Positions 1 through 64,000 of a DNA stretch of 64,000 nt are shown piece by piece. The DNA is from an uncultured Rhodospirillaceae bacterium. Its GTDB lineage: Bacteria > Pseudomonadota > Alphaproteobacteria > UBA11136. Numbering within the stretch: position 1 is the stretch's first letter; every line of letters starts with the position of its first letter. Below the pieces are notes generated by a model. The model had not been told where the DNA came from. It did not search any database and was given only the letters and a program-made list of their open reading frames with translations. Where the stretch lies: assembly GCA_964482135.1 (NCBI GenBank), contig CAYZWF010000006.1, positions 4,438 through 68,437 on the forward strand, in the 5' to 3' direction. Made by a program: the position numbers and the translations under genes.

Positions 1-343
1 GTCGCTGGACAACCGGGACGTCATTTCCTTCGAGGCTATCTGCGAAAGCATTGATATGTACTACCGCCTCTGTCTCCTGCTGGAGGGCAACCGCGTTTAC
101 CGGAACCAGGTGATGTACGGCGAACCACATTTGAGCAAATATGACCTCTATCCCACGCTCGGAGGAAGTGCCGATGCGTATTTTGAGGTCGGAGACATCC
201 TTTGGCTGATGTCACTGGCCGACGGCAGCCGTGACCTGTTGGCTGTCGCCGAACGCAGTGGATCGAAGTTTGATCGTTTGGCGGAACTTGCCCAACTCTG
301 TGTCGAAGCTGGCCTTCTGAAGGAGGAAGAGGCGAAGCTCTAG
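1..343 (+). CDS. Hypothetical protein, C-terminal fragment (5' end lies outside the window)
   Basis: Open frame runs from the window edge to a stop at 343. The M at 56 is probably internal. No family recognised from the sequence. Confidence 0.35.
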   Translation, partial: SLDNRDVISFEAICESIDMYYRLCLLLEGNRVYRNQVMYGEPHLSKYDLYPTLGGSADAYFEVGDILWLMSLADGSRDLLAVAERSGSKFDRLAELAQLCVEAGLLKEEEAKL

Positions 344-1137
344 GCGTCGCGTAGTTTAATCCGGTAGAGCATTCCTTCGGCTTTTCCAGCCTTGATCACG
401 TCGGCGGTGGCATCAAACAGAAGGCTGGCCTCGATGGTCCGCAACCCGTTTCCTTCTCCCGGGCGGCAGCCTTTATAGAGCCCTGCTTGCCAAAGGTGTT
501 CCTCCATGGGCGTGACATAGGTCTCCACACCTTTGTCGAGATCGCGGACGAAAAGGCCGAAGGTGCGTTCCTCGGAATGTCCCGCCGCATCGGTAAAGGG
601 GCCCGTGAAAGTCTTGTGATAGCGGTAAGGGACGTCAAGGGCCTCTTCCACGTAATGGTGGAAGGTCATGCTGCTTTGATCGGGAAGATCGAGGACAGCG
701 ATCTTGCCGCCGCCACGGTGAAGCAATCCGAACGGGGAATCGGCGCCATAGCCGCTAAAATTGACAACGCCTTCGAATTCCTGCGCACGGGCGCCGATGA
801 CGGCGAAAGAATAAATGGGGTGTCCGGTGCGCACGGCTTCCCGATGCTGCCGACCGGCCTCCGTCAGTGATCCCATATGTGAGGGGGTTGAGCGAATGTC
901 GAAGGGAACGCCCCTTGTAAAATCGAAATTGAAAAGTGGGAGAAGCAGCGTGCCTTCGGGCCCGAGCGCCGAAAGAAAAGATTCCAGAACGGCCGCCGTA
1001 TCAACTTGGGAGTCCTGTTGGTGGTATCGGTGCAGTGTTTTTATCAAGCTGCTGTGCAGCAACACCATGTCCCCGGATTCGATCCCACTATCGTGCCAAC
1101 CGGCAACGAGGGCCTTAATCGATGCGGTCATGGGCAT
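340..1137 (-). CDS. AAC(3)-family (aminoglycoside N3-acetyltransferase-like) N-acetyltransferase, likely sugar N-acetylation
   Basis: 265 aa. Has a 'VLLHSSL' motif and a length typical of the Antibiotic_NAT/AAC(3) fold. It is transcribed divergently from the NeuB-like gene. Confidence 0.55.
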   Translation of the reverse strand: MPMTASIKALVAGWHDSGIESGDMVLLHSSLIKTLHRYHQQDSQVDTAAVLESFLSALGPEGTLLLPLFNFDFTRGVPFDIRSTPSHMGSLTEAGRQHREAVRTGHPIYSFAVIGARAQEFEGVVNFSGYGADSPFGLLHRGGGKIAVLDLPDQSSMTFHHYVEEALDVPYRYHKTFTGPFTDAAGHSEERTFGLFVRDLDKGVETYVTPMEEHLWQAGLYKGCRPGEGNGLRTIEASLLFDATADVIKAGKAEGMLYRIKLRDA

Positions 1138-1398
1138 GTCACCATACCGATGTTATGAGGAGAGAGCGCCTAACTTTCCGGGACAAGCTTGCCATAATTT
1201 GCGGCAACCCGGCGCAGGAAATCATGACTGTGGCGAAAGAAAACATGGATGATGTGTCTCCAGGAAAACTGCGGGAAAGAGTGTTACCTTGGAATCGGGG
1301 TCTCCTCCAATGAAAATAACCATGAGCACGCGGGGAATGGACAGAGATGAATCGATGACATATTGGAAGCTGGTTCGATCTTCCGTGCGCGTGTGGGC

Positions 1399-2481
1399 AT
1401 GAAGTTGGCAGACCTGAACATTGCCGGCCGCCCCATCGGGCCTGCGCACCCGCCTTTCGTGATCGCCGAAATGTCAGGGAACCACAACGGCGATTTGGAG
1501 CGCGCCCTTGCCATCATGGAAGCGGCAAAAAATGCTGGCGCTGATGCCGTCAAGCTCCAGACCTATACCGCCGATACTATCACCATCGACCATGATGGCC
1601 CGGAGTTCCGTATTAAAGGTGGTCCGTGGGACGGACGCAGACTTTACGATCTCTACCAGGAAGCCCACACGCCCTGGGACTGGCATGAGGCTCTTTTTGA
1701 CAAAGGGCGGGAGCTTGGGCTGATCGTCTTCAGCTCTCCCTTTGACGAAACGGCGGTGGATTTTCTGGAAAAATTGGATTGCTCCGCCTACAAGATTGCT
1801 TCCTTCGAAGCGGTGGACCTGCCATTGATCGCCCGTGTCGCGGCGACGGGAAAGCCATTGATCATTTCCACCGGCATGGCGAACCGGGAAGAGATCGATG
1901 CGGCGGTTCGTGGCGCGCGTGAAAATGGCGCCGGCGGACTGGCGCTGTTGCATTGTGTCAGCGCCTATCCGGCGCTGCCGGAAGAAGCCAACCTGCGGAC
2001 GATCCCCCATATGATGTCCAGCTTCGAAACAGTGGTGGGTTTGTCCGATCACACGCCCGGTATTGGCGTTGCCGTGGCCTCGGTTGCATTTGGGGCCTGC
2101 CTCATTGAAAAGCACTTCACCTTGAGCCGTGATGACGGGGGGCCCGATGCGGCGTTTTCCCTGGAACCGCCGGAGTTACAAGCCCTGACACGGGAATGCC
2201 GTGCTGCCTGGGAGGCGCTGGGTGACGTGTGTTACGAACGGACACCCGGCGAAAAAGGCAATATTCTCTTTCGGCGCTCTCTCTATGTGGTGAAGGACAT
2301 TGCACAGGGTGAGGCGTTTACGGAAAAAAATATTCGCTCTATCCGCCCCGGCCACGGACTTCCGCCCAAGCATTACGGAGAGATTCTAGGACGCAAGGCC
2401 AAACATGCGCTTGCAAGGGGCGTGGCCCTGCAATGGCCAGATATTGAAGAAACGGAAACAAAGAATGCGGAAAAACCATGA
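1399..2481 (+). CDS. NeuB/PseI/LegI-family nonulosonic acid (sialic/pseudaminic/legionaminic acid) synthase
   Basis: The N-terminus reads 'LNIAGRPIGPAHPPFVIAEMSGNHNG' (TIM-barrel PEP-condensing motif). The C-terminus is a SAF domain ('IRSIRPGHGLPPKHYGEILGRKA'). Track ORF is 1363..2481; M13 (MKLADL) was taken as the start. Confidence 0.8.
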   Translation: MKLADLNIAGRPIGPAHPPFVIAEMSGNHNGDLERALAIMEAAKNAGADAVKLQTYTADTITIDHDGPEFRIKGGPWDGRRLYDLYQEAHTPWDWHEALFDKGRELGLIVFSSPFDETAVDFLEKLDCSAYKIASFEAVDLPLIARVAATGKPLIISTGMANREEIDAAVRGARENGAGGLALLHCVSAYPALPEEANLRTIPHMMSSFETVVGLSDHTPGIGVAVASVAFGACLIEKHFTLSRDDGGPDAAFSLEPPELQALTRECRAAWEALGDVCYERTPGEKGNILFRRSLYVVKDIAQGEAFTEKNIRSIRPGHGLPPKHYGEILGRKAKHALARGVALQWPDIEETETKNAEKP

Positions 2482-3107
2482 CTGACGACAACGTCCCCAT
2501 TGACGCCTGGAAGGGTAAATTCGGTGACGACTATGCGGCGCGAAACCGCGCCACCGGAGAAGCCGTGGGCAATGTGGCGCGCGCCTTTGCGGAAATTTTT
2601 TCTCATGTGAAGGACAGTCCGCCGACGTCCATTCTCGAAGTGGGTGCCAATATCGGCATCAACCTGAGGGCATTGGCGGGAATCACTGACGCCGAGCTCT
2701 TTGCCGTGGAGCCAAATGCCAGCGCCCGCGAACAGCTTGTGGCCGATAAGGTGCTGCCGCAAGACCGCCTGTTCGACGCCGTGGCCACAAAACTTCCTCT
2801 CGATGACGGGGCCGTGGACCTTATCTTTACTTCCGGTGTTCTGATTCATGTGCCGCCCGAGGATCTTGAAACGGCCTATGGCGAAATCCACCGGGTGGCG
2901 GCGCGTTATATTCTGTCCATCGAATATTTCTCTTCCACGCCGGTGAGCATCCCCTATCGCGGCCATGAGGGCCTGTTGTTCAAACGCGATTTCGGCGGCA
3001 TGTGGCTTGATCTCTTCCCCGCTCTCGAGCCCGTGGCCAACGGCTTCTTCTGGAAGCGAACCGCGGGTCTTGATGACGTCAACTGGTGGCTTTTCAGAAA
3101 ACCTTGA
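2478..3107 (+). CDS. Small class I SAM-dependent methyltransferase (pseudaminic-acid-biosynthesis-associated methylase type, tentative)
   Basis: 209 aa. Motif I-like 'ILEVGANIGINL' and motif 'VDLIFTSGVLIHV'. Its start overlaps the NeuB-like stop (ATGA coupling). Confidence 0.55.
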   Translation: MTDDNVPIDAWKGKFGDDYAARNRATGEAVGNVARAFAEIFSHVKDSPPTSILEVGANIGINLRALAGITDAELFAVEPNASAREQLVADKVLPQDRLFDAVATKLPLDDGAVDLIFTSGVLIHVPPEDLETAYGEIHRVAARYILSIEYFSSTPVSIPYRGHEGLLFKRDFGGMWLDLFPALEPVANGFFWKRTAGLDDVNWWLFRKP

Positions 3108-4237
3108 ATACGTCTCTCTGCCGTATCCTGTTCTTCCTGCCCGATCTCGACGGCGGGGGGTCGCAGCGCACCCTGGTCAATCTGGCCGGGGCCCTTCCGC
3201 GCGACCGTTTTACCGCCACCCTGGCCGCCGGGCGCAGTGACGGTCCGGCGCGAGACTGGCTCGCCGGCCATGTGCCGTTGGTGGATTTGAATGCGCCGCG
3301 CCTGCGCTGGACGCTCACCCCTCTGCGTGGGCGTGTGAAGCGCGAGCGTCCCCATATCCTGTTTTCCTCCATGCCCGACGCCAATGTGGCGGCCTCTCTG
3401 GCGGTGGCGGGCCTGCGGTCGCGTCCCGGGCTTATCCTGCGCGAGACCAATTCACACCGCCATCGTGGTGATCTCAGCTGGCTGCGGCGCAAGCTGATCG
3501 GATGGGCCTACGGGCGGGCTGACGCCGTGGTGGCCCTGTCGGAGGGCGTTCGCGAAGAACTGGTGGAAGATTGCGCCCTCGATCCCGGACGCACGGTCAC
3601 CATCCACAATCCCGTGGACGTGGGAGGCATCGCCGCGGCGACGAGAGCCGTAAAGGACAGTATCCAGGAAGTCCCCCTAAACGGCCCCCTGATTGTGGGC
3701 TGTGGGCGGCTGCACCGGCAGAAGGGCTTCGATCTTCTCATTGAGGCCTTCGCCGATCTTGATGATGCCAGGGCGCGGCTTGTGATTCTCGGCGAGGGGT
3801 CGGAGCGCGAGGCGCTGGAAGCCCTTGCCCGGTCTCGTGGCGTGGCCGACCGGGTGTTGATGCCGGGCTTCGAGAGTCATCCCGAAAAATGGCTCGCCCA
3901 GGCCACTCTTTTTGTCCTGCCGTCGCGCTGGGAAGGGTTTGGTCATGTGTTGGTGGAAGCGCTGGCTGCGGGAGTTCCGGTGGTTTCGGCATGGGCGCCT
4001 CACGGCCCCGCCGATATTCTCGACGACGGCGAGACCGGCCTGATGGTGCCCACAGGGAACGCCGCAGCTTTGGGCGCGGCCATCGACCGTCTTCTTATCG
4101 ATAAGGGGCTGCGGGGGCGCCTGGCCGAGGCCGGGCGCAAGACGGCGGAGCGTTTTTCGCTGCCGGTGATCGCCGAACGTTATGCCGACCTTATTGAGAA
4201 CGTAGCCGCAAAGAACCCAGTCGGGGAAAGTTCCTAG
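3086..4237 (+). CDS. Glycosyltransferase family 4 (GT-B, retaining)
   Basis: N-terminus 'ILFFLPDLDGGGSQRTL'. C-terminus 'EGFGHVLVEALAAGVPVV' (E-X7-E-type GT4 motif). The true start may lie slightly downstream of 3086. Confidence 0.8.
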   Translation: MAFQKTLNTSLCRILFFLPDLDGGGSQRTLVNLAGALPRDRFTATLAAGRSDGPARDWLAGHVPLVDLNAPRLRWTLTPLRGRVKRERPHILFSSMPDANVAASLAVAGLRSRPGLILRETNSHRHRGDLSWLRRKLIGWAYGRADAVVALSEGVREELVEDCALDPGRTVTIHNPVDVGGIAAATRAVKDSIQEVPLNGPLIVGCGRLHRQKGFDLLIEAFADLDDARARLVILGEGSEREALEALARSRGVADRVLMPGFESHPEKWLAQATLFVLPSRWEGFGHVLVEALAAGVPVVSAWAPHGPADILDDGETGLMVPTGNAAALGAAIDRLLIDKGLRGRLAEAGRKTAERFSLPVIAERYADLIENVAAKNPVGESS

Positions 4238-4242
4238 ATTCC

Positions 4243-6054
4243 ATGTGTGGACTCGCCGCCTTGTTCGATCCGGGGCACCGTTTCGATCCTGCTCTTTTGG
4301 CCGGGATGGAAGACGACCTGTTTCATCGCGGCCCCGATTCCGGCGGCATTGTGTCGGAGCCTGGTTTGGCGCTGGTGTTCCGGAGGCTGGCCATTCTCGA
4401 TCCGGGGTCACAGGCCGACCAGCCCATGAGCGATGCTTCGGGTCGCTGCAGCCTGGTCTTCAACGGTGAGATATATAATTACCGTGCCCTGCGCCAGGCT
4501 CTGGAGCAGGAAGGCGTGCGCCTGCGTACCAGCGGCGACACGGAAGCGGTGCTCGAAGGCTATTTGCACTGGGGCGAGGATGTGCTGAACCGGCTGGAGG
4601 GCATGTTCGCCTTCTGTCTTGTGGACCGGGAGCGTGGCGTGGCGCTGGCGGCGCGTGATCCCCTGGGCATCAAGCCGCTTTATATGATGCATAGCGGGAC
4701 CACGGTGGCTTTCGCCAGCGAAATGCGGCCGCTGTTTCGCCTTCGGCCGCCACAGGTGGATGAGGCGGCGCTGGCGGAGCTCGTCACCTTTGGCTGGGCG
4801 GCGGGACGGTTAAGCAATTGCAAAGGCATCGAACACCTTCCCGGCGGCACACTGGTGACGATACCGCTGGCCGGGGGTGTTCCGGCGGAGCGGCGCTATT
4901 GCGACCCCCTGGAGACATTGTGTCGCGATCCCGAGTTGAACCGGGCCGATGCCGAAGAACAGGTGTCTGAGGCACTGGAAGAATCGGTGAAGGCGCATCT
5001 GGCCAGTGACGTGGGCTATGCCATGCAGCTTTCCGGTGGCGTGGATTCGAGTCTGGTGGCGGCCCTGGCCCAGGGCGAAACCGCTGGCAGGCTTACCTCC
5101 TTTGCGGTTTCGCTGGGCGATCACCCTTATGACGAGGGACACTATCGGGACATGGTGGTGCAACGCTATGGTCTCGATCATCACGAAGTTGCGGTTTCCG
5201 CCGCCGATTATGCCCAGGCGCTGCCGCGCGCGGTACGCCACATGGAAGGACCGCTTCCCCACGGCGGCTGTGTCACCCTGATGTTGTTATGTGAACGCAT
5301 CCGCAAGCATACCAAGGTAGTGCTGACCGGCGAGGGGGCCGACGAGATGTTCGGCGGCTATCAACGCTATGGGATATGGAACAAGACCCAGTGGCAGGAA
5401 CGGCTGGGGCGGTTTTTGCCGACGCGGTTTTTGCCGCCTTTGTGGCCGGTAGCGGGAATGCGGCGCATGGGCGGTCTCGATGCTGCAGCTTACGCTTCGG
5501 TCTATCATGATTTCCAGGCGGTCCAGAAGGTGTTCCCCGGCCTGGTGCCGGAACCGGGCGCGCGGGAGGCGGCAAGCCGCCGTTTCTCCGATTTCCGCGA
5601 CCGCCTGTTTGCCGTGGACCAGGCTGCCTATCTCGAATCACTTTTGGTGCGCCAGGACAAGATGAGCATGGCGGCCTCGGTGGAAGCGCGGGTGCCTTTC
5701 GTTCATATGCCGTTGCTGCGCCTCGTCAACAGCCTGCCCCACGCCCTGCGCGCGCCGGGAGGTGATACCAAGCCGTTGCTCAAGCGTATGGCCGAGCGCC
5801 ATCTTCCCCATGATCTTATCCATCGCCGCAAGATCGGCCTGTGGCTGCCCTACGAGGAATGGTTCGCCGACGCCAAAGGTGCGGGGGGGTATCTCGACGA
5901 CCTGACGGGGCCCGACTCGCGGCTGGCGGCCTATGCCGAGAAAGGAAAGTTAACGGCGCTGGTGGACGGGTGCCGTGCCGGCGCCCGTTCTGCGGGGCTG
6001 GTGCTGGAACGGCTTGTGGGCGTGGAGTTATGGTTGCGCTCCCTGGCCGGATAA
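4243..6054 (+). CDS. Asparagine synthetase B-family glutamine amidotransferase (WbpS/PseA-like amidotransferase candidate)
   Basis: 603 aa. N-terminal nucleophile 'MCGLAALFD'. Synthetase-domain PP-loop 'QLSGGVDSS'. Confidence 0.85.
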   Translation: MCGLAALFDPGHRFDPALLAGMEDDLFHRGPDSGGIVSEPGLALVFRRLAILDPGSQADQPMSDASGRCSLVFNGEIYNYRALRQALEQEGVRLRTSGDTEAVLEGYLHWGEDVLNRLEGMFAFCLVDRERGVALAARDPLGIKPLYMMHSGTTVAFASEMRPLFRLRPPQVDEAALAELVTFGWAAGRLSNCKGIEHLPGGTLVTIPLAGGVPAERRYCDPLETLCRDPELNRADAEEQVSEALEESVKAHLASDVGYAMQLSGGVDSSLVAALAQGETAGRLTSFAVSLGDHPYDEGHYRDMVVQRYGLDHHEVAVSAADYAQALPRAVRHMEGPLPHGGCVTLMLLCERIRKHTKVVLTGEGADEMFGGYQRYGIWNKTQWQERLGRFLPTRFLPPLWPVAGMRRMGGLDAAAYASVYHDFQAVQKVFPGLVPEPGAREAASRRFSDFRDRLFAVDQAAYLESLLVRQDKMSMAASVEARVPFVHMPLLRLVNSLPHALRAPGGDTKPLLKRMAERHLPHDLIHRRKIGLWLPYEEWFADAKGAGGYLDDLTGPDSRLAAYAEKGKLTALVDGCRAGARSAGLVLERLVGVELWLRSLAG

Positions 6055-6072
6055 AGGATAGCTTCTCTCACC

Positions 6073-7464
6073 ATGTGGAAAGAAACCCTTTTATCGCCTT
6101 CCCTGTCGTCTTCCCCGGGCTTATTATCCTGGCGGACCATGTTTATCATCTGGGAGGTGGCGGTGGTGGTGCGGATGGTCAACCTGGCCGCCATGCCCAT
6201 GGAGCCGGGGCTTCTTCTGGGCGAGGATGCGTGGCTCTACTGGGCCAATGCCCTTTCCCTGTTGGAACACGGAACTTTCGCGGATACTGCCAGTTCGGGC
6301 CGCATGCCCGGCTATTTTCTGCTATTGGCGGGGCTGATGGGCGTGTTCGGGCCGTCGCTCTTTGCGGTGCTGGCGGTTCAGGCCCTGCTCGATGCCGTCA
6401 CCTGTGTCCTGGTGGGCATGATCGGCGCAAGACTGTCCATGAGCGTGGGGCTGGTGGCGGGGCTATTGGCCGCCCTCTGGCCGAACATGGTGATCATGAG
6501 CGCTTCGGTGCTGACGGACAGTTTCTTCATGCTTCCCTTCACCGCCATGCTTTACGCATTCCTGCGTTTTCTCGAAACCGGATTGACCCGTTGGGCGGGC
6601 TGGGCCGGGCTGTTTCTCGGGGGCGCCATCATGGTGCGGGCGGTTGCCCAGTATTTCCCACTTGCCATGGTGTTTCTGGTTGTGGCCGTGCCCCTGTTTC
6701 GGGAGCGCGACTGGCGCAAGGGCTTTCTCGCGGGGCTTGCCTTTCTTGTGGCTGTGGCCCTGCCCCTGGCGCCGTGGCTACAGCGCAATGTTACGCAGTT
6801 CGATAGCCTGGCCCTGACGTCGCAGGGTGGCGTGCATCTTCTATACTGGGTTGTTCCGGGGGTGCTTTCCCGGACCCAGGGTATCCAACAGGAACAGGCT
6901 GTGAAGGAGCTGCGGGAGGAATTCCAGGCCGAGATGGAATCGCGGGGGCTGGATACATCCAGTATGGATATATTCGCCCGCGACAGGGCCATGAAGGACT
7001 TTTCCCAGGCCCGGCTGGCTGAAATCCCATGGCGGGATATCACTGAATCATGGGGCTCGGGCATGACGGTTAATCTGATATCTCCCGCAATTGCCGCCGA
7101 TCCGCGCGCACGCGCCATGCCCCATCCCAGTTTTATCGGCACCTCCCACCTCGACCTCCTATCGCGAATTACTCTCTATGTACAGGAGGCGTCGCCGGTC
7201 TATCTGGCGGTGGTCGCCGTTGGCATAATCGGCGCCGTTCTGGCTTCCCTGCTCCAGATATACGGTTTTGTCCTGCTTTCCCGGGTCTCGGGATGGGTGG
7301 CGATTCTGAGCGTTGCGGGTATGTTGTATTTTCTGCTTATCAGCGGGCCCATCACCGCGCCTAAATACAGGTTGCCCTTCGAGCCGGTGCTGATCATCCT
7401 TCAGGCCCTGGCACTGGTGGAGTTGTGGCCGCGTTTGCGCCGCATGGCGGGAGGAAGCATATAA
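6073..7464 (+). CDS. ArnT/PMT-like (GT39/GT83-type) polytopic GT-C glycosyltransferase
   Basis: 463 aa with many TM helices. An acidic first-loop motif 'GEDAWLY' follows TM1, as in lipid-linked-sugar-dependent GT-C transferases. Confidence 0.6.
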   Translation: MWKETLLSPSLSSSPGLLSWRTMFIIWEVAVVVRMVNLAAMPMEPGLLLGEDAWLYWANALSLLEHGTFADTASSGRMPGYFLLLAGLMGVFGPSLFAVLAVQALLDAVTCVLVGMIGARLSMSVGLVAGLLAALWPNMVIMSASVLTDSFFMLPFTAMLYAFLRFLETGLTRWAGWAGLFLGGAIMVRAVAQYFPLAMVFLVVAVPLFRERDWRKGFLAGLAFLVAVALPLAPWLQRNVTQFDSLALTSQGGVHLLYWVVPGVLSRTQGIQQEQAVKELREEFQAEMESRGLDTSSMDIFARDRAMKDFSQARLAEIPWRDITESWGSGMTVNLISPAIAADPRARAMPHPSFIGTSHLDLLSRITLYVQEASPVYLAVVAVGIIGAVLASLLQIYGFVLLSRVSGWVAILSVAGMLYFLLISGPITAPKYRLPFEPVLIILQALALVELWPRLRRMAGGSI

Positions 7465-7483
7465 CGGGGGGAAATATCCGGGA

Positions 7484-8005
7484 ATGGTGATCTGGATTAC
7501 CGGACTTTCAGGCGCCGGCAAGACAACGCTGGCTACGGCGCTCTACGAGGCCATGAAGCCTGCCCTGCCCACCCTGGTGCGGATTGATGGTGACGAGGTG
7601 CGGGCGCTTTTCGGCAACTCCCTGGGCTTTGCCGAATCCGACCGCCGCCTTCAGATTCAACGTCTGCAGAGTCTCGCCACTATACTGGACGGCCAGGGTC
7701 TCACCGTGATCGTGGCGGCTCTTTACGCCCATCCCGAATTGCTGGCCTGGAACCGGGATCATTTTTCCGATTATTTCGAGGTCTATCTCGAGGCCTCGCT
7801 GGAGCTGGTGCGCAGCCGCGATCCCAAGGGACTGTACGCCAAGGCGGATTCCGGCGATATGCCTGATGTGGTGGGGGTGGACGTGCCGTGGCACGTGCCG
7901 GACAATCCCCACATGACGGTGACGGCGGGGGACGATCTCGATACGGGCGTGGTGGCGCGCGATATCATGGACCGCCTATCTTCTCTGAGCGGGACCGGGA
8001 AATAA
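7484..8005 (+). CDS. cysC: Adenylyl-sulfate (APS) kinase
   Basis: 173 aa. P-loop 'ITGLSGAGKTTLA'. Length is typical of stand-alone CysC. Confidence 0.85.
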   Translation: MVIWITGLSGAGKTTLATALYEAMKPALPTLVRIDGDEVRALFGNSLGFAESDRRLQIQRLQSLATILDGQGLTVIVAALYAHPELLAWNRDHFSDYFEVYLEASLELVRSRDPKGLYAKADSGDMPDVVGVDVPWHVPDNPHMTVTAGDDLDTGVVARDIMDRLSSLSGTGK

Positions 8006-8015
8006 ACGGGCAGCC

Positions 8016-9098
8016 ATGAGCGAACTCGTCCTCACCCGCCCCCAGTATCTGGAGCTTGAAAAGCTCGGCCTGGGCGCCTTTCGCCCGCTCACCGGCTTCA
8101 TGAACGAAGATGAGTTCCAGGGCTCCGTGGAAACCATGCGGCTTCCCGGTGGCGCGGTCTTCCCCCTGCCCGTGGTGCTGGACGTGGATGGAGAGACGGC
8201 CACACGGCTGGAGGGCCTGCCCCGGGTGGCGCTGGTTTATGACGGCGAACAGGTGGGCGAATTGCGTCCCGAAAGCGTCTTTACCTGCGACAAGGCGGCG
8301 GTGGCCGAAAAGGTCTATGGCACCACCGATCCCGCTCATCCCGGCGTGGCGTTTTTCATGGCCGGTGGCGACCATTTCATGGGCGGTGCGGTGGCGCTGA
8401 CCAAACGCGCCACCTTCGATTTTTCCAGCGATGAACTGGCGCCCGAAGAAACCCGCGCCCTGTTTGCCGAGAAGGGGTGGCAAACCGTTGTCGGATTCCA
8501 GACCCGCAATGTGCCCCACCGCGCTCACGAATATCTGCAACGCATCGCTCTGGAACAGGTGGATGGTCTCTTCATCCAGCCCCTGGTGGGGCGTAAGAAA
8601 AAAGGCGACTACACGCCACAGGCGATCCTGCGCGGCTATCGCACCCTGATCGGGGAGTTCTATCCCGCCGACAAGGTGGCGCTGGGCATTCTCTCCACTT
8701 ATATGCGTTATGCCGGGCCGCGCGAGGCCGTATTTCATGCCCTCGTCAGGCGCAATTACGGCTGTACCCATTTCATCATCGGCCGCGATCATGCCGGGGT
8801 CGGAGATTATTACGGCACCTACGAGGCCCACGAGATGACGCGGCGCTTCGACGGCGATCTCGGGATCGAGATCATGTATCTGCACGGCCCTTATTTCTGC
8901 GGCCGTTGCGATGGCATCGTCACCGAACAGACCTGTCCCCATGAAAAAGACCTGCCCGATTCCGTTACCCATATCAGCGGCACCGACATGCGGGCTATGC
9001 TGCTTGGCGGCAAGGAGCCGGATGCCCATCTCATGCGGCCGGAGGTGATCGCCGCGCTTCAGGGAACCGAGCTGTTTATCGAGGATGACGAAACATGA
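8016..9098 (+). CDS. sat: Sulfate adenylyltransferase (ATP sulfurylase, homo-oligomeric Sat type)
   Basis: 360 aa. Has 'QTRNVPHRAHEYL' and 'IIGRDHAGVGDYYG' motifs. Its stop overlaps the next start (ATGA). Confidence 0.85.
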   Translation: MSELVLTRPQYLELEKLGLGAFRPLTGFMNEDEFQGSVETMRLPGGAVFPLPVVLDVDGETATRLEGLPRVALVYDGEQVGELRPESVFTCDKAAVAEKVYGTTDPAHPGVAFFMAGGDHFMGGAVALTKRATFDFSSDELAPEETRALFAEKGWQTVVGFQTRNVPHRAHEYLQRIALEQVDGLFIQPLVGRKKKGDYTPQAILRGYRTLIGEFYPADKVALGILSTYMRYAGPREAVFHALVRRNYGCTHFIIGRDHAGVGDYYGTYEAHEMTRRFDGDLGIEIMYLHGPYFCGRCDGIVTEQTCPHEKDLPDSVTHISGTDMRAMLLGGKEPDAHLMRPEVIAALQGTELFIEDDET

Positions 9099-10534
9099 GC
9101 GCCACCCGCATCGTCTGTACCATCGGCCCGGTTACCAATAATGAACCGGCGCTACGCGATCTGGCAGCGGCGGGAATGAACGTGGCCCGGCTCAATGGCT
9201 CCCACGGCGATCTTGACTGGCATGCCGCCGCTATCGCCCTGCTGCGCGAGGTGGCGCCCGAGATTCCGATTCTTCTCGATATTCCCGGACGCAAGATTCG
9301 CACCACCGACTTGGCTCACGAGCCCGAATTCGCGCGCGGCGATACGGTAATACTGACCACCGAAGAAGGTCATGACGGTTCCGAAAAAGTGCCCGTCAAC
9401 CGGGCCTCTTTGCATGAAGAGGTGAGCGCGGGCGACGTGATCCTGGCCGATGACGGCACCTTGAAATTCAACGTGGAAAAGGTCACGGGACAAGACATCC
9501 ATCTCCAGGCCGAAGGGCCGGGAAAGCTCAAGAGCCGCAAGGGAATCAACGTTCCCTCGCTCTCCCTGGCGGGTGAGGGGGTGACACAGCGTGACCGTGA
9601 CATGATGGCCTTTGCCCGCGAACACGGCGTTGATTACATCGGTATCAGCTTCGTTGATTCCGCCGAACATGTGAACGCGGTGCGCGAACTGTGCGGCGGT
9701 AACTGGCCGCGTATCGTCTCTAAGGTGGAAAACCAGGGCGGGCTGGATAATCTCGAACAGATCGTGGAGGCCACCGATGCGGTAATGATCGACCGCGGTG
9801 ATTTGTCGGTGGAAACCAATCTCGAAAACCTGGCTTTGTTCCAGAAACACATCCTCGATGTATCCCGCGCCCACGGCAAGCCGGTGATTGTGGCCACGGA
9901 AATGCTCCATACCATGATCGAGAATTCCTTCCCCACCAAGGCCGAGGTTAGCGACATCACCAATGCCGTTCTCGATGGCTGTTCCGCCGCCATGTTGTCG
10001 GGGGAGACGGCGGTGGGCGCCCACGCCACGGAATCGGTGGCGGTCATGCGGCGGGTCGCCGATGCCGCCGAAGCCGATCTTCAGGCGCGGCTCGACGACG
10101 GGCGCGAAGCGGCACGCCGCGGCGACCGGCCCACCAGCGTGCCTCAGGCCATGGAAGATGCGGTGGCCTTGATCTGCCGTTCACTGCCCATCACCAAGAT
10201 CGTCGCCGTGACTATCTCCGGCTATGCCGCCCGCATGACGGCGGCGCGGCGTCCCAGCCAGCCCATCATCGGCGTCAGCAACGACGCCATGGCGGCGCGC
10301 AGCTTCAACCTTTTCTGGGGCGCCCAGGGTGTGCATGTGGACATTCCCTTTTCCAAGACCTCCACCGATCATGTGGTGAAATGCCTTGAGGAACTGTGGC
10401 GGCGCGGCATTCTCGACGACCATGACCTGATTTTGGTGACGGCCTTGGGCTATCCCCGCTCAGGCAACCGCATGAATCTTCTCCAGACCCATGCGGTCTG
10501 TGACCTTGTGGAATCCCTGAGCTGGAAAAAATAA
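9095..10534 (+). CDS. Pyruvate kinase family protein (divergent paralogue)
   Basis: 479 aa. Has 'VCTIGP', 'MNVARLNGSHG', 'SKVENQGG' and 'MIDRGDLS'. Canonical motifs are altered: 'ATEMLHTM' for ATQMLESM, 'SGETAVG' for SGETAKG. It is translationally coupled to sat. Confidence 0.75.
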   Translation: MSATRIVCTIGPVTNNEPALRDLAAAGMNVARLNGSHGDLDWHAAAIALLREVAPEIPILLDIPGRKIRTTDLAHEPEFARGDTVILTTEEGHDGSEKVPVNRASLHEEVSAGDVILADDGTLKFNVEKVTGQDIHLQAEGPGKLKSRKGINVPSLSLAGEGVTQRDRDMMAFAREHGVDYIGISFVDSAEHVNAVRELCGGNWPRIVSKVENQGGLDNLEQIVEATDAVMIDRGDLSVETNLENLALFQKHILDVSRAHGKPVIVATEMLHTMIENSFPTKAEVSDITNAVLDGCSAAMLSGETAVGAHATESVAVMRRVADAAEADLQARLDDGREAARRGDRPTSVPQAMEDAVALICRSLPITKIVAVTISGYAARMTAARRPSQPIIGVSNDAMAARSFNLFWGAQGVHVDIPFSKTSTDHVVKCLEELWRRGILDDHDLILVTALGYPRSGNRMNLLQTHAVCDLVESLSWKK

Positions 10535-10599
10535 GGTCTGGAAAAATAATTAAGCGCAGGAGATACCGGGCGGCTCCGCCGCTCTAGGAAAACGCCCTC

Positions 10600-12546
10600 A
10601 TGTGCGGTTTTGCCGGTTTCATTGACCTCGCCCGGCGTACGCCGGAAGCCGACCTTCTGGCGCGGGCCGAAGGCATGGCCGCGCGACTCTATCATCGTGG
10701 CCCCGACGGCGATGGTGTATGGGCCGATGCGGGCACCGGGCTGGGGCTGGGGCATCGCCGGCTTGCCATCCTCGATCTTTCTCCCGCCGGGCATCAGCCC
10801 ATGGTTTCGGCCGATGGCCGTTATGTGATCGCTTATAACGGCGAGGTCTATAATTTCCCCGAACTGCGCGCCGAGTTGGAGGCTGGGGGCGTGGCCTTTC
10901 GTGGCAGCTGTGATACCGAGGTGGTGGTGGAAGCCATCGCCGCCTGGGGCCTTGAACGCGCGCTGGGGCGCATGGTGGGCATGTTCGCCTTTGCCCTGTG
11001 GGACAAGGCCGAACGCGTTCTTTGCTTGGCGTGTGACCGGCTCGGCATCAAACCGCTCTATTGGGGCCGTTGCGGGGAGCATTTTCTCTTTGCTTCCGAG
11101 ATCAAGGCTCTGCGCGCCCATCCCGCCTGGACGGCAACGGTGGACCGGGACGCGCTGGCGGCGTATTTGCGCTTCGGCTATGTGCCGGCACCACGCAGTA
11201 TCTATGCCGGCATTGCCAAACTTGAGGCGGGCACCTTCCTCACTCTGCGCGAGGGGGGCGAAGCGGAAATCCGGCGCTATTGGGATTTGCGGGAAATCAC
11301 GCTTTCCTCCCGCGCCCGGCTACGGGACCTGGACGATGCGGAAGCCACCGACCGGCTCGACAGCCTTTTACGTGATGCGGTGAAGGGGCGTATGGTGGCC
11401 GACGTGCCGCTGGGGGCGTTTCTCTCCGGCGGCGTGGACAGTTCCACCGTCACCGCCCTGATGCAGGATCAGAGCTCGCGCCCGGTGGAAACTTTTTCCA
11501 TCGGTTTTTCCGAGTCCGCTTTCGACGAATCGAGCGAGGCCGACGCCGTGGCCCGTCATCTCGGCACCGATCATACGGAACTTATGGTTTCGCCCGCCGA
11601 TGCGCGGGCGGTGATTCCCCATCTGCCGCATATCTATGACGAGCCCTTCGCCGATTCCTCCCAGATTCCCACTTATCTGGTGTCACGGCTGGCGCGTCAC
11701 CGGGTGAGCGTGGCGCTGTCGGGGGATGGCGGCGATGAAATGTTCGCGGGCTATAACCGCCATCGTCTGGCGGCGGGGGTGTGGCCACGCCTGGGGCGAG
11801 TTCCCCCGGCGCTGAGGGGGATGGCCGCTTCCTGTCTGCGAACCCTTCCGCCACGGCTGTGGGATATGTTGTTCGCGCCTTCACCGAAACGTCTGCGCCA
11901 TGTGCTTACTGGCGACCGCATGCACAAACTGGCGGCGGTGCTCGCCAGCGCTAATGACGCCGATCTCTACGGGAGGCTGGTAAGCCAGTGGCCCGATCCG
12001 GAATCGCTGGTTGTTGAGGGCGCATGCGAGGGGGAACAAATATGGAATGATCCGGGCCTTGTGCGCGACCTGCCGGATCTCATGGCGCGCATGCGTTACA
12101 TGGACACGGTGGGCTACCTTCCCGGAGATATCCTGACCAAGCTCGATCGTGCCAGCATGGCCGTCAGCCTTGAGGCCCGGGTGCCGCTCATCGACCATCG
12201 GGTGGCGGAATTTGCCGCCGGCGTGCCTCCGCATATGCTGATCCGGGGGCGGCGCGGCAAATGGCTGTTGCGTCAGGTGCTGCACCGTTATGTGCCGGAG
12301 GAACTGGTAACGCGCCCCAAGACCGGCTTCGGTGTGCCTCTTGATTCCTGGTTACGGGGACCGCTGCGCGACTGGGCCGAGGGCCTGTTATCGCGGTCGC
12401 GACTCGAGGAAGAGGGATTCTTCGCACCCGTGCCGGTACGCCGGGTGTGGAAGGAACATCTTTCGGGACGCCGCAATCATCAGCACAAGCTGTGGGCGGT
12501 GCTCATGTTCCAGGCCTGGTACACGGGCGAACATTCCCTGAATTGA
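10600..12546 (+). CDS. Asparagine synthetase B-family glutamine amidotransferase (second copy)
   Basis: 648 aa. 'MCGFAGFID' Ntn nucleophile. 'FLSGGVDSS' PP-loop. Confidence 0.85.
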   Translation: MCGFAGFIDLARRTPEADLLARAEGMAARLYHRGPDGDGVWADAGTGLGLGHRRLAILDLSPAGHQPMVSADGRYVIAYNGEVYNFPELRAELEAGGVAFRGSCDTEVVVEAIAAWGLERALGRMVGMFAFALWDKAERVLCLACDRLGIKPLYWGRCGEHFLFASEIKALRAHPAWTATVDRDALAAYLRFGYVPAPRSIYAGIAKLEAGTFLTLREGGEAEIRRYWDLREITLSSRARLRDLDDAEATDRLDSLLRDAVKGRMVADVPLGAFLSGGVDSSTVTALMQDQSSRPVETFSIGFSESAFDESSEADAVARHLGTDHTELMVSPADARAVIPHLPHIYDEPFADSSQIPTYLVSRLARHRVSVALSGDGGDEMFAGYNRHRLAAGVWPRLGRVPPALRGMAASCLRTLPPRLWDMLFAPSPKRLRHVLTGDRMHKLAAVLASANDADLYGRLVSQWPDPESLVVEGACEGEQIWNDPGLVRDLPDLMARMRYMDTVGYLPGDILTKLDRASMAVSLEARVPLIDHRVAEFAAGVPPHMLIRGRRGKWLLRQVLHRYVPEELVTRPKTGFGVPLDSWLRGPLRDWAEGLLSRSRLEEEGFFAPVPVRRVWKEHLSGRRNHQHKLWAVLMFQAWYTGEHSLN

Positions 12547-12579
12547 CGCTGCGGGACATGGCCTCTCAGTATTGTCTTC

Positions 12580-13422
12580 TCAGCCTGCCGCCGCCCTCTT
12601 ATGGAGAACCGGCATGAGATCGAAATAGGGACGGATCAGCGGCGAGTCCGATGATTCGAATTCCGCGAAGGGACCATCGAAAGACACCAGCCCCTCATGC
12701 AGCATCACGGTGCGCGGCTGGAGGCGGCCCAGCAGATCCTTGTCATGGGTAATGATCACCGTGGTTCGTTCAGGGCCGCCGGTTTTGCGGTCGAAATGGG
12801 TGGCGAGAATCAGATCCTGGATCTGAACCGCGCTGCTGGGGTCGAGTCCGGTGGTGGGTTCGTCGTAGAAGATGACATTCGGGTCCATGGACAGCGCCCG
12901 GGCCACGGCAAGGCGTTTGGCCATGCCGCCGGAAAGGTCGTTGGTGTCGGTGTTGAGAAAATCGTCGTCAGTGGGTAGGGCCACCGCCGTCAATACCGAG
13001 CGCGCGATGGGACGGATGGCGTTGTCACCGAGCTCTCTCACCTCTTCGAGCCAGAGGCTGATATTGTCGTAGACGGTACCCGAGAACAGCGCATTGTTCT
13101 GAAAGACCACACCCCAATGGGTATGGATGGTGTCGAGTTCCGCATCATCAAGGAGCGACGGGTCCACCAGCGCTGCCCCGGGTTGTTCGTGGTCGGCCAC
13201 CAGGATGCGGCCGGCATCGGGGGAAAGCAGGCCCAGGATGTGGTTGAGAAGCACCGTCTTGCCGCAGCCCGACCCGCCGACCACGGCCACCACCTCGCCG
13301 CGGTGTATTTCCAGATCTACCCCGCGCAGCACATGATGGTCGTCGAAGGCCCCCCACAGGCCTTCCACGCAAATCTCCACGGCCTGTACAGCTTCGTTGC
13401 CTGCTTGCCTCTTGTTACCCAT
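12580..13422 (-). CDS. Orphan ABC transporter ATP-binding protein (MlaF-like)
   Basis: 280 aa. Walker A 'GGSGCGKT', signature 'LSGGMAKR', Walker B 'IFYDEPTTGLD'. No permease gene is adjacent. Confidence 0.8.
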   Translation of the reverse strand: MGNKRQAGNEAVQAVEICVEGLWGAFDDHHVLRGVDLEIHRGEVVAVVGGSGCGKTVLLNHILGLLSPDAGRILVADHEQPGAALVDPSLLDDAELDTIHTHWGVVFQNNALFSGTVYDNISLWLEEVRELGDNAIRPIARSVLTAVALPTDDDFLNTDTNDLSGGMAKRLAVARALSMDPNVIFYDEPTTGLDPSSAVQIQDLILATHFDRKTGGPERTTVIITHDKDLLGRLQPRTVMLHEGLVSFDGPFAEFESSDSPLIRPYFDLMPVLHKRAAAG

Positions 13423-13633
13423 GGAGCCAGACTACACGAAGCGTCGCCCCCATACACGTCCCGGGACGAAACGGGGATGGCAAAACGGGGCGGGTTGAAA
13501 ACATTTCCAGACAGCCCCATGTTTAGTGAGCTTCGTCACAGACAATGACAATGGTTGTTGTGGTAATGAAGGCTCTCTGCCTTCGGGCTGAGTTCCCTGG
13601 GCACTTCGCCTGAAAGCCCCGGCAAGAGTAATT

Positions 13634-14032
13634 TTGGAGGAAACCATGACGGATTTTTCCAGTTTGAAAGTTCTGGTGGCGGATGACGACCAGCTTTTTC
13701 TCGATTTTGTTAAAATGGTCCTGAACGATTTGACAATCCGGGATGTGGTTTCCGTGGGTGACGGCGCCGATGCGGTCCGTAAAATTATCGAAACCGAGCA
13801 GGATTTTGATCTTGTGGTCTGCGACTATGAGATGCCCGGTTTCAGCGGCATGGATGTCTTTCGTCTTATCCGCAAGGCGAATATTCCGACAAAATTCGTG
13901 ATGATTACCGCCCGTGACCGTAGCGAGGACGCGGAAACCATCTCCGGCGGCGGCTGTGAAAACTTTATTGCCAAGCCCGTTGAGCCTAAGACGCTTCGTG
14001 ACACGCTGGAGGCTATCCTTCAGGAGAGCTGA
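13634..14032 (+). CDS. Single-domain response regulator (CheY-like receiver)
   Basis: 132 aa. 'VLVADDD', the phospho-Asp context 'LVVCDYEMPGFSG', and conserved T/K ('MITA...KP'). Confidence 0.8.
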   Translation: MEETMTDFSSLKVLVADDDQLFLDFVKMVLNDLTIRDVVSVGDGADAVRKIIETEQDFDLVVCDYEMPGFSGMDVFRLIRKANIPTKFVMITARDRSEDAETISGGGCENFIAKPVEPKTLRDTLEAILQES

Positions 14033-14112
14033 AAAGATTCGTTGCGGGGGGCAAAGAATAAAAACACGGCCTGCCATAGGGCGGACCTGTGGTGTGTTTT
14101 CTTGAGGTTCTC

Positions 14113-14672
14113 TTACGAAGCCCCGTCCAATACCTCGCGCACCCTGAAGGCCAGCTCATCTTTCCGGTAGGGCTTGAGAATCATGGGAAACGTTACGTCC
14201 CCCTTCATTTTTTCCCTTATTTCATCGGGATTATAGCCGGTGCATAAAAGCACCCCTATATCCGGGTCGAGCTTCCGGGCTTTTTTGGCAAGTTCCACCC
14301 CGGACATGCCGCCTGGCATGACTACGTCGGTGAGCAAGAGGTGAATTTTTTTCCCGCCCTGCTGACCTTGACCTCCACGGGAAACACGGTGCCGTCCTTG
14401 CGCTGGTGGGTGCTCTCGAAGCGTTTGGACCGGACCCGGCGCAGCTCTTCCCAGTGCAGGGGCCATCCCTTGTGAGAGGCATTGGGATCAATGTCGGGGA
14501 TGGACATGCCGACGAGCTCTTCCCTGGCATAGCCAAGGTCTTCGCAAGCGGCATTGTTGGCATAAAAAATCCGTGCATCCCGGGTCATGCCGTAATAGGC
14601 GTCCCGGGTATGATCAAGCGAGAACTGAGACAGCTCCAGGGCCTTGTCAGCCTTTTTGAAGTATCTGAACAC
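14113..14672 (-). pseudogene. Decayed sensor gene: a PAS domain joined to the C-terminal two-thirds of a receiver domain across a frameshift. No kinase core is present.
   Basis: ORF 14322..14672 is a PAS domain ('GMTRDARIFYANNAACEDLGY...DGTVFPVEVKVSRAGKK'). ORF 14113..14466 carries only the 'IHLLLTDVVMPGGMSGVEL...' half of a REC domain. The two frames meet at a T7/A7 homopolymer at about 14346-14352. Confidence 0.6.
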
Positions 14673-14941
14673 GGCGAGATCTTCCCCCGTGCGGTATTGT
14701 GCATAAATTCACTGTGCTTTGGTAGAAAAAGCTCACCCGGGCCGGTACGCCGCGGCAGGCGGGACATAACGCGCCGTTTCAATATGGAGAGATGCAAAAA
14801 CTGGGGGTTTACGGGTGTTGTGCGGGGAAGCCAGGCAGCTCTCGTTAACGGTAAATTTCAGGGCGTGGATGGAAATATCCGATACGTCGAACAGCTTCGA
14901 AAGGGCATATTTCTTTAGTAAGAATAAAGCGGAGACAAAGC

Positions 14942-16144
14942 ATGTCCGATAAAGAATTATTACAAAATAAAACGGAAAAAGAGGTTCTTAGAGTCTACCA
15001 AAAAGTAAACCCCTCCACATACCCGATCGAAGAAGACCCCAAGGAATACCGGCGCAGAATGGATTTCATGGAGGACCTGTTTCTCCATCGCCTTAATTTT
15101 CCACCTAAAATGTTCAAGGATGCGACCCTTCTCGACTTCGGAACAGGGACCGGAGAGAACTCGCTGTTTTATCTGGTGGCAGGGGCTTCGTGTACCTTTG
15201 TGGAAATGAACCAGCTGGCCTGCCAGAGAGCCGAAAAATTATTTAAACAATTTTCTTCAGAGTCATCAAAATGGGAAATCGTCAACGAGTCCCTTTTCGA
15301 TTTTAACAGCGACGAATCATACGACATCGTTATTTCTAACGGTGTTATTCACACCACATCGGACAAGGAAAAGGCGATTGAAATAAAGTCCAAGCACTTG
15401 AAAAACGGGGGTTTCCTCGTTCTTGGCATCGCCAATTCCGCGGGCTCATTCCAACGCAACCTGCAACGGGCCATTCTCTATCATTTCGCCACAAGTGACG
15501 AAGATATTGCCTCTCTTGCCGAGGAACTGTTCGCCGACCATTTGGATCGTGCCGAAAAATTCAGTAGCCGGGACAGGAAGGCGATCATATACGATTCTTA
15601 CGTAAATCCTAAACTCGATACTCCGAGCGTATCGGAAATTTTGAATTGGTTTTCAAAGAACGGCCTGGTCATGTATTCGTCATGGCCGCCCATCATCCCG
15701 GCGATTCTTGGTGATCCGGCGGACAGAAAACCGTTGCCGCTCGAAGACTTTCCCAGCCTGATGAGCCTTGCGGAAATTATCTATTTAAGTCATTCCGACG
15801 ATGATGCGATCGTCTTGGCCGAAACCGAAAAAGGAATGGAGCCGGCCATTAAATCGTTTAAGGAGATTGTCGATTTGCTGAGTGATGTGACACCCAATGG
15901 GCGCATCGAAGTTGATGATGCCATTAAAAAAATCGATACATTCCAGGCGGGAGAAAAAAGATTAGATCCGTATCTTCCTCATATGGACAGGCTGACGAAC
16001 GCTCTGGAAGAAACCAAATGTATTATTGAGGCCCTCAAAAAAGATGACATCAATGGTGTCAAAAAATGCATCGAAGATACAAAAGTGCTTTTTAAGGGAA
16101 CACATGGATTGGGAATGAGCTGGTATATCGGGTATAAGCGCTAA
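14942..16144 (+). CDS. SAM-dependent methyltransferase with an uncharacterised ~200-aa C-terminal domain (copy 1)
   Basis: 400 aa. 'LLDFGTGTGENSLF' motif I and 'YDIVISNGVIHT' motif II in the N-terminal half. Only about 42% GC. Confidence 0.75.
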   Translation: MSDKELLQNKTEKEVLRVYQKVNPSTYPIEEDPKEYRRRMDFMEDLFLHRLNFPPKMFKDATLLDFGTGTGENSLFYLVAGASCTFVEMNQLACQRAEKLFKQFSSESSKWEIVNESLFDFNSDESYDIVISNGVIHTTSDKEKAIEIKSKHLKNGGFLVLGIANSAGSFQRNLQRAILYHFATSDEDIASLAEELFADHLDRAEKFSSRDRKAIIYDSYVNPKLDTPSVSEILNWFSKNGLVMYSSWPPIIPAILGDPADRKPLPLEDFPSLMSLAEIIYLSHSDDDAIVLAETEKGMEPAIKSFKEIVDLLSDVTPNGRIEVDDAIKKIDTFQAGEKRLDPYLPHMDRLTNALEETKCIIEALKKDDINGVKKCIEDTKVLFKGTHGLGMSWYIGYKR

Positions 16145-16168
16145 ATAAAAATAAGACGGAGACAAAGC

Positions 16169-17371
16169 ATGTCCGATAAAGAATTATTACAAAATAAAAC
16201 GGAAAAAGAGGTTCTTAGAGTCTACCAAAAAGTAAACCCCTCCACATACCCGATCGAAGAAGACCCCAAGGAATACCGGCGCAGAATGGATTTCATGGAG
16301 GACCTGTTTCTCCATCGCCTTAATTTTCCACCTAAAATGTTCAAGGATGCGACCCTTCTCGACTTCGGAACAGGGACCGGAGAGAACTCGCTGTTTTATC
16401 TGGTGGCAGGGGCTTCGTGTACCTTTGTGGAAATGAACCAGCTGGCCTGCCAGAGAGCCGAAAAATTATTTAAACAATTTTCTTCAGAGTCATCAAAATG
16501 GGAAATCGTCAACGAGTCCCTTTTCGATTTTAACAGCGACGAATCATACGACATCGTTATTTCTAACGGTGTTATTCACACCACATCGGACAAGGAAAAG
16601 GCGATTGAAATAAAGTCCAAGCACTTGAAAAACGGGGGTTTCCTCGTTCTTGGCATCGCCAATTCCGCGGGCTCATTCCAACGCAACCTGCAACGGGCCA
16701 TTCTCTATCATTTCGCCACAAGTGACGAAGATATTGCCTCTCTTGCCGAGGAACTGTTCGCCGACCATTTGGATCGTGCCGAAAAATTCAGTAGCCGGGA
16801 CAGGAAGGCGATCATATACGATTCTTACGTAAATCCTAAACTCGATACTCCGAGCGTATCGGAAATTTTGAATTGGTTTTCAAAGAACGGCCTGGTCATG
16901 TATTCGTCATGGCCGCCCATCATCCCGGCGATTCTTGGTGATCCGGCGGACAGAAAACCGTTGCCGCTCGAAGACTTTCCCAGCCTGATGAGCCTTGCGG
17001 AAATTATCTATTTAAGTCATTCCGACGATGATGCGATCGTCTTGGCCGAAACCGAAAAAGGAATGGAGCCGGCCATTAAATCGTTTAAGGAGATTGTCGA
17101 TTTGCTGAGTGATGTGACACCCAATGGGCGCATCGAAGTTGATGATGCCATTAAAAAAATCGATACATTCCAGGCGGGAGAAAAAAGATTAGATCCGTAT
17201 CTTCCTCATATGGACAGGCTGACGAACGCTCTGGAAGAAACCAAATGTATTATTGAGGCCCTCAAAAAAGATGACATCAATGGTGTCAAAAAATGCATCG
17301 AAGATACAAAAGTGCTTTTTAAGGGCACGCACGGATTGGGAATGAATTGGTATATCGGGTATAAAGCTTGA
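16169..17371 (+). CDS. SAM-dependent methyltransferase with an uncharacterised C-terminal domain (copy 2)
   Basis: 400 aa. Identical to copy 1 except for the last residues (…GMSWYIGYKR versus …GMNWYIGYKA). Confidence 0.75.
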   Translation: MSDKELLQNKTEKEVLRVYQKVNPSTYPIEEDPKEYRRRMDFMEDLFLHRLNFPPKMFKDATLLDFGTGTGENSLFYLVAGASCTFVEMNQLACQRAEKLFKQFSSESSKWEIVNESLFDFNSDESYDIVISNGVIHTTSDKEKAIEIKSKHLKNGGFLVLGIANSAGSFQRNLQRAILYHFATSDEDIASLAEELFADHLDRAEKFSSRDRKAIIYDSYVNPKLDTPSVSEILNWFSKNGLVMYSSWPPIIPAILGDPADRKPLPLEDFPSLMSLAEIIYLSHSDDDAIVLAETEKGMEPAIKSFKEIVDLLSDVTPNGRIEVDDAIKKIDTFQAGEKRLDPYLPHMDRLTNALEETKCIIEALKKDDINGVKKCIEDTKVLFKGTHGLGMNWYIGYKA

Positions 17372-17570
17372 CTGCGTACCAAGAATCTCTAAACCAGGAA
17401 TTCCCGCGCTTGGACAAAATAGGGCGCTGGTCGTTTTCTTCTTTTCTTTCTGTCCATATCACTGTCCATATCAAATAAAAATGTTTGGCGCTTGCCCCCG
17501 GGACTGGATCAAACTGGACGCCAATCAGAATCGGCTAAATTGATTTTATTCTCAGGAGATTTTACCAGGC

Positions 17571-17864
17571 ATGTCAGCTAAATCCGCCCTTGAGATCGTC
17601 CAGACCGCAATTTCTGAAGTAAACGAACAGAACGACGACGGCCAGGCCATCGACGCCGCGCCGGAAACGGTGCTTCTCGGACCCGGCGGCGTCGCCGATT
17701 CATTAATTCTGGTAAATATCGTAGTGGCGGTCGAACAGAACCTGGAGGCCCAGACCGGCACCTACGTGACGCTTATCGAAGACGACACCGTTCTGGGTGA
17801 TGATGGCCCCTTGCGGACGGTTGGAAGTCTCGTCGAATTTGTCGCTGGGAAAATGGGCGGATGA
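17571..17864 (+). CDS. Acyl carrier protein-like (phosphopantetheine attachment 'DSL')
   Basis: 97 aa, acidic. 'GGVADSLILVNIVVAVEQ' matches the ACP helix-2 serine motif. Confidence 0.6.
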   Translation: MSAKSALEIVQTAISEVNEQNDDGQAIDAAPETVLLGPGGVADSLILVNIVVAVEQNLEAQTGTYVTLIEDDTVLGDDGPLRTVGSLVEFVAGKMGG

Positions 17865-17865
17865 T

Positions 17866-18561
17866 GTGTCGCGCACGGTTCTTATAACGGGCGCCAGCCG
17901 GGGAGTCGGCCTCAGGCTGGCCGCCGAAATGGCCGCTCGCGGTGATGTGGTTTTTGGCTGCGGCCGGTCGAAAGCGCCTGCGGATATTTCCTTTCATTAT
18001 ACAGAGGCTGACGTCGGGGATGAAAAATCCGTGAAGGCGCTTTTTAGTGCATTGCGCAAGGAAGCGGACGGATTGGATGTTCTTATAAACAATGCCGGCC
18101 TCGCGGACGCTAAATCGCTTTTGCTCAGCCGAGCCGAAGATTTTTCCAGTATCTTCGCCGCCAATGTAACCGGCGCCGCCATCGTGTCGCGCGAAGCGGC
18201 TAAAATGATGAAGCGGCGCGGCGGGGCTATCATCAATGTTTCCTCCATCCATGTGCCCTTGGCGTCGGTGGGCAGCGGCGCTTACGGGGCTTCCAAGGCG
18301 GCGCTGGAACAGCTTTCCCGCGTCATGGCCCATGAACTGGCAAGCGATTCCATTTCGGTTAACAGCCTCGGACTTTCCTACGTCGAAGGGACCGGTATGG
18401 CGGAGGCACAGAGCGAAAAAGCAGTCGAGGCGGCCTCGGCCCGGCTCGCCCGGCCCGGTCAAATCACCGTCGACGAGGTTCTTCATGCGGTTGATTTCCT
18501 TTCTTCCCCGGCGGCTCGGAATATCACCGGTGAAACCCTTTATTTCGGCGGGCCCCTCTAG
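17866..18561 (+). CDS. Short-chain dehydrogenase/reductase (ketoreductase candidate)
   Basis: 'VLITGASRGVGL' Rossmann motif and 'YGASKAAL' catalytic Y-x3-K. A GTG start at 17866 was chosen just after the ACP stop; the track's ATG at 17797 overlaps the ACP. Confidence 0.7.
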   Translation: MSRTVLITGASRGVGLRLAAEMAARGDVVFGCGRSKAPADISFHYTEADVGDEKSVKALFSALRKEADGLDVLINNAGLADAKSLLLSRAEDFSSIFAANVTGAAIVSREAAKMMKRRGGAIINVSSIHVPLASVGSGAYGASKAALEQLSRVMAHELASDSISVNSLGLSYVEGTGMAEAQSEKAVEAASARLARPGQITVDEVLHAVDFLSSPAARNITGETLYFGGPL

Positions 18562-18577
18562 GTTCCGGTCAGGCACC

Positions 18578-19219
18578 GTGCAGAACAAGGTAAAGCAGAT
18601 CGTCAACGGCCCCTGGCAGCAGAATTGCTACCTGATCGGGGGTAAGGACGACGCCGCGCTTATTCTCGATCCGGGTAGCGACGCGCTATTGATTGAAAAA
18701 AGCATTGAGGATGCCGGCTTCAAACCCATCGCTATCATCAACACCCATGCCCATTACGATCATATTGGCGCGGTGGCGGCGCTGATGAAGCGCTATGCCA
18801 TTCCCTTTTATATGCACAGCAGCGACGCGGATATTCTGAAGCAGGCCAACGTCTATCGGCGGATTTTCGGCTGTTCGATTAAGGTCGAGGTGCCGGAGAT
18901 CACCCATGACCTCGCCACTCTTCCCGCGGAAATCGATATCGGACCCTTCCGGGTATCCTGGCTGGCGACACCGGGCCATACCCCGGGCAGCGTCACCTTT
19001 ACCATCGATGGCGATCTTTTTCCCGGCGACACGCTTTTTTGTGATTCCATCGGCCGCACCGACCTTCCGGGCGGTGACAGGGCGGTGCTCGCTCTGTCGT
19101 TGCGCCGAGTTACGGAACTGCCGCCGCATCTCATGTTGCGACCGGGTCACGGCCCGGCGGCGGTGCTTGGTGACATTATCGCATCCAACAAAACTCTGGC
19201 CGAGGCCATCGCCGCATGA
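18578..19219 (+). CDS. MBL-fold metallo-hydrolase (glyoxalase II/thioesterase-like)
   Basis: 'IINTHAHYDHIG' HxHxDH motif and 'TPGHTPGS'. GTG start at 18578; the long track ORF from 18236 overlaps the SDR gene. Confidence 0.7.
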   Translation: MQNKVKQIVNGPWQQNCYLIGGKDDAALILDPGSDALLIEKSIEDAGFKPIAIINTHAHYDHIGAVAALMKRYAIPFYMHSSDADILKQANVYRRIFGCSIKVEVPEITHDLATLPAEIDIGPFRVSWLATPGHTPGSVTFTIDGDLFPGDTLFCDSIGRTDLPGGDRAVLALSLRRVTELPPHLMLRPGHGPAAVLGDIIASNKTLAEAIAA

Positions 19220-20259
19220 CAGGTCGGGCTGTCGGTATTCTGGCCGTGGCGTCTCATCTGCCGGACAGGCGGGTGAGCAACGAAGAGCTTCAAAACGAAC
19301 ACCCGGACTGGGACATGGCGCAGCTGGCAGAGCGCACCGGTGTTTATGAACGCCCCATCGCGGCGGAAGGCAAAACTGCTTTCGACCTCGGCCTCGCCGC
19401 CTGCCGTAAGTTGATCGAAGCTGGCGATTTCGATCCAGCGGCCATCGGCGCGGTCATTTTCTGCACCCAGACCCCCGATTACATCATGCCGCCCAATGCC
19501 TGCTTGCTCCACGGGGCGCTGGACCTGTCACCGGACGTCCTCGCTTTCGATATCACGTTGGCCTGTTCGGGGTATGTCTACGGCCTGACGCTGGCCGAAA
19601 GCTTGATTGCCGCCGGCCGCGTCGAGAGCGTCCTCCTGGTCACCGCGGATACCTACAGCCACCTCATTCACTCCCAGGACCGGACAACACGGTGTCTTTT
19701 TGGCGACGGCGCGGCGGCGTCGCTCATCGGGCTGGTGGAAGACGGCGAAGGGATCGTTGACATCCGATGTGGCACGGCGGGGGCCTTGGGCGACCGTTTT
19801 ATGGTGCCGGCCGGTGGCGCAAGGTTGAAGAAAGGCCCCGCAACAGCCGAGCCGGAAGCCGACCGGTTCGGCAATGTCCGCACCGCCGAACACATCCACA
19901 TGAATGGCTTTGGCGTCCTCGCCTTTGCCAATGAATATATGCCGGGCACGGTCCGCGACATTCTCGACGCCAACGGACTCGGCGTCGATGATCTGGATAT
20001 GGTCATCTTCCATCAGGCGAGCCGCGTGGCGCTGGACAGCCTTTGCCGCCTGACCGGGGTCAGTTCGGATCGGGATTTCAGAAACCTGGACAATGTCGGC
20101 AATCTGGTTTCCGCCTCCATCCCCGTCGCCCTGGCCGACGCGGTATCCCAGGGTCGCCTCGCGCCGGGATCATTGATCTTGCTCTGCAGTTTTGGTGCTG
20201 GCTTGTCTTGGGGCAATGCGCTGATTCGCATCCCCGCCGCCTTGACCGTAAAAACGTGA
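19216..20259 (+). CDS. 3-oxoacyl-ACP synthase III (FabH-like KAS III)
   Basis: 347 aa. Active-site Cys context 'DITLACSGYVYGL'. C-terminal 'FHQAS' and 'GAGLSWG' motifs. Confidence 0.8.
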   Translation: MTGRAVGILAVASHLPDRRVSNEELQNEHPDWDMAQLAERTGVYERPIAAEGKTAFDLGLAACRKLIEAGDFDPAAIGAVIFCTQTPDYIMPPNACLLHGALDLSPDVLAFDITLACSGYVYGLTLAESLIAAGRVESVLLVTADTYSHLIHSQDRTTRCLFGDGAAASLIGLVEDGEGIVDIRCGTAGALGDRFMVPAGGARLKKGPATAEPEADRFGNVRTAEHIHMNGFGVLAFANEYMPGTVRDILDANGLGVDDLDMVIFHQASRVALDSLCRLTGVSSDRDFRNLDNVGNLVSASIPVALADAVSQGRLAPGSLILLCSFGAGLSWGNALIRIPAALTVKT

Positions 20260-21632
20260 GTAAGAAGGCTGTGAGTGAAATCACCTTCCTCTGTGATGCA
20301 CTTGCCAGCCGCCCCGGCGAGCCCGCCCTGATCTGGCGGGAGTCCGTCGTCACCACTGGCGACATTCTGGAATTGATAGAGGAGGCGGAAAGTCGGCTGG
20401 AAGCGGAAAGCATCAACCCCGGCGATGTGGTGCTGCTGGTGGCCGACTACTCCCCCCGGGCGGCGGCGTATCTTCTGGCCCTGATCAAGCGCCGCGCTAT
20501 TACCGTGCCCTTGACGCCGGGTGTTCTCGCTCGCTCGTCCAGGTATCTTGAAATCGCCGAACCCACCCGAGCAGTCCGTATTTCGGAAGACGACGCCGTC
20601 ACCGTGGAGATTCTTGCGTCCAGCGGTAAGGAAAACAATCTTTACGGTTGCTTGCGCTCCGATGACCGTCCCGGGCTGGTGCTCTTTACCTCCGGCTCGA
20701 CAGGTGAGCCCAAGGGTGTGGTCCACGATTTTTCCCGGCTTCTGGAAAAATTCAAACGGCCCCGCCCGACCATGAGCATGGTTGCTTTTCTGATGTTCGA
20801 TCATTGGGGTGGCCTCAACACTCTACTGCACGGATTTTCAAGCGGCAGCCTGATGGCCTTTCCCGGCGATCGCCAGCCTCATCACGTCTGCGGCCTGATC
20901 GAAAGGCACCGGTTGGAACTTCTCCCCGCCTCGCCGACCTTCCTCAACCTTCTGATTATGAGCGGCGCCCACCGGGAATCCGACCTTTCCAGCCTCAAAC
21001 TCATTACCTACGGCGCGGAACCAATGCCGCCGGCGACATTGGAAGCGGTGCGCCGCGAGTTACCCGAGGTGGAAATGCGCCAGACCTACGGCCTGATTGA
21101 GCTCGGCGTCATGCGGTCGAAATCAAAGTCCAGTGATTCGCTCTGGGTGAAGATCGGCGGTGACGGATACGAGACTCGGATCAAAGGCGGTCTTTTGGAG
21201 ATCAAGGCCGACGCCGCCATGCTTGGCTACCTCAACGCCCCCAGCCCCTTTACCGATGATGGCTGGTTCATGACCGGTGACGCCGTGGAAACCAAGGACG
21301 GCTTTTATCGCATCCTCGGGCGCGCCAGCGAACTCATCAATGTCGGCGGCCAGAAGGTTTACCCGGCGGAGGTGGAAACGGTCCTGCTTGAATGTGCGGC
21401 GGTGAAAGATGCGGTGGTCTACGGCGAACGCAATCCCATCACCGGTAAAATCGTCTGCGCCGATGTGGTGCCCGTCACGCCCGGCGACACGGCGGAACTA
21501 CGCCGGACCATCAAACGCCATTGCCAGGAAAACATGGAAAGTTTCAAGGTGCCGGTCCGTATCAACATTAAGGAAGGTGTCGTCTACGGCGACCGGTTGA
21601 AGCGCAAAAGGCCGGTGGAAAGCAAAACCTAG
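20256..21632 (+). CDS. AMP-dependent synthetase/ligase (acyl-ACP or acyl/aminoacyl-carrier ligase)
   Basis: 'LFTSGSTGEPKGV' AMP-binding motif, 'YGLIE' and 'GWFMTGD'. GTG start at 20256 just after the KAS III stop; the track ORF from 20043 overlaps KAS III. Confidence 0.75.
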   Translation: MSKKAVSEITFLCDALASRPGEPALIWRESVVTTGDILELIEEAESRLEAESINPGDVVLLVADYSPRAAAYLLALIKRRAITVPLTPGVLARSSRYLEIAEPTRAVRISEDDAVTVEILASSGKENNLYGCLRSDDRPGLVLFTSGSTGEPKGVVHDFSRLLEKFKRPRPTMSMVAFLMFDHWGGLNTLLHGFSSGSLMAFPGDRQPHHVCGLIERHRLELLPASPTFLNLLIMSGAHRESDLSSLKLITYGAEPMPPATLEAVRRELPEVEMRQTYGLIELGVMRSKSKSSDSLWVKIGGDGYETRIKGGLLEIKADAAMLGYLNAPSPFTDDGWFMTGDAVETKDGFYRILGRASELINVGGQKVYPAEVETVLLECAAVKDAVVYGERNPITGKIVCADVVPVTPGDTAELRRTIKRHCQENMESFKVPVRINIKEGVVYGDRLKRKRPVESKT

Positions 21633-21662
21633 CCCGCAACTTTAATATGTTGCGGGCTTTTT
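21632..21662. terminator. Bidirectional intrinsic terminator between the convergent ligase and carbamoyltransferase genes
   Basis: The hairpin 'gcccgcaac-tttaatat-gttgcgggc' is followed by 'ttttt'. Confidence 0.6.
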
Positions 21663-21677
21663 GCCGCCTGACCGGTC

Positions 21678-23381
21678 CTATCTCAGCGATACGCGTTGCG
21701 ATTCCACATACAACGCATCAATTGTTCCGGTTAATAAAATTTTTAATGCGTCGTCTACGGCACAGATTATCGGTTCCTCATGAGTATTGAAGGATGTGTT
21801 GATCAACGCATATTCGCCGGTTTTTTCGAACCATTGACTGACCACAGCCCACATGAAGGGATCGTTGTCTTTTCTAATGACATGGGGACGCGCAGTGCCA
21901 TCAACATGAGTTACCGCGGAACACTTGCTGGAGAATTCATCCGTACAATTTACGGTAGATGTCATGAAATTAAATGTTATGTCGGATTCCAGAAACCCTA
22001 TGAAGGCCTTTTTGGCCAGTTCAGTGGTGGTAACGGGAGCAAAAGGCATGAACTCCGTTCTGTGCAATCGCTCGTTAAGCAATTTGTTGCAGGATTGGTC
22101 TGACGTTTTATAAAGAATTGATCTATTGCACAGCGCCCGGGGGCCGAATTCCATCCTTCCTCGAACGAGTCCGACAACCTTGCCAGAGATCAGGTCTTCA
22201 ACCAATTCGCCAACGGTGTTTTCAGGCTGTTCAACCGTTATTTTTTGTAGGACGTCATCTGGCTGTTTGTTGATCTCATCCACGTCTATGGACGGCCCGA
22301 GATATACATGGGTCATGGGAGAGATTTTCAATCCCGCCGAATGTTGAGCATAAGCGGCAGCGCCAAGACAAAGGCCACCGTCACCCATTTGTGGCTGTAT
22401 AAACATCTGTTTTATGTGTGGCAGTTCTTTCAGGGTTTGATTGGCTTTAACATTGCCGAAAATACCGCCCGCGCATACTAGTGGAATGTCCTTGAGCTCA
22501 TATTTTTCACAGACGTGAACGACGATTTTACAGAGCAAATCTTCCAGGTGTTGTTGGGCCGCCGCGGCAATATCCTCTCTTGAATAGCGCGAGATCTCTT
22601 TTTGTAGGGCATCACTGTAGTTCGTATAAAAAGGCCGATATAAGTCACCAAGTTTGGCTTTCAGTTCTCCATCTTCGAAATCGATCATCCCCTGCATGAG
22701 TCCGATGGCATTCTTGGGGTCTCCATGAGCCGCCAGTCCCGTTATTTTTCCCTCATGCCGGCAGGGTTTGAACCCCAGCAGGCCAGTAATGCGCCCATAA
22801 AAAAAGCCCAGACTGTCCGAAGATGTGGAAGCGTATATTTTACGCATAACCGGCTCAGAGGCCGTGTCATAAAGCCAACACGTTAATGACTCGTAATCAC
22901 CCCTTGCATCCGCCGTTAAGACGAGAGCCCTCTGATAAGGGCTCAACAAACAGGCGCTGTAGGCATGTGCCTCATGATGGAAACATGTAATGAGGGGGGG
23001 GTGTCCCTGGGCGGGAAAATGTTCATCGAACCAACCCTTAAATTCATTTTTATTGGCTTCGTCTCTTTCTGTTTCGATGCGTATTCTTTCTGAAAAAATA
23101 TCAAGTGCAGTTTTATCTTCTTCAGCCAACTCAACAGCACGCGCTGCGTAAATCGGAAGCAGCTCTTCCTGGAAGTCTTTCCCCCAGGCATATGCCACCT
23201 GATCGATATCTGTAAGATTTACTCCAGCCTCTCTGAGCACGTATTCAATCGAACGAATGGGAAAGGATTCGTCCATTTTTATTCTAGAAAATCGTTCTTC
23301 GCTCGCAGCGGCTATCAACTCACCATCTTTGAAGCAGCAGGCAGAGGCGGTTTCTGCATTACAGATACCTAATGTTATCAC
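21678..23381 (-). CDS. NodU/CmcH-family carbamoyltransferase
   Basis: N-terminus 'ILGICNAETASACCFKDGELIAAASEERFSRIK' (carbamoyltransferase N domain). C-terminal transferase domain 'VNTSFNTHEEPI'. About 45% GC. The start was moved to the GTG at 23381 (or the TTG at 23396), because the track's start at 23468 overlaps the tRNA. Confidence 0.75.
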   Translation of the reverse strand: MITLGICNAETASACCFKDGELIAAASEERFSRIKMDESFPIRSIEYVLREAGVNLTDIDQVAYAWGKDFQEELLPIYAARAVELAEEDKTALDIFSERIRIETERDEANKNEFKGWFDEHFPAQGHPPLITCFHHEAHAYSACLLSPYQRALVLTADARGDYESLTCWLYDTASEPVMRKIYASTSSDSLGFFYGRITGLLGFKPCRHEGKITGLAAHGDPKNAIGLMQGMIDFEDGELKAKLGDLYRPFYTNYSDALQKEISRYSREDIAAAAQQHLEDLLCKIVVHVCEKYELKDIPLVCAGGIFGNVKANQTLKELPHIKQMFIQPQMGDGGLCLGAAAYAQHSAGLKISPMTHVYLGPSIDVDEINKQPDDVLQKITVEQPENTVGELVEDLISGKVVGLVRGRMEFGPRALCNRSILYKTSDQSCNKLLNERLHRTEFMPFAPVTTTELAKKAFIGFLESDITFNFMTSTVNCTDEFSSKCSAVTHVDGTARPHVIRKDNDPFMWAVVSQWFEKTGEYALINTSFNTHEEPIICAVDDALKILLTGTIDALYVESQRVSLR

Positions 23382-23421
23382 CTGAAAAACCCTCAATCGT
23401 TGATTGTCGATATTTGATAAA

Positions 23422-23511
23422 TGGCGGTGGGGGTGGGATTCGAACCCACGGTACCCGCAAGGGCACAACGGTTTTCGAGACCGCCCCGTTCAACCACTCC
23501 GGCACCCCACC
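23422..23511 (-). tRNA. tRNA-Ser (anticodon CGA)
   Basis: The reverse complement gives GGTGGGG…GGTCTCGAAAACC…GTGGGTTCGAATCCCACCCCCACCGCCA. It has a 7-bp acceptor stem, a long variable arm, a T-loop GGTTCGAATCC and 3' CCA. Length 90 nt. Confidence 0.85.
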
Positions 23512-23607
23512 GACGGTTTTTCCGCTTGCGTAGCGGGGTAATTATACCCCGGTTGCGGCGGCGACCCTAGCCCAAGGCGCACCCCCTCGCAAGACCCCCA
23601 AAAAGCG

Positions 23608-23635
23608 TTGACAAGGGCGGGGTCCGGGGTATAGT
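23608..23635 (+). promoter_or_regulatory. Sigma-70-type promoter upstream of rplU
   Basis: TTGACA, a 16-nt spacer, then TATAGT, about 80 nt upstream of the rplU start. Palindromic leader hairpins follow it. Confidence 0.5.
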
Positions 23636-23712
23636 GCGGCCCGCGTTCGTGCGGGGAAATACCCGCATGCGGGCGTCTCAGTAATTTTTTATTTTTCTGG
23701 AAATTCAGAACC

Positions 23713-24282
23713 ATGTTTGCAGTCATCCGCACCGGCGGAAAACAGTACAGGGTTGCCAAAGACGACATCATCTCCGTGGAGAAACTCGACGGTGGTGAAG
23801 GTGCGTCCGTGACCCTTGATCAGGTGCTCATGATTGGCAGCGGTAAAAACGCCACCATAGGCGCCCCCCTGGTGGCTGGCGCCTCGGTCACGGCAACCGT
23901 GCTTGAACAGGCCCGCGCCGACAAGATCGTCGTCTTCAAGAAGAAACGCCGCAAGGATTACCGCCGCAAGGCCGGCCACCGCCAGAACCTGACGGTTCTG
24001 CGCATCAACGATATCCTCGCCACCGGCGCCAAGGCCGCGCCCAAGAAGGCAGCAGCCGAGAAACCTGCTGCCAAGAAGGCGGATACCAAGAAAACGCCTG
24101 AAAAGAAGACCCCGGCCAAAAAGATAGAAGCTAAAAAGACTGAGGCCAAGAAAGCCGAAGCCAAGAAACCTGCGGCCAAAAAGGAAGAGTCTAAAAAACC
24201 CGCGGCCAAGGCGAAGCCCGCCACGAAAAAGACGCCCGCGAAGAAACCCACGGCCAAGAAAACTCCCAAGAAGGAGAAATAG
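23713..24282 (+). CDS. rplU: 50S ribosomal protein L21 with a Lys/Ala/Pro-rich C-terminal extension
   Basis: '[14 protein letters not shown]' L21 core of about 105 aa. It is followed by an ~85-aa KKxAAKK-type repeat tail. Confidence 0.9.
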
Positions 24283-24284
24283 TT

Positions 24285-26822
<2,538 letters not shown>

Positions 26823-26826
<4 letters not shown>

Positions 26827-28121
26827 TGGAAGGGAAGGCCGGACAAGTGAAAGACAAAACGGACGAAGATATTGCCGCCGTCATGCGATCTCTGGGCGAG
26901 GCCGCCCGGGGCGCGGCTTCGGCTCTGGCGGTGGCGTCTGCCGACATGAAGAACGCGGCTCTTGTGGCTGCCGCCGCGGCCATCCGCGCTCACGGGGCTG
27001 AGATTCTCACCGCCAACGGCAAGGACATGGATGCGGCGCAGGAGCGCGACCTCTCGGTGGCCCTTCTTGACCGGCTTGAACTCGATGATGCCCGCGTCGA
27101 GGGTATGGCCAAGGGTCTTGAGGAAGTGGCGGTGCTGCCCGATCCGGTGGGTGCCGTCATGGCCCAATGGTCGCGCCCCAACGGGCTTGATATCTCCCGC
27201 GTGCGGGTGCCGCTGGGGGTTATCGGGATCATCTACGAATCGCGGCCCAACGTCACCGCGGACGCCGGAGGCCTCTGCCTGAAGTCGGGTAATGCGGCGA
27301 TTTTGCGCGGCGGTTCGGAAAGTTTCCATTCCTCCACCGCCATCGCCGATTGTCTGGCGGAAGGGCTGGAACAGGCGGGCCTGCCCAAGGGCTGTATCCA
27401 GCTGGTGCCCACCCGTGACCGCGCCGCCGTGGGTGAAATGCTGACCATGACCGATTGCATCGATGTCATCATCCCTCGGGGCGGGCGCTCGCTCATCGAA
27501 CGGGTGAGCGCGGAAAGCCGGGTGCCCGTGATCAAGCATCTCGACGGCAACTGTCACGTCTATGTGCATGCGGGCGCCGATCTCGATATGGCACGCAAGG
27601 TGGTGCTCAACGCCAAGATGCGCCGCACCGGCATATGCGGCGCGGCGGAAACCCTGCTTATTGACGAGGCGGTCCTGGAAAGCCATCTGCCGCCCATCCT
27701 TGAGGATCTGGCGGGCGCCGGATGCGAGGTGCGGGGCGACGAAAAGGCGGCGGCCCTGGACGAGCGCATTCGCCCCGCCACCGAGGCCGACTGGGATACG
27801 GAATATCTCGACGCCATTATCGCGGTGCGCGTGGTGAGCGACGTGGCCCAGGCCATCGCCCATATCGACCGCCACGGATCGCACCACACCGATTCCATCA
27901 TCACCGAGGACGCGGCCGCCGCGGCGCTGTTCCTGGGCGAAGTGGACAGCGGCATCGTCATGCACAACGTTTCCACCCAGTTCGCCGATGGCGGCGAATT
28001 CGGCATGGGCGCGGAAATCGGTATTTCCACCGGCAAGCTCCACGCCCGCGGCCCGGTGGGGGCGGAACAGCTCACCAGCTATAAATACATGGTCCGGGGC
28101 ACCGGCCAGGCGCGGCCCTGA
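26823..28121 (+). CDS. proA: Gamma-glutamyl phosphate reductase
   Basis: 432 aa aldehyde-dehydrogenase fold with '[10 protein letters not shown]'. Its start overlaps the proB stop. Confidence 0.9.
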
Positions 28122-28132
28122 CCACCGTTGCC

Positions 28133-28744
28133 ATGGGCAATGTGTCGCCGCGTGCTTCGGGAGTTTCCATGTTCGCCAAGCCGCGAATCGGTCTCTTGGG
28201 GGGCTCCTTCAATCCCGCCCATGAAGGCCATCTGCATATCAGCCTCATGGCCCTGCAGCGGCTGGGCCTCGACGAGGTGTGGTGGCTGGTGTCGCCTTCC
28301 AATCCGCTGAAGGAGGCACGCGATCTGGCGTCCTATGACTCACGCCTGGAGGGCGCACGGGCCATGGCGCGCCATCCCCGCATCAAGGTATCGGATTTCG
28401 AGGCCCGGGCCGGAACCCGCTATACCATCCATACCCTGCGCTCGCTCATGCGCCGTTTTGGCGGGGTGCGTTTCGTATGGATCGCCGGCACCGATATTCT
28501 GACACAGATGCCGCTGTGGCGGGACTGGGAAGCCATTTTCCGGACCGTGCCCATTGCGATCTTTGACCGCCCCACCTATTCTTTAAAGGCGTTGTCGGGC
28601 GTGGCCGCGCAACGTTTCGGCAGGCATCGCCTGTCGCTGCGCCATGCCGCAAAGCTCGCGGAACAGACACCGCCGGCCTGGACCTTTATCCATGGCCGGT
28701 GTAACCCCGCCTCCGCCACAAAGCTGCGGGAAGGCGGAGCATAG
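28133..28744 (+). CDS. nadD: Nicotinate-nucleotide adenylyltransferase
   Basis: 'IGLLGGSFNPAHEGH' HxGH motif. An alternative start at M13 (28169) is possible. Confidence 0.85.
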   Translation: MGNVSPRASGVSMFAKPRIGLLGGSFNPAHEGHLHISLMALQRLGLDEVWWLVSPSNPLKEARDLASYDSRLEGARAMARHPRIKVSDFEARAGTRYTIHTLRSLMRRFGGVRFVWIAGTDILTQMPLWRDWEAIFRTVPIAIFDRPTYSLKALSGVAAQRFGRHRLSLRHAAKLAEQTPPAWTFIHGRCNPASATKLREGGA

Positions 28745-28884
28745 GGGAAAAACAGAGAAAGGAAACGACTTGCAGCAACGAAGAGGACATAGCCATAACC
28801 AACTCTAAAAAGAAGCAAGCCCCAGAGAAGAAGCCAGAGAAGAAGCAGACCCCAGAGAAGAGGCAGACCCCAGACTCATCGCAA

Positions 28885-29244
28885 TTGCTTGAACTGGTTG
28901 AAACCACACTCGATGACGACAAGGCCCAGGATATTGTGGTCATTGATCTTGCCGGCAAGACGAGCCTGGCCGATTTCATGGTTGTCGCTTGCGGCACTTC
29001 CACCCGGCATGTGGCCGGGATGGCCGCAAAAATGCAGGAAAAGCTCAAAAACGCCGGCTGCGGAAAGGTGCCCGTGGAAGGTCTGCCCCAGGCCGACTGG
29101 GTTCTCATAGATGCCGGCGATGTCATTATTCATCTCTTCCGGCCGGAAGTCCGGGCATTCTACAATCTGGAAAAAATGTGGAGTGAATTGGCGCTCGGTG
29201 AGGAGTCGCCCTTCGCCGATGGAGACGGCCAGGCTGCGGGGTAG
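28885..29244 (+). CDS. rsfS: Ribosomal silencing factor RsfS (Iojap family)
   Basis: 'DDKAQDIVVIDLAGKTSLADFMVVACGTS…IHLFRPEVRAFYNLEKMW'. The start is TTG. Confidence 0.85.
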   Translation: MLELVETTLDDDKAQDIVVIDLAGKTSLADFMVVACGTSTRHVAGMAAKMQEKLKNAGCGKVPVEGLPQADWVLIDAGDVIIHLFRPEVRAFYNLEKMWSELALGEESPFADGDGQAAG

Positions 29245-29272
29245 AGCGGGTCAAAAAGGGAGATGTGCCGAG

Positions 29273-29734
29273 GTGCGTCTGTGGATTGCTGCCGTGGGCC
29301 GTGGGGGCCGCGCCGTCAGCAGCGGCGTCTATGAAGACTATGCGCGGCGGCTGAACTGGCCGCTGGAATTGCGCGAGGTGGACCTGCGCCAGACCCTGTC
29401 GCCGGAAAAACGAAAAATCCGTGAGTCCGAAAAGCTGTTGGCCGCGGTGCCCGAAGGGGCGGTGCTGGTGGCCCTGGATGAAAAGGGCAAGGCCCTTTCC
29501 AGCCGCGAGTTTGCGCTAAAGCTGGGGGGCTGGCGCGACGACGGCGTTGCCGATCTTGCCTTTCTCATCGGTGGCGCCGACGGGCTCGACCCAAGCATAA
29601 GAAAAAAGGCGGCGCTGGTGCTGTCCCTCGGCGCCATGACCTGGCCCCATCTTCTGGTGCGGGGCATGCTCGCCGAACAGCTGTACCGGGCGCAGTCCAT
29701 CCTCACCGGCCACCCCTATCACCGTGAGGGATAA
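29273..29734 (+). CDS. rlmH: 23S rRNA (pseudouridine1915-N3)-methyltransferase RlmH
   Basis: 154 aa SPOUT-fold protein with 'VALDEKGKALSSREFA' and 'FLIGGADGL'. GTG start at V55 of the track ORF. Confidence 0.85.
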   Translation: MRLWIAAVGRGGRAVSSGVYEDYARRLNWPLELREVDLRQTLSPEKRKIRESEKLLAAVPEGAVLVALDEKGKALSSREFALKLGGWRDDGVADLAFLIGGADGLDPSIRKKAALVLSLGAMTWPHLLVRGMLAEQLYRAQSILTGHPYHREG

Positions 29735-29752
29735 GGGAGTAAAAAACGGTCC

Positions 29753-30550
29753 ATGAAGCCGGAAATGTTTAGCATACATGCCGATGTGGAAGCCCGGCAC
29801 TGGTGGTTCGAGGCGCGCCGCCGCATCCTGTTTCCCCTCATTCGCCAGGTCATGGCGGGGCAGGAGGGCGAGATCATCGTCGATGTGGGTTGCGGCACGG
29901 GAGGGACCGTCGCCGCCCTCTGTAGAGAATACGATTGTGTGGGTATCGACGATTCGAAGCTGGCCATCGAAACCGCCGAGGCCGCCTATCCCCAGGCCAC
30001 CCATCCCCGGGGCGGCTTTCGCCTTGGCCGTATGCCCGATGACCTTCGCGACCTGGCTCCCCGCACGGGGCTCTATCTGCTCATGGATGTTCTCGAGCAT
30101 GTGGAGGACGACCGCGCCTTTCTTGCCGATCTCATCGCCCTGGCCCGGCCCGGCGCGCATATTCTGATTACGGTTCCCGCCGGCCCGCAGCTGTGGAGCC
30201 GCCACGACATTACCGCCGGGCATCTGCGCCGCTATGAACACGATACCCTTACATCCCTGTGGCGGAACCAAGGCGTTTCGCCGCGTCTGGTGACCTTCTT
30301 CAACAGCCGTCTCTATCCCTTGATCCGGCTGGCTCGATACGCGGGCAACCGCTTTGGGGCCTCCTGCGGACGCGAGGGCAGCGATTTCCATGTGCCGCCA
30401 CCGCCCGTTAATGCGCTTTTGGAGGGCATATTCGCCGGCGAAGGAGGCCGCATCCTCTCCCGCCTCGACCAGCCGGAAACGGCGGCCTATGAACACGGGG
30501 TCAGCCTGTTGGCGCTGATCCGATGTGCGGAATTGAACCGCTCCCCGTGA
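29753..30550 (+). CDS. Class I SAM-dependent methyltransferase
   Basis: 'IVDVGCGTGG' motif I. 265 aa. First gene of the sugar-tailoring cluster. Confidence 0.8.
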   Translation: MKPEMFSIHADVEARHWWFEARRRILFPLIRQVMAGQEGEIIVDVGCGTGGTVAALCREYDCVGIDDSKLAIETAEAAYPQATHPRGGFRLGRMPDDLRDLAPRTGLYLLMDVLEHVEDDRAFLADLIALARPGAHILITVPAGPQLWSRHDITAGHLRRYEHDTLTSLWRNQGVSPRLVTFFNSRLYPLIRLARYAGNRFGASCGREGSDFHVPPPPVNALLEGIFAGEGGRILSRLDQPETAAYEHGVSLLALIRCAELNRSP

Positions 30551-30617
30551 AATGCCATAAAAGACTTCTTGTTTCCCGCCCTCCGTTTCAGAAATTTTTC
30601 CCCATGGATATGAAGAT

Positions 30618-31052
30618 ATGGATGTGAAGATTGATCCGGTAACAGAAGAAGAAAAGGCAAGATGGCCCAAGGAGGTTATCGTCCCCCTGCTGGATCCCTT
30701 TGTGGATGCCCGTGGCGCTATCCAGCCGCTGGTGGACGAGGACATGAAGAGCTGTGTTCTCATTTCCTCCAAGAAAGGCACGGTGCGGGCCAACCACTAT
30801 CACAAGACTGACTGGCATTACTGTTACGTGCTGGTGGGAAAGATCGAATATTACCACCGCCCCACGGGAAGCGACGCGGCGCCAGAGAAAGTGATGGTGG
30901 AGGCGGGGCAGATGTTCTTCACGCCGCCCATGGTGGATCATTCCATGGTCTTTCCCGAGGAAGCGGTCTTCATCACCTGGGGGCGCAATTCCCGCCTTCA
31001 GGAGGTCTATGAAGCCGACGTGGTGCGTATCGATCCCATCGAGCCGTCATGA
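30618..31052 (+). CDS. Small cupin, WxcM/FdtA-like sugar 3,4-ketoisomerase (tentative; an RmlC-type epimerase is not excluded)
   Basis: 144 aa with 'HYHKTDWHYCYVLVGKIEY' cupin motifs. Size and context match NDP-keto-sugar isomerases. Confidence 0.5.
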   Translation: MDVKIDPVTEEEKARWPKEVIVPLLDPFVDARGAIQPLVDEDMKSCVLISSKKGTVRANHYHKTDWHYCYVLVGKIEYYHRPTGSDAAPEKVMVEAGQMFFTPPMVDHSMVFPEEAVFITWGRNSRLQEVYEADVVRIDPIEPS

Positions 31053-32302
31053 ACGATGCCGCCGGCGCTTGCCGCCGTCGCGCCACATGCAGACTGTGCG
31101 ACAGTGGCGACCTCTCCCTTGTCCTGTCTTTAACGCCGACGCCGCCGGCAAACGCCTTCGTCACCGCCGCCGGTCTGGACACGTCCCAGGAATGTTTCCC
31201 GCTCGATCTGCATCTCTGTGGCGAGTGCGGCCATCTCCAGCTTCTCCACGTGGTGGACCCGTCCGTGCTGTTCGCCGATTACGTCTATGTGTCGGGAACC
31301 TCACCTTCCTTCGTCGCCCATTTCGAGAATTATGCCGCAAGCATTATGGAAACCTACCAGCCGCCGCCCGGCGCCCTGGTGGTGGACATCGGCTCCAACG
31401 ACGGCACCCTGCTGCGCTTCTTTCAACAAGCGGGAATGGCCGTTCAGGGCGTCGATCCGGCGCGTGATATTGCGCGTGCCGCGTCGGAGGCGGGAATCGA
31501 GACCCTCAACGCCTTTTTCGATGCCGCTCTGGCCGCGCAAATCCGCGAGGATAAAGGCGCCGCCGCCGTGGTCACGGCCAATAACGTGTTCGCCCATATT
31601 GATGATCTGGCGGGCGTGGTAGCCGGCGTGCGGGTGCTTCTCGACGACGGTGGCGTGTTCGTCTTCGAGGTTTCCTATCTTGCCGACGTGCTGGAGAAGA
31701 CCCTGTTCGACACCATCTATCACGAGCATCTTTCCTATCACGGGGTGGCGCCGCTGGTGTCTTTCTTCGCCGCCAACGGTATGGAACTCATCGCCGCCGA
31801 GCGGGTGGATACCCATGGCGGCAGCCTGCGCGGCGTGGCCCAGCTTGCCGGTGGCGCCCGCCCGGTGGCGGCATCGGTGGCGGCCTGTCTGGATTTGGAG
31901 GATCGCCTTGGTTTGGGGAAGCCTGAGACCTTTCATGAATTTGCGCGGCGCATTGACGCCCTCAAGACATCTTTGCGCGACCTGTTGGCGGGGCTGAAGG
32001 CCGAGGGGCGGTCCATCTCCGGTTACGGCGCGCCGGCCAAGGCCACCACCCTGATGTATCATTTCGGCCTCGGCCCCGATATCATCGACTTCATCGTCGA
32101 TGACAGCCCCTTGAAACAGGGCCTTTATTCACCCGGCCTGCATGTTCCGGTGCTCCCCTCGGGGGCCATAACCGAACACAGGCCCGATTATCTGTTAATC
32201 CTGGCGTGGAATTTTGCCCAACCCATCATGGCCAATAATTCGGCATTTCATGAGGCGGGGGGGCGTTTCATCATTCCCGTTCCCGAACTGGAAGTAGTGT
32301 AA
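31049..32302 (+). CDS. NDP-hexose/pentose C-methyltransferase (TylCIII/NovU-like, with N-terminal zinc ribbon)
   Basis: CxxC…CxxC ('CRLCDSG…CGECGH'), then class I MT motif 'VVDIGSNDG' and C-terminal domain 'YHEHLSYH'. Start overlaps the previous stop (ATGA). Confidence 0.75.
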   Translation: MNDAAGACRRRATCRLCDSGDLSLVLSLTPTPPANAFVTAAGLDTSQECFPLDLHLCGECGHLQLLHVVDPSVLFADYVYVSGTSPSFVAHFENYAASIMETYQPPPGALVVDIGSNDGTLLRFFQQAGMAVQGVDPARDIARAASEAGIETLNAFFDAALAAQIREDKGAAAVVTANNVFAHIDDLAGVVAGVRVLLDDGGVFVFEVSYLADVLEKTLFDTIYHEHLSYHGVAPLVSFFAANGMELIAAERVDTHGGSLRGVAQLAGGARPVAASVAACLDLEDRLGLGKPETFHEFARRIDALKTSLRDLLAGLKAEGRSISGYGAPAKATTLMYHFGLGPDIIDFIVDDSPLKQGLYSPGLHVPVLPSGAITEHRPDYLLILAWNFAQPIMANNSAFHEAGGRFIIPVPELEVV

Positions 32303-32305
32303 AAT

Positions 32306-33364
32306 ATGAAGGGTTCTTATCTCGACAGCGATATCGCGGAAATTGCCGGCCGTCTCGGCGAACGGGCGGACATGCTTGCCGGCAAGACGGTGCTTTTGAC
32401 CGGCGCGCGGGGGTTTCTCGGCCGTTACTTCACCAGGGTTTTCGCCCATCTCAACGAACACAGGCTGGACAAACCCTGTTCCGTGATCGCGCTCGACAAC
32501 CTGATCACCTCCGGCGTGGCCGGGGAAACCATCCCCGATATTCCCAATTTCGAATTTCTCCGCCATGACGTGACCGAACCCTTCACGCCTGATGGCAAGG
32601 TGGATTTCGTGGTTCACGCGGCGGGTATCGCCAGCCCCTTCCATTATCGCGCCCACCCCATGGAAACGCTGGAAGTGGCTATCTGGGGCACCCGCAACAT
32701 GCTGGATGTGGCGCGCCGTGACGACGCCAGCTTTACCTTCTTTTCATCAAGCGAGATTTATGGTGACCCCGATCCCCGCCACGTGCCGTCGCCGGAAAGC
32801 TATCGCGGTAACGTGGCGAGCCAGGGGCCGCGCGCCTGTTACGACGAGAGCAAACGCGTCGGCGAGACCCTGTGCTACATCTATCACGAGTATCACGGGG
32901 TCCATACCAACATCATCCGCCCCTTCAACGTATTTGGCCCCGGCATGCAGAAGACCGACTACCGGGTGTTGCCTAATTTCGCCGCCCATATTCAGGAAGG
33001 CGAGCCCCTTAACGTCTATGGCAGCGGCACCCAGACCCGCACCTTCTGTTACATCACCGACGCCATGGTGGGATTTCTGCTCACCGTTCTCTCCGGCGTG
33101 CCTGGCGAAACCTATAATATCGGTAATCCCAAGCCAGAGATTTCCATGCTCGATCTGGTGGGGCGGGTGACGAACGTTCTCGGGCGCGAGATACCCCACA
33201 ATGTGATCGAGCATCCCGACAGCTATCCCGCCGACGAGCCCAACCGCCGCTGTCCCGATATCCGCAAGGCGGAACTCCAGCTCGACTACACGCCGAAGGT
33301 GGAGCTGGATGACGGCCTGTCGCGTTTTTTCACCTGGGCGGACAAATTTTATGCGGGGCCCTAG
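32306..33364 (+). CDS. NAD-dependent epimerase/dehydratase, UDP-glucuronate decarboxylase (UXS/ArnA-C)-like
   Basis: 'VLLTGARGFLG' and catalytic 'YDESKRVGE' (Y-x3-K). Extended SDR of 352 aa. Confidence 0.8.
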   Translation: MKGSYLDSDIAEIAGRLGERADMLAGKTVLLTGARGFLGRYFTRVFAHLNEHRLDKPCSVIALDNLITSGVAGETIPDIPNFEFLRHDVTEPFTPDGKVDFVVHAAGIASPFHYRAHPMETLEVAIWGTRNMLDVARRDDASFTFFSSSEIYGDPDPRHVPSPESYRGNVASQGPRACYDESKRVGETLCYIYHEYHGVHTNIIRPFNVFGPGMQKTDYRVLPNFAAHIQEGEPLNVYGSGTQTRTFCYITDAMVGFLLTVLSGVPGETYNIGNPKPEISMLDLVGRVTNVLGREIPHNVIEHPDSYPADEPNRRCPDIRKAELQLDYTPKVELDDGLSRFFTWADKFYAGP

Positions 33365-33396
33365 GGGTCACAGAGGCCTGCGGGACGGAGGCAGGG

Positions 33397-34344
33397 ATGC
33401 CTGAGTTGCGGCTTGGCCTGATCGGCGCCGGGCGCTGGGGCCGCGTCTACATGAATACACTGGACGACATGGCGGGTGTGACCTTAAGCGCGCTCGCCAG
33501 TTCCAACCCCCACAGCCGTGATTTGGCGGGCGAAGATGTGGCCGTCCACGAGGACTGGCGGGATCTTATCAAGGCCGGCGGCGTGGACGGGATCATCGTC
33601 GCCACGCCGCCCGCGACCCATGCCGAGATCGTCGGCGCGGCGCTGGAAGCCGGGCTGCCGGTTCTGGTGGAAAAACCGCTGACCCTGGACGTGGACGAGG
33701 CCCGGGCGCTTTGCGATCTGGCCCAAGCAAGGGACGGCCTGGTGATGGTGGATCATATCCATCTCTTCAGCCCCGCCTTTCGTGCCCTGAAACGCGAAGC
33801 AGCCAAGCTGGGCCCGCTGCGCCGCATGGAATCCGAGGCCGGCAGCCAGGGTCCCTTCCGCAAGGCGACGCCGGTTTTGTGGGATTGGGGCGCCCATGAT
33901 ATCTCCATGTGCCTCGATCTCATGGGTGAAGCGCCCTCGGAGATCTCCGCGCGTTGTCTGGAGATGCGGGAAACCGGGGAAGGCTCCGGCGCGGTCTTCG
34001 ATCTGCGCCTTGAATTTGCCGATGAAACAACAGCGGGGATACGCATCGGCAATCTGCTGCCCGGAAAACGACGGCGTTTCTGTGCCGCCTTCGATGCCGG
34101 GATTCTGGTTTATGACGATCTGGCGGCGGACAAGCTGACCTTGGTTCCCACATCCCCCTCTCCAGAGGCCGAAATACGCGCCATCGCCGTGACGCCCGAC
34201 CTGCCCCTGACCTGCGCGGTCAGGGAATTCACGGAAGCTATTACCTCCGGTTCGCGCTCGCGGGAGAGCCTGCAATTGGGACTTTCGGTGGTGGAGACCC
34301 TGGCTAGGTGCGAGGCGGCGCTGGAGGGGTCACAGCCGGAATAA
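33397..34344 (+). CDS. Gfo/Idh/MocA-family NAD(P)-dependent oxidoreductase
   Basis: 'LRLGLIGAGRWGRVY' Rossmann N-terminus and 'EKPLTL' motif. Confidence 0.8.
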   Translation: MPELRLGLIGAGRWGRVYMNTLDDMAGVTLSALASSNPHSRDLAGEDVAVHEDWRDLIKAGGVDGIIVATPPATHAEIVGAALEAGLPVLVEKPLTLDVDEARALCDLAQARDGLVMVDHIHLFSPAFRALKREAAKLGPLRRMESEAGSQGPFRKATPVLWDWGAHDISMCLDLMGEAPSEISARCLEMRETGEGSGAVFDLRLEFADETTAGIRIGNLLPGKRRRFCAAFDAGILVYDDLAADKLTLVPTSPSPEAEIRAIAVTPDLPLTCAVREFTEAITSGSRSRESLQLGLSVVETLARCEAALEGSQPE

Positions 34345-34530
34345 AGGTCAGGGCTATGGCGTTGATATGCCCCGCCGTTTTCCCTAAAGTAGCGGCGCCG
34401 GATCAGGGCTCGATTTAAAGTTTTTTGTGTGGTTTTCAGGCGTTTCCGGACCAATATTCAGATATATTACGGAAGAAACTCAGATCGGGGGCTGTGTCGG
34501 GACCGCCTCCGGAATTTACGAGTAGGGTGC

Positions 34531-35988
34531 ATGAAGGTTCTTCTTATATTCAAGGATTCCGTTGCCGTGGAACGCATGGCGATTTGCTATATCAGCTCAG
34601 CGCTGAAGGCGGCCGGAAATGATGTAAAGCTCTGGATTATGAACGTGAATCCGCCTGAGCGGCTTCACGAATATATGTCGGAATACAGGCCAGATATTGT
34701 CGGCTATTCCTCCATGACCGGGGAACATATCCCGCTGGCGGCCTTGAATCGGGAACTGAAGGAACAATACGATTTCTTCTCCGTATTCGGCGGGCCTCAC
34801 GCCACATTCGTTCCCGATTTCATCGAAGAAGAGGTCTCGGTGGATGCCGCATGCACCGGTGAAGGCGATCTCGTGTTTCCGGAATTATGCCGAAGAATGG
34901 AGGCGGGCGAGGAATACTGGCTGACTCCCACGTTCGACGTTCGCTATGAGGGAAAGATACATAGAAACCTCTTGGGTGATCTGACGCCCACCCTTGAGAC
35001 GCTTGATGATCCCGACCGCCAGATTCTCTATGACGCCGATCCCAGGCTGGGCAAGCTGGGAACCAAGTATTTCATGGCCGCCCGCGGTTGCCCCTACAAA
35101 TGCTCGTACTGTTTCAATGTGAAATACAACGAAAACTACAAGGGCAAGGGAAAGGTGGTGCGTTGCCGCACCCCGCGTCAGGTGATTGATGAAATCAAGT
35201 GGGTCATGGAGCGCTACCCCTTAGACCATGTGTCGTTCCTCGACGATCTGTTCATTCTCAAGCCCAAGGAATGGCTGGTGGAATTTTCGCGGTTGTTCAA
35301 GGAAGAAGTCGGTCTGCAATGGTCTTGCACGGTGCGGGCCAACACCGCCAATCTCGGCGGTGAGACCACCATTTCCATGCTCAGCGATTCGGGGCTTTCC
35401 TGGGTGTGGATGGGCGTGGAATGCGGTGACCAGAAGGTGGCCAATGAAATTCTGGTGAGAGACCTCACCAATGACGAGATCACCCAGGCCACGCAGCTTT
35501 TGCACAAATACAATGTGGGGACCATCGCCCAGAATATTTTAGGCTTGCCGGTTCCCGATCCCATCAAGACGGATTTGGTCACACTGGACTTCAATATCGA
35601 CCTTCGGCCCTCTCTGGGGCATCCGTCCATTCTCTACCCCTATCCGGGATCACCCATCGAGACCTATTCCCGCGAACACGGTTATCTGGAAGGCGAGCCC
35701 GAGTATATGGAAACGACGAAACGTTCTTCCATGCTGAAGTTCTCCTCAGAGAATGACAAACATAAGATCGAGAACCTGCACAAGCTTTTCGGCATTATTG
35801 TCCGCTTCCCCGTCCTTCGGCCCTATACGGAATTCCTGATCAGCCTGCCTCTAACGCCTCTGTACCGGGCTGTTTTCTACCTGTGGTACGGGTATTGTTT
35901 CAAAATCAAACTGGCCAAGATCAAGAGGCTCCATAAGGAAATTCCCTATTTTACGGGCCTCTTTTTCAGGATGCTGGCCAAGTCGTAA
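34531..35988 (+). CDS. B12-binding domain radical SAM enzyme (class B radical SAM methyltransferase-like)
   Basis: N-terminal B12-binding-like fold, then a 'CPYKCSYC' CxxxCxxC cluster. AT-rich, about 50% GC. Start is M35 of the track ORF. Confidence 0.75.
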   Translation: MKVLLIFKDSVAVERMAICYISSALKAAGNDVKLWIMNVNPPERLHEYMSEYRPDIVGYSSMTGEHIPLAALNRELKEQYDFFSVFGGPHATFVPDFIEEEVSVDAACTGEGDLVFPELCRRMEAGEEYWLTPTFDVRYEGKIHRNLLGDLTPTLETLDDPDRQILYDADPRLGKLGTKYFMAARGCPYKCSYCFNVKYNENYKGKGKVVRCRTPRQVIDEIKWVMERYPLDHVSFLDDLFILKPKEWLVEFSRLFKEEVGLQWSCTVRANTANLGGETTISMLSDSGLSWVWMGVECGDQKVANEILVRDLTNDEITQATQLLHKYNVGTIAQNILGLPVPDPIKTDLVTLDFNIDLRPSLGHPSILYPYPGSPIETYSREHGYLEGEPEYMETTKRSSMLKFSSENDKHKIENLHKLFGIIVRFPVLRPYTEFLISLPLTPLYRAVFYLWYGYCFKIKLAKIKRLHKEIPYFTGLFFRMLAKS

Positions 35989-36105
35989 ACGCCTCCCTCT
36001 CCCGGTCTCCCCCATTGGGGCGACGGTGTGGTCCTTGCCCCCCCGCCTGTGATCAGGTACTAATTCTGGCGCACCAGCACCGCCTGAATCAAAGGGCTTT
36101 ACGCC

Positions 36106-37089
36106 ATGCCTTCTTCCTTTGCCGGGAAATCCGTCGTCATCCTTACCGCACAGTATAATGACTGGGTTTCCCTCGGCCATCTGCTTCCCCTCATCGACGA
36201 AAATCTAGCTCCCCTGGGGGTAGAGGCCCGGGTAGTGGTGGTGGATGATGGCTCCATTGATTCCGATGGCAAGGAATTGCTGGGCGGTCTTTCGCTCAAG
36301 GCGATCGAGTCCATCGAGGAAGTGGTGCTGGGGGATAACCAGGGGAATCAGCGGGCCATGGCCATTGGCCTGGCTCATGTGGCGGAGCATTACGACTGTG
36401 ACTATCTGTTGCTCATTGACAGCGATTTTGAAGACAACCCCGAATATATCCCGCAACTGCTCGAGGCCTGCCGTTCCGGTGGGGACAAGGAAATCATGTT
36501 TGCCGAACGCTCCAAGCGCTCGGAAGGGATGCTCTTTCTCTTTTTCTACAAGCTTTACCAGAAAATCTATAAAGCCTTCACCCGGCACAATATCGCCGTG
36601 GGTAATTTCAGCGTAGTGCCGGGGCATCTGATCCGCCGTCTCGCCCATGTGGGGGAGTTGTGGAACCATTTGCCCGCCAGCATCATGCGTTCCGGGCTGC
36701 CGTTTTCTTCCATTCCCACCCTGCGCGGAAAACGCCTCTACGGTAAAAGCAGCATGAATCTGGTGCGGCTGGTGGTCCATGCTTTCAGCGCATTTACCAT
36801 TTTCGCCGATGTATTTGCGGTGCGGTTGATCCTGTGGACGCTGGGGCTGGTATTTTTATTTGTTCTGGGCGGCGTGGTTCTGGTGGGGCTCAAATTCGGC
36901 GCCGGGGTGGCGGCTCTGGGCTGGCCTTCGCAGATGGTGGGACTGCTTCTTGTTATTCTGCTCCAGGTTCTCGGCATGTCCGTGATTCTGTTATTTCTGG
37001 CCTTGTCCATGCGTCTGAAGCCGCCCATGATTCCGGCCCATGATTACGGAAAATTCATCTACGAGGTGAACCGGCTCTACCCGTCATGA
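36106..37089 (+). CDS. GT2 polyprenyl-phosphate sugar synthase (ArnC/GtrB/CsbB/DPM1-like) with C-terminal TM anchor
   Basis: 'VVVVDDGSIDS', 'LLLIDSDFEDNPEYIP' and two C-terminal TM helices. Confidence 0.8.
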   Translation: MPSSFAGKSVVILTAQYNDWVSLGHLLPLIDENLAPLGVEARVVVVDDGSIDSDGKELLGGLSLKAIESIEEVVLGDNQGNQRAMAIGLAHVAEHYDCDYLLLIDSDFEDNPEYIPQLLEACRSGGDKEIMFAERSKRSEGMLFLFFYKLYQKIYKAFTRHNIAVGNFSVVPGHLIRRLAHVGELWNHLPASIMRSGLPFSSIPTLRGKRLYGKSSMNLVRLVVHAFSAFTIFADVFAVRLILWTLGLVFLFVLGGVVLVGLKFGAGVAALGWPSQMVGLLLVILLQVLGMSVILLFLALSMRLKPPMIPAHDYGKFIYEVNRLYPS

Positions 37090-39191
37090 TGACCCTTATT
37101 TCCTCGGCGTGGCGCGGCAATCCGGTTCTGTTTGCCGGTCTTGTCTGGCTTACGGTTGAATTTTTTATTGCCGGCCCCTTTTCCTTTTTTCGTATAGGGG
37201 AAAATGCCGACGCCTATATCCCCCCCTTCATGGCCTATGGGGCGTCTTTCCTTGAGGGCGCCTATTGGTACCCTGCCATGGCGGGGGGCACCGACCGCCT
37301 TGCCCTGGGATTTTTCGGCGGGCTGGACACGTTTCTGTTCTGGCTGTTGCCGGGCTGGCTTGCCGCCCAAATATTCGTGGTGGCCCAGTTCGTTCTGGGC
37401 GGTGGCGCCACCTATCTCATCTGCCGCAAGCATCTCAATCTGGGGATAGAGGCCGCCACCTTCGCGGGGCTGGCCTTCGCTCTGGAGGCGTCTCCGGGAA
37501 TGCACGAACACAACACCGTGATGTTTTTCCCGGTGCTGATCTGGGCCATCAGCCGGGGCCTCGATGAAAGCCTCCCCGTTCTGCGCCGCGCCGCCTGGCT
37601 GGTGGTGGTTCCCCTGGCCTATGGCATGTGCACCCTGGCGGCCTATCTCTATCATTTTCCCATAGTAAGCGTTGTGTTCTGGTTCGCCGTGGTCGCGCCA
37701 CCACGTTCGTTGCGGCGGTGGGGGCTGGTGGCCGGGGCGTGTTTCCTGGCTTTGCTGCCGCGCCTTCAGGACGCCATTGCCCTGGCGCTGCACGCTCCCT
37801 TTTCACATCGTATCCACTGGAACATGGAGATTTTCCAGCCCCCCGATATGGCGGAGTTTTTTGCTCATGTGTTCAACTTTCCCCTGTCCACGGAGTTGAA
37901 TCTTCTGTTGGTGGCTTTGGCATTTTGCGCTTGGACGCTGAGGCGCCATGGAGGAGATTTCAACGATGGCGGATTGTGGCGGGTCTCGGCCGTTTTCCTT
38001 TTTCTCTGGTTGGCGCCGCCGCTTTTGGAATATCTGCGGCCGTTGTTGCTGTTGGTCTTCCCCTTTGCCGAGGCCTTCCAGATCAAACGTATCGCCCTGA
38101 CCATTCCCTTTTTCGCCGCACTCATGGGGGGGCTGGGCCTCGAAGTCCTGAGAGGCGCGCTGAAGGGGCGCTCATTCACGCTGCCGCGGCTGGGCGCCGT
38201 GGGAGCCGGAAAACTGGCCTATGTGGCGGCGCTGGGAGTGCTTGCGGTGCTCTCTCTCGAGGTCAAATACAGTCATGCCCTTGAGTGGGTGAGATATGGG
38301 AACTACGTAAACAACTTCTCCCGGCGCGCCGCAGAGGACTTTGCCGCCGAGCGCCCCGTGGCCGATGATCCCTACCGTATCGCCGCCTACCAGCTCTATC
38401 CCGTCCTTTTTCAGGCCTATGGGCTGGAGACGGCGGGGGGCTATATGAACATGTATTCCCGGCGCTATATGGAATTCTGGAACCGGGTGATTGAAAAACG
38501 GGAGCGCCAGCGAGGCGTGGAAGGGGAGTTTCTGAGTTGGGGCAGCCGCGTCAATCTCAGCGCCGACTTGCACGAGCCCCGCCTCAAGCTGGGCGATCAT
38601 TACAACTTGTCCCTGCTCTCTTTGGCTAATGTGCGCTATCTGTTCGCCCGCGACCAATTGTTGGACCAACAGTTTTCCGCCGTGGTTTCGGCGGACAAGC
38701 CCTGGAACACGATGGATAACCGGGAAAAGGCCATGGTTCATGTGGCTGCCAATTTCGGCGGTGAGAATCCGCTCAATATTTACCGTAACGCGGACGCCTT
38801 CCCCCGCTTCTTCCTGGTTCCCTCTGTGCGGGAATTCGCCGACGAATCCACCCTTCTCGATGCCATGGCCGGGGCCGACACCGGGGCCTTGCGCAAGGAT
38901 GTTTTCGTGGAAAAGGGCTGGCTGAAGGAAGATGTGGCGGCAAATCTGGGTTTTGCCGAGGGTGCCGTGGATCTGGTGTCGTACAAGCCCGACCGTATCG
39001 AGCTTGATCTGCGCGCCGACGGGCCGGCCATTCTCGCCGTCGCCAATTCCTACAGCCCCTACTGGCGGGTTCGCGTGGATGGCGAGGCGGCGGAAATTTT
39101 CCCCGCCTATCACACCTTCTGGGGCGTGGTGGTGGCGGCGGGTGCGCACCATGTCGTATTTGACTATGTTCCCCCCTACCGCCTTTGGTAG
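37086..39191 (+). CDS. YfhO-family polytopic membrane glycosyltransferase
   Basis: 701 aa. The N-terminal half has >10 TM helices. The C-terminal domain ends in the YfhO-typical 'NSYSPYWRVRVDGEAAEIFPAYHTFWGVVVAAGAHHVVFDYVPP'. Start overlaps the GT2 stop. Confidence 0.7.
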   Translation: MMTLISSAWRGNPVLFAGLVWLTVEFFIAGPFSFFRIGENADAYIPPFMAYGASFLEGAYWYPAMAGGTDRLALGFFGGLDTFLFWLLPGWLAAQIFVVAQFVLGGGATYLICRKHLNLGIEAATFAGLAFALEASPGMHEHNTVMFFPVLIWAISRGLDESLPVLRRAAWLVVVPLAYGMCTLAAYLYHFPIVSVVFWFAVVAPPRSLRRWGLVAGACFLALLPRLQDAIALALHAPFSHRIHWNMEIFQPPDMAEFFAHVFNFPLSTELNLLLVALAFCAWTLRRHGGDFNDGGLWRVSAVFLFLWLAPPLLEYLRPLLLLVFPFAEAFQIKRIALTIPFFAALMGGLGLEVLRGALKGRSFTLPRLGAVGAGKLAYVAALGVLAVLSLEVKYSHALEWVRYGNYVNNFSRRAAEDFAAERPVADDPYRIAAYQLYPVLFQAYGLETAGGYMNMYSRRYMEFWNRVIEKRERQRGVEGEFLSWGSRVNLSADLHEPRLKLGDHYNLSLLSLANVRYLFARDQLLDQQFSAVVSADKPWNTMDNREKAMVHVAANFGGENPLNIYRNADAFPRFFLVPSVREFADESTLLDAMAGADTGALRKDVFVEKGWLKEDVAANLGFAEGAVDLVSYKPDRIELDLRADGPAILAVANSYSPYWRVRVDGEAAEIFPAYHTFWGVVVAAGAHHVVFDYVPPYRLW

Positions 39192-39344
39192 AATGGCTGG
39201 GTTCGTTCCCTTAAAGGTGCCCAAGAGGACACGAGGAGTCCAAAAATCTTATCGCGCAAGTGGCTTTGTTCTTATGTGGGAACGAAATTTATGCTCTATA
39301 TAGTGGTTACCCGCCCGTAGGGTCCTCTAGATGTTGATTCAGTA

Positions 39345-40922
39345 ATGAGCGACACAAACCCACCACGTCCCGTGGTTCTCTGCATCCTTGATGGCTGGGG
39401 AGTGCGCGAGGATGCCCAGGACAATGCCGTGGCCCAGGCCAGCACCCCGGTCTGGGACGGTCTCGTGGCAGGCTGCCCCCATGGTACCCTGGAGGCGTCC
39501 GAGGAAAGCGTCGGCCTGCCCCAGGGCCAGTTCGGCAATTCCGAAGTGGGACATATGAATATCGGCGCCGGACGGGTGCTTTATCAGGATTTGCTGCGTA
39601 TTGATGCCGCCTGTGAGGACGGTTCCCTGGGCGATATCCCCACGCTTGTGGGTTTCATCCAGAAACTCAAGGAAAGCGGTGGCGTCTGCCACCTCATGGG
39701 CCTGGCATCTCCCGGCGGGGTGCATGCCCACCAGGCCCATATTGTGGCCCTGGCCCGCGCCGTGACGGAGGCCGGCGTGCCGGTGGCGGTGCATGCCTTT
39801 CTCGATGGCCGCGACACGCCGCCGCTCACCGCCAAGGACTATATCTCGAAGCTGATGGCCGACACCAAGGACTGTCCGGGCCTTCGTTTCGGCACCGTGT
39901 GCGGGCGCTTTTACGCCATGGACCGCGATAACCGCTGGGATCGCGTGGCGGCGGCCTATGAAGCCATGGTGGAGGGCAAGGGCAAACGGGTGACGGACGT
40001 GATTTCCGCCATCACCGCCAGTTACGGCGTGTCGGTGACCGATGAATTCGTGGTGCCCACGGTGATCGGGGACTATGACGGCATGAAGGAGGGCGACGGC
40101 ATCCTGATGGCCAATTACCGCGCCGACCGGGTGCGCGAAATTCTGACGGCGCTGCTCGACCCTTATTTCGAGAGTTTCGAGAGAGCGCGGATGGCGCGTT
40201 TCGCCGCGGCGCTGGGCATGACCGAATATTCTCCGCGCCTCAATAAATATCTCGACGCCATGTTCTCCACCCCCCATTACGAGAACATCATGGCCTGGGT
40301 GGTCTGTTGCGCAGGGCTAAAACAGCTGCGCATCGCCGAGACCGAGAAATACGCCCATGTGACTTATTTCTTCAACGTCAGCAACGAACAGCAGTTCGAG
40401 GGCGAGGACCGTATCCTGGTGCCGTCACCCCGCGTGCCCACCTATGACGTACAGCCGGAAATGGCCGCGCCAGAGGTGACGCGGCAGCTGATCGAGGCCA
40501 TAGAGGGCGGGGAATACGCCTTCATTGTGGTCAATTTCGCCAATCCCGACATGGTTGGCCATACCGGCTCCATGTCCGCGGCCATACGGGCGGTGGAAAC
40601 CATCGATAACTGCCTCGGGCGGCTGGTTTCCGCTCTCGGGAAGGCCGGTGGCGCCATGCTGGTTACCGCCGATCACGGTAATATCGAACTCATGCGAGAC
40701 CCGGAAACGGGCCAGCCCCATACGTCCCATACCTGTAATCCGGTGCCCAGCGTTCTGGTGGGCGCCCCCGATGATGTCACCTCGCTGCGGCATGGCTGTT
40801 TGGCCGATATTGCACCCACATTGCTGGCGCTGATGTGGCTGAAACATCCCGAGGAGATGACGGGTCACTCCCTTCTCGTCACCGCCTCGGAGCGTACCGG
40901 GGCCAAGGCGGCCTCGGCCTGA
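39345..40922 (+). CDS. gpmI: 2,3-bisphosphoglycerate-independent phosphoglycerate mutase
   Basis: 'VVLCILDGWG', 'SEVGHMNIGAGR' and 'TADHGN' motifs. 525 aa. Confidence 0.9.
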   Translation: MSDTNPPRPVVLCILDGWGVREDAQDNAVAQASTPVWDGLVAGCPHGTLEASEESVGLPQGQFGNSEVGHMNIGAGRVLYQDLLRIDAACEDGSLGDIPTLVGFIQKLKESGGVCHLMGLASPGGVHAHQAHIVALARAVTEAGVPVAVHAFLDGRDTPPLTAKDYISKLMADTKDCPGLRFGTVCGRFYAMDRDNRWDRVAAAYEAMVEGKGKRVTDVISAITASYGVSVTDEFVVPTVIGDYDGMKEGDGILMANYRADRVREILTALLDPYFESFERARMARFAAALGMTEYSPRLNKYLDAMFSTPHYENIMAWVVCCAGLKQLRIAETEKYAHVTYFFNVSNEQQFEGEDRILVPSPRVPTYDVQPEMAAPEVTRQLIEAIEGGEYAFIVVNFANPDMVGHTGSMSAAIRAVETIDNCLGRLVSALGKAGGAMLVTADHGNIELMRDPETGQPHTSHTCNPVPSVLVGAPDDVTSLRHGCLADIAPTLLALMWLKHPEEMTGHSLLVTASERTGAKAASA

Positions 40923-40935
40923 AGGCGCGGGGGCC

Positions 40936-42249
40936 ATGACAATCGGTAACTTCCGCTGTGGTTTCCCCCACCGTTATTTGCCCCACCGTTATTTCCTGGG
41001 GGGCTCACCTTATGTCTTGTGCGTTTTTTTTGCAGTTGCCGCATTCGCTTCCCCGGTCTCGGCCGAAGACGGAAAGGCGGCCGCCGACGGGGACAAAGAC
41101 AGGCTCGAGGCGGTTGAGCGCGCGCTCGACCAGGAACGGGGACAGCAACAGGAACTGGCGAACCAAGCGCAGACACTGGCGGGAGAAATTTCGCAAATCA
41201 AAAAGGAATTGGTGACGGCCGCCCATGCCGCACAGGAAAGCGAATCCAGCCTGTCCGAGGTGGAGGATATGCTCGACCAGCTCAATTCCCGTGTCTCGCA
41301 TATCCGGGGCGAGTTGGTGGGCCGCCGCCGCCAGATGACATCGACCCTTGTGGCGCTGGAGAGGGTGGCTCTTCGGCCTCCGGAATCGGTGATCTTCCAG
41401 CCCGGCACGGCGCCCGACGCCGTACGCAGCGCCCTGTTGCTGCGGGCTGTGGTGCCGCCGCTGGAAGCGCGCAGCCGCAGCCTGGGAAAGGATCTCTCCA
41501 CCCTGGCGGGGCTGCGCCGCGAGATCGCCAGCCGCCATGACGAACTGCTTGCCGCCACCCATGAGTTGGAGGACAACCGTGCCCGTCTCGATGGGCTGTT
41601 GCGGCGCAAGTCGCGACTGCACAGCCAGACCAAGCGGGACAGCCACCAAACGGCGGCGCGAATGAGAAAACTGGCGGCGGAGGCACGGTCGCTCCGTGAT
41701 CTGCTGTCGCGGCTGGAAACGGGGAGTCTGCCGGACCGCAACGAAGATGTTCCCGTCAAAGCCGAAAAGCCGGAACTCACGGAGACAGCGGCCCTCTCCC
41801 CGGTGCCGTCCCCGGCGCTGTTGCCATCGGGGGTTCCTTTCAGTAAGGCGCGGGGGAAAATGGTGTTCCCGGTTCGCGGCCGCCTGGTGACGCAGTATGG
41901 TGATTCGGGGGGCGCCACCGGCCTTACCACAAAGGGGGTCACCCTTGCCACGCGGCGCGAGGCCAGCGTGGTGGCGCCCTATGATGGCGAAGTGGTCTTC
42001 GCGGGCCCCTTCCGGGGCTATGGGCAACTCTTGATCATTGCCCATGGCGAAGGCTATCATCTTCTTTTAGCAGGATTATCCCGGATCGACAGCACCGTTG
42101 GACAGACCCTGCTTGCGGGGGAGCCGGTGGGCGTCATGGGGCGTCCGGAGAATGGCGAGCCGAGCTTGTATATGGAGCTTCGCCGCAAGAGCGAACCCAT
42201 CAATCCGCTGCCGTGGCTGGCGGCGACTCACGAAAAGGTAAGTGGCTGA
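40936..42249 (+). CDS. EnvC-like murein hydrolase activator (coiled coil plus M23/LytM domain)
   Basis: Signal peptide, a long coiled-coil region, and a C-terminal LytM domain 'GEGYHLLLAGL…GEPVGVMG'. The true start may lie downstream of 40936. Confidence 0.75.
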   Translation: MTIGNFRCGFPHRYLPHRYFLGGSPYVLCVFFAVAAFASPVSAEDGKAAADGDKDRLEAVERALDQERGQQQELANQAQTLAGEISQIKKELVTAAHAAQESESSLSEVEDMLDQLNSRVSHIRGELVGRRRQMTSTLVALERVALRPPESVIFQPGTAPDAVRSALLLRAVVPPLEARSRSLGKDLSTLAGLRREIASRHDELLAATHELEDNRARLDGLLRRKSRLHSQTKRDSHQTAARMRKLAAEARSLRDLLSRLETGSLPDRNEDVPVKAEKPELTETAALSPVPSPALLPSGVPFSKARGKMVFPVRGRLVTQYGDSGGATGLTTKGVTLATRREASVVAPYDGEVVFAGPFRGYGQLLIIAHGEGYHLLLAGLSRIDSTVGQTLLAGEPVGVMGRPENGEPSLYMELRRKSEPINPLPWLAATHEKVSG

Positions 42250-43541
42250 TGCAAAGATTTCGTTGGGCGGCAGTAATTGGAATACTTCTTGTTTTCTGCC
42301 CCGGAGACCTCCCTGCCCAGGAAAATGATTCCGAAACCTATCGTCAACTCAATCTGTTCGGAGAAGTTTTCGAACGGGTGCGGACGAACTACGTGGAGGA
42401 GGTTTCCGACGGCGATCTCGTGGAATCTGCCATCAATGGCATGCTCACCTCGCTTGACCCCCATTCAAGCTTTCTCAACGAAAAGAGTTTTCGGGACATG
42501 CAGGTGCAGACCAAGGGCGAATTCGGCGGCCTTGGTATCGAAGTCACCATGGATAGCGGCCTGGTCAAGGTGGTTTCGCCCATTGACGACACACCGGCCT
42601 TTCGCGCCGGCATCAAGTCCGGAGACCTGATTTTCCAGCTCGATGGCGAGGCGGTCATGGGGCTGACCCTGGCCGAAGCCGTGGACCGCATGCGTGGCCG
42701 CGTGGGCACCGATATCAGGCTGATGATCCGCCGCGATGGCCAGGAACCCTTTGAAGTGACCATCACACGGGCCATTATCCGTATCCAGTCGGTGCGCTCT
42801 CATCTTGAACAGGATATCGGCTATGTGCGCATCACCACCTTCAACGAACAGGCCGCCGACGGCCTGAAGAAAGCCATGAAGGAATTCAAGGCGGAGCTGG
42901 GGGACAAGCTCAAGGGTATCGTGCTTGATCTGCGTAATAATCCCGGCGGTCTTCTCGACCAGGCGGTGGCGATTTCGGATTCCTTCCTGGAGCGCGGCGA
43001 GATCGTTTCCACCCGCGGCCGTCACGAGGATGATGATCACCGCTATAACGCGCATCCCGGTGACCTCGCCGACGGCCTGCCCATGGTGATTCTCATCAAT
43101 GGCGGTTCGGCCTCGGCATCGGAAATCGTTGCTGGCGCCCTGCAGGATCACCGCCGCGCGGTTATTATGGGCACCCGTTCCTTCGGCAAGGGATCGGTTC
43201 AGACCATCATCCCCATGGGCAGTTTGGGGGCTATCCGCTTGACCACGGCGCTCTATTACACGCCTTCGGGAATTTCCATCCAGGCCAAGGGTATCGAGCC
43301 CGGCATTGTGGTGGAACAGGCCCGCCTCGAGGTCATTGACGGCGGTCAACGCCGCCGCGAGGAAGATCTGCGCGGGGCGCTTGAGAATGGAAACGCAAAG
43401 CCCACGGATAGCAAGGTGGAGTCGCCGGCCGATGCCCCTGCGGATGGGGCGGAGGAAACGTCCTTTGAAGATTATCAATTGGCGCGGGCGCTCGATCTTC
43501 TGCACGGCATTGTACTGTATGAAGATCAAGCCGCCAACTGA
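42249..43541 (+). CDS. ctpA: Carboxy-terminal processing protease (S41)
   Basis: PDZ domain followed by 'GGSASASEI' and 'GKGSVQT' S41 motifs. Start overlaps the envC-like stop. Confidence 0.85.
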   Translation: MQRFRWAAVIGILLVFCPGDLPAQENDSETYRQLNLFGEVFERVRTNYVEEVSDGDLVESAINGMLTSLDPHSSFLNEKSFRDMQVQTKGEFGGLGIEVTMDSGLVKVVSPIDDTPAFRAGIKSGDLIFQLDGEAVMGLTLAEAVDRMRGRVGTDIRLMIRRDGQEPFEVTITRAIIRIQSVRSHLEQDIGYVRITTFNEQAADGLKKAMKEFKAELGDKLKGIVLDLRNNPGGLLDQAVAISDSFLERGEIVSTRGRHEDDDHRYNAHPGDLADGLPMVILINGGSASASEIVAGALQDHRRAVIMGTRSFGKGSVQTIIPMGSLGAIRLTTALYYTPSGISIQAKGIEPGIVVEQARLEVIDGGQRRREEDLRGALENGNAKPTDSKVESPADAPADGAEETSFEDYQLARALDLLHGIVLYEDQAAN

Positions 43542-43595
43542 TCCTTTCATCCGCGCGCCACTGATCGGGAGTCCGGCGCCGCCGGGGCCGACGGA

Positions 43596-45158
43596 GTGAC
43601 TGAATCGGACGACGACATAACCGAAGACGAAGACGCCGCGGAAGACGTTCCTGACGACGACTCTGATAATGACTCCGGTGATGACTCCGGTGATGACTCT
43701 GGGGATGACTCTGGGGATTCCGATGAGGCTGCCTCCGACAACATCACCGATGACATCGACTTCGATGATGTCGACTCCGGGGGTGACGACAGTCCCAGCG
43801 AGGAAGACTTAGAAGAAGATTTCGAAGAAGACTCCGATGAAACAGACGAGACCAATCTCGATCCCTTCGCCGACAAGGAAGATGAGGATCTTTCCTTCCT
43901 CATGGATGAGGCGGACGAAGAAGGGTATATTGATCTCAGTGAAGACGAGGAAGAGGAAGACACGTCCGGCGGAGGGTTCCGGGTCAGCTTTCTTCTCGTG
44001 GCCTATCTTGTGGCGCTGTTGTTCTTCGGCGGGGTTATCGGCTGGCTGCTGATGAGCGGAGAGGAAGAGGCGAGCACCGCAGAGACCACTACGACGACCT
44101 TCACATCATTGCTTCCCCCGGAAATGGAGGAATCTGAGCGCGCCTCGATTTGGGGTGACGATCCGGCGGGCATGGCCGGGCCGGGAGCAGCCTCCGAAAC
44201 GGCCATGGTCAACGGCGATGGCATGACAGACGGGGCGGAGGAAGGAATTCAGTCTCCCGCGCGGCTTCTCCCCCGTGCTTTCCTTGAAAAGGAAATGGCT
44301 CAACTCACCCCAAGCCCCGATCCGGAGCTGGTGGAAGAGATGGCGGATGGCCCGCTGCCAAAAATTGCCGAAGATGGCCGTATGTCGTTCCGGGTTTATG
44401 CCCGGCCTTTCGACCATAACGAGCAGCGTCCGCGCATCGCCGTCATTATCCAGAATATGGGGCTAAGCCACAACGCGACGGAAACCGCAATTCAACAGCT
44501 TCCCGGATCCGTCACCCTGGCTTTCTCGCCTTATGCCGACAATCTTGAGCACTGGACCACCGAAGCGCGCAAGACCGGCCACGAGATATTGCTGGCTATG
44601 CCCATGGAACCGGTGAATTATCCTCTCAACGATCCCGGCCCCTACGCATTGATTACCGGGCTTTCTCCCGAACAGAACGCAAAGCGCCTGCAATGGCTGA
44701 TGAGCCGGTTTACCGGCTACGTGGGCGTGACAAACGAAATGGGCTCGCGCTTTATTACCTCCAACCAGGATATAAGGCCGGTACTGGAAATCTTTCATAA
44801 TCGCGGCCTTATGTTCGTGGACAACCGCGTTACCAGCCGCAGCGTCGCCACCCGGGTGGCTCAGGATGTAGGCCTGCCCTGGGCCGCCGGCGACAGGTCC
44901 ATCGACCGCAATCCCTCACGCCAGTATATCGACGACAAACTGGCCGAGATCCAACGCATTGCTCTCGACAAGGGGAGCGCCGTGGCCATGGCCTTGCCCT
45001 ATCCCGTGACTTTTGAACGTCTTGCCCTATGGCTGCCGAAGCTGGAAGAGGAAGGCTTCGTGGTGGCCCCGGTTTCGGCGGTGATCCACCAGCAGGAACC
45101 CAGGGAAGAAGAAGAGGAAAGCGAAGAAGCAGAGGCAAACGATGAAGGAGAACAGTGA
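43596..45158 (+). CDS. Divergent polysaccharide deacetylase (YibQ/DUF610) with a ~150-aa poly-acidic N-terminal region and one TM helix
   Basis: N-terminus D/E/S-rich with (DSGD)n. TM helix 'FLLVAYLVALLFFGGVIGWLL'. C-terminal 'RIAVIIQNMGLS…VDNRVT' YibQ-type domain. Confidence 0.75.
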   Translation: MTESDDDITEDEDAAEDVPDDDSDNDSGDDSGDDSGDDSGDSDEAASDNITDDIDFDDVDSGGDDSPSEEDLEEDFEEDSDETDETNLDPFADKEDEDLSFLMDEADEEGYIDLSEDEEEEDTSGGGFRVSFLLVAYLVALLFFGGVIGWLLMSGEEEASTAETTTTTFTSLLPPEMEESERASIWGDDPAGMAGPGAASETAMVNGDGMTDGAEEGIQSPARLLPRAFLEKEMAQLTPSPDPELVEEMADGPLPKIAEDGRMSFRVYARPFDHNEQRPRIAVIIQNMGLSHNATETAIQQLPGSVTLAFSPYADNLEHWTTEARKTGHEILLAMPMEPVNYPLNDPGPYALITGLSPEQNAKRLQWLMSRFTGYVGVTNEMGSRFITSNQDIRPVLEIFHNRGLMFVDNRVTSRSVATRVAQDVGLPWAAGDRSIDRNPSRQYIDDKLAEIQRIALDKGSAVAMALPYPVTFERLALWLPKLEEEGFVVAPVSAVIHQQEPREEEEESEEAEANDEGEQ

Positions 45159-45657
45159 AAAGGGGGACAGCCGGGTGAAGGGGCTTTCCTACCGGGATGG
45201 CGCGGGGATCATGCTTTTCAACGGTCTGGGACGTGTCTTCGTGGCGCGCCGCATCGATATGCCCTCGCAAGCCTGGCAGATGCCGCAGGGGGGAATCGAT
45301 GCCGGAGAGACTCCGCGCGAAGCCGCCCTGCGCGAACTGGAGGAGGAGATCGGCACCTCCAAGGCGGAAATCATGGCCGAAAGCCGGGACTGGCTGACCT
45401 ATGAACTGCCTCATTGGTTGGTGCCAAGGGTGTGGGGCGGGTGCTATCGCGGACAGCGCCAGAAATGGTTCGCCATGCGCTTCACAGGCGATGACGCCGA
45501 TATCAACATCGCCACCGAAACCCCGGAATTTCTCGACTGGAAATGGGAGGACATAAACCGCTTGCCGGAACTCATCGTTCCCTTCAAACGCAAACTTTAC
45601 CAGGATCTTATCGCCGAATTCGGTCATCTGGTGCGGCCCCCGGGTGATGCCTGCTGA
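45142..45657 (+). CDS. rppH: RNA pyrophosphohydrolase (Nudix)
   Basis: Nudix box 'GGIDAGETPREAALRELEEEIG'. Conserved position after ctpA and the yibQ-like gene. Confidence 0.85.
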   Translation: MKENSEKGDSRVKGLSYRDGAGIMLFNGLGRVFVARRIDMPSQAWQMPQGGIDAGETPREAALRELEEEIGTSKAEIMAESRDWLTYELPHWLVPRVWGGCYRGQRQKWFAMRFTGDDADINIATETPEFLDWKWEDINRLPELIVPFKRKLYQDLIAEFGHLVRPPGDAC

Positions 45658-46876
45658 CGGCGAAGCCCGCCTGGAGCGGGTCCTGGGGTTGCCGATGCTG
45701 GTTCTCTATGGGCTGGGCACTACCGTCGGCGCCGGCATCTTCGCCCTCGTCGGCAAGGTGGCGGGACGCGCCGGGCTTTATGCGCCGGTCTCCTTCTTCG
45801 CCGCCGCCGTAATCGCCGCCTTTACCGCCCTTTGTCTGGCCGAGCTCTCCGCCCGTTTTCCGAAAAGCGCGGCAGAGGCTGTCTATGTGCGCGAAGGCTT
45901 GCATTCCCATCATCTGGCGCTTGCCGTGGGTCTGCTCGTGGCCGTGGCGGGGATCGTCTCCGCCGCCGCCATCACCAACGGGGCGGTGGGCTATATCCAC
46001 CAATTCCTCGACATCTCCGCGCCGCTCCTGATCCTGATGCTGGTGCTGGTCATAGGAGGCCTCGCCGCCTGGGGCATTGCCGAATCCGTGGGCATCGCTG
46101 CTTTCATCACGCTGGTTGAGCTGGGCACGCTGGTGATGGTGGTCTGGGCCGGTAGTGAAGGACTCTCCGCCATACCTGAACATATGGGAGACTTCGTTCC
46201 GCCCTTTGAGGGCGTCGCCTGGGGCGGGATCATGGCCGGAGCCTTCCTCGCCTTTTACGCTTTCCTCGGATTCGAGGATATGGTCAAGGTGGCCGAGGAA
46301 GTGAAAGACGTCACCCGCACCCTGCCGGCGGCGATCATCCTTACCCTCCTTATCACCACACTGGTTTATGTGGCCGTGGCCCTAGCCGCGGTTTCAACCC
46401 TCGATCCGCAAGAACTCACCGCAAGCGAGGCGCCGCTGGCGCTTATCTTCGAACGGGGTACCGGCGCTTCGTCGGCGGTCATCAGCTTCATCAGCATCTT
46501 CGCCCTTTTGAACGGCGCATTGATCCAGATAATCATGGCCTCGCGGGTTTTCTACGGCCTGGGGGAACAGGGGATGCTTCCGGGTTTTCTTTCCCGGGTC
46601 CATCCCGTGACCCGTACGCCGCTGATTGCCACCGCCCTGGTTACCGGCATTGTGCTGGTGCTGGCCTTGTGGTTTGGGCTCGAGGCCCTGGCCGAGGCCA
46701 CCTCGGCGGTTACGCTGGTGATTTTTTCGCTGGTCAATCTGTCTTTGGTCATGGTCAAGAGACGCACCCCCGCGCCGCCCGGCATCCGCATTTACCCGCT
46801 CTGGGTGCCGGTGGCCGGCTTTGCCTTCAGCGCCGGGTTTCTCTTTATGGAGATGGCTCCCCGCCTTGGCGGATAA
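45644..46876 (+). CDS. APC-superfamily amino acid permease
   Basis: 410 aa with about 12 TM helices. 'LGTTVGAGIFAL' N-terminal motif. Confidence 0.8.
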   Translation: MMPADGEARLERVLGLPMLVLYGLGTTVGAGIFALVGKVAGRAGLYAPVSFFAAAVIAAFTALCLAELSARFPKSAAEAVYVREGLHSHHLALAVGLLVAVAGIVSAAAITNGAVGYIHQFLDISAPLLILMLVLVIGGLAAWGIAESVGIAAFITLVELGTLVMVVWAGSEGLSAIPEHMGDFVPPFEGVAWGGIMAGAFLAFYAFLGFEDMVKVAEEVKDVTRTLPAAIILTLLITTLVYVAVALAAVSTLDPQELTASEAPLALIFERGTGASSAVISFISIFALLNGALIQIIMASRVFYGLGEQGMLPGFLSRVHPVTRTPLIATALVTGIVLVLALWFGLEALAEATSAVTLVIFSLVNLSLVMVKRRTPAPPGIRIYPLWVPVAGFAFSAGFLFMEMAPRLGG

Positions 46877-46903
46877 GAACGCCCACCCTGGCCCCTATGG
46901 GTC

Positions 46904-47320
46904 TTAGCGGGCTGCCGCGGCCGCCGCGGCGTCACGCATGGCCTCGGCCACCATCAGGGCATTCTCCGCGGTCCCGCGGGCGTCATCGCTGGTGCTGGCG
47001 TCGATATCGTCACGCAGGTCGTTGATCTGGGAGTCGATTTCCTTGGCGTCCAGCTCGTCCACCGGCACCGCCTGTTCGGCGAGAACGGTACAGCGTTGCG
47101 GGGTCGCCTCGGCGATGCCGCCGCTGACGAAGATGCGCGTCTCCACCTTGCCTTCATTATGGACCTCGAGGACGCCGGGACGGACCCCGGAAATCAACAG
47201 AGAATGTCCGGGAAGAATGCCGAAATCACCCTCGGCGCCGGGCACAAGCACCATATCCACCTCGGCGGAGATCAGCAGCTTTTCCGGGGATACCAGCTCG
47301 AATGCGACTTTTTCTTCCAT
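46904..47320 (-). CDS. atpC: F0F1 ATP synthase subunit epsilon
   Basis: 'FELVSPEKLLISAEVDMVLVPGAEGDFGILPGH'. Confidence 0.9.
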   Translation of the reverse strand: MEEKVAFELVSPEKLLISAEVDMVLVPGAEGDFGILPGHSLLISGVRPGVLEVHNEGKVETRIFVSGGIAEATPQRCTVLAEQAVPVDELDAKEIDSQINDLRDDIDASTSDDARGTAENALMVAEAMRDAAAAAAAR

Positions 47321-47332
47321 CAGGCTAAATCC

Positions 47333-49692
<2,360 letters not shown>

Positions 49693-49740
49693 GCCGTCGC
49701 TCTACGCAGTTGTGATTTTCTTAAATCCTGGGGGCCGGGG

Positions 49741-51269
<1,529 letters not shown>

Positions 51270-51273
<4 letters not shown>

Positions 51274-51830
51274 CCAATTCCCTTCATGGCGAGCTGTAGG
51301 TTTTGCAGTTTGGTGCGCAGTGAGCTGTCGAGCATGCGCGATCCGATACGAACGATCAGGCCGCCGATAATCGACTCATCCACTGTCTGGTTAACGCTGA
51401 CGTCCTGTCCCACGCCCTTTTTCAGGGCGCTCTTGAGAGACTTCACCTGAGCCTCGCTCAGGGCTTTGGCGGAGGTCACCTCGGCGCTCATCTCGCCGCG
51501 CTTTTCGGCCAACAGGGCGAAAAAAGCGCCGATGATGGCGGACAGGGAGAAAAGACGGTGATTGCTGGCGACCACGGCCACGAAACGCTGGGTCAGGTCG
51601 CTGATTTTGGCTTTGTGGAGAACCGCCGCCAGCGCTTTTCCCTGGTCCTCGCGCGCGAGAACCGGGCTGCGCAACAGGCGGGCAAGGTCATCACAGCCGG
51701 CGATCATGGCCTCGATACTGCGAAGATCATCCTCCACCGCGTCCAGAACCTTGCCCTCTTCGGCAAGATCGAACAGGGCGGCGGCGTAACGCAGGGAAAT
51801 CTGTGATTGACCTGAGGCTCCGGATGACAC
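51270..51830 (-). CDS. atpH: F0F1 ATP synthase subunit delta (OSCP)
   Basis: '[13 protein letters not shown]' OSCP N-terminus. GTG start at 51830 gives 186 aa; the track ORF extends to 51911. Confidence 0.8.
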
Positions 51831-52031
51831 CTGACGTGGTCCCCTTTTCTCCCCCGACACTTCCCTCTGATATTCCCAGGGGTGGAGAGCTAACTCATTG
51901 AATATAAACAAAAATGCCCCATAGCGGGGGAACCCCTTAGGGCAAAGCCAGCGATACCTAACATAGCCTTATTGCCGTTGCAACCGGACTCACGCTCTAA
52001 GGCACAGCGACAGTCTTTTTCGAGGCGACGG

Positions 52032-54278
52032 TTAAAGAAAGCTGTAGGGGTCAATATCGATGCGCACCCGCACATGGGTGGGGATTTTTATGGCTCCCAG
52101 CCAGCTTTTCATCAGCCCCGGCACGTTGCTGCGGCGTGGCGCCTTCAATAACAAACGCCAGCGTGTGCGGCCATGAAGAACGGTCAGCGGCGCCGGTGCG
52201 GGGCCGAGAATTTCCACCTCTTTTATATGCGGTGCGGCGCGGCGCAGATTTCGGGCCGTGGCCTCCACCGCCGCGGCGTTACGGCCGGAAACGATGACCG
52301 CCGCCAGCCGTCCGAAGGGCGGCAGGGCAAAAGATTGTCGTTGTTCCGCCTCGGCTTCGAGAAAGGCGTCACGTTGGCCCGAGACCAGCGCTTCCATGAC
52401 CGGGTGTTCGGGCATATAGGTCTGGAGAAAAACCCTGCCCGGCCGCGATTCCCGCCCCGCGCGCCCCGCCACCTGGTGGAGAAGCTGAAAGGTGCGTTCC
52501 GCGGCGCGCAGGTCACCGCCGGCCAGGCCCAAATCGGCATCCACCACGCCCACCAGGGTCAGCCCCGGAAAATGGTGACCCTTGGCGATGATCTGGGTGC
52601 CGATCAAAAGGTCGATCTCATGATCCCGTACCCGCGAGAGAACCTCCGCCACGGCTTGCGCTCCGCCCGCCATGTCGCTGGCGATGACGGCGAGCCGCTG
52701 GTCCGGGAACAGGCCGCCTGCTTCCTCGGCCAGCCGCTCCACGCCGGGGCCGCAGGTAACCAGGGTGTCTTCGCCGCCGCATTGGGGGCAGGACTCGGGC
52801 GGCGGCAGGCGATAGCCGCAATGGTGACAGATAAGACCCTGCGGCGCGCGGTGGGTGACCAGCCAGGCGGTACAGTTGGGGCAGGAAAAACGATGGCCGC
52901 AGGTGCGGCACAGTGTCAGCGGCGCATAGCCGCGGCGGTTGAGGAACAGCATGGCCTGTTCGCCGCGCGCGAAAACAGCCGCCAGGGCTTCACGCAAGGC
53001 CGGGGACAGCCATTGCCCCGTCTCCGGGCCTTGGCTGCGCATGTCGATGGCCGTCACCTCGGGCATGATGGCGCCGCCGTGGCGGTCGGGAAGGTGGACC
53101 CGCTCATAGCGCCCTTCCTCCACATTGACGGTGGTTTCCAGGGACGGCGTGGCCGACACCAGCACCACCGGGCACGCCGCCTCGCGGCCCCGCACCACGG
53201 CCATGTCACGGGCGTGATAGATGACCCCTTCTTCCTGCTTGTAGGCGGCCTCGTGCTCCTCGTCGACGATGATCAGGCCGAGATCGGCAAAGGGCAGGAA
53301 CAGGGCCGAACGCGCGCCCACCACCACTGCCGCGCCATGGTTGGCCACCGCGCGCCAGGTGGCCCGCCGCTTACCCTGCGCCAGCTCCGAATGCCAGACC
53401 GCTGGGGCGACGCCGAAACGCTCCGTGAAACGTTCCAGCCATTGTCCGGCCAGGGCGATCTCCGGCACCAGAACCAGCACCTGTCGGCCCCGTTTCAGCG
53501 CCGCCGCCACGGCCTCGAAATAAACCTCCGTCTTGCCCGACCCGGTAACGCCGTCCACCAGGGTCACGGAGAACCCGTCCCCGTCCACCTTGGCGCACAG
53601 TTCCCTGGCCGCTCTCTCCTGATCCGCCGAGAGAGACGGTCCCGCCCGCCCGGTATCGGGGGCGGCGAAAGGGGTTGGCGGCGCACAAGCCACCTGGGTC
53701 AGGGCCCCGGCCTTGGCCAGTCCCCGCACCACACCGGCCCCGCTTTCCGCACGCCGCGCCAGCTCCGCCGCGCCCAGCGGTGTATGTTCACTTGCCGCAT
53801 CGAGAACCCGAACGCGCGCCGCCGTCATGCGCAGGTCTTGGGGCGCGGTCTTTGCCCGCACATAGCCCGTCATTCCCGCTGCGGGGTCGAGGGCCTTGGG
53901 CACGCTCATGGCCATGCGCAGCACCGAACCCAGCGGGGCGCAGGTATAAGCGGCGGCCCAGTCGATGAAACCGGCGATATCGGCGGGCAGGGGCGGCGCG
54001 TCGCGGCGGGCGATCACCTGTTTGAGCTTTTTCGCGTCCACCGCTTCGCCCCCGGTCCCCTCTGATGTGGGATCACAGGACCAGACACAGCCGGTGCGTT
54101 CGCGTCCGGCAAAGGGTACGCGCACGAAATCGCCTTCGCTAAGCGGGGGCTCCAGCTCGTCCAGATAATCGTAGGCGCGGTCCAGCGGCAGCGGCAACAG
54201 CACCCGGACCCGGCGCGGCGGCGGGGCCGTGGCGGTCTTTCCGGAGGCGTTAGATGAACTGGAATGGCGTGGCGGCAT
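52032..54278 (-). CDS. priA: Primosomal protein N' (replication restart helicase)
   Basis: 'RVLLPLPLDRAYDY' N-terminus, 'LVDGVTGSGKTEV' Walker A, and the zinc-binding 'CRTCGHRFSCPNC…CHHCG…CPQCG'. Confidence 0.9.
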   Translation of the reverse strand: MPPRHSSSSNASGKTATAPPPRRVRVLLPLPLDRAYDYLDELEPPLSEGDFVRVPFAGRERTGCVWSCDPTSEGTGGEAVDAKKLKQVIARRDAPPLPADIAGFIDWAAAYTCAPLGSVLRMAMSVPKALDPAAGMTGYVRAKTAPQDLRMTAARVRVLDAASEHTPLGAAELARRAESGAGVVRGLAKAGALTQVACAPPTPFAAPDTGRAGPSLSADQERAARELCAKVDGDGFSVTLVDGVTGSGKTEVYFEAVAAALKRGRQVLVLVPEIALAGQWLERFTERFGVAPAVWHSELAQGKRRATWRAVANHGAAVVVGARSALFLPFADLGLIIVDEEHEAAYKQEEGVIYHARDMAVVRGREAACPVVLVSATPSLETTVNVEEGRYERVHLPDRHGGAIMPEVTAIDMRSQGPETGQWLSPALREALAAVFARGEQAMLFLNRRGYAPLTLCRTCGHRFSCPNCTAWLVTHRAPQGLICHHCGYRLPPPESCPQCGGEDTLVTCGPGVERLAEEAGGLFPDQRLAVIASDMAGGAQAVAEVLSRVRDHEIDLLIGTQIIAKGHHFPGLTLVGVVDADLGLAGGDLRAAERTFQLLHQVAGRAGRESRPGRVFLQTYMPEHPVMEALVSGQRDAFLEAEAEQRQSFALPPFGRLAAVIVSGRNAAAVEATARNLRRAAPHIKEVEILGPAPAPLTVLHGRTRWRLLLKAPRRSNVPGLMKSWLGAIKIPTHVRVRIDIDPYSFL

Positions 54279-54366
54279 GGTCTACACTCTATTCAAGAGT
54301 TGCGGCGGGTCAAAGGGGGCCATGCCATGACCGGGACATACAGTCTCACCTATCAGAGAAGGATCA

Positions 54367-55098
54367 ATGGAAAGGCGCAAACAAACGGCCACCAGAAACC
54401 AGACCGGAACTCCCGAGGAGTCCGGTCCGTCACCCGCCACAACAGAGGCCGATGGCATAACCGGGGCCGAGGTGGCCGACTATCTCCGCGCTCATCCTGA
54501 TTTTCTTTCCACTCATTCCGATCTGTTACGCACGCTCACCCCGCCGCCCCGTTACGAGGGCGGCAATGTGGTGGACATGCAGGCCTTCATTATCGAACGT
54601 CTGCGCACCGATCACGACGACATTTTGACCACCAGCCGTGGCAACATGGCCGGCCAGTCGCGGGTGCACGAGGCCGTGCTGGCCTTTCTTTCCGCCCGCA
54701 GCCTCGAACATCTGGTGCATCTCGTCACCACCGACCTTGCGGTGATCCTGGGCCTCGATGTGGTGGTTCTCTGCGTGGAAAGCGCGGAGGCGGAATCCGC
54801 CGCCGGGGTGCGGGTGTTGGCGCCGGGCATCGTCAATCGCCTGCTCGATGGCGGCCACGAGGTGCGCCTCGACGGCGAGACGGAGGCCGATCCCGCGGTA
54901 TATGGCGGCATGGGGTCTCTGGTGCGCTCCCAGGCCCTGATCCGGCTCGAATTCGGCGGCAGGGACTCCACCGGTTTGCTGGCGCTGGGCTCGCGCGAGG
55001 AAGGTAAATTCCACGCCCGCCAGGGTAAGGAACTGCTCACTTTCCTGGCCCGCGTCATCGAATGCAGTGTGCGTTCATGGCTCGGCCGTCTGCAATAG
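54367..55098 (+). CDS. DUF484-family protein (xerC-associated)
   Basis: 'VADYLRAHPDFL' N-terminal motif. It lies directly upstream of, and overlaps, xerC. Confidence 0.7.
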   Translation: MERRKQTATRNQTGTPEESGPSPATTEADGITGAEVADYLRAHPDFLSTHSDLLRTLTPPPRYEGGNVVDMQAFIIERLRTDHDDILTTSRGNMAGQSRVHEAVLAFLSARSLEHLVHLVTTDLAVILGLDVVVLCVESAEAESAAGVRVLAPGIVNRLLDGGHEVRLDGETEADPAVYGGMGSLVRSQALIRLEFGGRDSTGLLALGSREEGKFHARQGKELLTFLARVIECSVRSWLGRLQ

Positions 55099-56045
55099 CC
55101 GGCCCCGATCCCGATCCTCTCCTCGCATCCGATCTGCAAGGCGCCGTCTCGGCGTGGCGGGTCTGGCTTGAAAGTGAACGCCGCGCCTCGCCCCATACCC
55201 TGGCCGCCTATGCTCGGGATTTGAACGGGTTTCTCGGATTCCTCGGCGGCCATCTCGGCGGTGAGGTGGGCCTGGCCCATCTTTCCGATCTGCGTGCCGC
55301 GGATTTCCGGGCCTGGCTGGCACGCCGGGTGACGCGGGGCCTACAGGCTTCCTCCACGGCCCGCGCTTTGTCTGTGGTGCGGGGGTTTTTCCGGTTTCTC
55401 GAGCGCCGCAATATTCTCCACAATCCGGCCATTCATTCCCTGCGTACGCCTAAACTGCCCCATCATGTACCCAAGGCACTTGAGGTCCAGGATGCGGTGG
55501 ATCTGGTGGCGGCCACCGGCGATTCCTACGGGCTTGGTCCGCCCTGGGTGGAGAAGCGCGACCTCGCCTTGTTCACCCTCATCTATGGTTGCGGCCTGCG
55601 TATCGGCGAGGCGCTGGGGCTCGACCGCCGCCATATGCCGCAGAGCGACCGCATGACCATTGACGGCAAGGGCGGTAAACAGCGCGTGGTGCCGGTGCTG
55701 CCCGTGGTGAAAAAGGCGCTGCAGGACTATCTCGCCGCCTGTCCCTTCGAATACGGCCCCGGTGACCCCCTGTTTGTGGGCCTGCGCGGCAAGCGCCTGC
55801 AGGCGGCCATGGCGCAGAAACGCCTGCGCGAGCTGCGGCCCCTGCTGGGCCTACCGGAAACCGCCACCCCCCACGCCCTGCGCCACAGCTTCGCTACCCA
55901 TTTACTGGCCGGGGGCGGAGACTTGCGCGCCATCCAGGAGCTTCTCGGTCATGCCTCGCTCGCCACCACCCAGCGCTATACGGACGTGGATGCCGAACAT
56001 CTGCGCGGCGTCTATCGCGCCGCCCATCCCAGAGCGAGAAATTAA
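55077..56045 (+). CDS. xerC: Tyrosine recombinase XerC
   Basis: 'HALRHSFATHLL…LLGHASLATTQRYTDV' with catalytic R-H-R-Y. Start is M6 of the track ORF. Confidence 0.9.
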   Translation: MARPSAIAGPDPDPLLASDLQGAVSAWRVWLESERRASPHTLAAYARDLNGFLGFLGGHLGGEVGLAHLSDLRAADFRAWLARRVTRGLQASSTARALSVVRGFFRFLERRNILHNPAIHSLRTPKLPHHVPKALEVQDAVDLVAATGDSYGLGPPWVEKRDLALFTLIYGCGLRIGEALGLDRRHMPQSDRMTIDGKGGKQRVVPVLPVVKKALQDYLAACPFEYGPGDPLFVGLRGKRLQAAMAQKRLRELRPLLGLPETATPHALRHSFATHLLAGGGDLRAIQELLGHASLATTQRYTDVDAEHLRGVYRAAHPRARN

Positions 56046-56082
56046 GAGCCGGAAAAGCGAGGAATAAGAAACCGCGCCGCAC

Positions 56083-56340
56083 TCACGATTTGTTGTTGCC
56101 TTCCATCCAGGCCCGGCTTTTTTCTCTGATTTCGGCGATTCTGTGCCCCAGCTTGGGGTGATGTCGTTCCAGCCGCTCCAACAACCTTCCCGCCCAGGGC
56201 TCCTCCACGGCAAGGACGAACAGCCCGAGAAGAATAAACAGGACGCCCTGAAGGATGGGCAGAAACAGGCCCGCCACGCCCAGGGCCAACAGCCCATAGC
56301 CGAGAATTCGCAGCAACAGCCGTCTTAAGTGTTTGCGCAT
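56083..56340 (-). CDS. Small inner-membrane protein, DUF454/YbaN-like
   Basis: 85 aa. Two hydrophobic helices 'LGYGLLALGVAGLFLPILQGVLFILLGLFVLA'. Confidence 0.55.
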   Translation of the reverse strand: MRKHLRRLLLRILGYGLLALGVAGLFLPILQGVLFILLGLFVLAVEEPWAGRLLERLERHHPKLGHRIAEIREKSRAWMEGNNKS

Positions 56341-56386
56341 AATCCCGTTGCTGCGTGTCGGTGAAGCGTATCAGGTGAAAACTGGT

Positions 56387-57856
56387 TCACATATGCAGCG
56401 CCCGGCCGTCCACATCCAGGGCCGCTTCCTTGACCGCCTCGCACAGGGTGGGGTGGCCGTGACAGCTGCGGGCGATATCCTCGGCCGAGCCGCCGAATTC
56501 CATCACCGCCACCGCCTCGTGAATCAGGGTCCCGGCGTCGGGGCCGATGATATGGACGCCCAGCACACGGTCGCTTTTCTTGTCGGCGATGATCTTCACC
56601 AGCCCGTCGCTTTCCCCGGTGCATCGCGCGCGGCTGTTGGCGGAGAAGGGGAACTTGCCCACGTTATAGGCGATTCCTGCTTCTTTGAGTTCTTCCTCGG
56701 TCTTGCCCACGGCGGCCACTTCGGGCCAGGTATAGACGATGCCTGGGATCACGTCGTAATTCACATGGGCGCTCTGCCCGGAGAGGATTTCAGCCACCGC
56801 CACACCCTCATCCTCGGCCTTATGGGCCAGCATGGGCCCGGCGATGACGTCGCCGATGGCGTAGACGCCCTCCACGTTGGTCTTGAAATGGGAATCGGTC
56901 TTGATGCGGCCCTGTTCGTCCAGTTCAACCCCCGCCTCCTCCAGCCCCACGCCCGCGGTGCGCGGCCGCCGCCCGATGGCGGAAAGCACGATATCGGCGG
57001 TGAGTTTCTCGGCCTTGCCCCCTCCTTTTTTTCCAGGGGCTGCGGGCTCCAGGGTCAGATTGATGCCCTTGGCGCTGGTCTTGGCCGCCGTCACCTTGGT
57101 GGAGAGCTTGAAGGTCATGCCCTGTTTTTCGAGTATCTTCTTAAACTGTTTGCCCAGTTCCAGGTCCATCAGGGGCACGATACGGTCGAGGAATTCCACC
57201 ACCGTCACCTTGGCCCCCAGACGCCGCCATACCGAGCCCAGCTCGAGACCAATGGCGCCGCCGCCCACCACCACCAGATGTTTGGGCACGGCTTTCAGTT
57301 CCAGCGCCCCGGTGGAAGAGACGATGCGTTTTTCGTCGATGGCAATGCCGGGAAGGGGCGTCACCTCGGAGCCGGTGGCAACGACGATGTTCTTGGTGGT
57401 CAGAGTCTTGGTTCCGCCGCCGCCGAGGCTCACCTTCACCTTGCCGCCACCACTGACCAGGGTTCCGGTGCCCTTCACATAGGCGATCTTGTTTTTCTTG
57501 AACAGGAACTCGATGCCCTGGGTGAGGTCTTCCACCACCTTGTTCTTGCGCCCCATCATGGCTTTGAGGTCGAGCGCCACCTTACCGGTCTTGATGCCAT
57601 GTCCGCCCAGGCCATGGGCGGCTTCCTCGAACAGCTCCGAAGACTGCAACAGCGCTTTCGACGGGATACAGCCCACGTTGAGACAGGTGCCGCCCAGAGC
57701 GCCCCGGGATTCCACACAGGCCGTCTTGAGGCCCAGCTGGGCGGCGCGGATGGCGCATACATAGCCCCCCGGCCCGCCGCCGATAATTACCAGGTCGAAG
57801 GGGCCGTCGGTTTGCGCGCCGGAATCATCCGGTGCCTTCTTCTTTGCCGTTGCCAT
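56387..57856 (-). CDS. lpdA: Dihydrolipoyl dehydrogenase (E3)
   Basis: 'DLVIIGGGPGGYVCAIRAAQLG' FAD motif and redox 'GTCLNVGCIPSK'. Confidence 0.95.
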   Translation of the reverse strand: MATAKKKAPDDSGAQTDGPFDLVIIGGGPGGYVCAIRAAQLGLKTACVESRGALGGTCLNVGCIPSKALLQSSELFEEAAHGLGGHGIKTGKVALDLKAMMGRKNKVVEDLTQGIEFLFKKNKIAYVKGTGTLVSGGGKVKVSLGGGGTKTLTTKNIVVATGSEVTPLPGIAIDEKRIVSSTGALELKAVPKHLVVVGGGAIGLELGSVWRRLGAKVTVVEFLDRIVPLMDLELGKQFKKILEKQGMTFKLSTKVTAAKTSAKGINLTLEPAAPGKKGGGKAEKLTADIVLSAIGRRPRTAGVGLEEAGVELDEQGRIKTDSHFKTNVEGVYAIGDVIAGPMLAHKAEDEGVAVAEILSGQSAHVNYDVIPGIVYTWPEVAAVGKTEEELKEAGIAYNVGKFPFSANSRARCTGESDGLVKIIADKKSDRVLGVHIIGPDAGTLIHEAVAVMEFGGSAEDIARSCHGHPTLCEAVKEAALDVDGRALHM

Positions 57857-57891
57857 CTGTTTTCTCTTCCCTTATCAGCCGCGTCCGCCGC

Positions 57892-59181
57892 TCACATATC
57901 GAGCAGGATACGTTGCGGGTCTTCGATACATTCCTTGACCCTGACCAGGAAGGTCACGGCCTCGCGTCCGTCGATGATGCGGTGGTCGTAGGACAGCGCC
58001 AGATACATCATGGGACGGATTTCCACTTTGTCGCCCACGGCCACGGGGCGCGGCTGTGTCTTATGCATGCCGAGAATGGCCGATTGCGGGGCGTTGAGGA
58101 TGGGCGTGGACATGAGCGACCCGTAAATGCCGCCATTGGAAATGGTAAAGGTGCCCTCGGAGAGATCATCCATGGAGAGCTTGCCGTCGCGGGCCTTGAG
58201 CGCGAACTCGTAAAGGGCGGCTTCGAATCCGGCAAAGCTGAGACGGTCGGCGTCGCGCACCACCGGCACCACCAGCCCCTGGGGCGAGCCCACGGCGATA
58301 CCGATATTGTAATAGTTCTTATAGATGATTTCGTTGCCGTCGATCTCACCGTTGACGGCGGGAATTTCCTTCAGCCCCACAATGGCCGCCTTGGCAAAAA
58401 ATGACATGAAGCCGAGGCGTGTCCCGTGTTTCTTCTCGAAGTCTTCGCGGTACTGCTTACGCACGGCCAACAGGTTGGTCATGTCCACCTCGTTGAAGGT
58501 GGTGAGCATGGCCGCCGTATTCTGGGCCTCCTTCAGGCGCTCGGCGATGCGCTGACGCAGCCGCGACATACGCACCCGTTCTTCCCTCGGTCCCGCTACC
58601 GCGGGGGCTGCCGCTTCTCCCACGGATTCGGGGGCAGGCGCGGGGGCGGGGGCGGGGGTGGGTTGGGCCGAGGCCGCCTCGCGGTTTTCCAGATAAGCCA
58701 GCACGTCGCCCTTGGTGAGGCGGCCGTCCTTGCCGCTGCCGGTAATGGCCGACGGGTCGACATTGTTCTCCTCCACCAGCTTGCGCACCGCCGGCGACAG
58801 GGCAAGCGCCTCCCCGCCCTTTTCCGCTTCAGGGGTCGGTGCGGGGGCAGGCGCGGGCGCAGGGGCGGCGGTTACGGGGGCGGCCTTGGTTTCCTCGTTG
58901 ACGGGGGCCTTGCCGCCATCCTTCTTGGGTTTGGCGGCGGAGGCATCGCCGTCGATAACGCCCAACACCGCGCCCACCTCCACTTCGGCGCCGGTTTCGG
59001 CGCGGATTTCGCTGAGCACGCCAGAGGTCGGGGCATAGACTTCCAGCGAGACCTTGTCGGTCTCCAGCACCAACAGCGTCTCGTCCGCTTCCACGGCATC
59101 GCCCTGGGACTTGGCCCATTCGGCTACCGTGGCTTCACTTACCGATTCGCCGAGCGTGGGTACCGTGATTTCCGTCGCCAT
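57892..59181 (-). CDS. sucB: 2-oxoglutarate dehydrogenase E2, dihydrolipoyllysine succinyltransferase
   Basis: Lipoyl domain '[12 protein letters not shown]', an Ala/Pro linker, and a catalytic domain with 'DHRIIDG'. Confidence 0.95.
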
Positions 59182-59193
59182 GTTCTTTCCCCC

Positions 59194-62094
<2,901 letters not shown>

Positions 62095-62142
62095 AACGGT
62101 TCTCTTGGCTCTCTGATCTCTTGGCTCTTGGGCGTCTAAGGA

Positions 62143-63021
62143 TCAGCCCTTGATGGCGGCAAGAATGGTGGTGCCGATATCAGCCGGTGATTCCGAGACC
62201 GCCACACCGGCGCTTCTCAGGCATTCGATTTTGTCGTCGGCGCCGCCCTTGCCGCCCGAAATGATGGCTCCGGCGTGGCCCATGCGCCGCCCCGGAGGGG
62301 CGGTGCGGCCGGCGATGAAGCTGGCCACCGGTTTCTTGACCTTGGATGATTTGAGGAACGCGGCGGCGTCTTCTTCCGCCGAGCCGCCGATCTCGCCGAT
62401 CATGACGATGGCTTGCGTGTCCTTATCGCCGAGGAAAAGCTCCAGACAGTCTATGAAATTGGTGCCGTTGATGGGGTCGCCGCCGATGCCGATACAGGTG
62501 GACTGGCCCAGCCCCACGGCGCTGGTCTGGGCCACCGCCTCATAGGTCAGGGTGCCGGAACGCGACACGATGCCCACCTTGCCGGCTTTATGAATATGGC
62601 CCGGCATGATGCCGATCTTGCACTGGTCGGGGGTGATGACGCCGGGACAGTTAGGCCCCACCAGGCGCGAGGTGGAGGTTCCCAGAACCCGTTTCACCCG
62701 CACCATATCGTAAACGGGAATGCCTTCGGTGATACAGACGACAAGCTCGACACCGGCATCGACGGCCTCGAGGATGGCGTCGGCGGCGAAAGGCGGCGGC
62801 ACATAGATGACGCTGGCATTGGCCTTGGTCTTCTTAACCGCTTCGGCCACCGTGTCGAAGACCGGCAGGTCGAGATGGGTGGTGCCGCCCTTGCCCGGCG
62901 TCACCCCGCCCACCATCTTGGTGCCGTACGCAATGGCCTGTTCGGAATGGAAGGTGCCCTGGGAGCCGGTGAAGCCCTGGCAGATCACTTTCGTCTTGGA
63001 ATTAACCAGAACCGCCATCAC
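62143..63021 (-). CDS. sucD: Succinyl-CoA ligase subunit alpha
   Basis: '[25 protein letters not shown]' (phosphohistidine loop). Confidence 0.95.
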
Positions 63022-64000
63022 GACGCCTCCTTCACGGCCTGGACAATCTTCTCGGCGGCATCGGCCATGGTTTCGGCGGGGATGATGGCGAGGCCGGAAT
63101 CGGCGAGAATCTTCTTTCCCAGATCCACATTGGTGCCTTCCAGCCGCACCACCAGCGGCACATGCACGTCCACTTCGCGGGCCGCCGCCACGATACCGTC
63201 GGCGATGGCGTCACAGCGCATGATGCCGCCGAAGATGTTGACCATGACGCCTTCCACATTGGGGTCGGAAAGAATCAGCTTGAAGGCCACGGTGACGCGC
63301 TCGCGGGTGGCGCCGCCGCCCACGTCCAGGAAGTTGGCGGGCTCGCCTCCGGAAAGCTTGATAATGTCCATGGTGGCCATGGCCAGGCCGGCGCCGTTCA
63401 CCATACAGCCGATATTACCGTCGAGATTGATGTAGTTGAGGCTGTGGCGTTCGGCCTCGCGCTCGGCCGGGTCTTCCTCGTCCTCGTCGCGCAGCTCCTC
63501 CACGTCCTTGTGGCGGAACAGGGCGTTGTCGTCGAAATTGATCTTGGCGTCCAGCGCGATGACGGCCTCATCCTTGGTTATCACCAGGGGGTTGATTTCG
63601 ATCTGGCTGCAATCGAGTTCGGTAAAGGCGCGGTACATGGCAAGCAGGAACTTCACCAGCGCGCCGCCGGTCTTAGCCCCGAGGCCCAGCCCTGAGGCAA
63701 TTTTGCGGGCGTAATAGGGCTGCATGCCCACCAGCGGATCAATGGCTACTTTAAGAATCTTCTTCGGCGATTTGCGGGCCACTTCCTCGATTTCCACGCC
63801 GCCTTCGGTGGAGGCGAGAATGGTGACACAGCCGGTCTCGCGGTCGATAAGCATGCCCAGATAAAGCTCCGAGGCGATGGCGCAGCCTTCTTCCACGAAG
63901 ACGCGCTTGACCTCCTTGCCCTTGGGGCCGGTCTGATGGGTCATCAGGGTCTTGCCCAACAGTTCCTTGGCGGTTTTCTCCACATCGCCGAGGGATTTGA
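63018..64000 (-). CDS. sucC: Succinyl-CoA ligase subunit beta, partial (N-terminus lies beyond the window end)
   Basis: C-terminal CoA-ligase domain '[10 protein letters not shown]'. The track's M at 63983 is internal and the ORF continues past the window end. Confidence 0.9.

Follow-up and report, generated by a model that had tools for sequence, protein, structure and literature searches.

The locus analysed here raises the question of why a gene for a pyruvate kinase (PK) should overlap one for an ATP sulfurylase in the midst of a cluster of glycan genes, and of what such an enzyme could contribute to the activation of sulfate. We approached it through the genes themselves, through the subfamily to which the kinase belongs, and through the company that its relatives keep in other genomes.

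The cysC-sat-pk trio and its glycan cluster

Analysis of the whole 64-kb stretch of DNA, referred to below as the window, recovered the open reading frames of cysC, sat and the PK gene at exactly the coordinates given in a preliminary description. The first, cysC (7484..8005, + strand), encodes a predicted 173-aa adenylyl-sulfate (APS) kinase with a PF01583 match (E 5e-33), a P-loop (GLSGAGKTT) and a DGD motif; it passes NF004041 (141.6 bits, cutoff 127) and falls under the cutoff of TIGR00455 (126.4 bits, cutoff 138.7), and alignment with its best solved relative, 5cb6 (E 5e-27), reveals LYAH in place of ISPY, VVG in place of FTG and QIQR in place of NIRR. After a gap of 10 nt follows sat (8016..9098, +), encoding a homo-oligomeric ATP sulfurylase of 360 aa with PUA_2 and ATP-sulfurylase domains (E 2e-81) that scores above the cutoffs of both NF003166 (430 bits against 387) and TIGR00339. 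Among solved structures it is closest to 8a8d, the ATP sulfurylase of Methanothermococcus thermolithotrophicus (E 1e-101), and alignment to 8a8d and 1v47 identifies the canonical motifs QTRNVPHRAHE and GRDHAG; PUA-like and ATP-sulfurylase domains together with QTRNxxHxxH and GRDHAG mark it as a Sat-type enzyme. The sat stop and pk start share an ATGA overlap, and pk (9095..10534, +) encodes a 479-aa protein with PF00224 (E 4e-88, 296 bits) and PF02887 (PK_C; E 7.5e-17, 61.9 bits) domains and a TIGR01064 score of 409 bits (cutoff 306), which place it among the pyruvate kinases; the closest solved structure is 2e28 (E 6e-81). Coordinates, domains and overlap all agree with the arrangement described earlier, in which cysC and a Sat-type sulfurylase are followed by an overlapping PK-like gene.

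The trio belongs to a same-strand (+) run of glycan genes. A GT-C membrane glycosyltransferase (PMT_2/ArnT-like; 6073..7464, +; PF13231, E 2e-13) ends 19 nt upstream of cysC, and an AsnB-type glutamine amidotransferase (10600..12546, +; Asn_synthase, E 2e-117), which resembles TIGR03108 with a score under its cutoff, begins 65 nt downstream of pk, such that the trio is indeed wedged between GT-C and AsnB-like genes, as had been proposed. Further upstream lie genes for a PseI pseudaminic acid synthase (1363-2481, +; TIGR03586, 505 bits, above cutoff), a Pse-associated methylase (2478-3107, +; TIGR03587, 154 bits, above cutoff), a GT4 glycosyltransferase (3086-4237, +; Glycos_transf_1 match) and a second AsnB-type amidotransferase (4243-6054, +; Asn_synthase match). 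Consecutive genes in this upstream run (1363-6054) are spaced or overlap by 20 nt or less, and the cluster extends past the start of the window. A scan for terminator-like and promoter sites gave no enrichment over shuffled sequence. The 64-kb window contains neither cysH nor cysDN, and no second PK.

No sulfotransferase was found in the window, either among about 50 ORFs searched with Pfam (20 of them also with NCBIfam) or with five sulfotransferases of related loci as tblastn queries, and the earlier observation to that effect holds; these searches of the window gave no Sulfotransfer_1/2/3-type gene, by which we define a complete sulfation locus.

The PK-S clade and its signature

The window PK is a member of an exclusive and previously unnamed clade of pyruvate kinases, for which we coin the name PK-S. 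All twelve catalytic and ligand residues that we checked are kept (R72, N74, S76, D112, R119, K206, K269, E271, D295, T327, S361 and E363 in rabbit muscle numbering), including the catalytic Lys and Glu of the SKVEN motif to which attention had been drawn previously; across 120 close homologues all twelve vary little or not at all, and 44 deep representatives retain them apart from rare conservative substitutions. Eleven positions distinguish PK-S from 115 representatives of canonical PKs. The fixed changes are F75G, K114P, E117K, A292D, Q328E and R341K, the signature in window numbering is G35, I63, P64, K67, D233, S238, E269, H272 and K282, and the combination of G75, D292, S297, E328 and K341 occurs in none of the 115. 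A Trp at position 82 is also conserved in PK-S; this position, like 75, we take to be near His77, a residue at the edge of the adenine pocket. Of the three motifs previously listed as altered, LLDIPGRKIR, ATEMLHTM and SGETAVG, all are present, but the last is hardly deviant, as SGETA is intact and the Geobacillus enzyme, too, has Ala as the next residue. More diagnostic are three changes that had been missed: NFSHG to NGSHG, MVARGDLGVEI to MIDRGDLSVET, and PTRAE to PTKAE.

Some of the signature positions have known counterparts. Lys117 is a mark of K+-independent PKs (PMC8835810, PMC4284704, PMC5501398), in which it is accompanied by L113, Q114 and Leu, Ile or Val at 120 (Oria-Hernandez; PMC8835810). 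The corresponding K67 is found in 120 of 120 close homologues, and residue 113 is the hydrophobic I63, whereas P64 (114) and T70 (120) depart from that signature; with Lys at 117, PK-S may well be K+-independent. Lys282, within PTKAE, replaces the conserved Arg341 (Lys in 120/120 close homologues, Arg in 115/115 canonical enzymes), and the partner helix is also altered, with D233 before RGD and S238 for Gly. In Leishmania PK, where the A-A' interface Arg is reported to be essential, the equivalent Arg310 of LmPYK locks onto the RGDLG of the neighbouring subunit's alpha6' helix (PMC3467265). Allosteric control may have been lost or rewired in PK-S.

The window PK is 31-36% identical to the ordinary PKs of Azospirillum, Agrobacterium, Sinorhizobium, Bradyrhizobium and Skermanella, and PK-S is an exclusive clade even in a neighbor-joining tree made without the signature columns, a statement from which we exclude one divergent fusion (P0271) that falls outside the clade in the tree, probably through its long branch. 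This identity, the exclusive clade and the fixed active-site-proximal substitutions bear out the earlier view of the protein as a divergent paralogue.

Synteny, fusions and sulfotransferases among relatives

We compared the window with 25 genome loci from different species, whose PKs are 55-96% identical to that of the window. The order cysC-sat-pk is preserved in 16 of the 25, and five further loci have sat and/or cysC beside pk: in three of these sat-pk is cut upstream by a contig end, and in two all three genes are present but rearranged. The trio and partial loci come from Alphaproteobacteria and from two MAGs, one of the Gammaproteobacteria and one labelled Mesoflavibacter, a PK-S member of 41% identity carries the same cysC-sat-pk trio, and on one MAG contig the whole trio occurs twice in tandem. 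The identities of Sat and PK to their window counterparts co-vary (r = 0.92, n = 24), and PK-S loci occur in cultured strains, on plasmids and in archaea. A GT-C homologue adjoins the trio in L001, L006 and L007 and is no more than 10 kb away in L003 and L017, and AsnB-type genes are missing from most related loci. In Stappia and Hongsoonwoonella the gene that comes after pk encodes a TauE/SafE-type permease.

The association extends to the proteins themselves. The metagenomic protein P0149 (859 aa) is a fusion of PK, PK_C, PUA_2 and ATP-sulfurylase domains whose gene overlaps that of an APS kinase downstream, and in P0271 (744 aa, also metagenomic) a PK barrel is fused to Sat, with APS kinase and Sulfotransfer_1 genes next in line. 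We rejected as start-codon and antisense artefacts several over-long ORFs, among them a 760-aa 'PK' in L016, the sat and pk frames being different there. The C domain is absent from some PK-S members.

Canonical sulfotransferase genes are present in about nine related loci, as Pfam Sulfotransfer_1/3 genes next to or near pk in L001, L011, L018, L019, L029/L030 and L035, and also in L032/33. Among these loci are two Komagataeibacter plasmids, which carry only a two-gene unit of an annotated sulfotransferase and a PK-S of 316-337 aa without the C domain, and both these plasmids and Planctomycetota contigs have PK-S and a sulfotransferase without sat or cysC. Members of the PK-S subfamily thus recur beside the enzymes of PAPS synthesis and in some cases are fused to them. 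Two suggestions in the preliminary description gain from this comparison: that the PK is tied to sulfate activation, through the conserved synteny, the PK-Sat fusions and the sulfotransferase-PK pairs; and that the genes are a dedicated PAPS unit as opposed to assimilatory housekeeping, through the recurrence of the trio within the glycan clusters of numerous unrelated genomes, frequently beside PAPS-type sulfotransferases.

A proposed PEP-driven supply of PAPS

Sulfate activation is thermodynamically uphill, and there are two textbook solutions, pyrophosphate hydrolysis together with APS kinase, and GTP hydrolysis by CysN. We think it rather likely that the trio is a self-contained module supplying PAPS for a surface glycan, in which PK-S recycles the ADP of APS kinase to ATP with PEP. 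Sat would form APS from ATP and sulfate, CysC would convert APS to PAPS with release of ADP, and PK-S, predicted from its sequence to be catalytically competent in PEP and ADP chemistry, would return this ADP to ATP using PEP, for a net reaction of ATP + PEP + sulfate -> PAPS + PPi + pyruvate. Removal of ADP would relieve a dead-end APS kinase-ADP-APS complex, the free energy of PEP would be added to an otherwise unfavourable activation, and the PAPS produced would serve sulfation of a surface glycan, which the window organism may carry out; the enzymes of the module may form a physical complex. When PK and PEP were omitted from an in-vitro PAPS cascade, PAPS was 'practically missing' and ADP built up, a loss that the authors ascribed to the APS kinase-ADP-APS dead-end complex (PMC9885120). 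Our search of the published literature for PAPS or sulfation operons that naturally include a PK turned up only in-vitro uses of PK.

Several observations count against the model. Cellular ATP/ADP is already high, so a dedicated PK is sensible only with local coupling or very high flux. The replacement of the A-A' interface Arg by Lys weighs against it, the lack of a sulfotransferase in the window weighs against its sulfation claim, and the pairs of sulfotransferase and PK without sat or cysC in Komagataeibacter plasmids and Planctomycetota fit ADP recycling less directly.

These pairs would suit better a PK-S with a changed substrate or chemistry that serves the sulfotransferase step, by recycling PAP (a 3'-phosphorylated nucleotide), by acting on another NDP, or by sulfuryl transfer, which rabbit PK reportedly performs from sulfoenolpyruvate to ADP; we nonetheless regard this as unlikely. 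The eleven positions that separate PK-S from the 115 canonical PKs lend it some weight, as they include F75G and the conserved Trp82 near His77, and these changes beside the nucleotide pocket could signal a different nucleotide substrate. Likewise, K114P falls in the hinge loop responsible for lid closure, and the invariant Lys206 sits between the ribose 2'- and 3'-hydroxyls (PMC8835810). Sequence alone does not separate ATP regeneration from a new substrate, but the intact ligands of PEP, Mg2+ and the nucleotide phosphates are the pattern of the ordinary reaction and favour ATP regeneration, and the fusion partner of the PK is Sat, an ATP consumer, just as the commonest and tightest linkage of PK-S is to sat-cysC. 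We know of no pathway that requires the PAP or sulfuryl chemistry proposed for PK-S. More doubtful still is an elaboration in which a PK-S of altered specificity, inside a Sat-CysC-PK complex, closes the adenine-nucleotide loop around the sulfotransferase by way of PAP-derived or 3'-phosphorylated nucleotides or sulfuryl transfer, with PEP paying the cost.

The remaining explanations are considerably less probable. Although the protein scores above the equivalog cutoff of TIGR01064 ('pyruvate kinase') and its source records annotate it as a plain pyruvate kinase, an ordinary housekeeping enzyme that neighbours sat and cysC by chance is extremely improbable given synteny across phyla at 55-70% identity, the 31-36% identity to ordinary alphaproteobacterial PKs, the persistence of the clade when signature columns are removed, and the Sat fusions, tandem duplicate trio and truncated plasmid-borne copies; nor is the synteny an artefact of a few related MAGs, as cultured strains, plasmids and archaea are among the loci. 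It is very improbable that PK-S acts without catalysis, as a scaffold for Sat, CysC or the sulfotransferase or as their regulator: tight translational coupling and fusions suggest physical association and some members can do without the C domain, but pseudoenzymes normally lose catalytic residues, and here 12 of 12 are kept family-wide, truncated forms included, with rare conservative substitutions. We similarly give little credence to a trio that makes an activated donor other than PAPS, as in the Campylobacter O-methyl-phosphoramidate (MeOPN) pathway, in which a homologue of APS kinase adds a 3'-phosphate to another nucleotide, alongside a glutamine kinase, a cytidylyltransferase and a gamma-glutamyl hydrolase. 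This idea was raised by the atypical CysC (its TIGR00455 score and its LYAH, VVG and QIQR deviations) and has the glutamine amidotransferases on both sides of the trio in its favor, but AsnB-type genes are not a general feature of the related loci, and none of the MeOPN partner genes is found among the window ORFs scanned. We rejected it because the partner of CysC is a Sat with canonical sulfate/ATP motifs that matches a characterised ATP sulfurylase at ~1e-101, and because the transferases adjacent to the modules of relatives are of the PAPS-dependent Sulfotransfer_1/3 families; the permease genes of Stappia and Hongsoonwoonella also speak against it.

If PEP-driven PAPS supply is indeed the role of the module, then a PK lineage inherited, duplicated and fused with Sat and CysC would represent a third solution to sulfate activation, and nature's version of a device on which biocatalysis laboratories already depend to make PAPS. 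A PK with the motifs NGSHG, (I/L)DRGDL and PTKAE would serve annotators as an easy tag of bacterial and archaeal loci for glycan or lipid sulfation, among genes that are currently all labelled 'pyruvate kinase, glycolysis', and Stappia sediminis, Hongsoonwoonella zoysiae and the Komagataeibacter plasmids offer cultured carriers in which to test the idea.

Several known systems are close to the proposed module. PK-S is like the K+-independent PKs (Mycobacterium tuberculosis PK and the Vibrio cholerae PykA type) in its three domains, catalytic residues, Lys117 and hydrophobic residue 113 (PMC8835810, PMC5501398), but has Pro114 and Thr120 where they have Gln114 and Leu, Ile or Val120, and is found in sulfation gene clusters as opposed to central metabolism. 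The bifunctional PAPS synthases (human PAPSS1/2 and Aquifex 2gks) are likewise joined or co-expressed sulfate-activation enzymes with quick passage of the intermediate, and the window Sat and CysC are homologous to the two halves of these Sat-APS kinase fusions; in the PK-S module, however, the added partner is a pyruvate kinase, and the fusions are of PK with Sat, leaving APS kinase as a separate gene. The CysDN(C) complex would solve the same thermodynamic problem by coupling APS/PAPS formation to a second high-energy phosphate, but the proteins CysD and CysN are unrelated and rely on hydrolysis of GTP, in contrast to the Sat-type sulfurylase and proposed PEP, via PK, of the window module; by analogy, PEP coupling through PK-S may be the functional counterpart of GTP hydrolysis by CysN. 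A further parallel is engineered PAPS synthesis with PK and PEP, which combines the same three activities and in which PK clears ADP and strongly raises the PAPS yield (PMC9885120; PK/PEP regeneration is also used in PMC11143521). That system is a laboratory design with commercial muscle PK, whereas the PK-S module is naturally encoded and employs a specialised lineage of pyruvate kinase.

The cysC-sat-pk trio and its surroundings

The three ORFs lie on the + strand exactly where the preliminary description placed them: cysC (7484-8005; 173 aa; APS_kinase, E 5e-33), sat (8016-9098; 360 aa; PUA_2 and ATP-sulfurylase, E 2e-81) and a full-length pyruvate kinase gene, pk (9095-10534; 479 aa; PK barrel, E 4e-88, and PK_C), whose product scores 409 bits on TIGR01064 against a cutoff of 306. 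The reported stop/start overlap is a shared ATGA between sat and pk, and the four motifs quoted for the kinase (SKVEN, LLDIPGRKIR, ATEMLHTM and SGETAVG) are all present. The trio is part of a ten-gene same-strand run with gaps of at most 65 nt, in the order PseI, Pse-associated methylase, GT4, AsnB, PMT_2 GT-C, cysC, sat, pk and AsnB; terminator-like sites are not enriched over shuffles. Consistent with the earlier view that the trio stands apart from cysH and cysDN and lacks a visible sulfotransferase, neither cysH nor cysDN was found in the 64-kb window and no sulfotransferase is recognisable there, the gene cluster being cut at the window start. A pseudaminic-acid-containing glycan is a plausible acceptor of the sulfate.

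Elsewhere in the window are more genes for sugar and acyl modification, alongside the housekeeping genes rplU, obg, proBA, gpmI, ATP synthase and sucAB. A tandem duplication at 14919-17371, almost perfect and of 1227-nt period, lies in a low-GC stretch (47-50%, versus about 61%) and gives two 400-aa SAM-methyltransferase ORFs (14942-16144 and 16169-17371) with identical Pfam profiles; it may be genuine and recent, or an artefact of assembly. A block of acyl- and carbamoyl-decoration genes (17571-23468) comprises a 97-aa ORF that matches no family but may be an acyl carrier protein, genes for an SDR, an MBL-fold protein, KAS-III and an AMP-dependent ligase, and, on the other strand, one for a NodU-like carbamoyltransferase. 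A second glycan cluster (29753-39191), between rlmH and gpmI, encodes a methyltransferase, a sugar C-methyltransferase, an epimerase, a GFO/IDH oxidoreductase, a B12-binding radical SAM enzyme, an ArnC-like GT2 and a 701-aa DUF6044/YfhO membrane protein.

A separate pyruvate kinase lineage

Alignment of 120 homologues (61-91% identity) with the Geobacillus pyruvate kinase, in rabbit muscle numbering, shows that R72, N74, S76, D112, R119, K206, K269, E271, D295, T327, S361 and E363 are invariant or nearly so, such that all of the PEP, Mg2+ and nucleotide-phosphate ligands are kept. The same 120 sequences are fixed for non-canonical states in five motifs: NFSHG to NGSHG, LDTKGPEIR to LDIPGRKIR, MVARGDLGVEI to MIDRGDLSVET, ATQMLES to ATEMLHT and PTRAE to PTKAE. 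When the best 150 matches among 1.84 billion cluster representatives were aligned with a few added sequences, the signature was present in 44 and absent from 115 canonical kinases, with G75, W82, P114, D292, E328, K341 and a few other positions separating the whole family, which we refer to as PK-S. In a neighbor-joining tree built without the signature columns, and without bootstrap support, 42 signature-bearing sequences form an exclusive clade.

The nearest relatives are marine alphaproteobacterial MAGs, one from the Black Sea (96% kinase identity) and another from the eastern tropical North Pacific (89%). The window kinase shares 55-61% identity with clade members of Gammaproteobacteria, Planctomycetota and Gemmatimonadota, whereas ordinary alphaproteobacterial kinases on chromids share only 31-36% with it; on these figures it is a distinct lineage and not a vertical pykA orthologue, in agreement with its first description as a divergent paralogue with altered motifs. 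PK-S proteins are annotated at source simply as 'pyruvate kinase', and no NCBIfam or Pfam model exists for the subfamily. A full-text literature search, of incomplete coverage such that an earlier mention is possible, found no description of a natural pyruvate kinase in PAPS operons; the only use of the enzyme that it turned up was in the laboratory, coupled to APS kinase or to PAPS synthesis.

Conservation, fusions and sulfation partners

Among 25 genome loci, each from a different species, 16 share the gene order cysC-sat-pk, three have sat-pk with a contig end just upstream, two have all three genes rearranged, and one is uninformative. The remaining three, one Gemmatimonadota and two Planctomycetota contigs, have no adjoining same-strand sat or cysC, with a divergent opposite-strand sat-like ORF upstream in one of the latter. 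Among the carriers are two cultured strains, Stappia sediminis and Hongsoonwoonella zoysiae, and two MAGs, one gammaproteobacterial and the other labelled Mesoflavibacter; the trio is also seen on metagenomic contigs and with a PK-S member of only 41% identity. Locus L004 has the complete trio twice in tandem (8392-14623), with kinases 70% and 65% identical to that of the window. Identity to the window rises and falls together for Sat and the kinase (r = 0.92), the pattern that co-inheritance would produce.

Some relatives are fused or reduced. P0149 (859 aa) is a PK-PK_C-PUA_2-ATP-sulfurylase protein, followed by an overlapping APS kinase gene with a Wzx-type flippase gene adjoining, and P0271 (744 aa) joins a PK barrel to Sat, with APS kinase and then Sulfotransfer_1 genes downstream. 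A Woesearchaeota MAG (L038, 8001-11884) has, in this order, an HTH-PK-S gene, sat, an NT5C-family nucleotidase gene, possibly for PAP disposal, and an APS kinase gene within an AglB (STT3) glycosylation cluster. The archaeal (Woesearchaeota-labelled) PK-S proteins P0148, P0156 and P0273 have an N-terminal winged-helix domain. Two Komagataeibacter plasmids, K. xylinus pA (L032, 8148-9990) and one from K. saccharivorans (L033, 805-2644), have an annotated sulfotransferase gene followed by a PK-S gene without the C domain (316-337 aa); the pair overlaps on one plasmid and is 55 nt apart on the other, and the PK-S copies retain the signature, are 91% identical and share an end point. These plasmids are mobilizable or conjugative, and on pA the pair adjoins a LuxR-type autoinducer-binding regulator gene.

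Canonical sulfotransferase genes lie beside or near pk in loci L001, L011, L018, L019 and L029/L030. In S. sediminis (L018) and H. zoysiae (L019), which are handy strains for experiments, a Sulfotransfer_1 gene precedes cysC, and the gene after pk encodes a TauE/SafE-family anion permease (11486-12235 and 11516-12235). Given these neighbours in relatives, the trio is predicted to make PAPS and PK-S to belong to a sulfation pathway, which strengthens the original proposal of a PAPS unit supplying sulfation.

Three other families recur near these modules. 'Sulfatase'-family (PF00884) proteins of ~540 aa are encoded directly beside cysC-sat-pk in at least six loci (including L003 11462-13081; L004 5368-7023; L024, three copies; L025; L026; L036 14686-16284), and such a sulfate-ester hydrolase might serve editing or have a different transferase activity. 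CDP-alcohol-phosphatidyltransferase-family small membrane proteins (~250 aa) occur especially by modules without a canonical sulfotransferase (L034 208-975; L038 6285-7777 and 11922-12680; L001 3090-3911; weakly in L015 4460-5239); their role could be unrelated head-group transfer, or else unconventional transfer that draws on the activated sulfate. A 504-aa family without a Pfam match lies closely after pk in three loci (L012 7467-8981; L013 2658-4175; L014 3642-5156, with one small ORF intervening) and is present in a fourth (L017 3-1478).

A possible role in sulfate activation

Our functional reading of PK-S draws on sequence and gene context. Since every ligand for the reaction is kept, the most economical assumption is that it runs the ordinary conversion of PEP and ADP to pyruvate and ATP; the intact catalytic residues likewise make a non-catalytic role unlikely. 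A changed substrate or chemistry, to which we give perhaps one chance in five, would accord with the clustering of PK-S changes near the adenine pocket and lid hinge, and with those genes accompanied by a sulfotransferase only. That pk is a housekeeping pyk placed by chance beside sat and cysC is contradicted by the cross-phylum synteny, the PK-Sat fusions, the tandem duplication of the trio and the plasmid-borne copies. The atypical CysC would suit a pathway to a donor other than PAPS, but this is disfavoured by the canonical Sat and by the PAPS-type sulfotransferases of relatives.

Experiments have established Lys117, present in PK-S, as the determinant of activity without K+ (PMC8835810, PMC4284704, PMC5501398). 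Arg341, reported as essential in the Leishmania enzyme, normally reaches over the A-A' interface to the RGDLG-helix backbone of the neighbouring active site (PMC3467265); in all PK-S it is Lys, and on the partner helix an Asp has appeared immediately ahead of RGD and Ser has replaced Gly. These changes suggest that the inter-subunit lock is rewired and that allostery is probably altered or lost, a reading that the natural forms without a C domain fit.

Without added pyruvate kinase and PEP, PAPS was 'practically missing' from an in-vitro cascade, and ADP holds APS kinase captive as enzyme-ADP-APS, a dead-end complex (PMC9885120). By the same route, the ADP that APS kinase releases would trap it in vivo, and PK-S with PEP would clear that ADP; the PK-Sat fusions fit such recycling, because Sat consumes ATP. 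PEP would thereby be the ultimate driver of sulfate activation. In CysDN systems the driver is GTP hydrolysis by CysN, to which we liken the proposed use of PEP through PK-S.

Follow-up and report, generated by a model that had tools for sequence, protein, structure and literature searches.

Acyl modules in described glycan loci

The viosamine island of Pseudomonas syringae comprises vioA, vioM, vioT, vioS, vioB, vioR and acp, of which vioS, vioR, acp, vioB and vioM make N-(3-hydroxybutanoyl)-2-O-methyl-viosamine on flagellin, as genetic and mass-spectrometric evidence has established; OrfB, OrfC, OrfD and OrfG of the flagellin glycosylation island of P. aeruginosa PAK are homologous to this island (PMC3927599). 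In the flagellin island of Aeromonas, orf1-3, which encode an ACP, a 3-oxoacyl-ACP reductase and an AMP-synthetase, adjoin the pse genes (PMC7874193). The psaABCGHF module of Acinetobacter baumannii makes Pse5Ac7(3-hydroxybutanoyl), with psaG and psaH replacing psaD and psaE (PMC9676051). Outside glycan synthesis, the alkylquinolone pathway of P. aeruginosa combines a ligase (PqsA), a KAS III-type enzyme (PqsD) and an MBL-fold thioesterase (PqsE) (PMC5112799).

The locus described here lies in a 64,000-nucleotide stretch of DNA (the window, to which all coordinates refer) from an uncultured marine alphaproteobacterium. It is our view, held with moderate confidence and drawn from the sequence, that 14.9-23.4 kb forms the tailoring end of a pseudaminic-acid-containing surface-glycan locus and not a mobile island, that a cassette within it would make a short beta-hydroxyacyl group on a private carrier protein for N-acylation of an amino sugar, and that the flanking tailoring genes derive from lower-GC donors. 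The gene identities given for 14900-23520 in a preliminary description of this DNA were all borne out by domain and profile searches.

The acyl cassette

The cassette is headed by an acyl carrier protein of 97 aa (17571-17864, + strand), assigned by its family profile; all 35 homologues compared have its Ser44, which lies in a DSL motif. The protein has no Pfam match, being too divergent for the PP-binding model; its family, of at least 1,376 clusters at 50% identity, has a profile whose PDB matches are confined to ACPs and D-alanyl carrier proteins. Next on the same strand is a FabG-like SDR ketoreductase (17866-18561, alternative TTG start at 17839; adh_short, 1.2e-40), which resembles 3-oxoacyl-ACP reductase models while scoring under their cut-offs; 95% or more of 69 homologues retain its Y140 and K144. 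The third gene (18578-19219, +) encodes a short glyoxalase-II-type MBL-fold hydrolase, a putative thioesterase (Lactamase_B, 3e-27), for which the best NCBIfam model is hydroxyacylglutathione hydrolase and the PDB matches are 7ev5, 2zwr, 7l0b and YcbL (2xf4); its H57xH59xD61H62, H134, D151 and H191 recur in 95% or more of a set of 31 homologues.

The fourth gene (19216-20259, +) encodes a FabH-like KAS III condensing enzyme with ACP_syn_III and ACP_syn_III_C domains, which passes NF006829 (264.7 bits against a cut-off of 249). Its Cys-His-Asn triad, a check that the preliminary description had called for, is intact, and 95% or more of 40 homologues keep C117, H266 and N296. Among PDB entries the enzyme matches 3gwa from Burkholderia pseudomallei best (3e-69), and the alignment of its subfamily, as of 3gwa, runs through an extra segment at residues ~210-230 of the protein encoded here. 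Last comes the cassette marker, an adenylate-forming (ANL) ligase of 458 aa with AMP-binding and AMP-binding_C domains (20256-21632, +). Its 120 best homologues are full length and 52-95% identical, and its residues K153, E255, D342, R356, K367 and K449 show conservation. The AF2 model, which adopts an ANL fold, is as close to CoA ligases as to carrier-loading A domains and to the amide synthetase McbA (TM 0.73-0.78). Sequence and fold accommodate a CoA thioester, an ACP thioester and an amide equally as the product type, which counts against the main reading.

Four-nucleotide gene overlaps occur at 19216-19219 and 20256-20259, and the five genes read as a translationally coupled set, a single operon closed by an intrinsic terminator. 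This terminator (21631-21662, +), earlier placed at 21632-21662, consists of a 10-bp hairpin at 21631-21658 with seven G-C pairs, followed by TTTT, and could serve the convergent carbamoyltransferase gene too.

Distribution and genomic context of the cassette

The preliminary description knew of no such combined module. This is not supported, since the five-gene cassette is a widespread conserved unit, and related sets, either ACP/KAS III/reductase or ACP/reductase/AMP-ligase, are published from flagellin glycosylation islands (PMC3927599, PMC7874193). The order ACP-SDR-MBL-KAS III-ligase was found in all seven neighbourhoods of ligase homologues, two of them lacking the SDR, and in 11 of the 34 informative metagenome loci, i.e. 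those with at least 3.3 kb upstream of the ligase. A three-gene form, ACP-SDR-ligase, is about as common (15/34). The MBL-fold enzyme and KAS III are present or absent as a pair, and the ligase phylogeny tracks this architecture, the nearest neighbour being of the same form in 43 of 47 cases. Plasmid relatives of the ligase always adjoin a small carrier protein, even in distant PKS contexts. A literature search found no biochemical characterisation of any cassette member, a point against the main reading.

With respect to context, all seven annotated neighbourhoods of close ligase homologues (at least 52% identity) are sugar loci. A tblastn screen of 80 metagenome loci found sugar-gene markers in many of them, and in five-gene loci wherever any neighbour was detected. 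Across the annotated and the metagenome loci, products of nearby genes include glycosyltransferases, polysaccharide deacetylases, Wzm/Wzt, NeuB, CMP-NulO synthetase, AsnB and aminotransferases of the class III and DegT types. The proposed link to glycan tailoring is sustained, as nine of nine annotated homologue neighbourhoods lie among sugar-nucleotide, NulO, glycosyltransferase or acyltransferase genes. Moreover, three interchangeable N-acyltransferase families adjoin cassettes: hexapeptide-repeat enzymes (metagenome loci L091, L093, L104, L117 and others), GNAT enzymes (L005, L094, L116, L125) and AAC(3)-like enzymes (L100, L106, L142, L130 and others).

The pse genes and a proposed route

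The suggested connection with nonulosonic acids is strengthened by the upstream NeuB homologue, which is the pseudaminic acid synthase PseI (1363-2481, +; NeuB and SAF domains; TIGR03586, 505.5 bits against a cut-off of 340), followed by a pseudaminic-acid-biosynthesis-associated methylase (2478-3107, +; TIGR03587, 154 bits against 112). An NeuB/NnaB identity for 1363-2481 was rejected, that model scoring 299 bits, under its cut-off of 400. It counts against the main reading that pseB, pseC, pseF, pseG and pseH are absent from the window, such that the Pse pathway is only partly visible. Divergent from pseI, and adjoining it, is the gene for an AAC(3)-fold N-acyltransferase (340-1137, -; Antibiotic_NAT, PF02522, 1.4e-27), whose closest PDB entries are FrbF and AAC(3) enzymes (about 1e-8). 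Nearly full-length homologues of this enzyme (42-46% identity, E 3e-66 to 3e-80) directly adjoin cassettes in L100, L106 and L142, and more distant ones lie downstream of the ligase in L130, L131, L135, L145, L171 and L120.

From these genes a route can be proposed in which the private carrier protein of the cassette would come to bear a short beta-hydroxyacyl group as a thioester (C4 or 3-hydroxybutanoyl type), this group then N-acylating an amino sugar. KAS III would condense a short acyl primer with a malonyl unit to give a beta-ketoacyl thioester, the ligase would charge the carrier protein, and the SDR would reduce the 3-keto group. The glyoxalase-II-like MBL enzyme would serve as a thioesterase that frees the beta-keto acid for capture by the ligase, as PqsE does after PqsD; alternatively, it may edit or release the product. 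A separate N-acyltransferase, for which the AAC(3)-like enzyme beside pseI is a candidate, would move the acyl group onto the sugar amine, the most plausible acceptor being the 4-amino group of a Pse precursor, later N7 of Pse. The O-carbamoyltransferase and the duplicated methyltransferase, described below, would place carbamoyl and methyl groups on the same glycan.

The order of steps given earlier, in which the ligase loads, KAS III extends, the SDR reduces and a hydrolase releases, is plausible, although the coming and going of the MBL enzyme and KAS III as a pair suggests a different order. An acetyl-CoA primer would make the ligase unnecessary, and the acyl group may therefore not be 3-hydroxybutanoyl, a further point against the main reading. 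The glycan would belong to LPS, a capsule or a glycoprotein; the window lacks genes for flagellin, Maf, Wzx/Wzy and WaaL that would name the glycoconjugate, which also counts against the main reading.

Alternative roles for the cassette

The best-surviving alternative, though an unlikely one, is that the ligase acts last: KAS III, the SDR and the ACP would build the hydroxyacyl group, the MBL enzyme would free the acid, and the ANL enzyme would adenylate it and amidate the sugar amine directly, as McbA or NovL do, with no separate acyltransferase. The window fits this, and here speaks against the main reading, in that no acyltransferase adjoins the cassette, the candidate lying 16 kb away. Furthermore, McbA is among the structural neighbours of the ligase (TM about 0.74), and at 17 of the 26 loci whose flanks were long enough a search out to 5 kb found no acyltransferase, albeit with a tblastn panel of limited sensitivity. 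Set against this, an N-acyltransferase adjoins the cassette in about a third of loci, and the pairing of ligase and carrier is kept in PKS contexts and in the three-gene form, which is without KAS III and MBL; this fits carrier loading better.

More doubtful is a role in making a small lipid or diffusible compound, for instance a signal of the beta-keto or hydroxy acid kind or a starter for a polyketide, in which case the glycan locus would be an incidental setting. The composition of the cassette does match PqsA, PqsD and PqsE (PMC5112799), and plasmid relatives of the ligase (40-46% identity) stand beside type I PKS genes. However, the uniform sugar-locus setting of the close homologues, the sugar markers at five-gene metagenome loci and the recurrence of N-acyltransferases beside the cassette all argue for a glycan role, and a PKS, exporter or regulator to go with such a product is missing from the window.

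A Dlt- or Alm-type system, in which the ligase would load an amino acid on the carrier for lipid A, a teichoic-acid-like polymer or another envelope component, would likewise pair a stand-alone adenylating enzyme with a small carrier protein. The carrier profile does touch D-alanyl carrier proteins weakly (E about 0.25), and the carrier-loading A domains Thr1 and CytC1 are among the structural neighbours of the ligase. This reading is nonetheless highly improbable: DltB/MBOAT, DltD and an AlmG-type transferase were not found in the window, the 60 PDB entries closest in sequence to the ligase do not include DltA, and the constant SDR and frequent KAS III partners point to keto-acid and not amino-acid chemistry. 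Housekeeping fatty-acid synthesis conserved at this locus, a scenario raised in the preliminary description, is effectively refuted, since, although the KAS III passes a generic NCBIfam KAS III subfamily cut-off, none of 80 alphaproteobacterial rplU-obg loci carries the ACP, KAS III and SDR genes, fabD, fabF, fabZ and fabI are missing, the carrier is too divergent for the PP-binding model and the KAS III belongs to the 3gwa-like subfamily with its extra segment.

Flanking tailoring genes and their composition

Upstream of the cassette a tandem duplication with a period of 1227 bp (14919-17372, +), found by repeat search and alignment, carries a methyltransferase gene twice; the preliminary description had not recorded it. 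In the alignment the two units differ solely over their final ~40 nt, and the two encoded class I SAM methyltransferases of 400 aa (14942-16144 and 16169-17371, both +) differ in two of their last residues. The sister contig L178 has a single copy, and the JGI contigs L001 and L002 break inside the duplication. Pfam models (Methyltransf_12/23/11/25) cover residues 49-175 only; the AF2 model (pLDDT 93) has a family-specific C-terminal helical domain, and the PDB matches span the methyltransferase core only. The family is rare (114 matches at E<=1e-5), and in both loci that were read its homologues occur with NeuB, CMP-sugar synthetase and carbamoyltransferase.

On the other side of the cassette is the gene for a 567-aa O-carbamoyltransferase of the TobZ/NovN/GdmN/NodU family (21678-23381, -), with Carbam_trans_N and Carbam_trans_C domains. 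Its start, GTG at 23381, is set by a 95% homologue of 567 aa (P0121), the gene call being shorter (532 aa). PDB matches are led by 7xb6 (2e-60), followed by NovN, GdmN and TobZ (down to 3e-46), and IS genes stand next to the closest homologue other than itself (60%). In the top-ranked nonulosonic-acid and flagellin literature, mention of a carbamoyltransferase was not found.

The contention that the region is a compositional mosaic is upheld by GC and GC3 z-scores. Against 27 flanking genes (GC 61.9 +/- 3.4%, GC3 74.4 +/- 4.4%), the methyltransferase genes have a GC of 45.3% and a GC3 of 52.4% (z about -5), and the carbamoyltransferase gene 46.9% (z -4.5) and 47.7% (z -6), whereas the ACP-to-ligase genes are close to background (56.8-62.2% GC, z -1.5 to +0.1). 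The anomaly is therefore real, although the genome value given earlier as 65% is nearer 62%. Probably the methyltransferase and carbamoyltransferase genes were imported from lower-GC donors.

The edges of the region

At the left edge, the decayed sensor gene proposed earlier is visible as a hybrid sensor kinase remnant (14113-14672, -), in which a PAS piece (PAS_9, 2.4e-11, in ORF 14322-14672 on the minus strand) borders directly on the C-terminal half of a receiver domain in a different frame (Response_reg profile positions 41-110, in ORF 14113-14466, minus strand); the decay reads as an internal deletion of the kinase core. Sister contig L178 is without window 14166-14911. Nearby is an intact gene for a single-domain CheY-like response regulator (13646-14032, +; Response_reg positions 1-110 of 111, 1.3e-22; about 51% GC), with a GGAGG ribosome-binding site ahead of its ATG, which does not appear in the preliminary description.

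At the right edge, the convergent carbamoyltransferase gene does abut the tRNA as described, starting 40 bp from tRNA-Ser(CGA) (23422-23511, -; ARAGORN and Rfam), a neighbour of rplU-rpmA-obg. The idea of a tRNA-flanked mobile island is not supported. The tRNA is divergent from rplU in 35 of 80 alphaproteobacterial loci, and the tRNA-Ser/rplU junction is ancestral in Alphaproteobacteria. As had been noted, there is no integrase, nor a transposase domain, among ORFs of at least 90 aa in 13.4-23.5 kb, and a search found no repeat of the tRNA 3' end. Moreover, a sister lineage (~94.7% nt identity) has the same layout, and the lack of synteny to relatives is not limited to 14.9-23.5 kb but covers the whole left side, 1-23.4 kb.

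Comparison with known systems

The carbamoyltransferase shares with TobZ, NovN, GdmN, NodU and CmcH a two-domain architecture (Kae1-like Carbam_trans_N with Carbam_trans_C) and contains the HHEAH motif, which we take to be the metal site of the family, while its identity to these enzymes is only moderate. NodE is a ketosynthase of KAS I/II type. The parallels with Nod functions drawn in the preliminary description fail: the NodU equivalog is rejected for the carbamoyltransferase at 89 bits against a cut-off of 1000, the ketosynthase matches KAS III families and none of the locus genes matches the NodS family.

The Acinetobacter psa module gives the product type proposed here, Pse with a 3-hydroxybutanoyl N-acyl group, and does so without a dedicated ACP, KAS III, MBL enzyme or ligase, which counts against the main reading. 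The Pqs system, as an analogy of logic only, also joins an ANL ligase, a KAS III-type maker of beta-ketoacyl thioesters and an MBL-fold thioesterase that frees a beta-keto acid. Unlike the cassette, it uses CoA thioesters, yields an aromatic product and works without a carrier protein or reductase; the match of PqsD to the KAS III is weak (8e-36), and PqsE is not among the PDB matches of the MBL enzyme.

Closer in gene content is the Aeromonas island, in which orf1-3, by the paper's description and not by sequence comparison, have the ACP-reductase-AMP-ligase order of the three-gene form. Both sets stand beside pseudaminic acid genes and have putative roles, whereas Aeromonas has LuxE and LuxC in place of the KAS III/MBL pair. 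The Pseudomonas viosamine and PAK islands differ from the present locus in being without the ANL ligase and MBL-fold enzyme, in encoding their own acyltransferase, VioB, in acting on dTDP-viosamine and not a nonulosonic acid, and in their linkage to flagellar genes, none of which is seen here. In both cases, however, likened by gene content and not by sequence, a private ACP, a KAS III, a 3-oxoacyl-ACP reductase and a methyltransferase are brought together in a glycan locus, and in both that locus lies in a variable region.

The acyl-carrier cassette and its composition

A five-gene cassette occupies positions 17571–21632 of the window, encoding a carrier protein of 97 aa (17571–17864), a FabG-like SDR (17866–18561), an MBL-fold protein of 213 aa (18578–19219), a KAS III with ACP_syn_III and ACP_syn_III_C domains (19216–20259) and an adenylate-forming (ANL) ligase of 458 aa (20256–21632). 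The genes lie on one strand with tight spacing. The 4-nt overlaps between the MBL and KAS III genes and between the KAS III and ligase genes, together with a terminator hairpin (10 bp followed by a T-run, 21631–21662) placed 3′ of the ligase stop codon, make the unit from carrier protein to ligase look like a single operon. On one side of it stand two genes for class I SAM methyltransferases of 400 aa (14942–16144 and 16169–17371), and on the other a convergent gene for a carbamoyltransferase, for which a GTG start at 23381 gives a protein of 567 aa, the length of a homologue of 95% identity, and so places the gene 40 bp from tRNA-Ser(CGA) (23422–23511). The genes that a preliminary description had called between 14.9 and 23.5 kb are borne out by the ORF list and by Pfam and NCBIfam.

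The composition of these genes is uneven. Measured against the 27 genes to the right of the tRNA, which average 61.9% GC (sd 3.4) and 74.4% GC3 (sd 4.4), the methyltransferases (45.3% GC, 52.4% GC3) and the carbamoyltransferase (46.9% GC, 47.7% GC3) fall 4.5 to 6 sd under the flank mean. The five cassette genes, at 56.8–62.2% GC, are inside 1.5 sd of it. The GC mosaic proposed earlier is real, therefore, with the anomaly confined to the methyltransferase and carbamoyltransferase segments. In other words, two low-GC imports stand either side of a cassette of near-native composition.

Distribution and architectures

Homologues of the ligase are more numerous than those scored in the search; the 120 best are full length, 52–95% identical and score at least 519 bits, and at ≥ 52% identity the family comprises, as a lower bound, well over 100 clusters formed at 90% identity. 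The order ACP-(SDR)-MBL-KAS III-ligase recurs in all seven ligase-homologue neighbourhoods that were read, with the SDR in five (L003, L005, L007, L091 and L093) and without it in two (L092 and L094). Among the genes around these seven are those for NeuB, CMP-nonulosonic acid (NulO) synthetase, aminotransferases, PIG-L and AsnB, along with others for glycosyltransferases, Wzm/Wzt and polysaccharide deacetylases. JGI metagenomes, scanned with a profile, added 80 further ligase loci, 34 of them with 3.3 kb or more of sequence 5′ of the ligase; among these 34, the five-gene form is found in 11, a three-gene ACP-SDR-ligase form in 15, and the remainder are rearranged. Permuted forms are few among the metagenome loci, an example being NeuB-KAS III-ligase-NAT-ACP-SDR-MBL in L130. 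The statement that no such combined module was known cannot be retained, given its presence in 7/7 neighbourhoods and 11/34 metagenome loci; the window locus is one ordinary member of a cassette that is very common in environmental genomes.

The architecture tracks the phylogeny of the ligase, in that the nearest neighbour has the same form in 43 of 47 cases. In this regard, the window ligase has a mean identity of 53% to five-gene-type ligases, against 46% to the three-gene type, and by these values is placed within the five-gene-type clade. Since the forms follow the ligase phylogeny, the carrier, reductase and ligase emerge as the core of the cassette, with the MBL and KAS III as an accessory pair. 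The carrier protein, which found no match in a Pfam search, belongs to a large population: a single-sequence search of 1.84 billion representatives returned at least 1,376 clusters at 50% identity (E ≤ 0.001), and the best 150 matches listed are mostly about 95–105 aa in length.

More distant relatives of the ligase (39–46% identity) are found on plasmids, always adjacent to a small carrier protein, which supports carrier loading as the role of the ligase family; in two cases a type I PKS lies alongside. These relatives, the closest that the plasmid collection yielded, were rejected as cassette members, their settings being those of a PKS or of an orphan ligase-ACP pair. On the Burkholderia (L088) and Bradyrhizobium (L089) plasmids the gene for a small carrier protein is followed, in this order, by those for the ligase, SDR, ACP, type I PKS and alpha/beta hydrolase, the latter plasmid additionally having a PPTase; the arrangement resembles a polyketide starter module formed by ligase and SDR.

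Active sites and structures of the cassette enzymes

Residue conservation was measured over the cassette homologues. The KAS III keeps C117, H266 and N296, the SDR Y140 and K144, and the MBL-fold protein the whole glyoxalase-II metal site (H57xH59xD61H62, H134, D151 and H191). In the ligase, the P-loop Lys, A5 Glu, A7 Asp, A8 Arg and Lys, and the C-terminal catalytic Lys are each present in at least 95% of sequences, and Ser44 of the carrier is invariant among homologues. Judged by these residues, the catalytic sites of all the cassette enzymes are intact and the carrier possesses its serine.

The nearest PDB entries to the MBL-fold protein (7ev5, 2zwr, 7l0b and YcbL) are short glyoxalase II-type thioester hydrolases. 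The KAS III is best matched by the B. pseudomallei structure 3gwa (3e-69), in an alignment which spans the segment at about residues 210–230 of the window protein. The best PDB sequence match of the ligase is distant (1e-26), and its AF2 model (pLDDT 84) is matched about equally by CoA ligases, carrier-loading A domains and the amide synthetase McbA, such that a fold search with the model does not tell these three kinds of enzyme apart.

Genomic setting of the locus

To the right of the tRNA lies the series rplU-rpmA-obg-proB-proA-nadD-rsfS-rlmH. The 80 best Obg matches in a one-genome-per-species GTDB set are 59–71% identical and belong to Alphaproteobacteria where the class is stated; the Obg scan of this set found no close relative, the best identity being about 70%, and the host is thus a divergent alphaproteobacterium. 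In 35 of these 80 relatives tRNA-Ser(CGA) is divergent from rplU, which identifies the place of the tRNA next to the ribosomal genes as ancestral and not as the mark of an insertion. Synteny with the 80 is limited to 23.6–29.7 kb, and they have nothing in common with the window from 1 to 23.4 kb, left of the tRNA. Moreover, none of the 80 loci carries any cassette gene, which all but disposes of the possibility, raised in the preliminary description, of a housekeeping lipid pathway conserved at this position in relatives.

The same description had envisaged a tRNA-flanked island. It had correctly reported the lack of an integrase, no integrase domain being present in 13.4–23.5 kb; indeed, together with the ancestral tRNA junction and the lack of a second copy of the tRNA 3′ end anywhere in the window, even at 2–3 mismatches, this speaks against an island of that kind. 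A repeat scan of 13.4–24 kb returned the methyltransferase duplication only. The one Phage_integrase protein of the window (55062–56045) is a housekeeping recombinase of XerC/D type, unrelated to the cassette, ~0.8 kb from priA and with the ATP synthase operon beyond. An Rfam scan of 12–25 kb gave the tRNA only, a sub-threshold plastid match being the tRNA antisense. On the other side of the tRNA, ribosomal protein L21 (23713–24282) is extended at its C-terminus by ~90 aa rich in Lys and Ala, which weakly match the histone-H1-like HC2; the extension explains an AT-skew spike at 24.0–24.5 kb.

Contigs from two JGI metagenomes are 99.96–99.98% identical to the window in nucleotides and encode an identical KAS III protein. 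At close range, presence and absence are read from a single sister-lineage contig, L178 (~94.7% nucleotide identity), which has the same order, L21-carbamoyltransferase-ligase-KAS III-MBL-SDR-ACP-methyltransferase-receiver-ABC-AsnB. It holds a single methyltransferase copy and lacks window positions 14166–14911, where it has ~54 nt of unrelated sequence instead. The shared layout shows the arrangement to be older than the split of the lineages and still being remodelled. The locus is a variable glycan region, and its ending at a tRNA is incidental.

Adjoining the methyltransferases is the decayed sensor gene recognised earlier, a PAS piece fused to the C-terminal half of a receiver in a different frame; the PAS runs straight onto the second receiver half, from which the kinase core is seen to be deleted (13646–14672 region). 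Beside this remnant is an intact CheY-like receiver (13646–14032, plus strand, ~51% GC) that the preliminary description had missed. A 184-aa minus-strand ORF at 13523–14077, considered as a low-GC gene, is spurious, the real gene being the plus-strand receiver.

The flanking methyltransferase and carbamoyltransferase

The two methyltransferase genes form a tandem duplication (14919–17372, period 1227 bp) whose copies are identical save for the last ~40 nt, where the substitutions between them cluster. This clustering is more in keeping with gene conversion or unequal crossover between alleles than with a duplication that has only just arisen. L178 has a single copy, and the two JGI contigs end inside the repeat. 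Members of the 400-aa family are rare (114 matches at E ≤ 1e-5 in 5.8 billion sequences), and both of the homologue contexts that were read are NulO loci with NeuB, CMP-NulO synthetase and a carbamoyltransferase, the last belonging to another subfamily (28–30% identity to that of the window). The AF2 model of the methyltransferase (pLDDT 93) has PDB matches only to the generic class I core, and its C-terminal helical domain (residues ~250–400) gave no match in a PDB fold search. The best whole-chain likeness is to the cores of two protein lysine methyltransferases, Rickettsia PKMT and Mycobacterium tuberculosis Rv2067c (TM about 0.4), and a protein substrate is conceivable from the model.

Both domains of the carbamoyltransferase are full length (Carbam_trans_N, 6e-35; Carbam_trans_C, 8e-49), and residues 11–562 align with 7xb6, NovN and GdmN, with TobZ also aligning end to end. 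Its nearest non-self homologue (60%) adjoins IS genes. The preferred reading of the carbamoyltransferase and the methyltransferase is as enzymes for the tailoring of NulOs or glycans, acquired from lower-GC donors. The window provides in this way a clear example of the patchwork assembly of tailoring genes, in which a cassette is framed by two horizontally acquired genes.

The surrounding glycan locus and a candidate for acyl transfer

The NeuB homologue on the left side of the window is PseI (505 bits, against a cut-off of 340) and is followed by the pseudaminic acid (Pse)-associated methylase TIGR03587 and then by a GT4, two AsnB-type amidotransferases, a PMT_2/ArnT-like membrane transferase, APS kinase, ATP sulfurylase and pyruvate kinase. 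None of the remaining pse genes is in the window. From these family assignments the left side is recognisable as a pseudaminic-acid glycan locus. The last three genes form a tight run within it (7484–10534), which suggests a supply of PAPS for a sulfated glycan and of PEP for PseI; no sulfotransferase was recognised. A second sugar-modification cluster, immediately right of rlmH (29753–39191), encodes a methyltransferase, a C-methyltransferase (Methyltransf_13/14), an NDP-sugar epimerase/dehydratase, a GFO/IDH/MocA oxidoreductase, a B12-binding radical SAM enzyme (52% GC), a GT2 and a DUF6044/YfhO-like membrane protein. In L092 and L094 the cassette is bordered by comparable groups of GFO, C-methyltransferase and epimerase genes. 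In general terms, the proposal of glycan decoration made from the sequence is well supported by the comparative context.

The cassette itself is without a transferase gene, and no N-acyltransferase of hexapeptide, GNAT or AAC(3)-like type lies within 5 kb of it in the window. Elsewhere such an enzyme adjoins the cassette in about a third of loci, a frequent association that does not strictly define it, and is of the hexapeptide type in L091, L093, L104, L117 and others, and of the GNAT type in L005, L094, L116 and L125. The window does possess an AAC(3)-fold (Antibiotic_NAT) N-acyltransferase gene (340–1137), divergent, beside pseI and 16 kb from the cassette. Full-length homologues of its product, 42–46% identical (E 3e-66 to 3e-80), are encoded abutting the ACP gene in L100, L106 and L142, and remoter ones directly 3′ of the ligase in six further loci (L130 being among the AAC(3) loci). 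These homologues beside cassettes make the gene at 340–1137 the best candidate for acyl transfer to a sugar amine, and its position beside pseI points to a Pse precursor as the putative acceptor. The AAC(3) fold is known chiefly from aminoglycoside resistance and from FrbF. Its members beside the cassette may supply acyl-ACP-dependent sugar N-acyltransferases, and so recurrent a partner would carry an antibiotic-resistance fold into sugar biosynthesis.

A proposed order of reactions

In the order that we favour, the KAS III would make a beta-ketoacyl thioester, from which the MBL-fold thioesterase would release the acid in the manner of PqsE after PqsD (PMC5112799); the ligase would then put this acid onto the private carrier protein, the SDR would reduce the carrier-bound acyl group and an N-acyltransferase would deliver it. 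This order explains why the MBL and KAS III are present or absent together while carrier, reductase and ligase are retained. The sequences are equally compatible with two other schemes. In the first, put forward in the preliminary description, the ligase primes the carrier, the KAS III extends, the SDR reduces and the hydrolase releases. In the second, the ligase itself forms the amide, a role for which the resemblance to McbA may be cited, and against which stands the constant company of a small carrier protein among the plasmid relatives.

By analogy with the 3-hydroxybutanoyl group of Pseudomonas vioS/vioR/acp (PMC3927599), the cassette probably provides a short acyl group with a 3-hydroxyl, and the presence of the ligase is an argument that something other than plain acetyl-CoA may serve as primer or substrate. 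The favoured order can be extended to the whole locus: KAS III and MBL would form a free beta-keto acid, the ligase would recapture it on the carrier, the SDR would reduce it and the AAC(3)-fold enzyme, in place of the more usual GNAT or hexapeptide transferase, would acylate the amine of a Pse precursor, which, with the carbamoyltransferase and the 400-aa methyltransferase, would give a hydroxyacylated, carbamoylated and methylated Pse. As a complete statement this two-stage scheme is speculative, and we consider it improbable that every part of it is right. Were it true, the three-gene form would be the same pathway supplied with a pre-existing acid, and the product a modified Pse of a kind that we have not found described.

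Nonulosonic acids and amino sugars of bacterial surfaces carry many different N-acyl groups, which shape antigenicity and recognition by phages and the immune system. To our knowledge, the genes responsible for most of these groups on surface sugars have yet to be assigned. A study of Tannerella in 2017 described what was known of the enzymes that modify NulOs as ‘scarce’ and called elucidating them ‘a major challenge’ (PMC5378307). Assignment of the cassette product would make glycan chemistry readable from the genomes of many organisms. The value lies in the cassette family, not in the particular locus of the window.

Comparison with known systems

The parallel with Nod-factor decoration that was drawn initially does not hold for any of the three members compared, NodU, NodE and NodS. 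With NF041651, the NodU equivalog model whose cut-off is 1000 bits, the carbamoyltransferase reaches 89; the window condensing enzyme is a KAS III, with no match to the ketoacyl-synt domain of a NodE-type KAS I/II; and NodS gives no family match, being the 41st structural match of the methyltransferase, over the core only. No membrane or lipid acyltransferase partner of Dlt or Alm type (DltB/DltD or AlmG) was found in the window. Shewanella sfmABCDE, considered as the same cassette, was set aside, since in that paper a PseI-like protein accompanies a reductase, a methyltransferase and an ATP-grasp enzyme. In Acinetobacter, Pse5Ac7(3-hydroxybutanoyl) is made without any such module (PMC9676051).

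In the literature searched, subscription journals lying outside its range, there is no description of the five-gene form with MBL and ligase, of the AAC(3)-like partner or of that form paired with a carbamoyltransferase and a methyltransferase of the 400-aa family, nor a biochemical study of any cassette member. Private ACP-based acyl modules in glycan loci are, for all that, of an already known kind. The viosamine and PAK islands hold an ACP, a KAS III, a reductase and a methyltransferase (PMC3927599). What distinguishes the viosamine island is its VioB acyltransferase, VioA aminotransferase and VioT transferase beside flagellar genes; the ORFs scanned across the 64 kb of the window include none for a hexapeptide acyltransferase or a DegT aminotransferase, and no flagellar gene. 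What the island and the window share is the combination of a KAS III, a 3-oxoacyl-ACP reductase and an ACP. The three-gene form, for its part, has a counterpart in the group II flagellin islands of Aeromonas, where ACP, reductase and AMP-synthetase stand in the same order beside pse genes (PMC7874193).

Follow-up and report, generated by a model that had tools for sequence, protein, structure and literature searches.

Canonical UXS enzymes keep their 4-keto intermediate bound and release UDP-xylose. TylC3-family C-methyltransferases characterised so far act on dTDP- or other NDP-4-keto-6-deoxyhexoses, and we know of no case in which a UDP-pentose is the substrate of a member of this family. 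EvdS6, which belongs to the UXS family, releases UDP-4-keto-xylose and has been proposed to feed the formation of a branched pentose (PMC10338323). GenD1, a cobalamin radical SAM enzyme, adds a C-methyl group to carbon C-4'' of a sugar ring in gentamicin A (PMC4340712). CsbB/GtcA/YfhO systems are established, and the genes of csbB/yfhO-type pairs are typically adjacent (PMC8035078). The DNA analysed here, a stretch of 64,000 nucleotides (the window) from an uncultured alphaproteobacterium, carries an eight-gene island (g1 to g8) between the housekeeping genes rlmH and gpmI. Homology and gene neighbourhood suggest, with a probability of roughly 0.6, that it is a strain-variable surface-glycan decoration island in which a conserved sugar cassette is combined with a lipid-carrier delivery module. 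Most likely, the product of the island is a five-carbon sugar with a methyl branch, which is attached outside the cytoplasm to a glycan of the cell surface.

Eight closely spaced, co-directional open reading frames on the + strand occupy the rlmH|gpmI junction (29753-39191). The left boundary is rlmH (29273..29734, +), which encodes a SPOUT methyltransferase (PF02590, 143.9 bits), and the right boundary is gpmI (39345..40922, +; PF01676 and PF06415). Overlaps of 4 nt occur between g2 and g3 and between g7 and g8, and the remaining intergenic gaps span 3-186 nt. The initial annotation had described eight partly overlapping genes that interrupt a core gene order, and both points are confirmed, as are the flanks (proB-proA-nadD-rsfS-rlmH on the left and gpmI-envC-ctpA-yibQ-NUDIX on the right). 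In 42 other loci, most of them from Alphaproteobacteria, rlmH lies upstream of gpmI with a median gap of 138 nt; the gap is <300 nt in 29 and <1 kb in 37 of them, and gpmI abuts rlmH in most relatives. Comparison of this interval, which had been proposed as a check, gave no homologue of g1 to g8 in any of the 80 loci searched (E<=1e-8). Independent contigs from metagenomes and MAGs (L001, L084, L085/L086, L094, L095 and L096) have the same cluster at the same site, with proteins 71-97% identical, which indicates that these are genuine genes. Relatives hold additional cassettes at the junction formed by the 3' end of rlmH; L085 and L094 have a duplicate copy of this end upstream of g1, and the window has a single copy. 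Close relatives differ in the absence of the radical SAM gene, in the presence of five extra genes and in an aminotransferase/acetyltransferase swap. The island behaves like a flexible, strain-variable glycotype island, and an ordinary one of its sort.

The sugar cassette comprises g2 to g5. Its most conserved gene, g2 (30618..31052, +), encodes a small cupin (Cupin_2 by domain search) whose fold comes closest to those of NDP-keto-sugar isomerases and epimerases. FdtA-type ketoisomerases are the nearest, which upholds the earlier description as an FdtA-like cupin at the level of fold, but no FdtA sequence match was found. The product of g3 (31049..32302, +) was correctly recognised as a zinc-ribbon NDP-sugar C-methyltransferase; it belongs to the TylC3/MtmC/TcaB9 family (PF08421 and PF08484, Methyltransf_13 and Methyltransf_14; 186 bits) and is a close homologue of the 3-C-methyltransferase MtmC (4rv9, 336 bits) and, over its full length, of TcaB9 and deposited 'sugar 3-C-methyl transferase' chains (~260 bits). 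A UXS-type extended SDR, putatively a UDP-glucuronate decarboxylase, is encoded by g4 (32306..33364, +). It scores 212 bits against human UXS1, 100 bits against the next SDR and 63 bits against ArnA, and the UXS motifs SSSEIYGDP, GPRACYDESKR and NVFGP are aligned in it. SSE stands in place of the TSE triad in all eight cassette SDRs examined. The UXS part of the proposed UXS/ArnA-C-like assignment is thus retained, and an ArnA-type decarboxylase is ruled out by these scores. Domain searches also agree with the Gfo/Idh/MocA reading of g5 (33397..34344, +), a putative sugar ketoreductase (GFO/IDH/MocA NAD(P) oxidoreductase; PF01408, 77 bits) with an EKP motif in its translation. This protein matches the uncharacterised 3c1a at 247 bits, an archaeal UDP-GlcNAc 3-dehydrogenase model at 92 bits and the 'sugar 3-ketoreductase' 3rbv at 35 bits, and its family includes sugar C-3 redox members. 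Judged from their sequences, g2 may be an isomerase or an epimerase and g5 may be a C-3 or a C-4 reductase.

According to the chemistry of its family, g4 would convert UDP-glucuronate to UDP-4-keto-xylose by oxidative decarboxylation, on the assumption that it lets the keto-sugar go. A C-methyl branch would be added by g3 beside the keto group, most likely at C-3 by homology, g2 would isomerise or epimerise the keto-sugar, and g5 would reduce the remaining keto group to give a UDP-C-methyl-pentose. Availability of a keto-sugar intermediate is suggested by L096, because this variant of the island has an added DegT aminotransferase and hexapeptide acetyltransferase.

The cupin, 3-C-methyltransferase, UXS-like SDR and GFO genes form a conserved cassette in other alpha- and gammaproteobacterial loci (50-78% identity). 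Identities to the window in L087, L089, L091, L093, L099 and L101 are 64-78% for the cupin, 59-67% for the C-methyltransferase, 65-71% for the SDR and 50-51% for the GFO protein, and the gene order is kept across classes. A betaproteobacterial locus (L092) has the cupin, C-methyltransferase and GFO genes without the UXS-like SDR, and these lie beside rmlB/A/C/D, which fits a role of the SDR as an interchangeable source of 4-keto-sugar and of the GFO protein as a dedicated reductase. It is very improbable that the eight genes are unrelated neighbours or belong to a cofactor or secondary-metabolite pathway instead of envelope glycan synthesis. TylC3-type methyltransferases, UXS-like decarboxylases and B12-radical SAM enzymes are indeed best known from antibiotic sugars (PMC10338323; PMC4340712), but no aglycone or scaffold biosynthesis gene accompanies them here, the cassette lies elsewhere within O-antigen-type or LPS-core contexts with its order conserved, and its GT-C partners indicate an extracytoplasmic acceptor.

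Delivery of the sugar would depend on g7 and g8. The product of g7 (36106..37089, +) is a GT2 and, as previously suggested, a putative polyprenyl-phosphate sugar synthase; it is GtrB/ArnC-like. Its entire length can be aligned with GtrB (5ekp, 55.6 bits) and ArnC (50 bits), and two or three C-terminal TM helices are predicted within residues 242-306. Its family scores are low (31 bits for Pfam GT2; 47.9 bits for the ArnC model, its best named NCBIfam match, which has a cut-off of 529). The g8 gene (37086..39191, +) encodes a polytopic membrane protein of 701 aa, a putative GT-C transferase, and its identification as a YfhO protein is borne out by PF19510 (DUF6044, 49.6 bits) and PF09586 (YfhO, 31.3 bits), both above their cut-offs; membership of ArnT/PMT_2 is ruled out by the same domain search. 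By a hydropathy scan, residues 1-395 contain six to ten hydrophobic segments, and a soluble C-terminal domain of ~300 aa follows. The family has 336 representatives at E<=1e-30. Near-invariant acidic residues fall at N-terminal positions 39 and 70, where the first predicted TM segment has just ended. The family profile matched no solved structure by sequence. Foldseek with a low-confidence model (pLDDT 62) gave the GT-C enzyme AftD as the sole significant match (E 1e-5; TM-score ~0.3), followed by EmbA/B/C (E 0.03-0.2). In the proposed route, g7 would transfer the sugar to undecaprenyl phosphate, a flippase encoded elsewhere would move the lipid-linked sugar across the membrane, and g8, as a DUF6044/YfhO-type GT-C, would pass it to an envelope glycan, with O-antigen, LPS core, capsule or protein as candidate acceptors. 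The initial annotation had considered the pathway complete, which does not hold: the cluster has neither a flippase nor a UDP-glucose dehydrogenase gene, its intergenic gaps are too small to fit one, and neither occurs in the annotated parts of the window.

Recurrent neighbours of the cassette are a GT2 of polyprenyl-phosphate type, a large polytopic protein that resembles GT-Cs (PMT_2 or DUF6044/YfhO) and a B12-radical SAM gene. PMT_2-type GT-Cs (42-47% identical among themselves) and short GT2s accompany it in L087, L089 and L099, in the unrelated context of L091 it adjoins a DUF6044 protein that shares 30% identity with g8, and in L082 a YfhO-like protein adjoins C-methyltransferase, DegT and NTP transferase genes. 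GT-C-like partners from two families occur in at least five independent contexts. This recurrence lends independent support to the logic proposed earlier, in which a nucleotide sugar passes to a lipid carrier and is then transferred outside the cytoplasm. A Leloir route is possible but unlikely; an ordinary cytoplasmic GT2, namely g7 in the window and the short GT2s in other loci, would add the UDP-sugar straight to an Und-PP-linked repeat unit with no Und-P-monosaccharide relay, and g8 and the PMT_2-like proteins would serve another role such as polymerisation, ligation or a different modification. The lack of a flippase gene in the cluster is consistent with such a route, as are cassettes inside Wzy-dependent O-antigen-type loci (L087/L088 and L089/L090, with Wzy_C, WbpL-like and GT4 genes), the absence of a TM helix from the short GT2s, and GT2 matches that all fall far below equivalog cut-offs. 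However, the short GT2s of L087, L089 and L093 best match polyprenyl-/dolichyl-phosphate sugar synthases (AglJ, ArnC, Dol-P-hexose transferase and PpgS), not repeat-unit glycosyltransferases. The GtrB/ArnC architecture of g7, with a catalytic domain and C-terminal TM helices, and the repeated presence of GT-C-like partners also argue for lipid-carrier delivery, as does the 4-nt overlap of g7 and g8, which resembles the adjacency of csbB/yfhO-type pairs.

Two further genes could add optional methyl groups. As first described, g1 (29753..30550, +) encodes a class I SAM-dependent methyltransferase (PF13489, 47 bits); its PDB and NCBIfam matches are all generic methyltransferases, and it would methylate oxygen or nitrogen in the sugar or glycan. 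Its counterparts in L084, L085, L094 and L095 are 81-89% identical, and in L098, L101 and L103 methyltransferases with 26-30% identity to g1 occur in the vicinity of radical SAM genes of the g6 type. The g6 product is a cobalamin-binding radical SAM protein (class B; PF02310 and PF04055) with a CPYKCSYC motif and is a putative C-methyltransferase. Its reading frame opens at 34429, but the likely start is the ATG at 34531 (34531..35988, +), which matches gene calls on identical contigs. Domain content agrees with the B12-radical SAM assignment, but g6 is missing from L084, where the cluster is otherwise intact (71-91% identical), and it is therefore accessory and not essential to the core pathway. 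The core may even be limited to the four-gene cassette with g7 and g8, with g6 and g1 merely co-located and acting on another substrate, such as a lipid or the acceptor polymer. This is unlikely, although the intact remainder of L084 favours it, as do the gaps of 186 and 117 nt on either side of g6, which are the largest in the cluster, its GC content of 0.525 (the lowest among the cluster genes), and the generic matches of g1. The named matches of g6 (HpnJ, BchE, TokK and AprD4) are weak, and the best of them point the same way, since HpnJ, BchE and a 'lipid biosynthesis B12-binding/radical SAM protein' model, all with low scores, stand for lipid or tetrapyrrole enzymes. Against mere co-location, four B12-radical SAM lineages with mutual identities of only 21-23% (the g6, L088 and L089 types and the second radical SAM of L085) each adjoin a cassette, in L099, L101 and L103 a g6 orthologue (65-69% identity) again has a cassette 2-8 kb away, and GenD1 offers a precedent for C-methylation of a sugar ring carbon. 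Accessory methylation of the decorating sugar by g6 and g1 is thus the preferred reading.

The island had also been described as Arn-like. An Arn-like modification of lipid A or core that tunes surface charge and cationic peptide resistance is quite improbable. Both systems share a sequence of UDP-GlcA decarboxylase, GT2 acting on Und-P and GT-C, ArnC is the best named match of g7, and the DegT aminotransferase of L096 recalls ArnB. However, aminotransferase, formyltransferase and deformylase are all missing from the window version, whose product would therefore be neutral, and the acetyltransferase of L096 would neutralise an amine. Moreover, g4 is of UXS type (it scores 58 bits with the ArnA model, which has a cut-off of 777), g8 does not belong to ArnT/PMT_2, and the cassette lies elsewhere in O-antigen-type, not lipid A, loci. 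Decoration of a surface glycan by a lipid-carrier route is favoured instead. The decoration had been presented as undescribed, and no description of the cassette or of DUF6044 was found in the literature searched, but metagenomes commonly contain the cassette (3160 homologues of the cupin). The island resembles the Arn system in logic alone and has no ArnA, ArnB or ArnT members; it varies a mode of bacterial surface decoration whose principle is already known.

Eight co-directional genes (g1-g8) fill the interval between rlmH (29273-29734) and gpmI (39345-40922), and open reading frames, Pfam domains and flanking genes confirm the cluster (29753-39191) that the initial annotation had described. 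Pfam identifies, all on the forward strand, a class I SAM methyltransferase (g1, 29753-30550), a Cupin_2 protein (g2, 30618-31052), a protein with Methyltransf_13 and Methyltransf_14 domains (g3, 31049-32302), an extended SDR (g4, 32306-33364), a GFO/IDH/MocA protein (g5, 33397-34344), a protein with B12-binding and Radical_SAM domains (g6, 34429 or 34531 to 35988), a GT2 protein (g7, 36106-37089) and a DUF6044 and YfhO protein (g8, 37086-39191). The later start of g6 is the one called, from the ATG at window position 34531, on a JGI metagenome contig that carries the identical stretch. The island is preceded by proB-proA-nadD-rsfS-rlmH and followed by gpmI-envC-ctpA-yibQ-NUDIX. g2/g3 and g7/g8 overlap by 4 nt and the remaining gaps span 3-186 nt. 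Consensus scans of the island for promoters and terminators gave results at or near background, with terminator-like sites inside coding sequence and, at that same background level, a single promoter-like site (34362-34390) ahead of g6. Long antisense reading frames occur on the reverse strand over rlmH and g1 (29516-30793, 425 aa) and over g8 (38172-39224, 350 aa), where no gene is called on the identical contig; such frames are expected at ~60% GC.

A search with gpmI against 185,579 species genomes returned 80 loci, of which the best, in alphaproteobacterial metagenome-assembled genomes (MAGs), reach at most 61% identity; the searched genomes thus include no close sequenced relative of the source organism. 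The reading of the cluster as an insert between rlmH and gpmI holds up in this comparison: in 42 loci gpmI is preceded by a co-directional rlmH, with a median gap of 138 nt that is shorter than 300 nt in 29, shorter than 1 kb in 37 and at least 1 kb in five, and homologues of the g1-g8 proteins are absent from all 80 loci at E≤1e-8. One Rhodospirillaceae MAG (L037) carries a different 8-kb insert at the same place (L037 2000-10000), which encodes MarR, a TctCBA tricarboxylate transporter, a metallo-beta-lactamase-fold protein, large and small aconitase subunits and a PEP-mutase/isocitrate-lyase-like protein; this unrelated insert marks the junction as a recurrent insertion point. Third-position GC content of g1-g8 (0.68-0.75) matches that of the flanks (0.66-0.78), no direct or inverted repeats stand out around the island, the window lacks a second copy of the rlmH 3' end, and the island region contains no tRNA or other Rfam element. 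Recent horizontal transfer was rejected on these grounds. Flank-like composition and the lack of flanking repeats give no sign of recent mobile-element insertion and indicate that the island is old within its clade.

Same-site relatives reveal how the island varies. L085/L086 and L094 carry all of g1-g8 at 81-97% identity together with five added genes between rlmH and g1, which encode a second B12-radical SAM protein, a glyoxalase-fold protein, a PP-binding protein, an Antibiotic_NAT acetyltransferase and a methyltransferase. In these loci 35-70 nt of the rlmH 3' end are repeated directly upstream of g1 (L085 6290-6357; L094 5110-5200), in L085 at 5 kb from the intact upstream gene; a five-gene block bracketed by a duplicated rlmH 3' end resembles a recombination scar that places the insertion at this end of rlmH. 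In L084 the cluster shares 71-91% identity and g6 is missing. L095 carries an extra radical SAM gene, encoded on the opposite strand. L096 (2869-7662) lacks the ArnC-like g7 and has, after its YfhO-like gene, a DegT aminotransferase, a 248-aa soluble GT2 and a hexapeptide acetyltransferase, followed by a 34-aa fragment of a YfhO C-terminus immediately ahead of gpmI. This arrangement looks like a replacement scar, and judging by these genes the decoration would here contain an N-acetylated amino sugar. Gain, loss and exchange of genes among these relatives make the island a flexible locus within its clade, in which g8 is the fastest-evolving gene (85% identity compared with 89-97% for its neighbours). 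Such differences between strains at a single site of the chromosome agree with the general pattern of flexible glycotype islands, whose make-up is commonly attributed to pressure from phages and grazers. In L084 (3252-3464) and L095 (406-466), the cluster follows rsfS directly, unlike in the window and 42 other loci, where rlmH occupies that position.

A second, larger glycan-type island (window 1-23511) lies upstream of obgE/proB and contains an Antibiotic_NAT acetyltransferase (340-1137, reverse strand), a NeuB-like synthase (1399-2481), two AsnB-like amidotransferases (4243-6054 and 10600-12546), a 463-aa PMT_2 GT-C (6073-7464), APS kinase and ATP sulfurylase (7484-9098), two 400-aa methyltransferases (14942-17371), a carbamoyltransferase (21678-23468, reverse strand) and, at its end, a tRNA gene (23425-23511, reverse strand), along with a methyltransferase, a GT4, a pyruvate-kinase-family protein, an SDR, a metallo-beta-lactamase-fold protein, a KAS III and an AMP-ligase. 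Its sulfate-activation genes suggest a sulfated glycan. Further downstream, window 52032-56045 contains a PriA helicase (reverse strand), a DUF484 protein and a tyrosine recombinase (55062-56045; Phage_int_SAM_1 and Phage_integrase domains); the DUF484-recombinase pair is typical of housekeeping XerC and not of a mobile element.

The predicted chemistry of the island centres on g2-g5. g3 matches the D-mycarose 3-C-methyltransferase MtmC over its full length (336 bits), as it does TcaB9 and deposited "sugar 3-C-methyl transferase" chains (~260 bits); its zinc-ribbon (PF08421, 66.8 bits), SAM (PF13489) and Methyltransf_14 (PF08484, 186 bits) domains and the CxxC...CxxC pattern in its translation place it by homology among the TylC3/TcaB9/MtmC NDP-sugar C-methyltransferases. 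We know of no TylC3-family enzyme that accepts a UDP-pentose. The initial annotation called g4 UXS/ArnA-C-like, and only the first half of that description survives: g4 matches human UXS1 at 212 bits over residues 27-342, compared with 100 bits for the next SDR and 63 bits for ArnA structures, and it scores 58.3 bits against the ArnA-type bifunctional enzyme model (cut-off 777) and has no formyltransferase domain. Aligned pairs of UXS active-site motifs (g4/UXS1: SSSEIYGDP/STSEVYGDP, GPRACYDESKR/GPRACYDEGKR and NVFGPGM/NTFGPRM) together with the full-length match identify g4 as a predicted UXS-family extended SDR. UXS enzymes as a rule keep their keto intermediate and do not release it. g4 residues 145-148 (window 32738-32749) give S-S-E in place of the T-S-E triad, and serine replaces the catalytic threonine in all eight cassette SDRs examined (the window, L084, L085, L087, L089, L093, L099 and L101). 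T-S-E is usual in UXS, ArnA and most decarboxylases, and in the UXS-family enzyme EvdS6 a threonine-to-alanine change abolishes the reductive half-reaction so that the keto product remains (PMC10338323). The S-S-E triad is a possible marker of a keto-releasing subfamily, a lead tempered by the hydroxyl that serine still carries.

g5 has PF01408 (77 bits) and an EKP motif (LVEKPL) in its translation. Its best match is the uncharacterised structural-genomics GFO protein 3c1a (247 bits), with weaker ones to an archaeal UDP-GlcNAc 3-dehydrogenase model (92 bits, cut-off 450) and to the "sugar 3-ketoreductase" 3rbv (35 bits); it is a predicted GFO/IDH/MocA oxidoreductase with some likeness to sugar C-3 dehydrogenases/ketoreductases. 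Characterised GFO-family sugar enzymes prefer C-3. For g2, Cupin_2 is the only Pfam domain above threshold (28 bits), the other listed match, Polysacc_synt_C, being sub-threshold. The label "FdtA-like" fails at the level of sequence membership, with no Pfam match to FdtA (PF05523) and no PDB sequence match at E≤0.1,. As to the fold, Foldseek places the g2 model near RmlC-like epimerases, FdtA/QdtA and the CapF cupin alike (E~1e-4 for all), with top TM-scores for FdtA/QdtA (0.56-0.57) by a margin that is narrow given the equal RmlC-like E-values. The modelled fold points to a nucleotide-keto-sugar cupin, either an isomerase or an epimerase.

Searches with g5 and g2 recovered the same cupin, C-methyltransferase (C-MT), UXS-like SDR and GFO genes, in that order, as a conserved cassette in other lineages, labelled Rhodospirillales or Gammaproteobacteria or unlabelled, at identities to the window of 64-78% (cupin), 59-67% (C-MT), 65-71% (SDR) and 50-51% (GFO). 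In the collection that was searched, 3160 members belong to the cupin family by itself. The cassette lies within O-antigen-type loci, alongside Wzy_C, WbpL-like, GT4, WbpM-like and AsnB genes, in two or more lineages (L087/L088 and L089/L090). A betaproteobacterial locus (L092, 1184-7226) has cupin, C-MT and GFO genes without the UXS-like SDR, next to rmlD/C/A/B-type genes in divergent orientation (Pfam-based assignment) and the lipopolysaccharide (LPS) core genes for a GT9 heptosyltransferase and a Kdo transferase. Absence of the SDR beside rmlB/A/C/D suggests that the SDR would be an interchangeable keto-sugar generator and the GFO protein a dedicated reductase, and implies that in this locus the tailoring cassette would work on a 6-deoxyhexose. 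L091 also has the cassette, and here the SDR is split into 122- and 252-aa reading frames (11692-13307) with no GFO gene after it, which may reflect gene decay or a frameshift introduced during assembly; the genes that come next encode a DUF6044 protein and an MBOAT/AlgX-type O-acetylation pair.

Methylation beyond g3 could involve g1 and g6. g1 matches only generic methyltransferases. g6 combines PF02310 (58 bits) and PF04055 (44 bits) with CPYKCSYC (CX3CX2C) in its translation, and is by domains and motif a class B (cobalamin-dependent) radical SAM enzyme with putative methylase activity. No specific subfamily model reaches its cut-off, and the best PDB matches (38-39 bits) include none that is close among characterised class B enzymes. 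A hopanoid or tetrapyrrole role was rejected because g6 scores 76-84 bits where the cut-offs are 480-580, and genes of such pathways are missing from its surroundings. Four lineages of B12-radical SAM proteins (L085 1284-2960, reverse strand; L088 4735-6255; L089 5726-7267; window 34531-35988), with only 21-23% mutual identity, each adjoin a cassette, and this divergence suggests repeated independent recruitment. In L099, L101 and L103, orthologues of g6 at 65-69% identity are found 2-8 kb from a cassette; these three loci were found via g6 and are a biased sample for linkage, while L087 and L089 were found by other means.

Delivery would fall to g7 and g8. g7 aligns end to end with the GtrB structure 5ekp (residues 11-298 to 29-311, 55.6 bits) and with ArnC, and has predicted C-terminal transmembrane helices; it scores far below NCBIfam equivalog cut-offs and is, by architecture, a putative polyprenyl-phosphate-monosaccharide GT2. 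g8 exceeds the Pfam thresholds for DUF6044 and YfhO, is mainly DUF6044 with a YfhO match limited to the C-terminal 70 residues, and is predicted to have several N-terminal transmembrane segments and a ~300-aa soluble C-terminal domain. Neither the protein alone nor a 45-member family profile finds a PDB sequence match. Its AF2 model is poor (11 sequences, pLDDT 62, TM ~0.3), and the only significant structural match of that model is AftD (E 1e-5), a GT-C arabinofuranosyltransferase, followed by EmbA/B/C at non-significant E-values. The g8 family has 336 representatives at E≤1e-30, and two of its acidic residues close to the N-terminus, at positions 39 and 70, hardly vary. Comparable membrane proteins recur elsewhere: L087, L089 and L099 have PMT_2-type GT-Cs that are 42-47% identical to one another, L093 has a 693-aa multi-transmembrane protein without a Pfam match in the same position, the cassette of L091 has as neighbour, in an unrelated genomic context, a DUF6044 protein that shares 30% identity with g8, and in L082 a YfhO-like protein (26% identical) adjoins a further C-MT, a DegT gene and an NTP transferase. 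Short soluble GT2s adjoin the cassette in L087, L089 and L093, and in NCBIfam they match best the polyprenyl- or dolichyl-phosphate sugar synthases AglJ, ArnC, Dol-P-hexose transferase and PpgS. No flippase (GtrA-type, SMR, Wzx or MATE) occurs among g1-g8 or in annotated parts of the window, and gaps of at most 186 nt leave no room for an additional gene of that kind within the cluster.

The best-supported reading of these gene families is a single pathway. g4 would convert UDP-GlcA to UDP-4-keto-xylose (UDP-glucose dehydrogenase is absent from the cluster), g3 would add a C-methyl next to the keto group, g2 would isomerise or epimerise the keto-sugar, g5 would reduce it, and g6 and g1 could add optional extra methyl groups; g7 would then load the sugar onto undecaprenyl phosphate, a flippase unlinked to the cluster would translocate it, and g8 would transfer it to an envelope glycan. 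Two orders of reaction may be envisaged. The cupin could epimerise C-3, followed by 3-C-methylation of the 4-keto sugar and 4-ketoreduction; alternatively, an FdtA-like cupin could carry out 3,4-ketoisomerisation, followed by methylation next to the 3-keto group and 3-ketoreduction by the GFO enzyme. The second order is the one proposed initially and fits the C-3 preference of GFO enzymes. Both fit the family chemistries, so only "C-methyl-branched pentose" is justified as a product. More broadly, we give a probability of roughly 0.35 to the proposal that the cassette makes an undescribed UDP-C-methyl-branched pentose, widespread in proteobacterial O-antigen-type loci, which is installed from polyprenyl phosphate by GT-Cs including the uncharacterised DUF6044 branch of the YfhO family, with class B radical SAM enzymes recruited at least four times to add C-methyls. 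This would be, to our knowledge, the first role for a class B radical SAM enzyme in primary cell-envelope glycan tailoring.

If this model is right, a new nucleotide-sugar pathway from UDP-GlcA to a C-methyl pentose, absent from the searched sugar-pathway literature, would be common in environmental Proteobacteria, DUF6044 (several hundred 50%-identity cluster representatives) would gain a first functional context, and cobalamin-dependent radical SAM methylation would be a recurrent source of surface-glycan diversity. Literature searches found no paper that mentions DUF6044 and none that connects a decarboxylase of the UXS type with a TylC3-type methyltransferase and a glycan of the envelope, which is weak evidence for novelty because most subscription-journal papers lay outside the search. 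Diversity of bacterial glycans, like the existence of flexible glycotype islands, is to be expected; the cassette is widespread and uncharacterised. The principles of envelope glycosylation are unchanged, and the value of the island is as a well-delimited, testable enzyme set.

Several known systems resemble parts of this island. The initial annotation saw an Arn-like logic, and the island does share with Arn, the pathway for lipid A aminoarabinose (ArnA/B/C/D/T/E/F), a predicted logic of UDP-GlcA conversion to a 4-keto-pentose, GT2 transfer to undecaprenyl phosphate and periplasmic GT-C transfer. Its decarboxylase is, however, UXS-type, and it lacks a transaminase, formyltransferase and deformylase: no DegT or deformylase domain (ArnB/ArnD) occurs in the eight proteins, DegT being confined to the L096 variant, and g8 matches DUF6044/YfhO and not the PMT_2 of ArnT. 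Tailoring by C-methylation and reduction would leave the product uncharged, unlike that of Arn. With ArnA, ArnB/ArnD and ArnT all failing and only a weak ArnC resemblance left, Arn membership was rejected.

Parallels for delivery come from teichoic-acid glycosylation by CsbB/GtcA/YfhO in Bacillus, Staphylococcus and Listeria (PMC8035078, PMC5836110), where a membrane-linked GT2 adjoins a YfhO-family polytopic transferase, much as g7 adjoins the putative transferase g8, and the flippase may be encoded elsewhere, as is GtcA in B. subtilis (PMC8035078); by analogy, the flippase for the island sugar may also be encoded elsewhere. The host here, in contrast, is a Gram-negative alphaproteobacterium without teichoic acids, g8 is mainly DUF6044, and the donor would be the product of a dedicated set of 4-6 tailoring enzymes instead of UDP-GlcNAc from central metabolism. 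O-antigen glucosylation by GtrA/GtrB/GtrC pairs an Und-P-sugar synthase with a GT-C, the logic proposed for g7 and g8, as a strain-variable module that adds antigenic diversity, and three-component systems are a general route to periplasmic O-antigen decoration (PMC11127046); the island differs in having no GtrA-type flippase in the cluster, another GT-C family, a predicted modified pentose donor in place of glucose and no visible prophage context.

For the sugar itself, the TylC3/MtmC/TcaB9 pathways (mycarose and related), of which a branched-deoxysugar type has been proposed for Coxiella virenose (PMC3539893), have a zinc-ribbon SAM C-MT that methylates an NDP-sugar beside its keto group, with ketoreduction afterwards, as predicted for the island, but they start from dTDP- or GDP-4-keto-6-deoxyhexoses made by 4,6-dehydratases and use SDR-type reductases, whereas the island has a GFO-type reductase and a predicted UDP-GlcA decarboxylase as keto-sugar generator, which implies a pentose. 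EvdS6 of the everninomicin pathway is, as predicted for g4, an SDR-superfamily UDP-glucuronate decarboxylase; it releases UDP-4-keto-xylose as well as UDP-xylose and is the proposed entry to the C-branched pentose eurekanate, a precedent for release toward a branched pentose (PMC10338323). That pathway belongs to an actinomycete antibiotic, has a C-4 branch of other origin, lacks a lipid carrier or GT-C, and its enzyme has the triad TDE, unlike the SSE of g4. Gentamicin third-ring tailoring (GenD2/GenS2/GenN/GenD1) combines a dehydrogenase, SAM methyltransferases and cobalamin radical SAM C-methylation, with the ring oxidised at C-3'' and C-methylated at C-4'', a precedent for such methylation of a sugar ring carbon (PMC4340712), although its substrate is a pseudotrisaccharide antibiotic and not a nucleotide- or lipid-linked envelope sugar. 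Compared with these described systems, the new elements are a UXS-type decarboxylase predicted to feed a TylC3-type methyltransferase, cupin and GFO reductase, a DUF6044-type putative transferase in a Gram-negative host, and recurrent B12-radical SAM partners.

Follow-up and report, generated by a model that had tools for sequence, protein, structure and literature searches.

A B12-binding-domain radical SAM protein in an eight-gene sugar island of a marine alphaproteobacterium: a candidate methylating enzyme of lipid-linked envelope-glycan synthesis

The window, i.e., the whole stretch of 64,000 nucleotides that was analysed, comes from an uncultured marine alphaproteobacterium. Inserted between the housekeeping genes rlmH and gpmI is a 9.4 kb island of eight genes (29753-39191), one of which encodes a radical SAM protein with a B12-binding domain, here called rSAM. 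The genes, and the domain and motifs of rSAM, are:

29273..29734, + strand: rlmH, left housekeeping flank, 153 aa (NCBIfam RlmH, 172.6 bits against a cut-off of 169)
29753..30550, + strand: class I SAM methyltransferase, 265 aa, first island gene (Pfam Methyltransf_23/25/11/12)
30618..31052, + strand: small cupin protein, 144 aa (Pfam Cupin_2, 28 bits)
31049..32302, + strand: NDP-sugar 3-C-methyltransferase of the TylC3/TcaB9/KijD1 type, 417 aa (Pfam Methyltransf_13 and Methyltransf_14)
32306..33364, + strand: UDP-glucuronate decarboxylase-like SDR (UXS / UDP-4-keto-pentose synthase type), 352 aa (UXS1 match)
33397..34344, + strand: GFO/IDH/MocA NAD(P) oxidoreductase, 315 aa (Pfam)
34531..35988, + strand: rSAM, B12-binding-domain radical SAM protein, 485 aa (translation, Pfam PF02310 and PF04055)
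34573..34887, + strand: N-terminal Rossmann-type cobalamin-binding domain of rSAM, residues 15-119 (Pfam PF02310)
34702-34716, + strand: cobalamin motif G58-Y-S60-S-M62, in the B12-binding domain
34789-34794, + strand: cobalamin motif G87-G88, in the B12-binding domain
34858-34863, + strand: cobalamin motif G110-E111, in the B12-binding domain
35089..35112, + strand: CxxxCxxC [4Fe-4S]/SAM cluster motif of rSAM, C187-PYK-C191-SY-C194 (sequence)
36106..37089, + strand: polyprenyl-phosphate glycosyltransferase (GT2, GtrB/ArnC/DPMS type), 327 aa (Pfam GT2)
37086..39191, + strand: YfhO/DUF6044-type polytopic membrane protein, 701 aa, last island gene (Pfam DUF6044, YfhO)
39345..40922, + strand: gpmI, right housekeeping flank (NCBIfam TIGR01307, 637 bits)

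In a related alphaproteobacterium that shares the gene order of both flanks (L099), rlmH and gpmI are about 560 bp apart with only a 101-aa open reading frame between them, i.e., this relative is free of the island. Presence or absence at the strain level was considered and dropped, as 24 of 24 contigs with identical GpmI carry the island; it is also found in a population with 91% identical GpmI. Promoter- and terminator-like sites between 29.0 and 39.5 kb are no commoner than in shuffled sequences, and a separate transcription unit of rSAM, GT2 and YfhO was rejected on this ground. A search of the window for a cobalamin riboswitch or other RNA found only a tRNA-Ser.

The sequence-only reading had placed rSAM within a sugar cluster, and the partner genes bear this out. 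The 3-C-methyltransferase, of the TylC3/TcaB9 type, scores 336 bits against D-mycarose 3-C-methyltransferase (4rv9) and 260 bits against TcaB9, and the island encodes a second methyltransferase. Both genes are real; however, they do not adjoin rSAM, as had been stated, but lie three (31049-32302) and five (29753-30550) genes upstream of it. The decarboxylase-like SDR matches human UXS1 (2b69, 4gll) with 212 bits (E 1e-61) and, more weakly, ArnA and UDP-apiose/xylose synthase. The GFO oxidoreductase, a candidate sugar keto-reductase or dehydrogenase, scores 247 bits against 3c1a, a structure of unknown function, and lies directly upstream of rSAM both here and in locus L090, where rSAM is 80% identical. 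The cupin protein has no match in a PDB sequence search and is possibly a sugar epimerase or ketoisomerase; a 69% identical orthologue adjoins rSAM in Magnetospira.

Downstream of rSAM, the GT2 has ArnC as its top NCBIfam match and is aligned in the PDB to GtrB (sll0501, 55.6 bits), ArnC (50) and DPMS (24), with the GtrB/ArnC alignment covering residues 8-298; four C-terminal hydrophobic segments are found in residues 219-303. The last gene overlaps the GT2 stop by 4 nt. Its product exceeds both Pfam cut-offs (DUF6044 49.6 bits, YfhO 31.3 bits), contains at least six hydrophobic segments and is predicted from its sequence to be a GT-C-like transferase using a lipid-linked sugar donor. In L090 a 76% identical orthologue immediately follows rSAM. 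No candidate for a flippase gene of the GtrA or ArnE/F type was recognised among the eight island genes.

The rSAM gene is indeed AT-richer than its neighbours, with a GC content of 0.525 compared to 0.60-0.65 in the flanking genes and a window mean of 0.601 (sd 0.049, 48 ORFs). The deficit lies mainly in codon positions 1 and 2 (0.535 and 0.364); GC3 is 0.67-0.675, which falls short of the window mean (0.703, sd 0.072) by about 0.4 sd. The adjacent GT2 gene is of similar composition (GC 0.553, GC3 0.683). The compositional case that had been made for a separate acquisition of rSAM was therefore given up, as GC3 is unremarkable and the gene travels together with the cupin, C-methyltransferase and UXS-like genes. 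These four occur together in Magnetospira sp. QH-2, with identities of 57% for rSAM, 69% for the cupin, 61% for the C-methyltransferase and 63% for the UXS-like enzyme, and, more distantly, in a Methanosarcinales MAG (43, 34, 44 and 48% in the same order). Acquisition concerned the eight-gene island as a whole and not rSAM alone. Elsewhere in the window, at 13.5-17.4 kb and 21.7-23.5 kb, there are much stronger low-GC tracts.

The rSAM open reading frame at 34531-35988 (+) encodes 485 aa and closes with a stop codon. An in-frame GTG is present further upstream at 34429; the start is taken as the ATG at 34531, because homologues 480-486 aa long can be aligned with it from its first residue onwards (MKVLLI...). 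The two-part protein read from the sequence, a cobalamin-binding-like domain followed by CPYKCSYC, is confirmed by Pfam, where both domains exceed the cut-offs: PF02310 (B12-binding) covers residues 15-119 with 58.5 bits (cut-off 32.1) and PF04055 (Radical_SAM) residues 185-340 with 44.2 bits (cut-off 29.5). The AF2 model has a pLDDT of 91.5, and a Foldseek search with it retrieves MgmA, OxsB, TokK, AprD4, CysS and TsrM at E-values of 1e-17 to 1e-20. No transmembrane segment is predicted in rSAM, and the hydrophobic moments of its C-terminal helices, considered as a possible membrane anchor, are moderate (muH 0.24-0.45), i.e., their amphipathicity is unremarkable.

From the structures of OxsB, TsrM and TokK, three cobalamin-binding motifs are known (PMC9204698). 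The Gly-Gly motif in strand beta-4 forms the DMB pocket, the Gly-Glu motif at the start of helix alpha-5 contacts the Cbl tail, and the downstream motif, G/A-x-S/T-x-X, is located in the beta-3/alpha-3 loop (PMC9204698). The N-terminal domains of rSAM and TokK can be aligned, and in the register set by this alignment G58-Y-S60-S-M62 of rSAM corresponds to A70-x-S72-x-Y74 of TokK, while G110-E111 is aligned with its GE. Conservation was counted over 135 diverse rSAM relatives of 32-54% identity. The cluster cysteines C187, C191 and C194 are invariant (135/135), and the GG motif (G87 in 135/135, G88 in 134/135) and the GE motif (G110 in 134/135, E111 in 131/135) are close to it. At residue 58, A or G is found in 120/135 relatives, and residue 60 is S in 117/135 and T in nine more (S/T in 126/135). 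Since all three structure-defined motifs are present and nearly invariant in the 135 relatives, rSAM is, as judged from sequence, likely to be dependent on cobalamin. The 'class B' label given to it earlier is thus fair, with [G/A]58-x-S60, G87-G88 and G110-E111 all conserved.

Placing rSAM in a characterised subfamily was attempted with NCBIfam, PDB sequence and profile searches, Foldseek and scoring against MoeK5, BchE and HpnJ, none of which discriminates; the matches are 13-27% identical. The MoeK5 (orthologue), BchE and HpnJ sequences used for comparison were recovered from plasmid records. On the family profile the MoeK5 orthologue scores 122 bits, HpnJ 107, BchE 106, AprD4 81 and TokK 58; for the solved methylases TokK, MgmA (40 bits) and CysS (34 bits) the match is weak. 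In pairwise comparisons with rSAM, MoeK5, BchE and HpnJ are equidistant (85-87 bits, 24-27% identity). The top three NCBIfam models are HpnJ, the ladderane-lipid radical SAM enzyme and BchE (85, 83 and 77 bits), all far below cut-off. rSAM is not a member of the HpnJ (TIGR03471, 84.6 bits, cut-off 577.6), BchE (TIGR02026, 76.7 bits, cut-off 481) or AprD4 (NF033070, 46.4 bits, cut-off 500) families, and it reaches none of the curated methylase models, i.e., PhpK (60.6 bits, cut-off 600), HpnR (57.9, 650), the RiPP C-methyltransferases (56.6, 282), KedN5 (36.4, 700) and the MgmA type (29.1, 360).

A 2026 review finds no features of sequence or structure that separate the non-methylating members from the methylases (PMC12931638), and for this reason a grouping of rSAM with BchE-like enzymes is undecidable by sequence. 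Among the activities characterised so far C-methylation predominates by a wide margin, and no characterised group of the family network is without C-methyltransferases; MoeK5 is listed with those of Csp3 (PMC12931638). With no curated threshold reached and MoeK5, HpnJ and BchE about equally distant, it is this prior that speaks for methylation. The sequence-only reading had rSAM methylate an unactivated carbon; of this the cobalamin-dependent label stands, while the methyl transfer has no curated methylase model behind it and scores of 122, 107 and 106 bits to MoeK5, HpnJ and BchE.

The same scores bear on an alternative in which rSAM would rearrange, contract or cyclise a lipid-linked sugar rather than methylating it, modelled on HpnJ, OxsB and BchE; the GT-C-type protein would then use the altered sugar, carried on polyprenyl phosphate, as its donor. 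In NCBIfam, HpnJ, the ladderane-lipid enzyme and BchE come ahead of PhpK (61) and HpnR (58), on the profile HpnJ (107) and BchE (106) are close to MoeK5 (122), and non-methylating members carry no distinguishing features (PMC12931638). The substrate of HpnJ is glucosamine attached to bacteriohopanetetrol by the GT2 HpnI, i.e., as with rSAM and its GT2, a B12-binding-domain radical SAM enzyme is encoded beside a GT2 with a lipid as sugar acceptor. The adjacency of hpnJ and hpnI, seen in Paraburkholderia, is mirrored by that of rSAM and GT2 here and in L005, L088 and L089. However, the scores are far below the family cut-offs (85 vs 578 for HpnJ), and non-methylating enzymes are a minority of the characterised members (PMC12931638). 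HpnJ differs in that it carries out a ring contraction without methylation; hopanoid genes are absent from the rSAM locus, where the lipid is presumably polyprenyl phosphate, and an HpnK-type deacetylase is absent from the island. Further, two to four tandem rSAM paralogues are found in 25/82 loci, which is easier to reconcile with regiospecific tailoring than with one rearrangement of the skeleton; such tandem arrangements are the usual pattern in site-specific methylases, e.g., PoyB/C, BotRMT1-3 and GenK/GenD1. On balance we regard a rearrangement as unlikely.

Among solved structures, the best sequence match is AprD4 (39 bits with the protein, 81 bits with the family profile), and the match is limited to the core (rSAM residues 141-391, profile positions 170-391). 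AprD4 acts on a sugar diol and requires an NADPH-dependent reductase partner (PMC5461906). rSAM could by analogy be a 1,2-diol dehydratase, with the GFO oxidoreductase, whose gene directly precedes rSAM both here and in L090 (80% identical), reducing the ketone as in the action of AprD4/AprD3 on paromamine. However, AprD4 does not bind cobalamin (PMC12931638), whereas the rSAM family keeps all the Cbl motifs, and AprD4 chemistry would have no use for near-invariant GG, GE and G-x-S. The NCBIfam AprD4 model gives 46 bits against a cut-off of 500, MoeK5, HpnJ and BchE all outscore AprD4 on the same profile, and the oxidoreductase is an inconsistent neighbour, found near rSAM in 8/87 loci of which four are copies of the window's own locus. 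A dehydratase thus seems to us very unlikely.

At 50% identity the rSAM family, whose proteins are about 480 aa long, falls into about 1,555 clusters, in both bacteria and archaea, including Chloroflexota, Omnitrophota, Patescibacteria, DPANN archaea and marine Proteobacteria. No published characterisation of the family was found in the literature, and full-text searches revealed no characterised B12-dependent radical SAM enzyme associated with O-antigen, capsule, LPS or lipid-linked glycans. Six distinct relatives have 57-80% identity (L005, L007, L088, L089, L090 and L091). All six have a large polytopic membrane protein near rSAM, mostly YfhO/DUF6044 or PMT_2, and five of the six a GT2, while the nucleotide-sugar genes vary among them. 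Of the 26 closest loci, 18 encode a polytopic protein with 450 aa or more within 6 kb of rSAM, and seven of ten such proteins tested match GT-C Pfam families. Over 82 loci, the comparison of near with far genes gives a weak signal for large membrane proteins (OR 1.67, p = 0.07) and no enrichment of GT2 (OR 1.2, p = 0.63); the strong GT2/GT-C pattern is seen only in relatives above about 39% identity.

Orthologues of about 60% identity lie beside different sugar-tailoring sets, of a pentose type here and in Magnetospira and of a PseB/DegT hexosamine type in L088. That orthologues of 57-67% identity retain GT2 and GT-C while the tailoring genes change could mean that rSAM acts on a shared component, i.e., the polyprenyl carrier, a membrane lipid or the GT-C acceptor, and not on a specialised sugar. 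B12-dependent radical SAM lipid methylases do exist (HpnP/HpnR and the archaeal Gmm, which resembles MoeK5; PMC11214058), and the best NCBIfam scores are to enzymes with lipid or other hydrophobic substrates. However, the neighbourhoods are glycan clusters with no consistent lipid-biosynthesis genes nearby, and neither the lack of a predicted transmembrane segment nor the C-terminal helices (muH 0.24-0.45) favour such a substrate. We consider a shared target improbable.

We suggest instead, at about even chances, that rSAM is a cobalamin-dependent radical SAM tailoring enzyme, a methylase, in an Arn-like lipid-linked pathway for an envelope glycan. The pathway order, chemistry, substrate and acceptor that we infer would be as follows. 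The UXS-like decarboxylase would convert UDP-glucuronate to a UDP-4-keto-pentose, although it might simply make UDP-xylose without releasing the 4-keto intermediate. The TylC3-type enzyme would then methylate at C3, and the cupin, the GFO oxidoreductase and the class I methyltransferase would complete the sugar. The GtrB/ArnC-type GT2 would load it onto polyprenyl phosphate, and after flipping the YfhO/DUF6044 GT-C-type protein would transfer it to an envelope acceptor. At the nucleotide-linked or the lipid-linked stage, rSAM would remove a hydrogen from an unactivated carbon of the sugar by means of a 5'-deoxyadenosyl radical, with methylcobalamin as the source of the methyl group. Methyl transfer is the most likely reaction, more by prior than by sequence, and is favoured by the predominance of C-methyltransferases among the characterised enzymes, the top score of MoeK5 and the tandem paralogues in 25/82 loci. 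Three methylations on one sugar, as had been proposed, are conjecture. It is awkward for the tailoring scheme that an enzyme recognising a specialised sugar should have orthologues of about 60% identity beside different sugar-tailoring sets.

It can also be speculated, tentatively, that rSAM is a previously unrecognised extra component of polyprenyl-phosphate (GT2 + GT-C) glycosylation, acting on the lipid-linked sugar headgroup. The radical chemistry would then follow GT2 loading, at the cytoplasmic face of the membrane, and the GT-C enzyme would export a C-alkylated or rearranged sugar beyond the reach of ordinary nucleotide-sugar chemistry. If so, the module would be widespread (about 1,555 clusters at 50%) and the surface glycan partly dependent on vitamin B12.

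The island shares the combination of a GtrB/ArnC-type GT2 and a polytopic transferase with ArnC/ArnT (lipid A), CsbB/YfhO (lipoteichoic acid) and GtrB/GtrA/Gtr, and its proposed route, like the Arn pathway, begins with a UDP-glucuronate decarboxylase. However, the known three-component glycosylation systems contain neither a radical SAM enzyme nor a C-methyltransferase, while the island differs from them by having no recognised flippase gene.

The largest sequence groups of cobalamin-dependent radical SAM enzymes are still unexplored (PMC12931638), and nearly all of those known act in the context of antibiotics, cofactors, lipids or peptides. The rSAM family, in contrast, is big, phylogenetically broad and at home in envelope-glycan clusters beside lipid-carrier glycosyltransferases. 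If rSAM alkylates or rearranges a surface sugar, it would add branched or C-methylated sugars of a new class to the envelopes of bacteria and archaea and a new step to lipid-linked glycosylation, and ocean B12 availability would be linked to cell-surface structure and possibly to phage and grazer recognition. Practical entry points are offered by cultured carriers, namely Magnetospira sp. QH-2, Solidesulfovibrio magneticus RS-1 (on plasmid pDMC1) and a strain of Sorangium.

GenK, GenD1 and Fom3 resemble rSAM in their cobalamin-dependent radical SAM architecture. GenK and GenD1 C-methylate unactivated sugar carbons, GenD1 alongside the GFO-family oxidoreductase GenD2 (in part after PMC4340712). 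In contrast to rSAM, enzymes of the GenK/GenD1/Fom3 type belong to secondary metabolism, where their substrates are free intermediates of aminoglycosides or phosphonates.

The substrate of MoeK5 is a uronic acid linked to a lipid phosphoglycerate, which it methylates at a sugar carbon. MoeK5 has the two-domain architecture of rSAM and is the best-scoring characterised relative compared (122 bits to the family profile); however, it is only 24% identical to rSAM (85 bits pairwise) and closer to BchE (146 bits) and HpnJ (117), and it belongs to a Streptomyces antibiotic pathway and not to an envelope-glycan island. AsnB-like amidotransferases accompany MoeK5, as they do a few close rSAM relatives (L005, L008, L091), and the moenomycin pathway also includes the carbamoyltransferase MoeM5; carbamoyltransferase genes are found near rSAM relatives in L005 and L088. 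A 'moenuronamide-like' triad of AsnB, carbamoyltransferase and rSAM was nevertheless set aside, with AsnB in 4/82 and carbamoyltransferase in 1/82 loci, and is kept as a lead. AsnB-like and carbamoyltransferase genes also occur elsewhere in the window.

The B12-binding radical SAM (rSAM) gene at 34531-35988 (+ strand) belongs to a very large, unstudied family linked to lipid-carrier envelope glycosylation, i.e. to polyprenyl-phosphate glycosyltransferases (GT2) and polytopic membrane glycosyltransferases (GT-C), and this link is new. The gene encodes 485 aa. A longer reading frame is possible from GTG 34429, but homologues of 480-486 aa align from residue 1, so ATG 34531 is taken as the start. 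Both Pfam domains score above their cut-offs: residues 15-119 match the B12-binding domain with 58.5 bits (cut-off 32.1), and residues 185-340 match the radical SAM domain with 44.2 bits (cut-off 29.5). The cluster motif is C187-PYK-C191-SY-C194. The sequence-only reading, a B12-binding protein with a 'CPYKCSYC' radical SAM cluster, was thus right about the architecture.

Three elements that bind cobalamin are defined by the structures of OxsB, TsrM and TokK (PMC9204698). The first is a G/A-x-S/T-x-X loop following strand beta-3, the second a Gly-Gly pocket on beta-4, and the third a Gly-Glu with which alpha-5 begins. With the register set by the TokK alignment, the corresponding motifs here are G58-Y-S60-S-M62, G87-G88 and G110-E111. 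Among 135 relatives (32-54% identity), the two glycines are conserved in 135 and 134, the Gly-Glu residues in 134 and 131, and 126 have Ser or Thr at the position of S60. AprD4, which does not bind cobalamin (PMC12931638), aligns over the core alone (residues 141-391 of the rSAM protein, profile positions 170-391). [quoted passage not shown] Modelling with AlphaFold from 38 homologues gave a confident structure (pLDDT 91.5, pTM 0.90). In Foldseek, all solved members of the B12-rSAM fold match it to about the same degree: MgmA, OxsB, TokK, AprD4, CysS and TsrM are roughly equal (E 1e-17 to 1e-20, 13-18% identity).

The family has more than 1,000 word-indexed matches, the 120 listed sharing 43-98% identity with the rSAM protein. 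It comprises 1,555 clusters at 50% identity (E <= 1e-30) and at least 478 genome loci, in Chloroflexota, Omnitrophota, Patescibacteria, DPANN archaea, Desulfobacterota, Nitrospinota, Flavobacteriaceae, Sorangium and others. A full-text literature search found no study on it. ORFs within 6 kb of rSAM relatives were clustered for 82 non-redundant loci. GT2 genes occur at 23 of these, SPASM radical SAM proteins at 17, methyltransferases at 10, DegT aminotransferases and GT4 at 9 each, and GDP-mannose-dehydratase-type SDRs and TMEM260-like GT-C proteins at 6 each. The top Pfam families among 134 immediate neighbours are paralogous B12-rSAMs (13), GT2 (9-12), PMT_2 (6) and TMEM260-like (4).

Among the relatives most similar to the rSAM gene the pattern is sharpest. 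Six distinct relatives share 57-80% identity with it; a large polytopic membrane protein is encoded a few genes away in every one of them, and five have a GT2 nearby, the sixth being the short contig L090. Within these comparison loci, the membrane protein is of the YfhO/DUF6044 type in L007 (Magnetospira sp. QH-2), L088 and L090, like that of the window, and of the PMT_2 type in L005 and L091, while the 469-aa polytopic protein of L089 is unclassified. Of the 26 closest loci, 18 encode a polytopic protein of 450 aa or more within 6 kb, in about nine of them directly adjacent, and 7 of 10 such proteins tested match GT-C Pfam families. Taken over all 82 loci, the difference between near and far positions is weak (OR 1.67, p = 0.07); thus, the GT2/GT-C coupling is firm only in the subfamily around the rSAM gene.

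In the window, the gene lies in an island of eight genes:

29753-30550, Class I SAM methyltransferase (Pfam)
30618-31052, cupin (Pfam; no sequence match in the PDB)
31049-32302, sugar 3-C-methyltransferase (336 bits to 4rv9, 260 bits to TcaB9)
32306-33364, UDP-glucuronate decarboxylase-like SDR (human UXS1, 212 bits, E 1e-61; weaker to ArnA and UDP-apiose/xylose synthase)
33397-34344, GFO/IDH/MocA oxidoreductase (best match 3c1a, 247 bits, E 2e-72)
34531-35988, + strand, B12-binding radical SAM protein (translation, Pfam)
36106-37089, polyprenyl-phosphate GT2 (best PDB matches GtrB and ArnC, full length with membrane helices)
37086-39191, YfhO/DUF6044 membrane protein (Pfam)

The gene order is rpmA-obg-proB-proA-nadD-rsfS-rlmH, the island, then gpmI-M23 peptidase-ctpA. 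The same flanks occur without the island in a contig from a related alphaproteobacterium whose GpmI is 63% identical; there the gap between rlmH and gpmI is about 560 bp. The island is found in 24 of 24 contigs with an identical GpmI, and in a population with a 91% identical GpmI. The inserted unit is the entire block 29753-39191. Separate acquisition, proposed earlier for the AT-rich rSAM gene, is not supported for this gene alone but does apply to the entire island. The AT-richness itself is real (GC 0.525 versus 0.60-0.65 in flanking genes; window mean 0.601, sd 0.049). However, the deficit sits mostly at codon positions 1 and 2 (GC 0.535 and 0.364), reflecting the protein's high content of Lys, Phe, Tyr, Asn and Ile, while GC3 is unremarkable (0.67-0.675 versus a window mean of 0.703, sd 0.072). 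The adjoining downstream GT2 gene is compositionally alike (GC 0.553, GC3 0.683). The neighbours also travel with it. In Magnetospira sp. QH-2 the orthologue (57% identity) directly adjoins orthologues of the cupin (69%), C-methyltransferase (61%) and UXS-like SDR (63%), and a Methanosarcinales MAG has the same set (rSAM 43%, cupin 34%, C-methyltransferase 44%, SDR 48%). Source names indicate an uncultured marine alphaproteobacterium of Rhodospirillaceae type, which Tara Oceans data also contain.

TylC3/TcaB9-type 3-C-methyltransferases require a 4-keto sugar. The simplest reading of the island, inferred from its genes, is an Arn-like sugar route. UDP-GlcA would be decarboxylated to a UDP-4-keto-pentose, which would be methylated at C3 and then reduced in the window, or aminated and acylated in Magnetospira, where the place of the GFO protein is taken by a DegT aminotransferase and a hexapeptide acyltransferase. 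The sugar may also be O- or N-methylated. The GT2 could then move it onto polyprenyl phosphate, and the GT-C-type protein would hand it to an envelope acceptor. The structure of a close relative of the GFO protein, 3c1a, is already solved with its function unassigned, as it is annotated solely as 'putative oxidoreductase'.

The reaction of the rSAM protein cannot be named from sequence. No NCBIfam equivalog cut-off is reached by it; the best scores are to HpnJ (84.6 bits, cut-off 577.6), the ladderane-lipid rSAM (83.3) and BchE (76.7), followed by PhpK (60.6), HpnR (57.9) and AprD4 (46.4). Reference sequences were obtained by searching plasmid records with the rSAM protein. The MoeK5 orthologue, from the S. 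clavuligerus megaplasmid, was identified by the order epimerase, AsnB, 411-aa ORF, AsnB-like, rSAM; BchE and HpnJ were annotated, the latter with hpnI alongside. On the single scale of the family profile (alignment A1), MoeK5 scores 122 bits, HpnJ 107, BchE 106, AprD4 81, TokK 58, MgmA 40 and CysS 34. In pairwise alignments the rSAM protein scores 85-87 bits to each of MoeK5, BchE and HpnJ (24-27% identity). By sequence the family is a separate clade beside these three, since they are nearer each other (78-146 bits) than to it.

According to a 2026 review (PMC12931638), C-methyltransferases are the most represented activity and present in every characterised group, and non-methylating members lack features setting them apart from alkylating enzymes. 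Methylation is therefore the best prior, weakly favoured also by the somewhat higher score of MoeK5 and by tandem rSAM paralogues (25 of 82 loci). A putative methylase of an unactivated sugar carbon is thus our leading hypothesis, at roughly an even chance; three methylations on one sugar, as first proposed, is conjecture. A non-methylating, HpnJ-like rearrangement of a lipid-linked sugar would agree with HpnJ heading the NCBIfam scores, though far below its cut-off, and we consider it rather unlikely. An AprD4-like dehydratase working with the GFO reductase seems improbable: AprD4 does not bind cobalamin, and it ranks below MoeK5, HpnJ and BchE on the profile. Around orthologues of about 60% identity, the sugar-tailoring genes vary while the GT2 and GT-C partners stay, so the enzyme may act on the lipid-linked sugar or a shared component. 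The chance that its substrate is not a sugar at all appears slim, next to glycosyltransferases and sugar enzymes.

Some comparison loci have features of their own. In L090 (948-4273) a DUF6044/YfhO gene (76% identical) lies directly 3' of the rSAM gene (80%) with no intervening GT2; in the window and in L098 the GT2 gene sits 5' of the YfhO gene. The 90% cluster of the L090 protein has a member labelled Nitrospinota, either horizontal transfer or a binning error. In L007 (2339-6283) a second, different B12-binding rSAM (549 aa) lies about 6 kb upstream of the orthologue; the next genes encode an aminotransferase and a radical SAM protein with a SPASM domain. In L095 (S. magneticus RS-1 plasmid pDMC1, 58.7 kb; 9962-15523) hypothetical proteins of 460 and 835 aa come after a relative with 30% identity over 97% coverage. 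Transposase genes, some of the IS66 family, lie on both sides of these three genes, so that a cultured organism may carry the block as a mobile module. In L097 (Paraburkholderia graminis plasmid, 3644-7384) hpnJ and hpnI precede a lysylphosphatidylglycerol-synthase-TM-domain protein; in L005, a protein with this domain is encoded three genes away from the rSAM relative.

Elsewhere in the window, a conserved 520-aa ORF (43596-45158) between ctpA and a NUDIX gene has no recorded Pfam family across the contigs examined. A low-GC tract (13523-23511, 0.45-0.55) ends at a tRNA-Ser(CGA) gene (23422-23511, - strand) and by composition looks far likelier to be a foreign insertion than the rSAM gene. 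It holds an AMP-binding enzyme, a metallo-beta-lactamase-fold protein and a carbamoyltransferase ORF (21678-23468, GC 0.47), which overlaps the tRNA at its annotated start. At 14919-17372 a 1227-bp unit (GC 0.45 versus 0.60 for the window) is tandemly duplicated, giving two near-identical 400-aa class I methyltransferase genes (14942-16144 and 16169-17371). Its 14 mismatches are all confined to the first 10 nt or so and the last 50 nt or so, and the central ~1170 bp are identical; this could be a recent duplication or an assembly artefact. Another and larger cluster of glycan type (340-13422) precedes the housekeeping block. It includes an aminoglycoside-N-acetyltransferase-like protein, a NeuB-like synthase, a methyltransferase, a GT4, two AsnB-like amidotransferases, a PMT_2 GT-C protein, pyruvate kinase and an ABC ATPase, as well as ATP sulfurylase and APS kinase, which suggest sulfation. 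The rSAM relatives in L005, L088 and L091 are likewise flanked by AsnB, carbamoyltransferase and PMT_2 genes.
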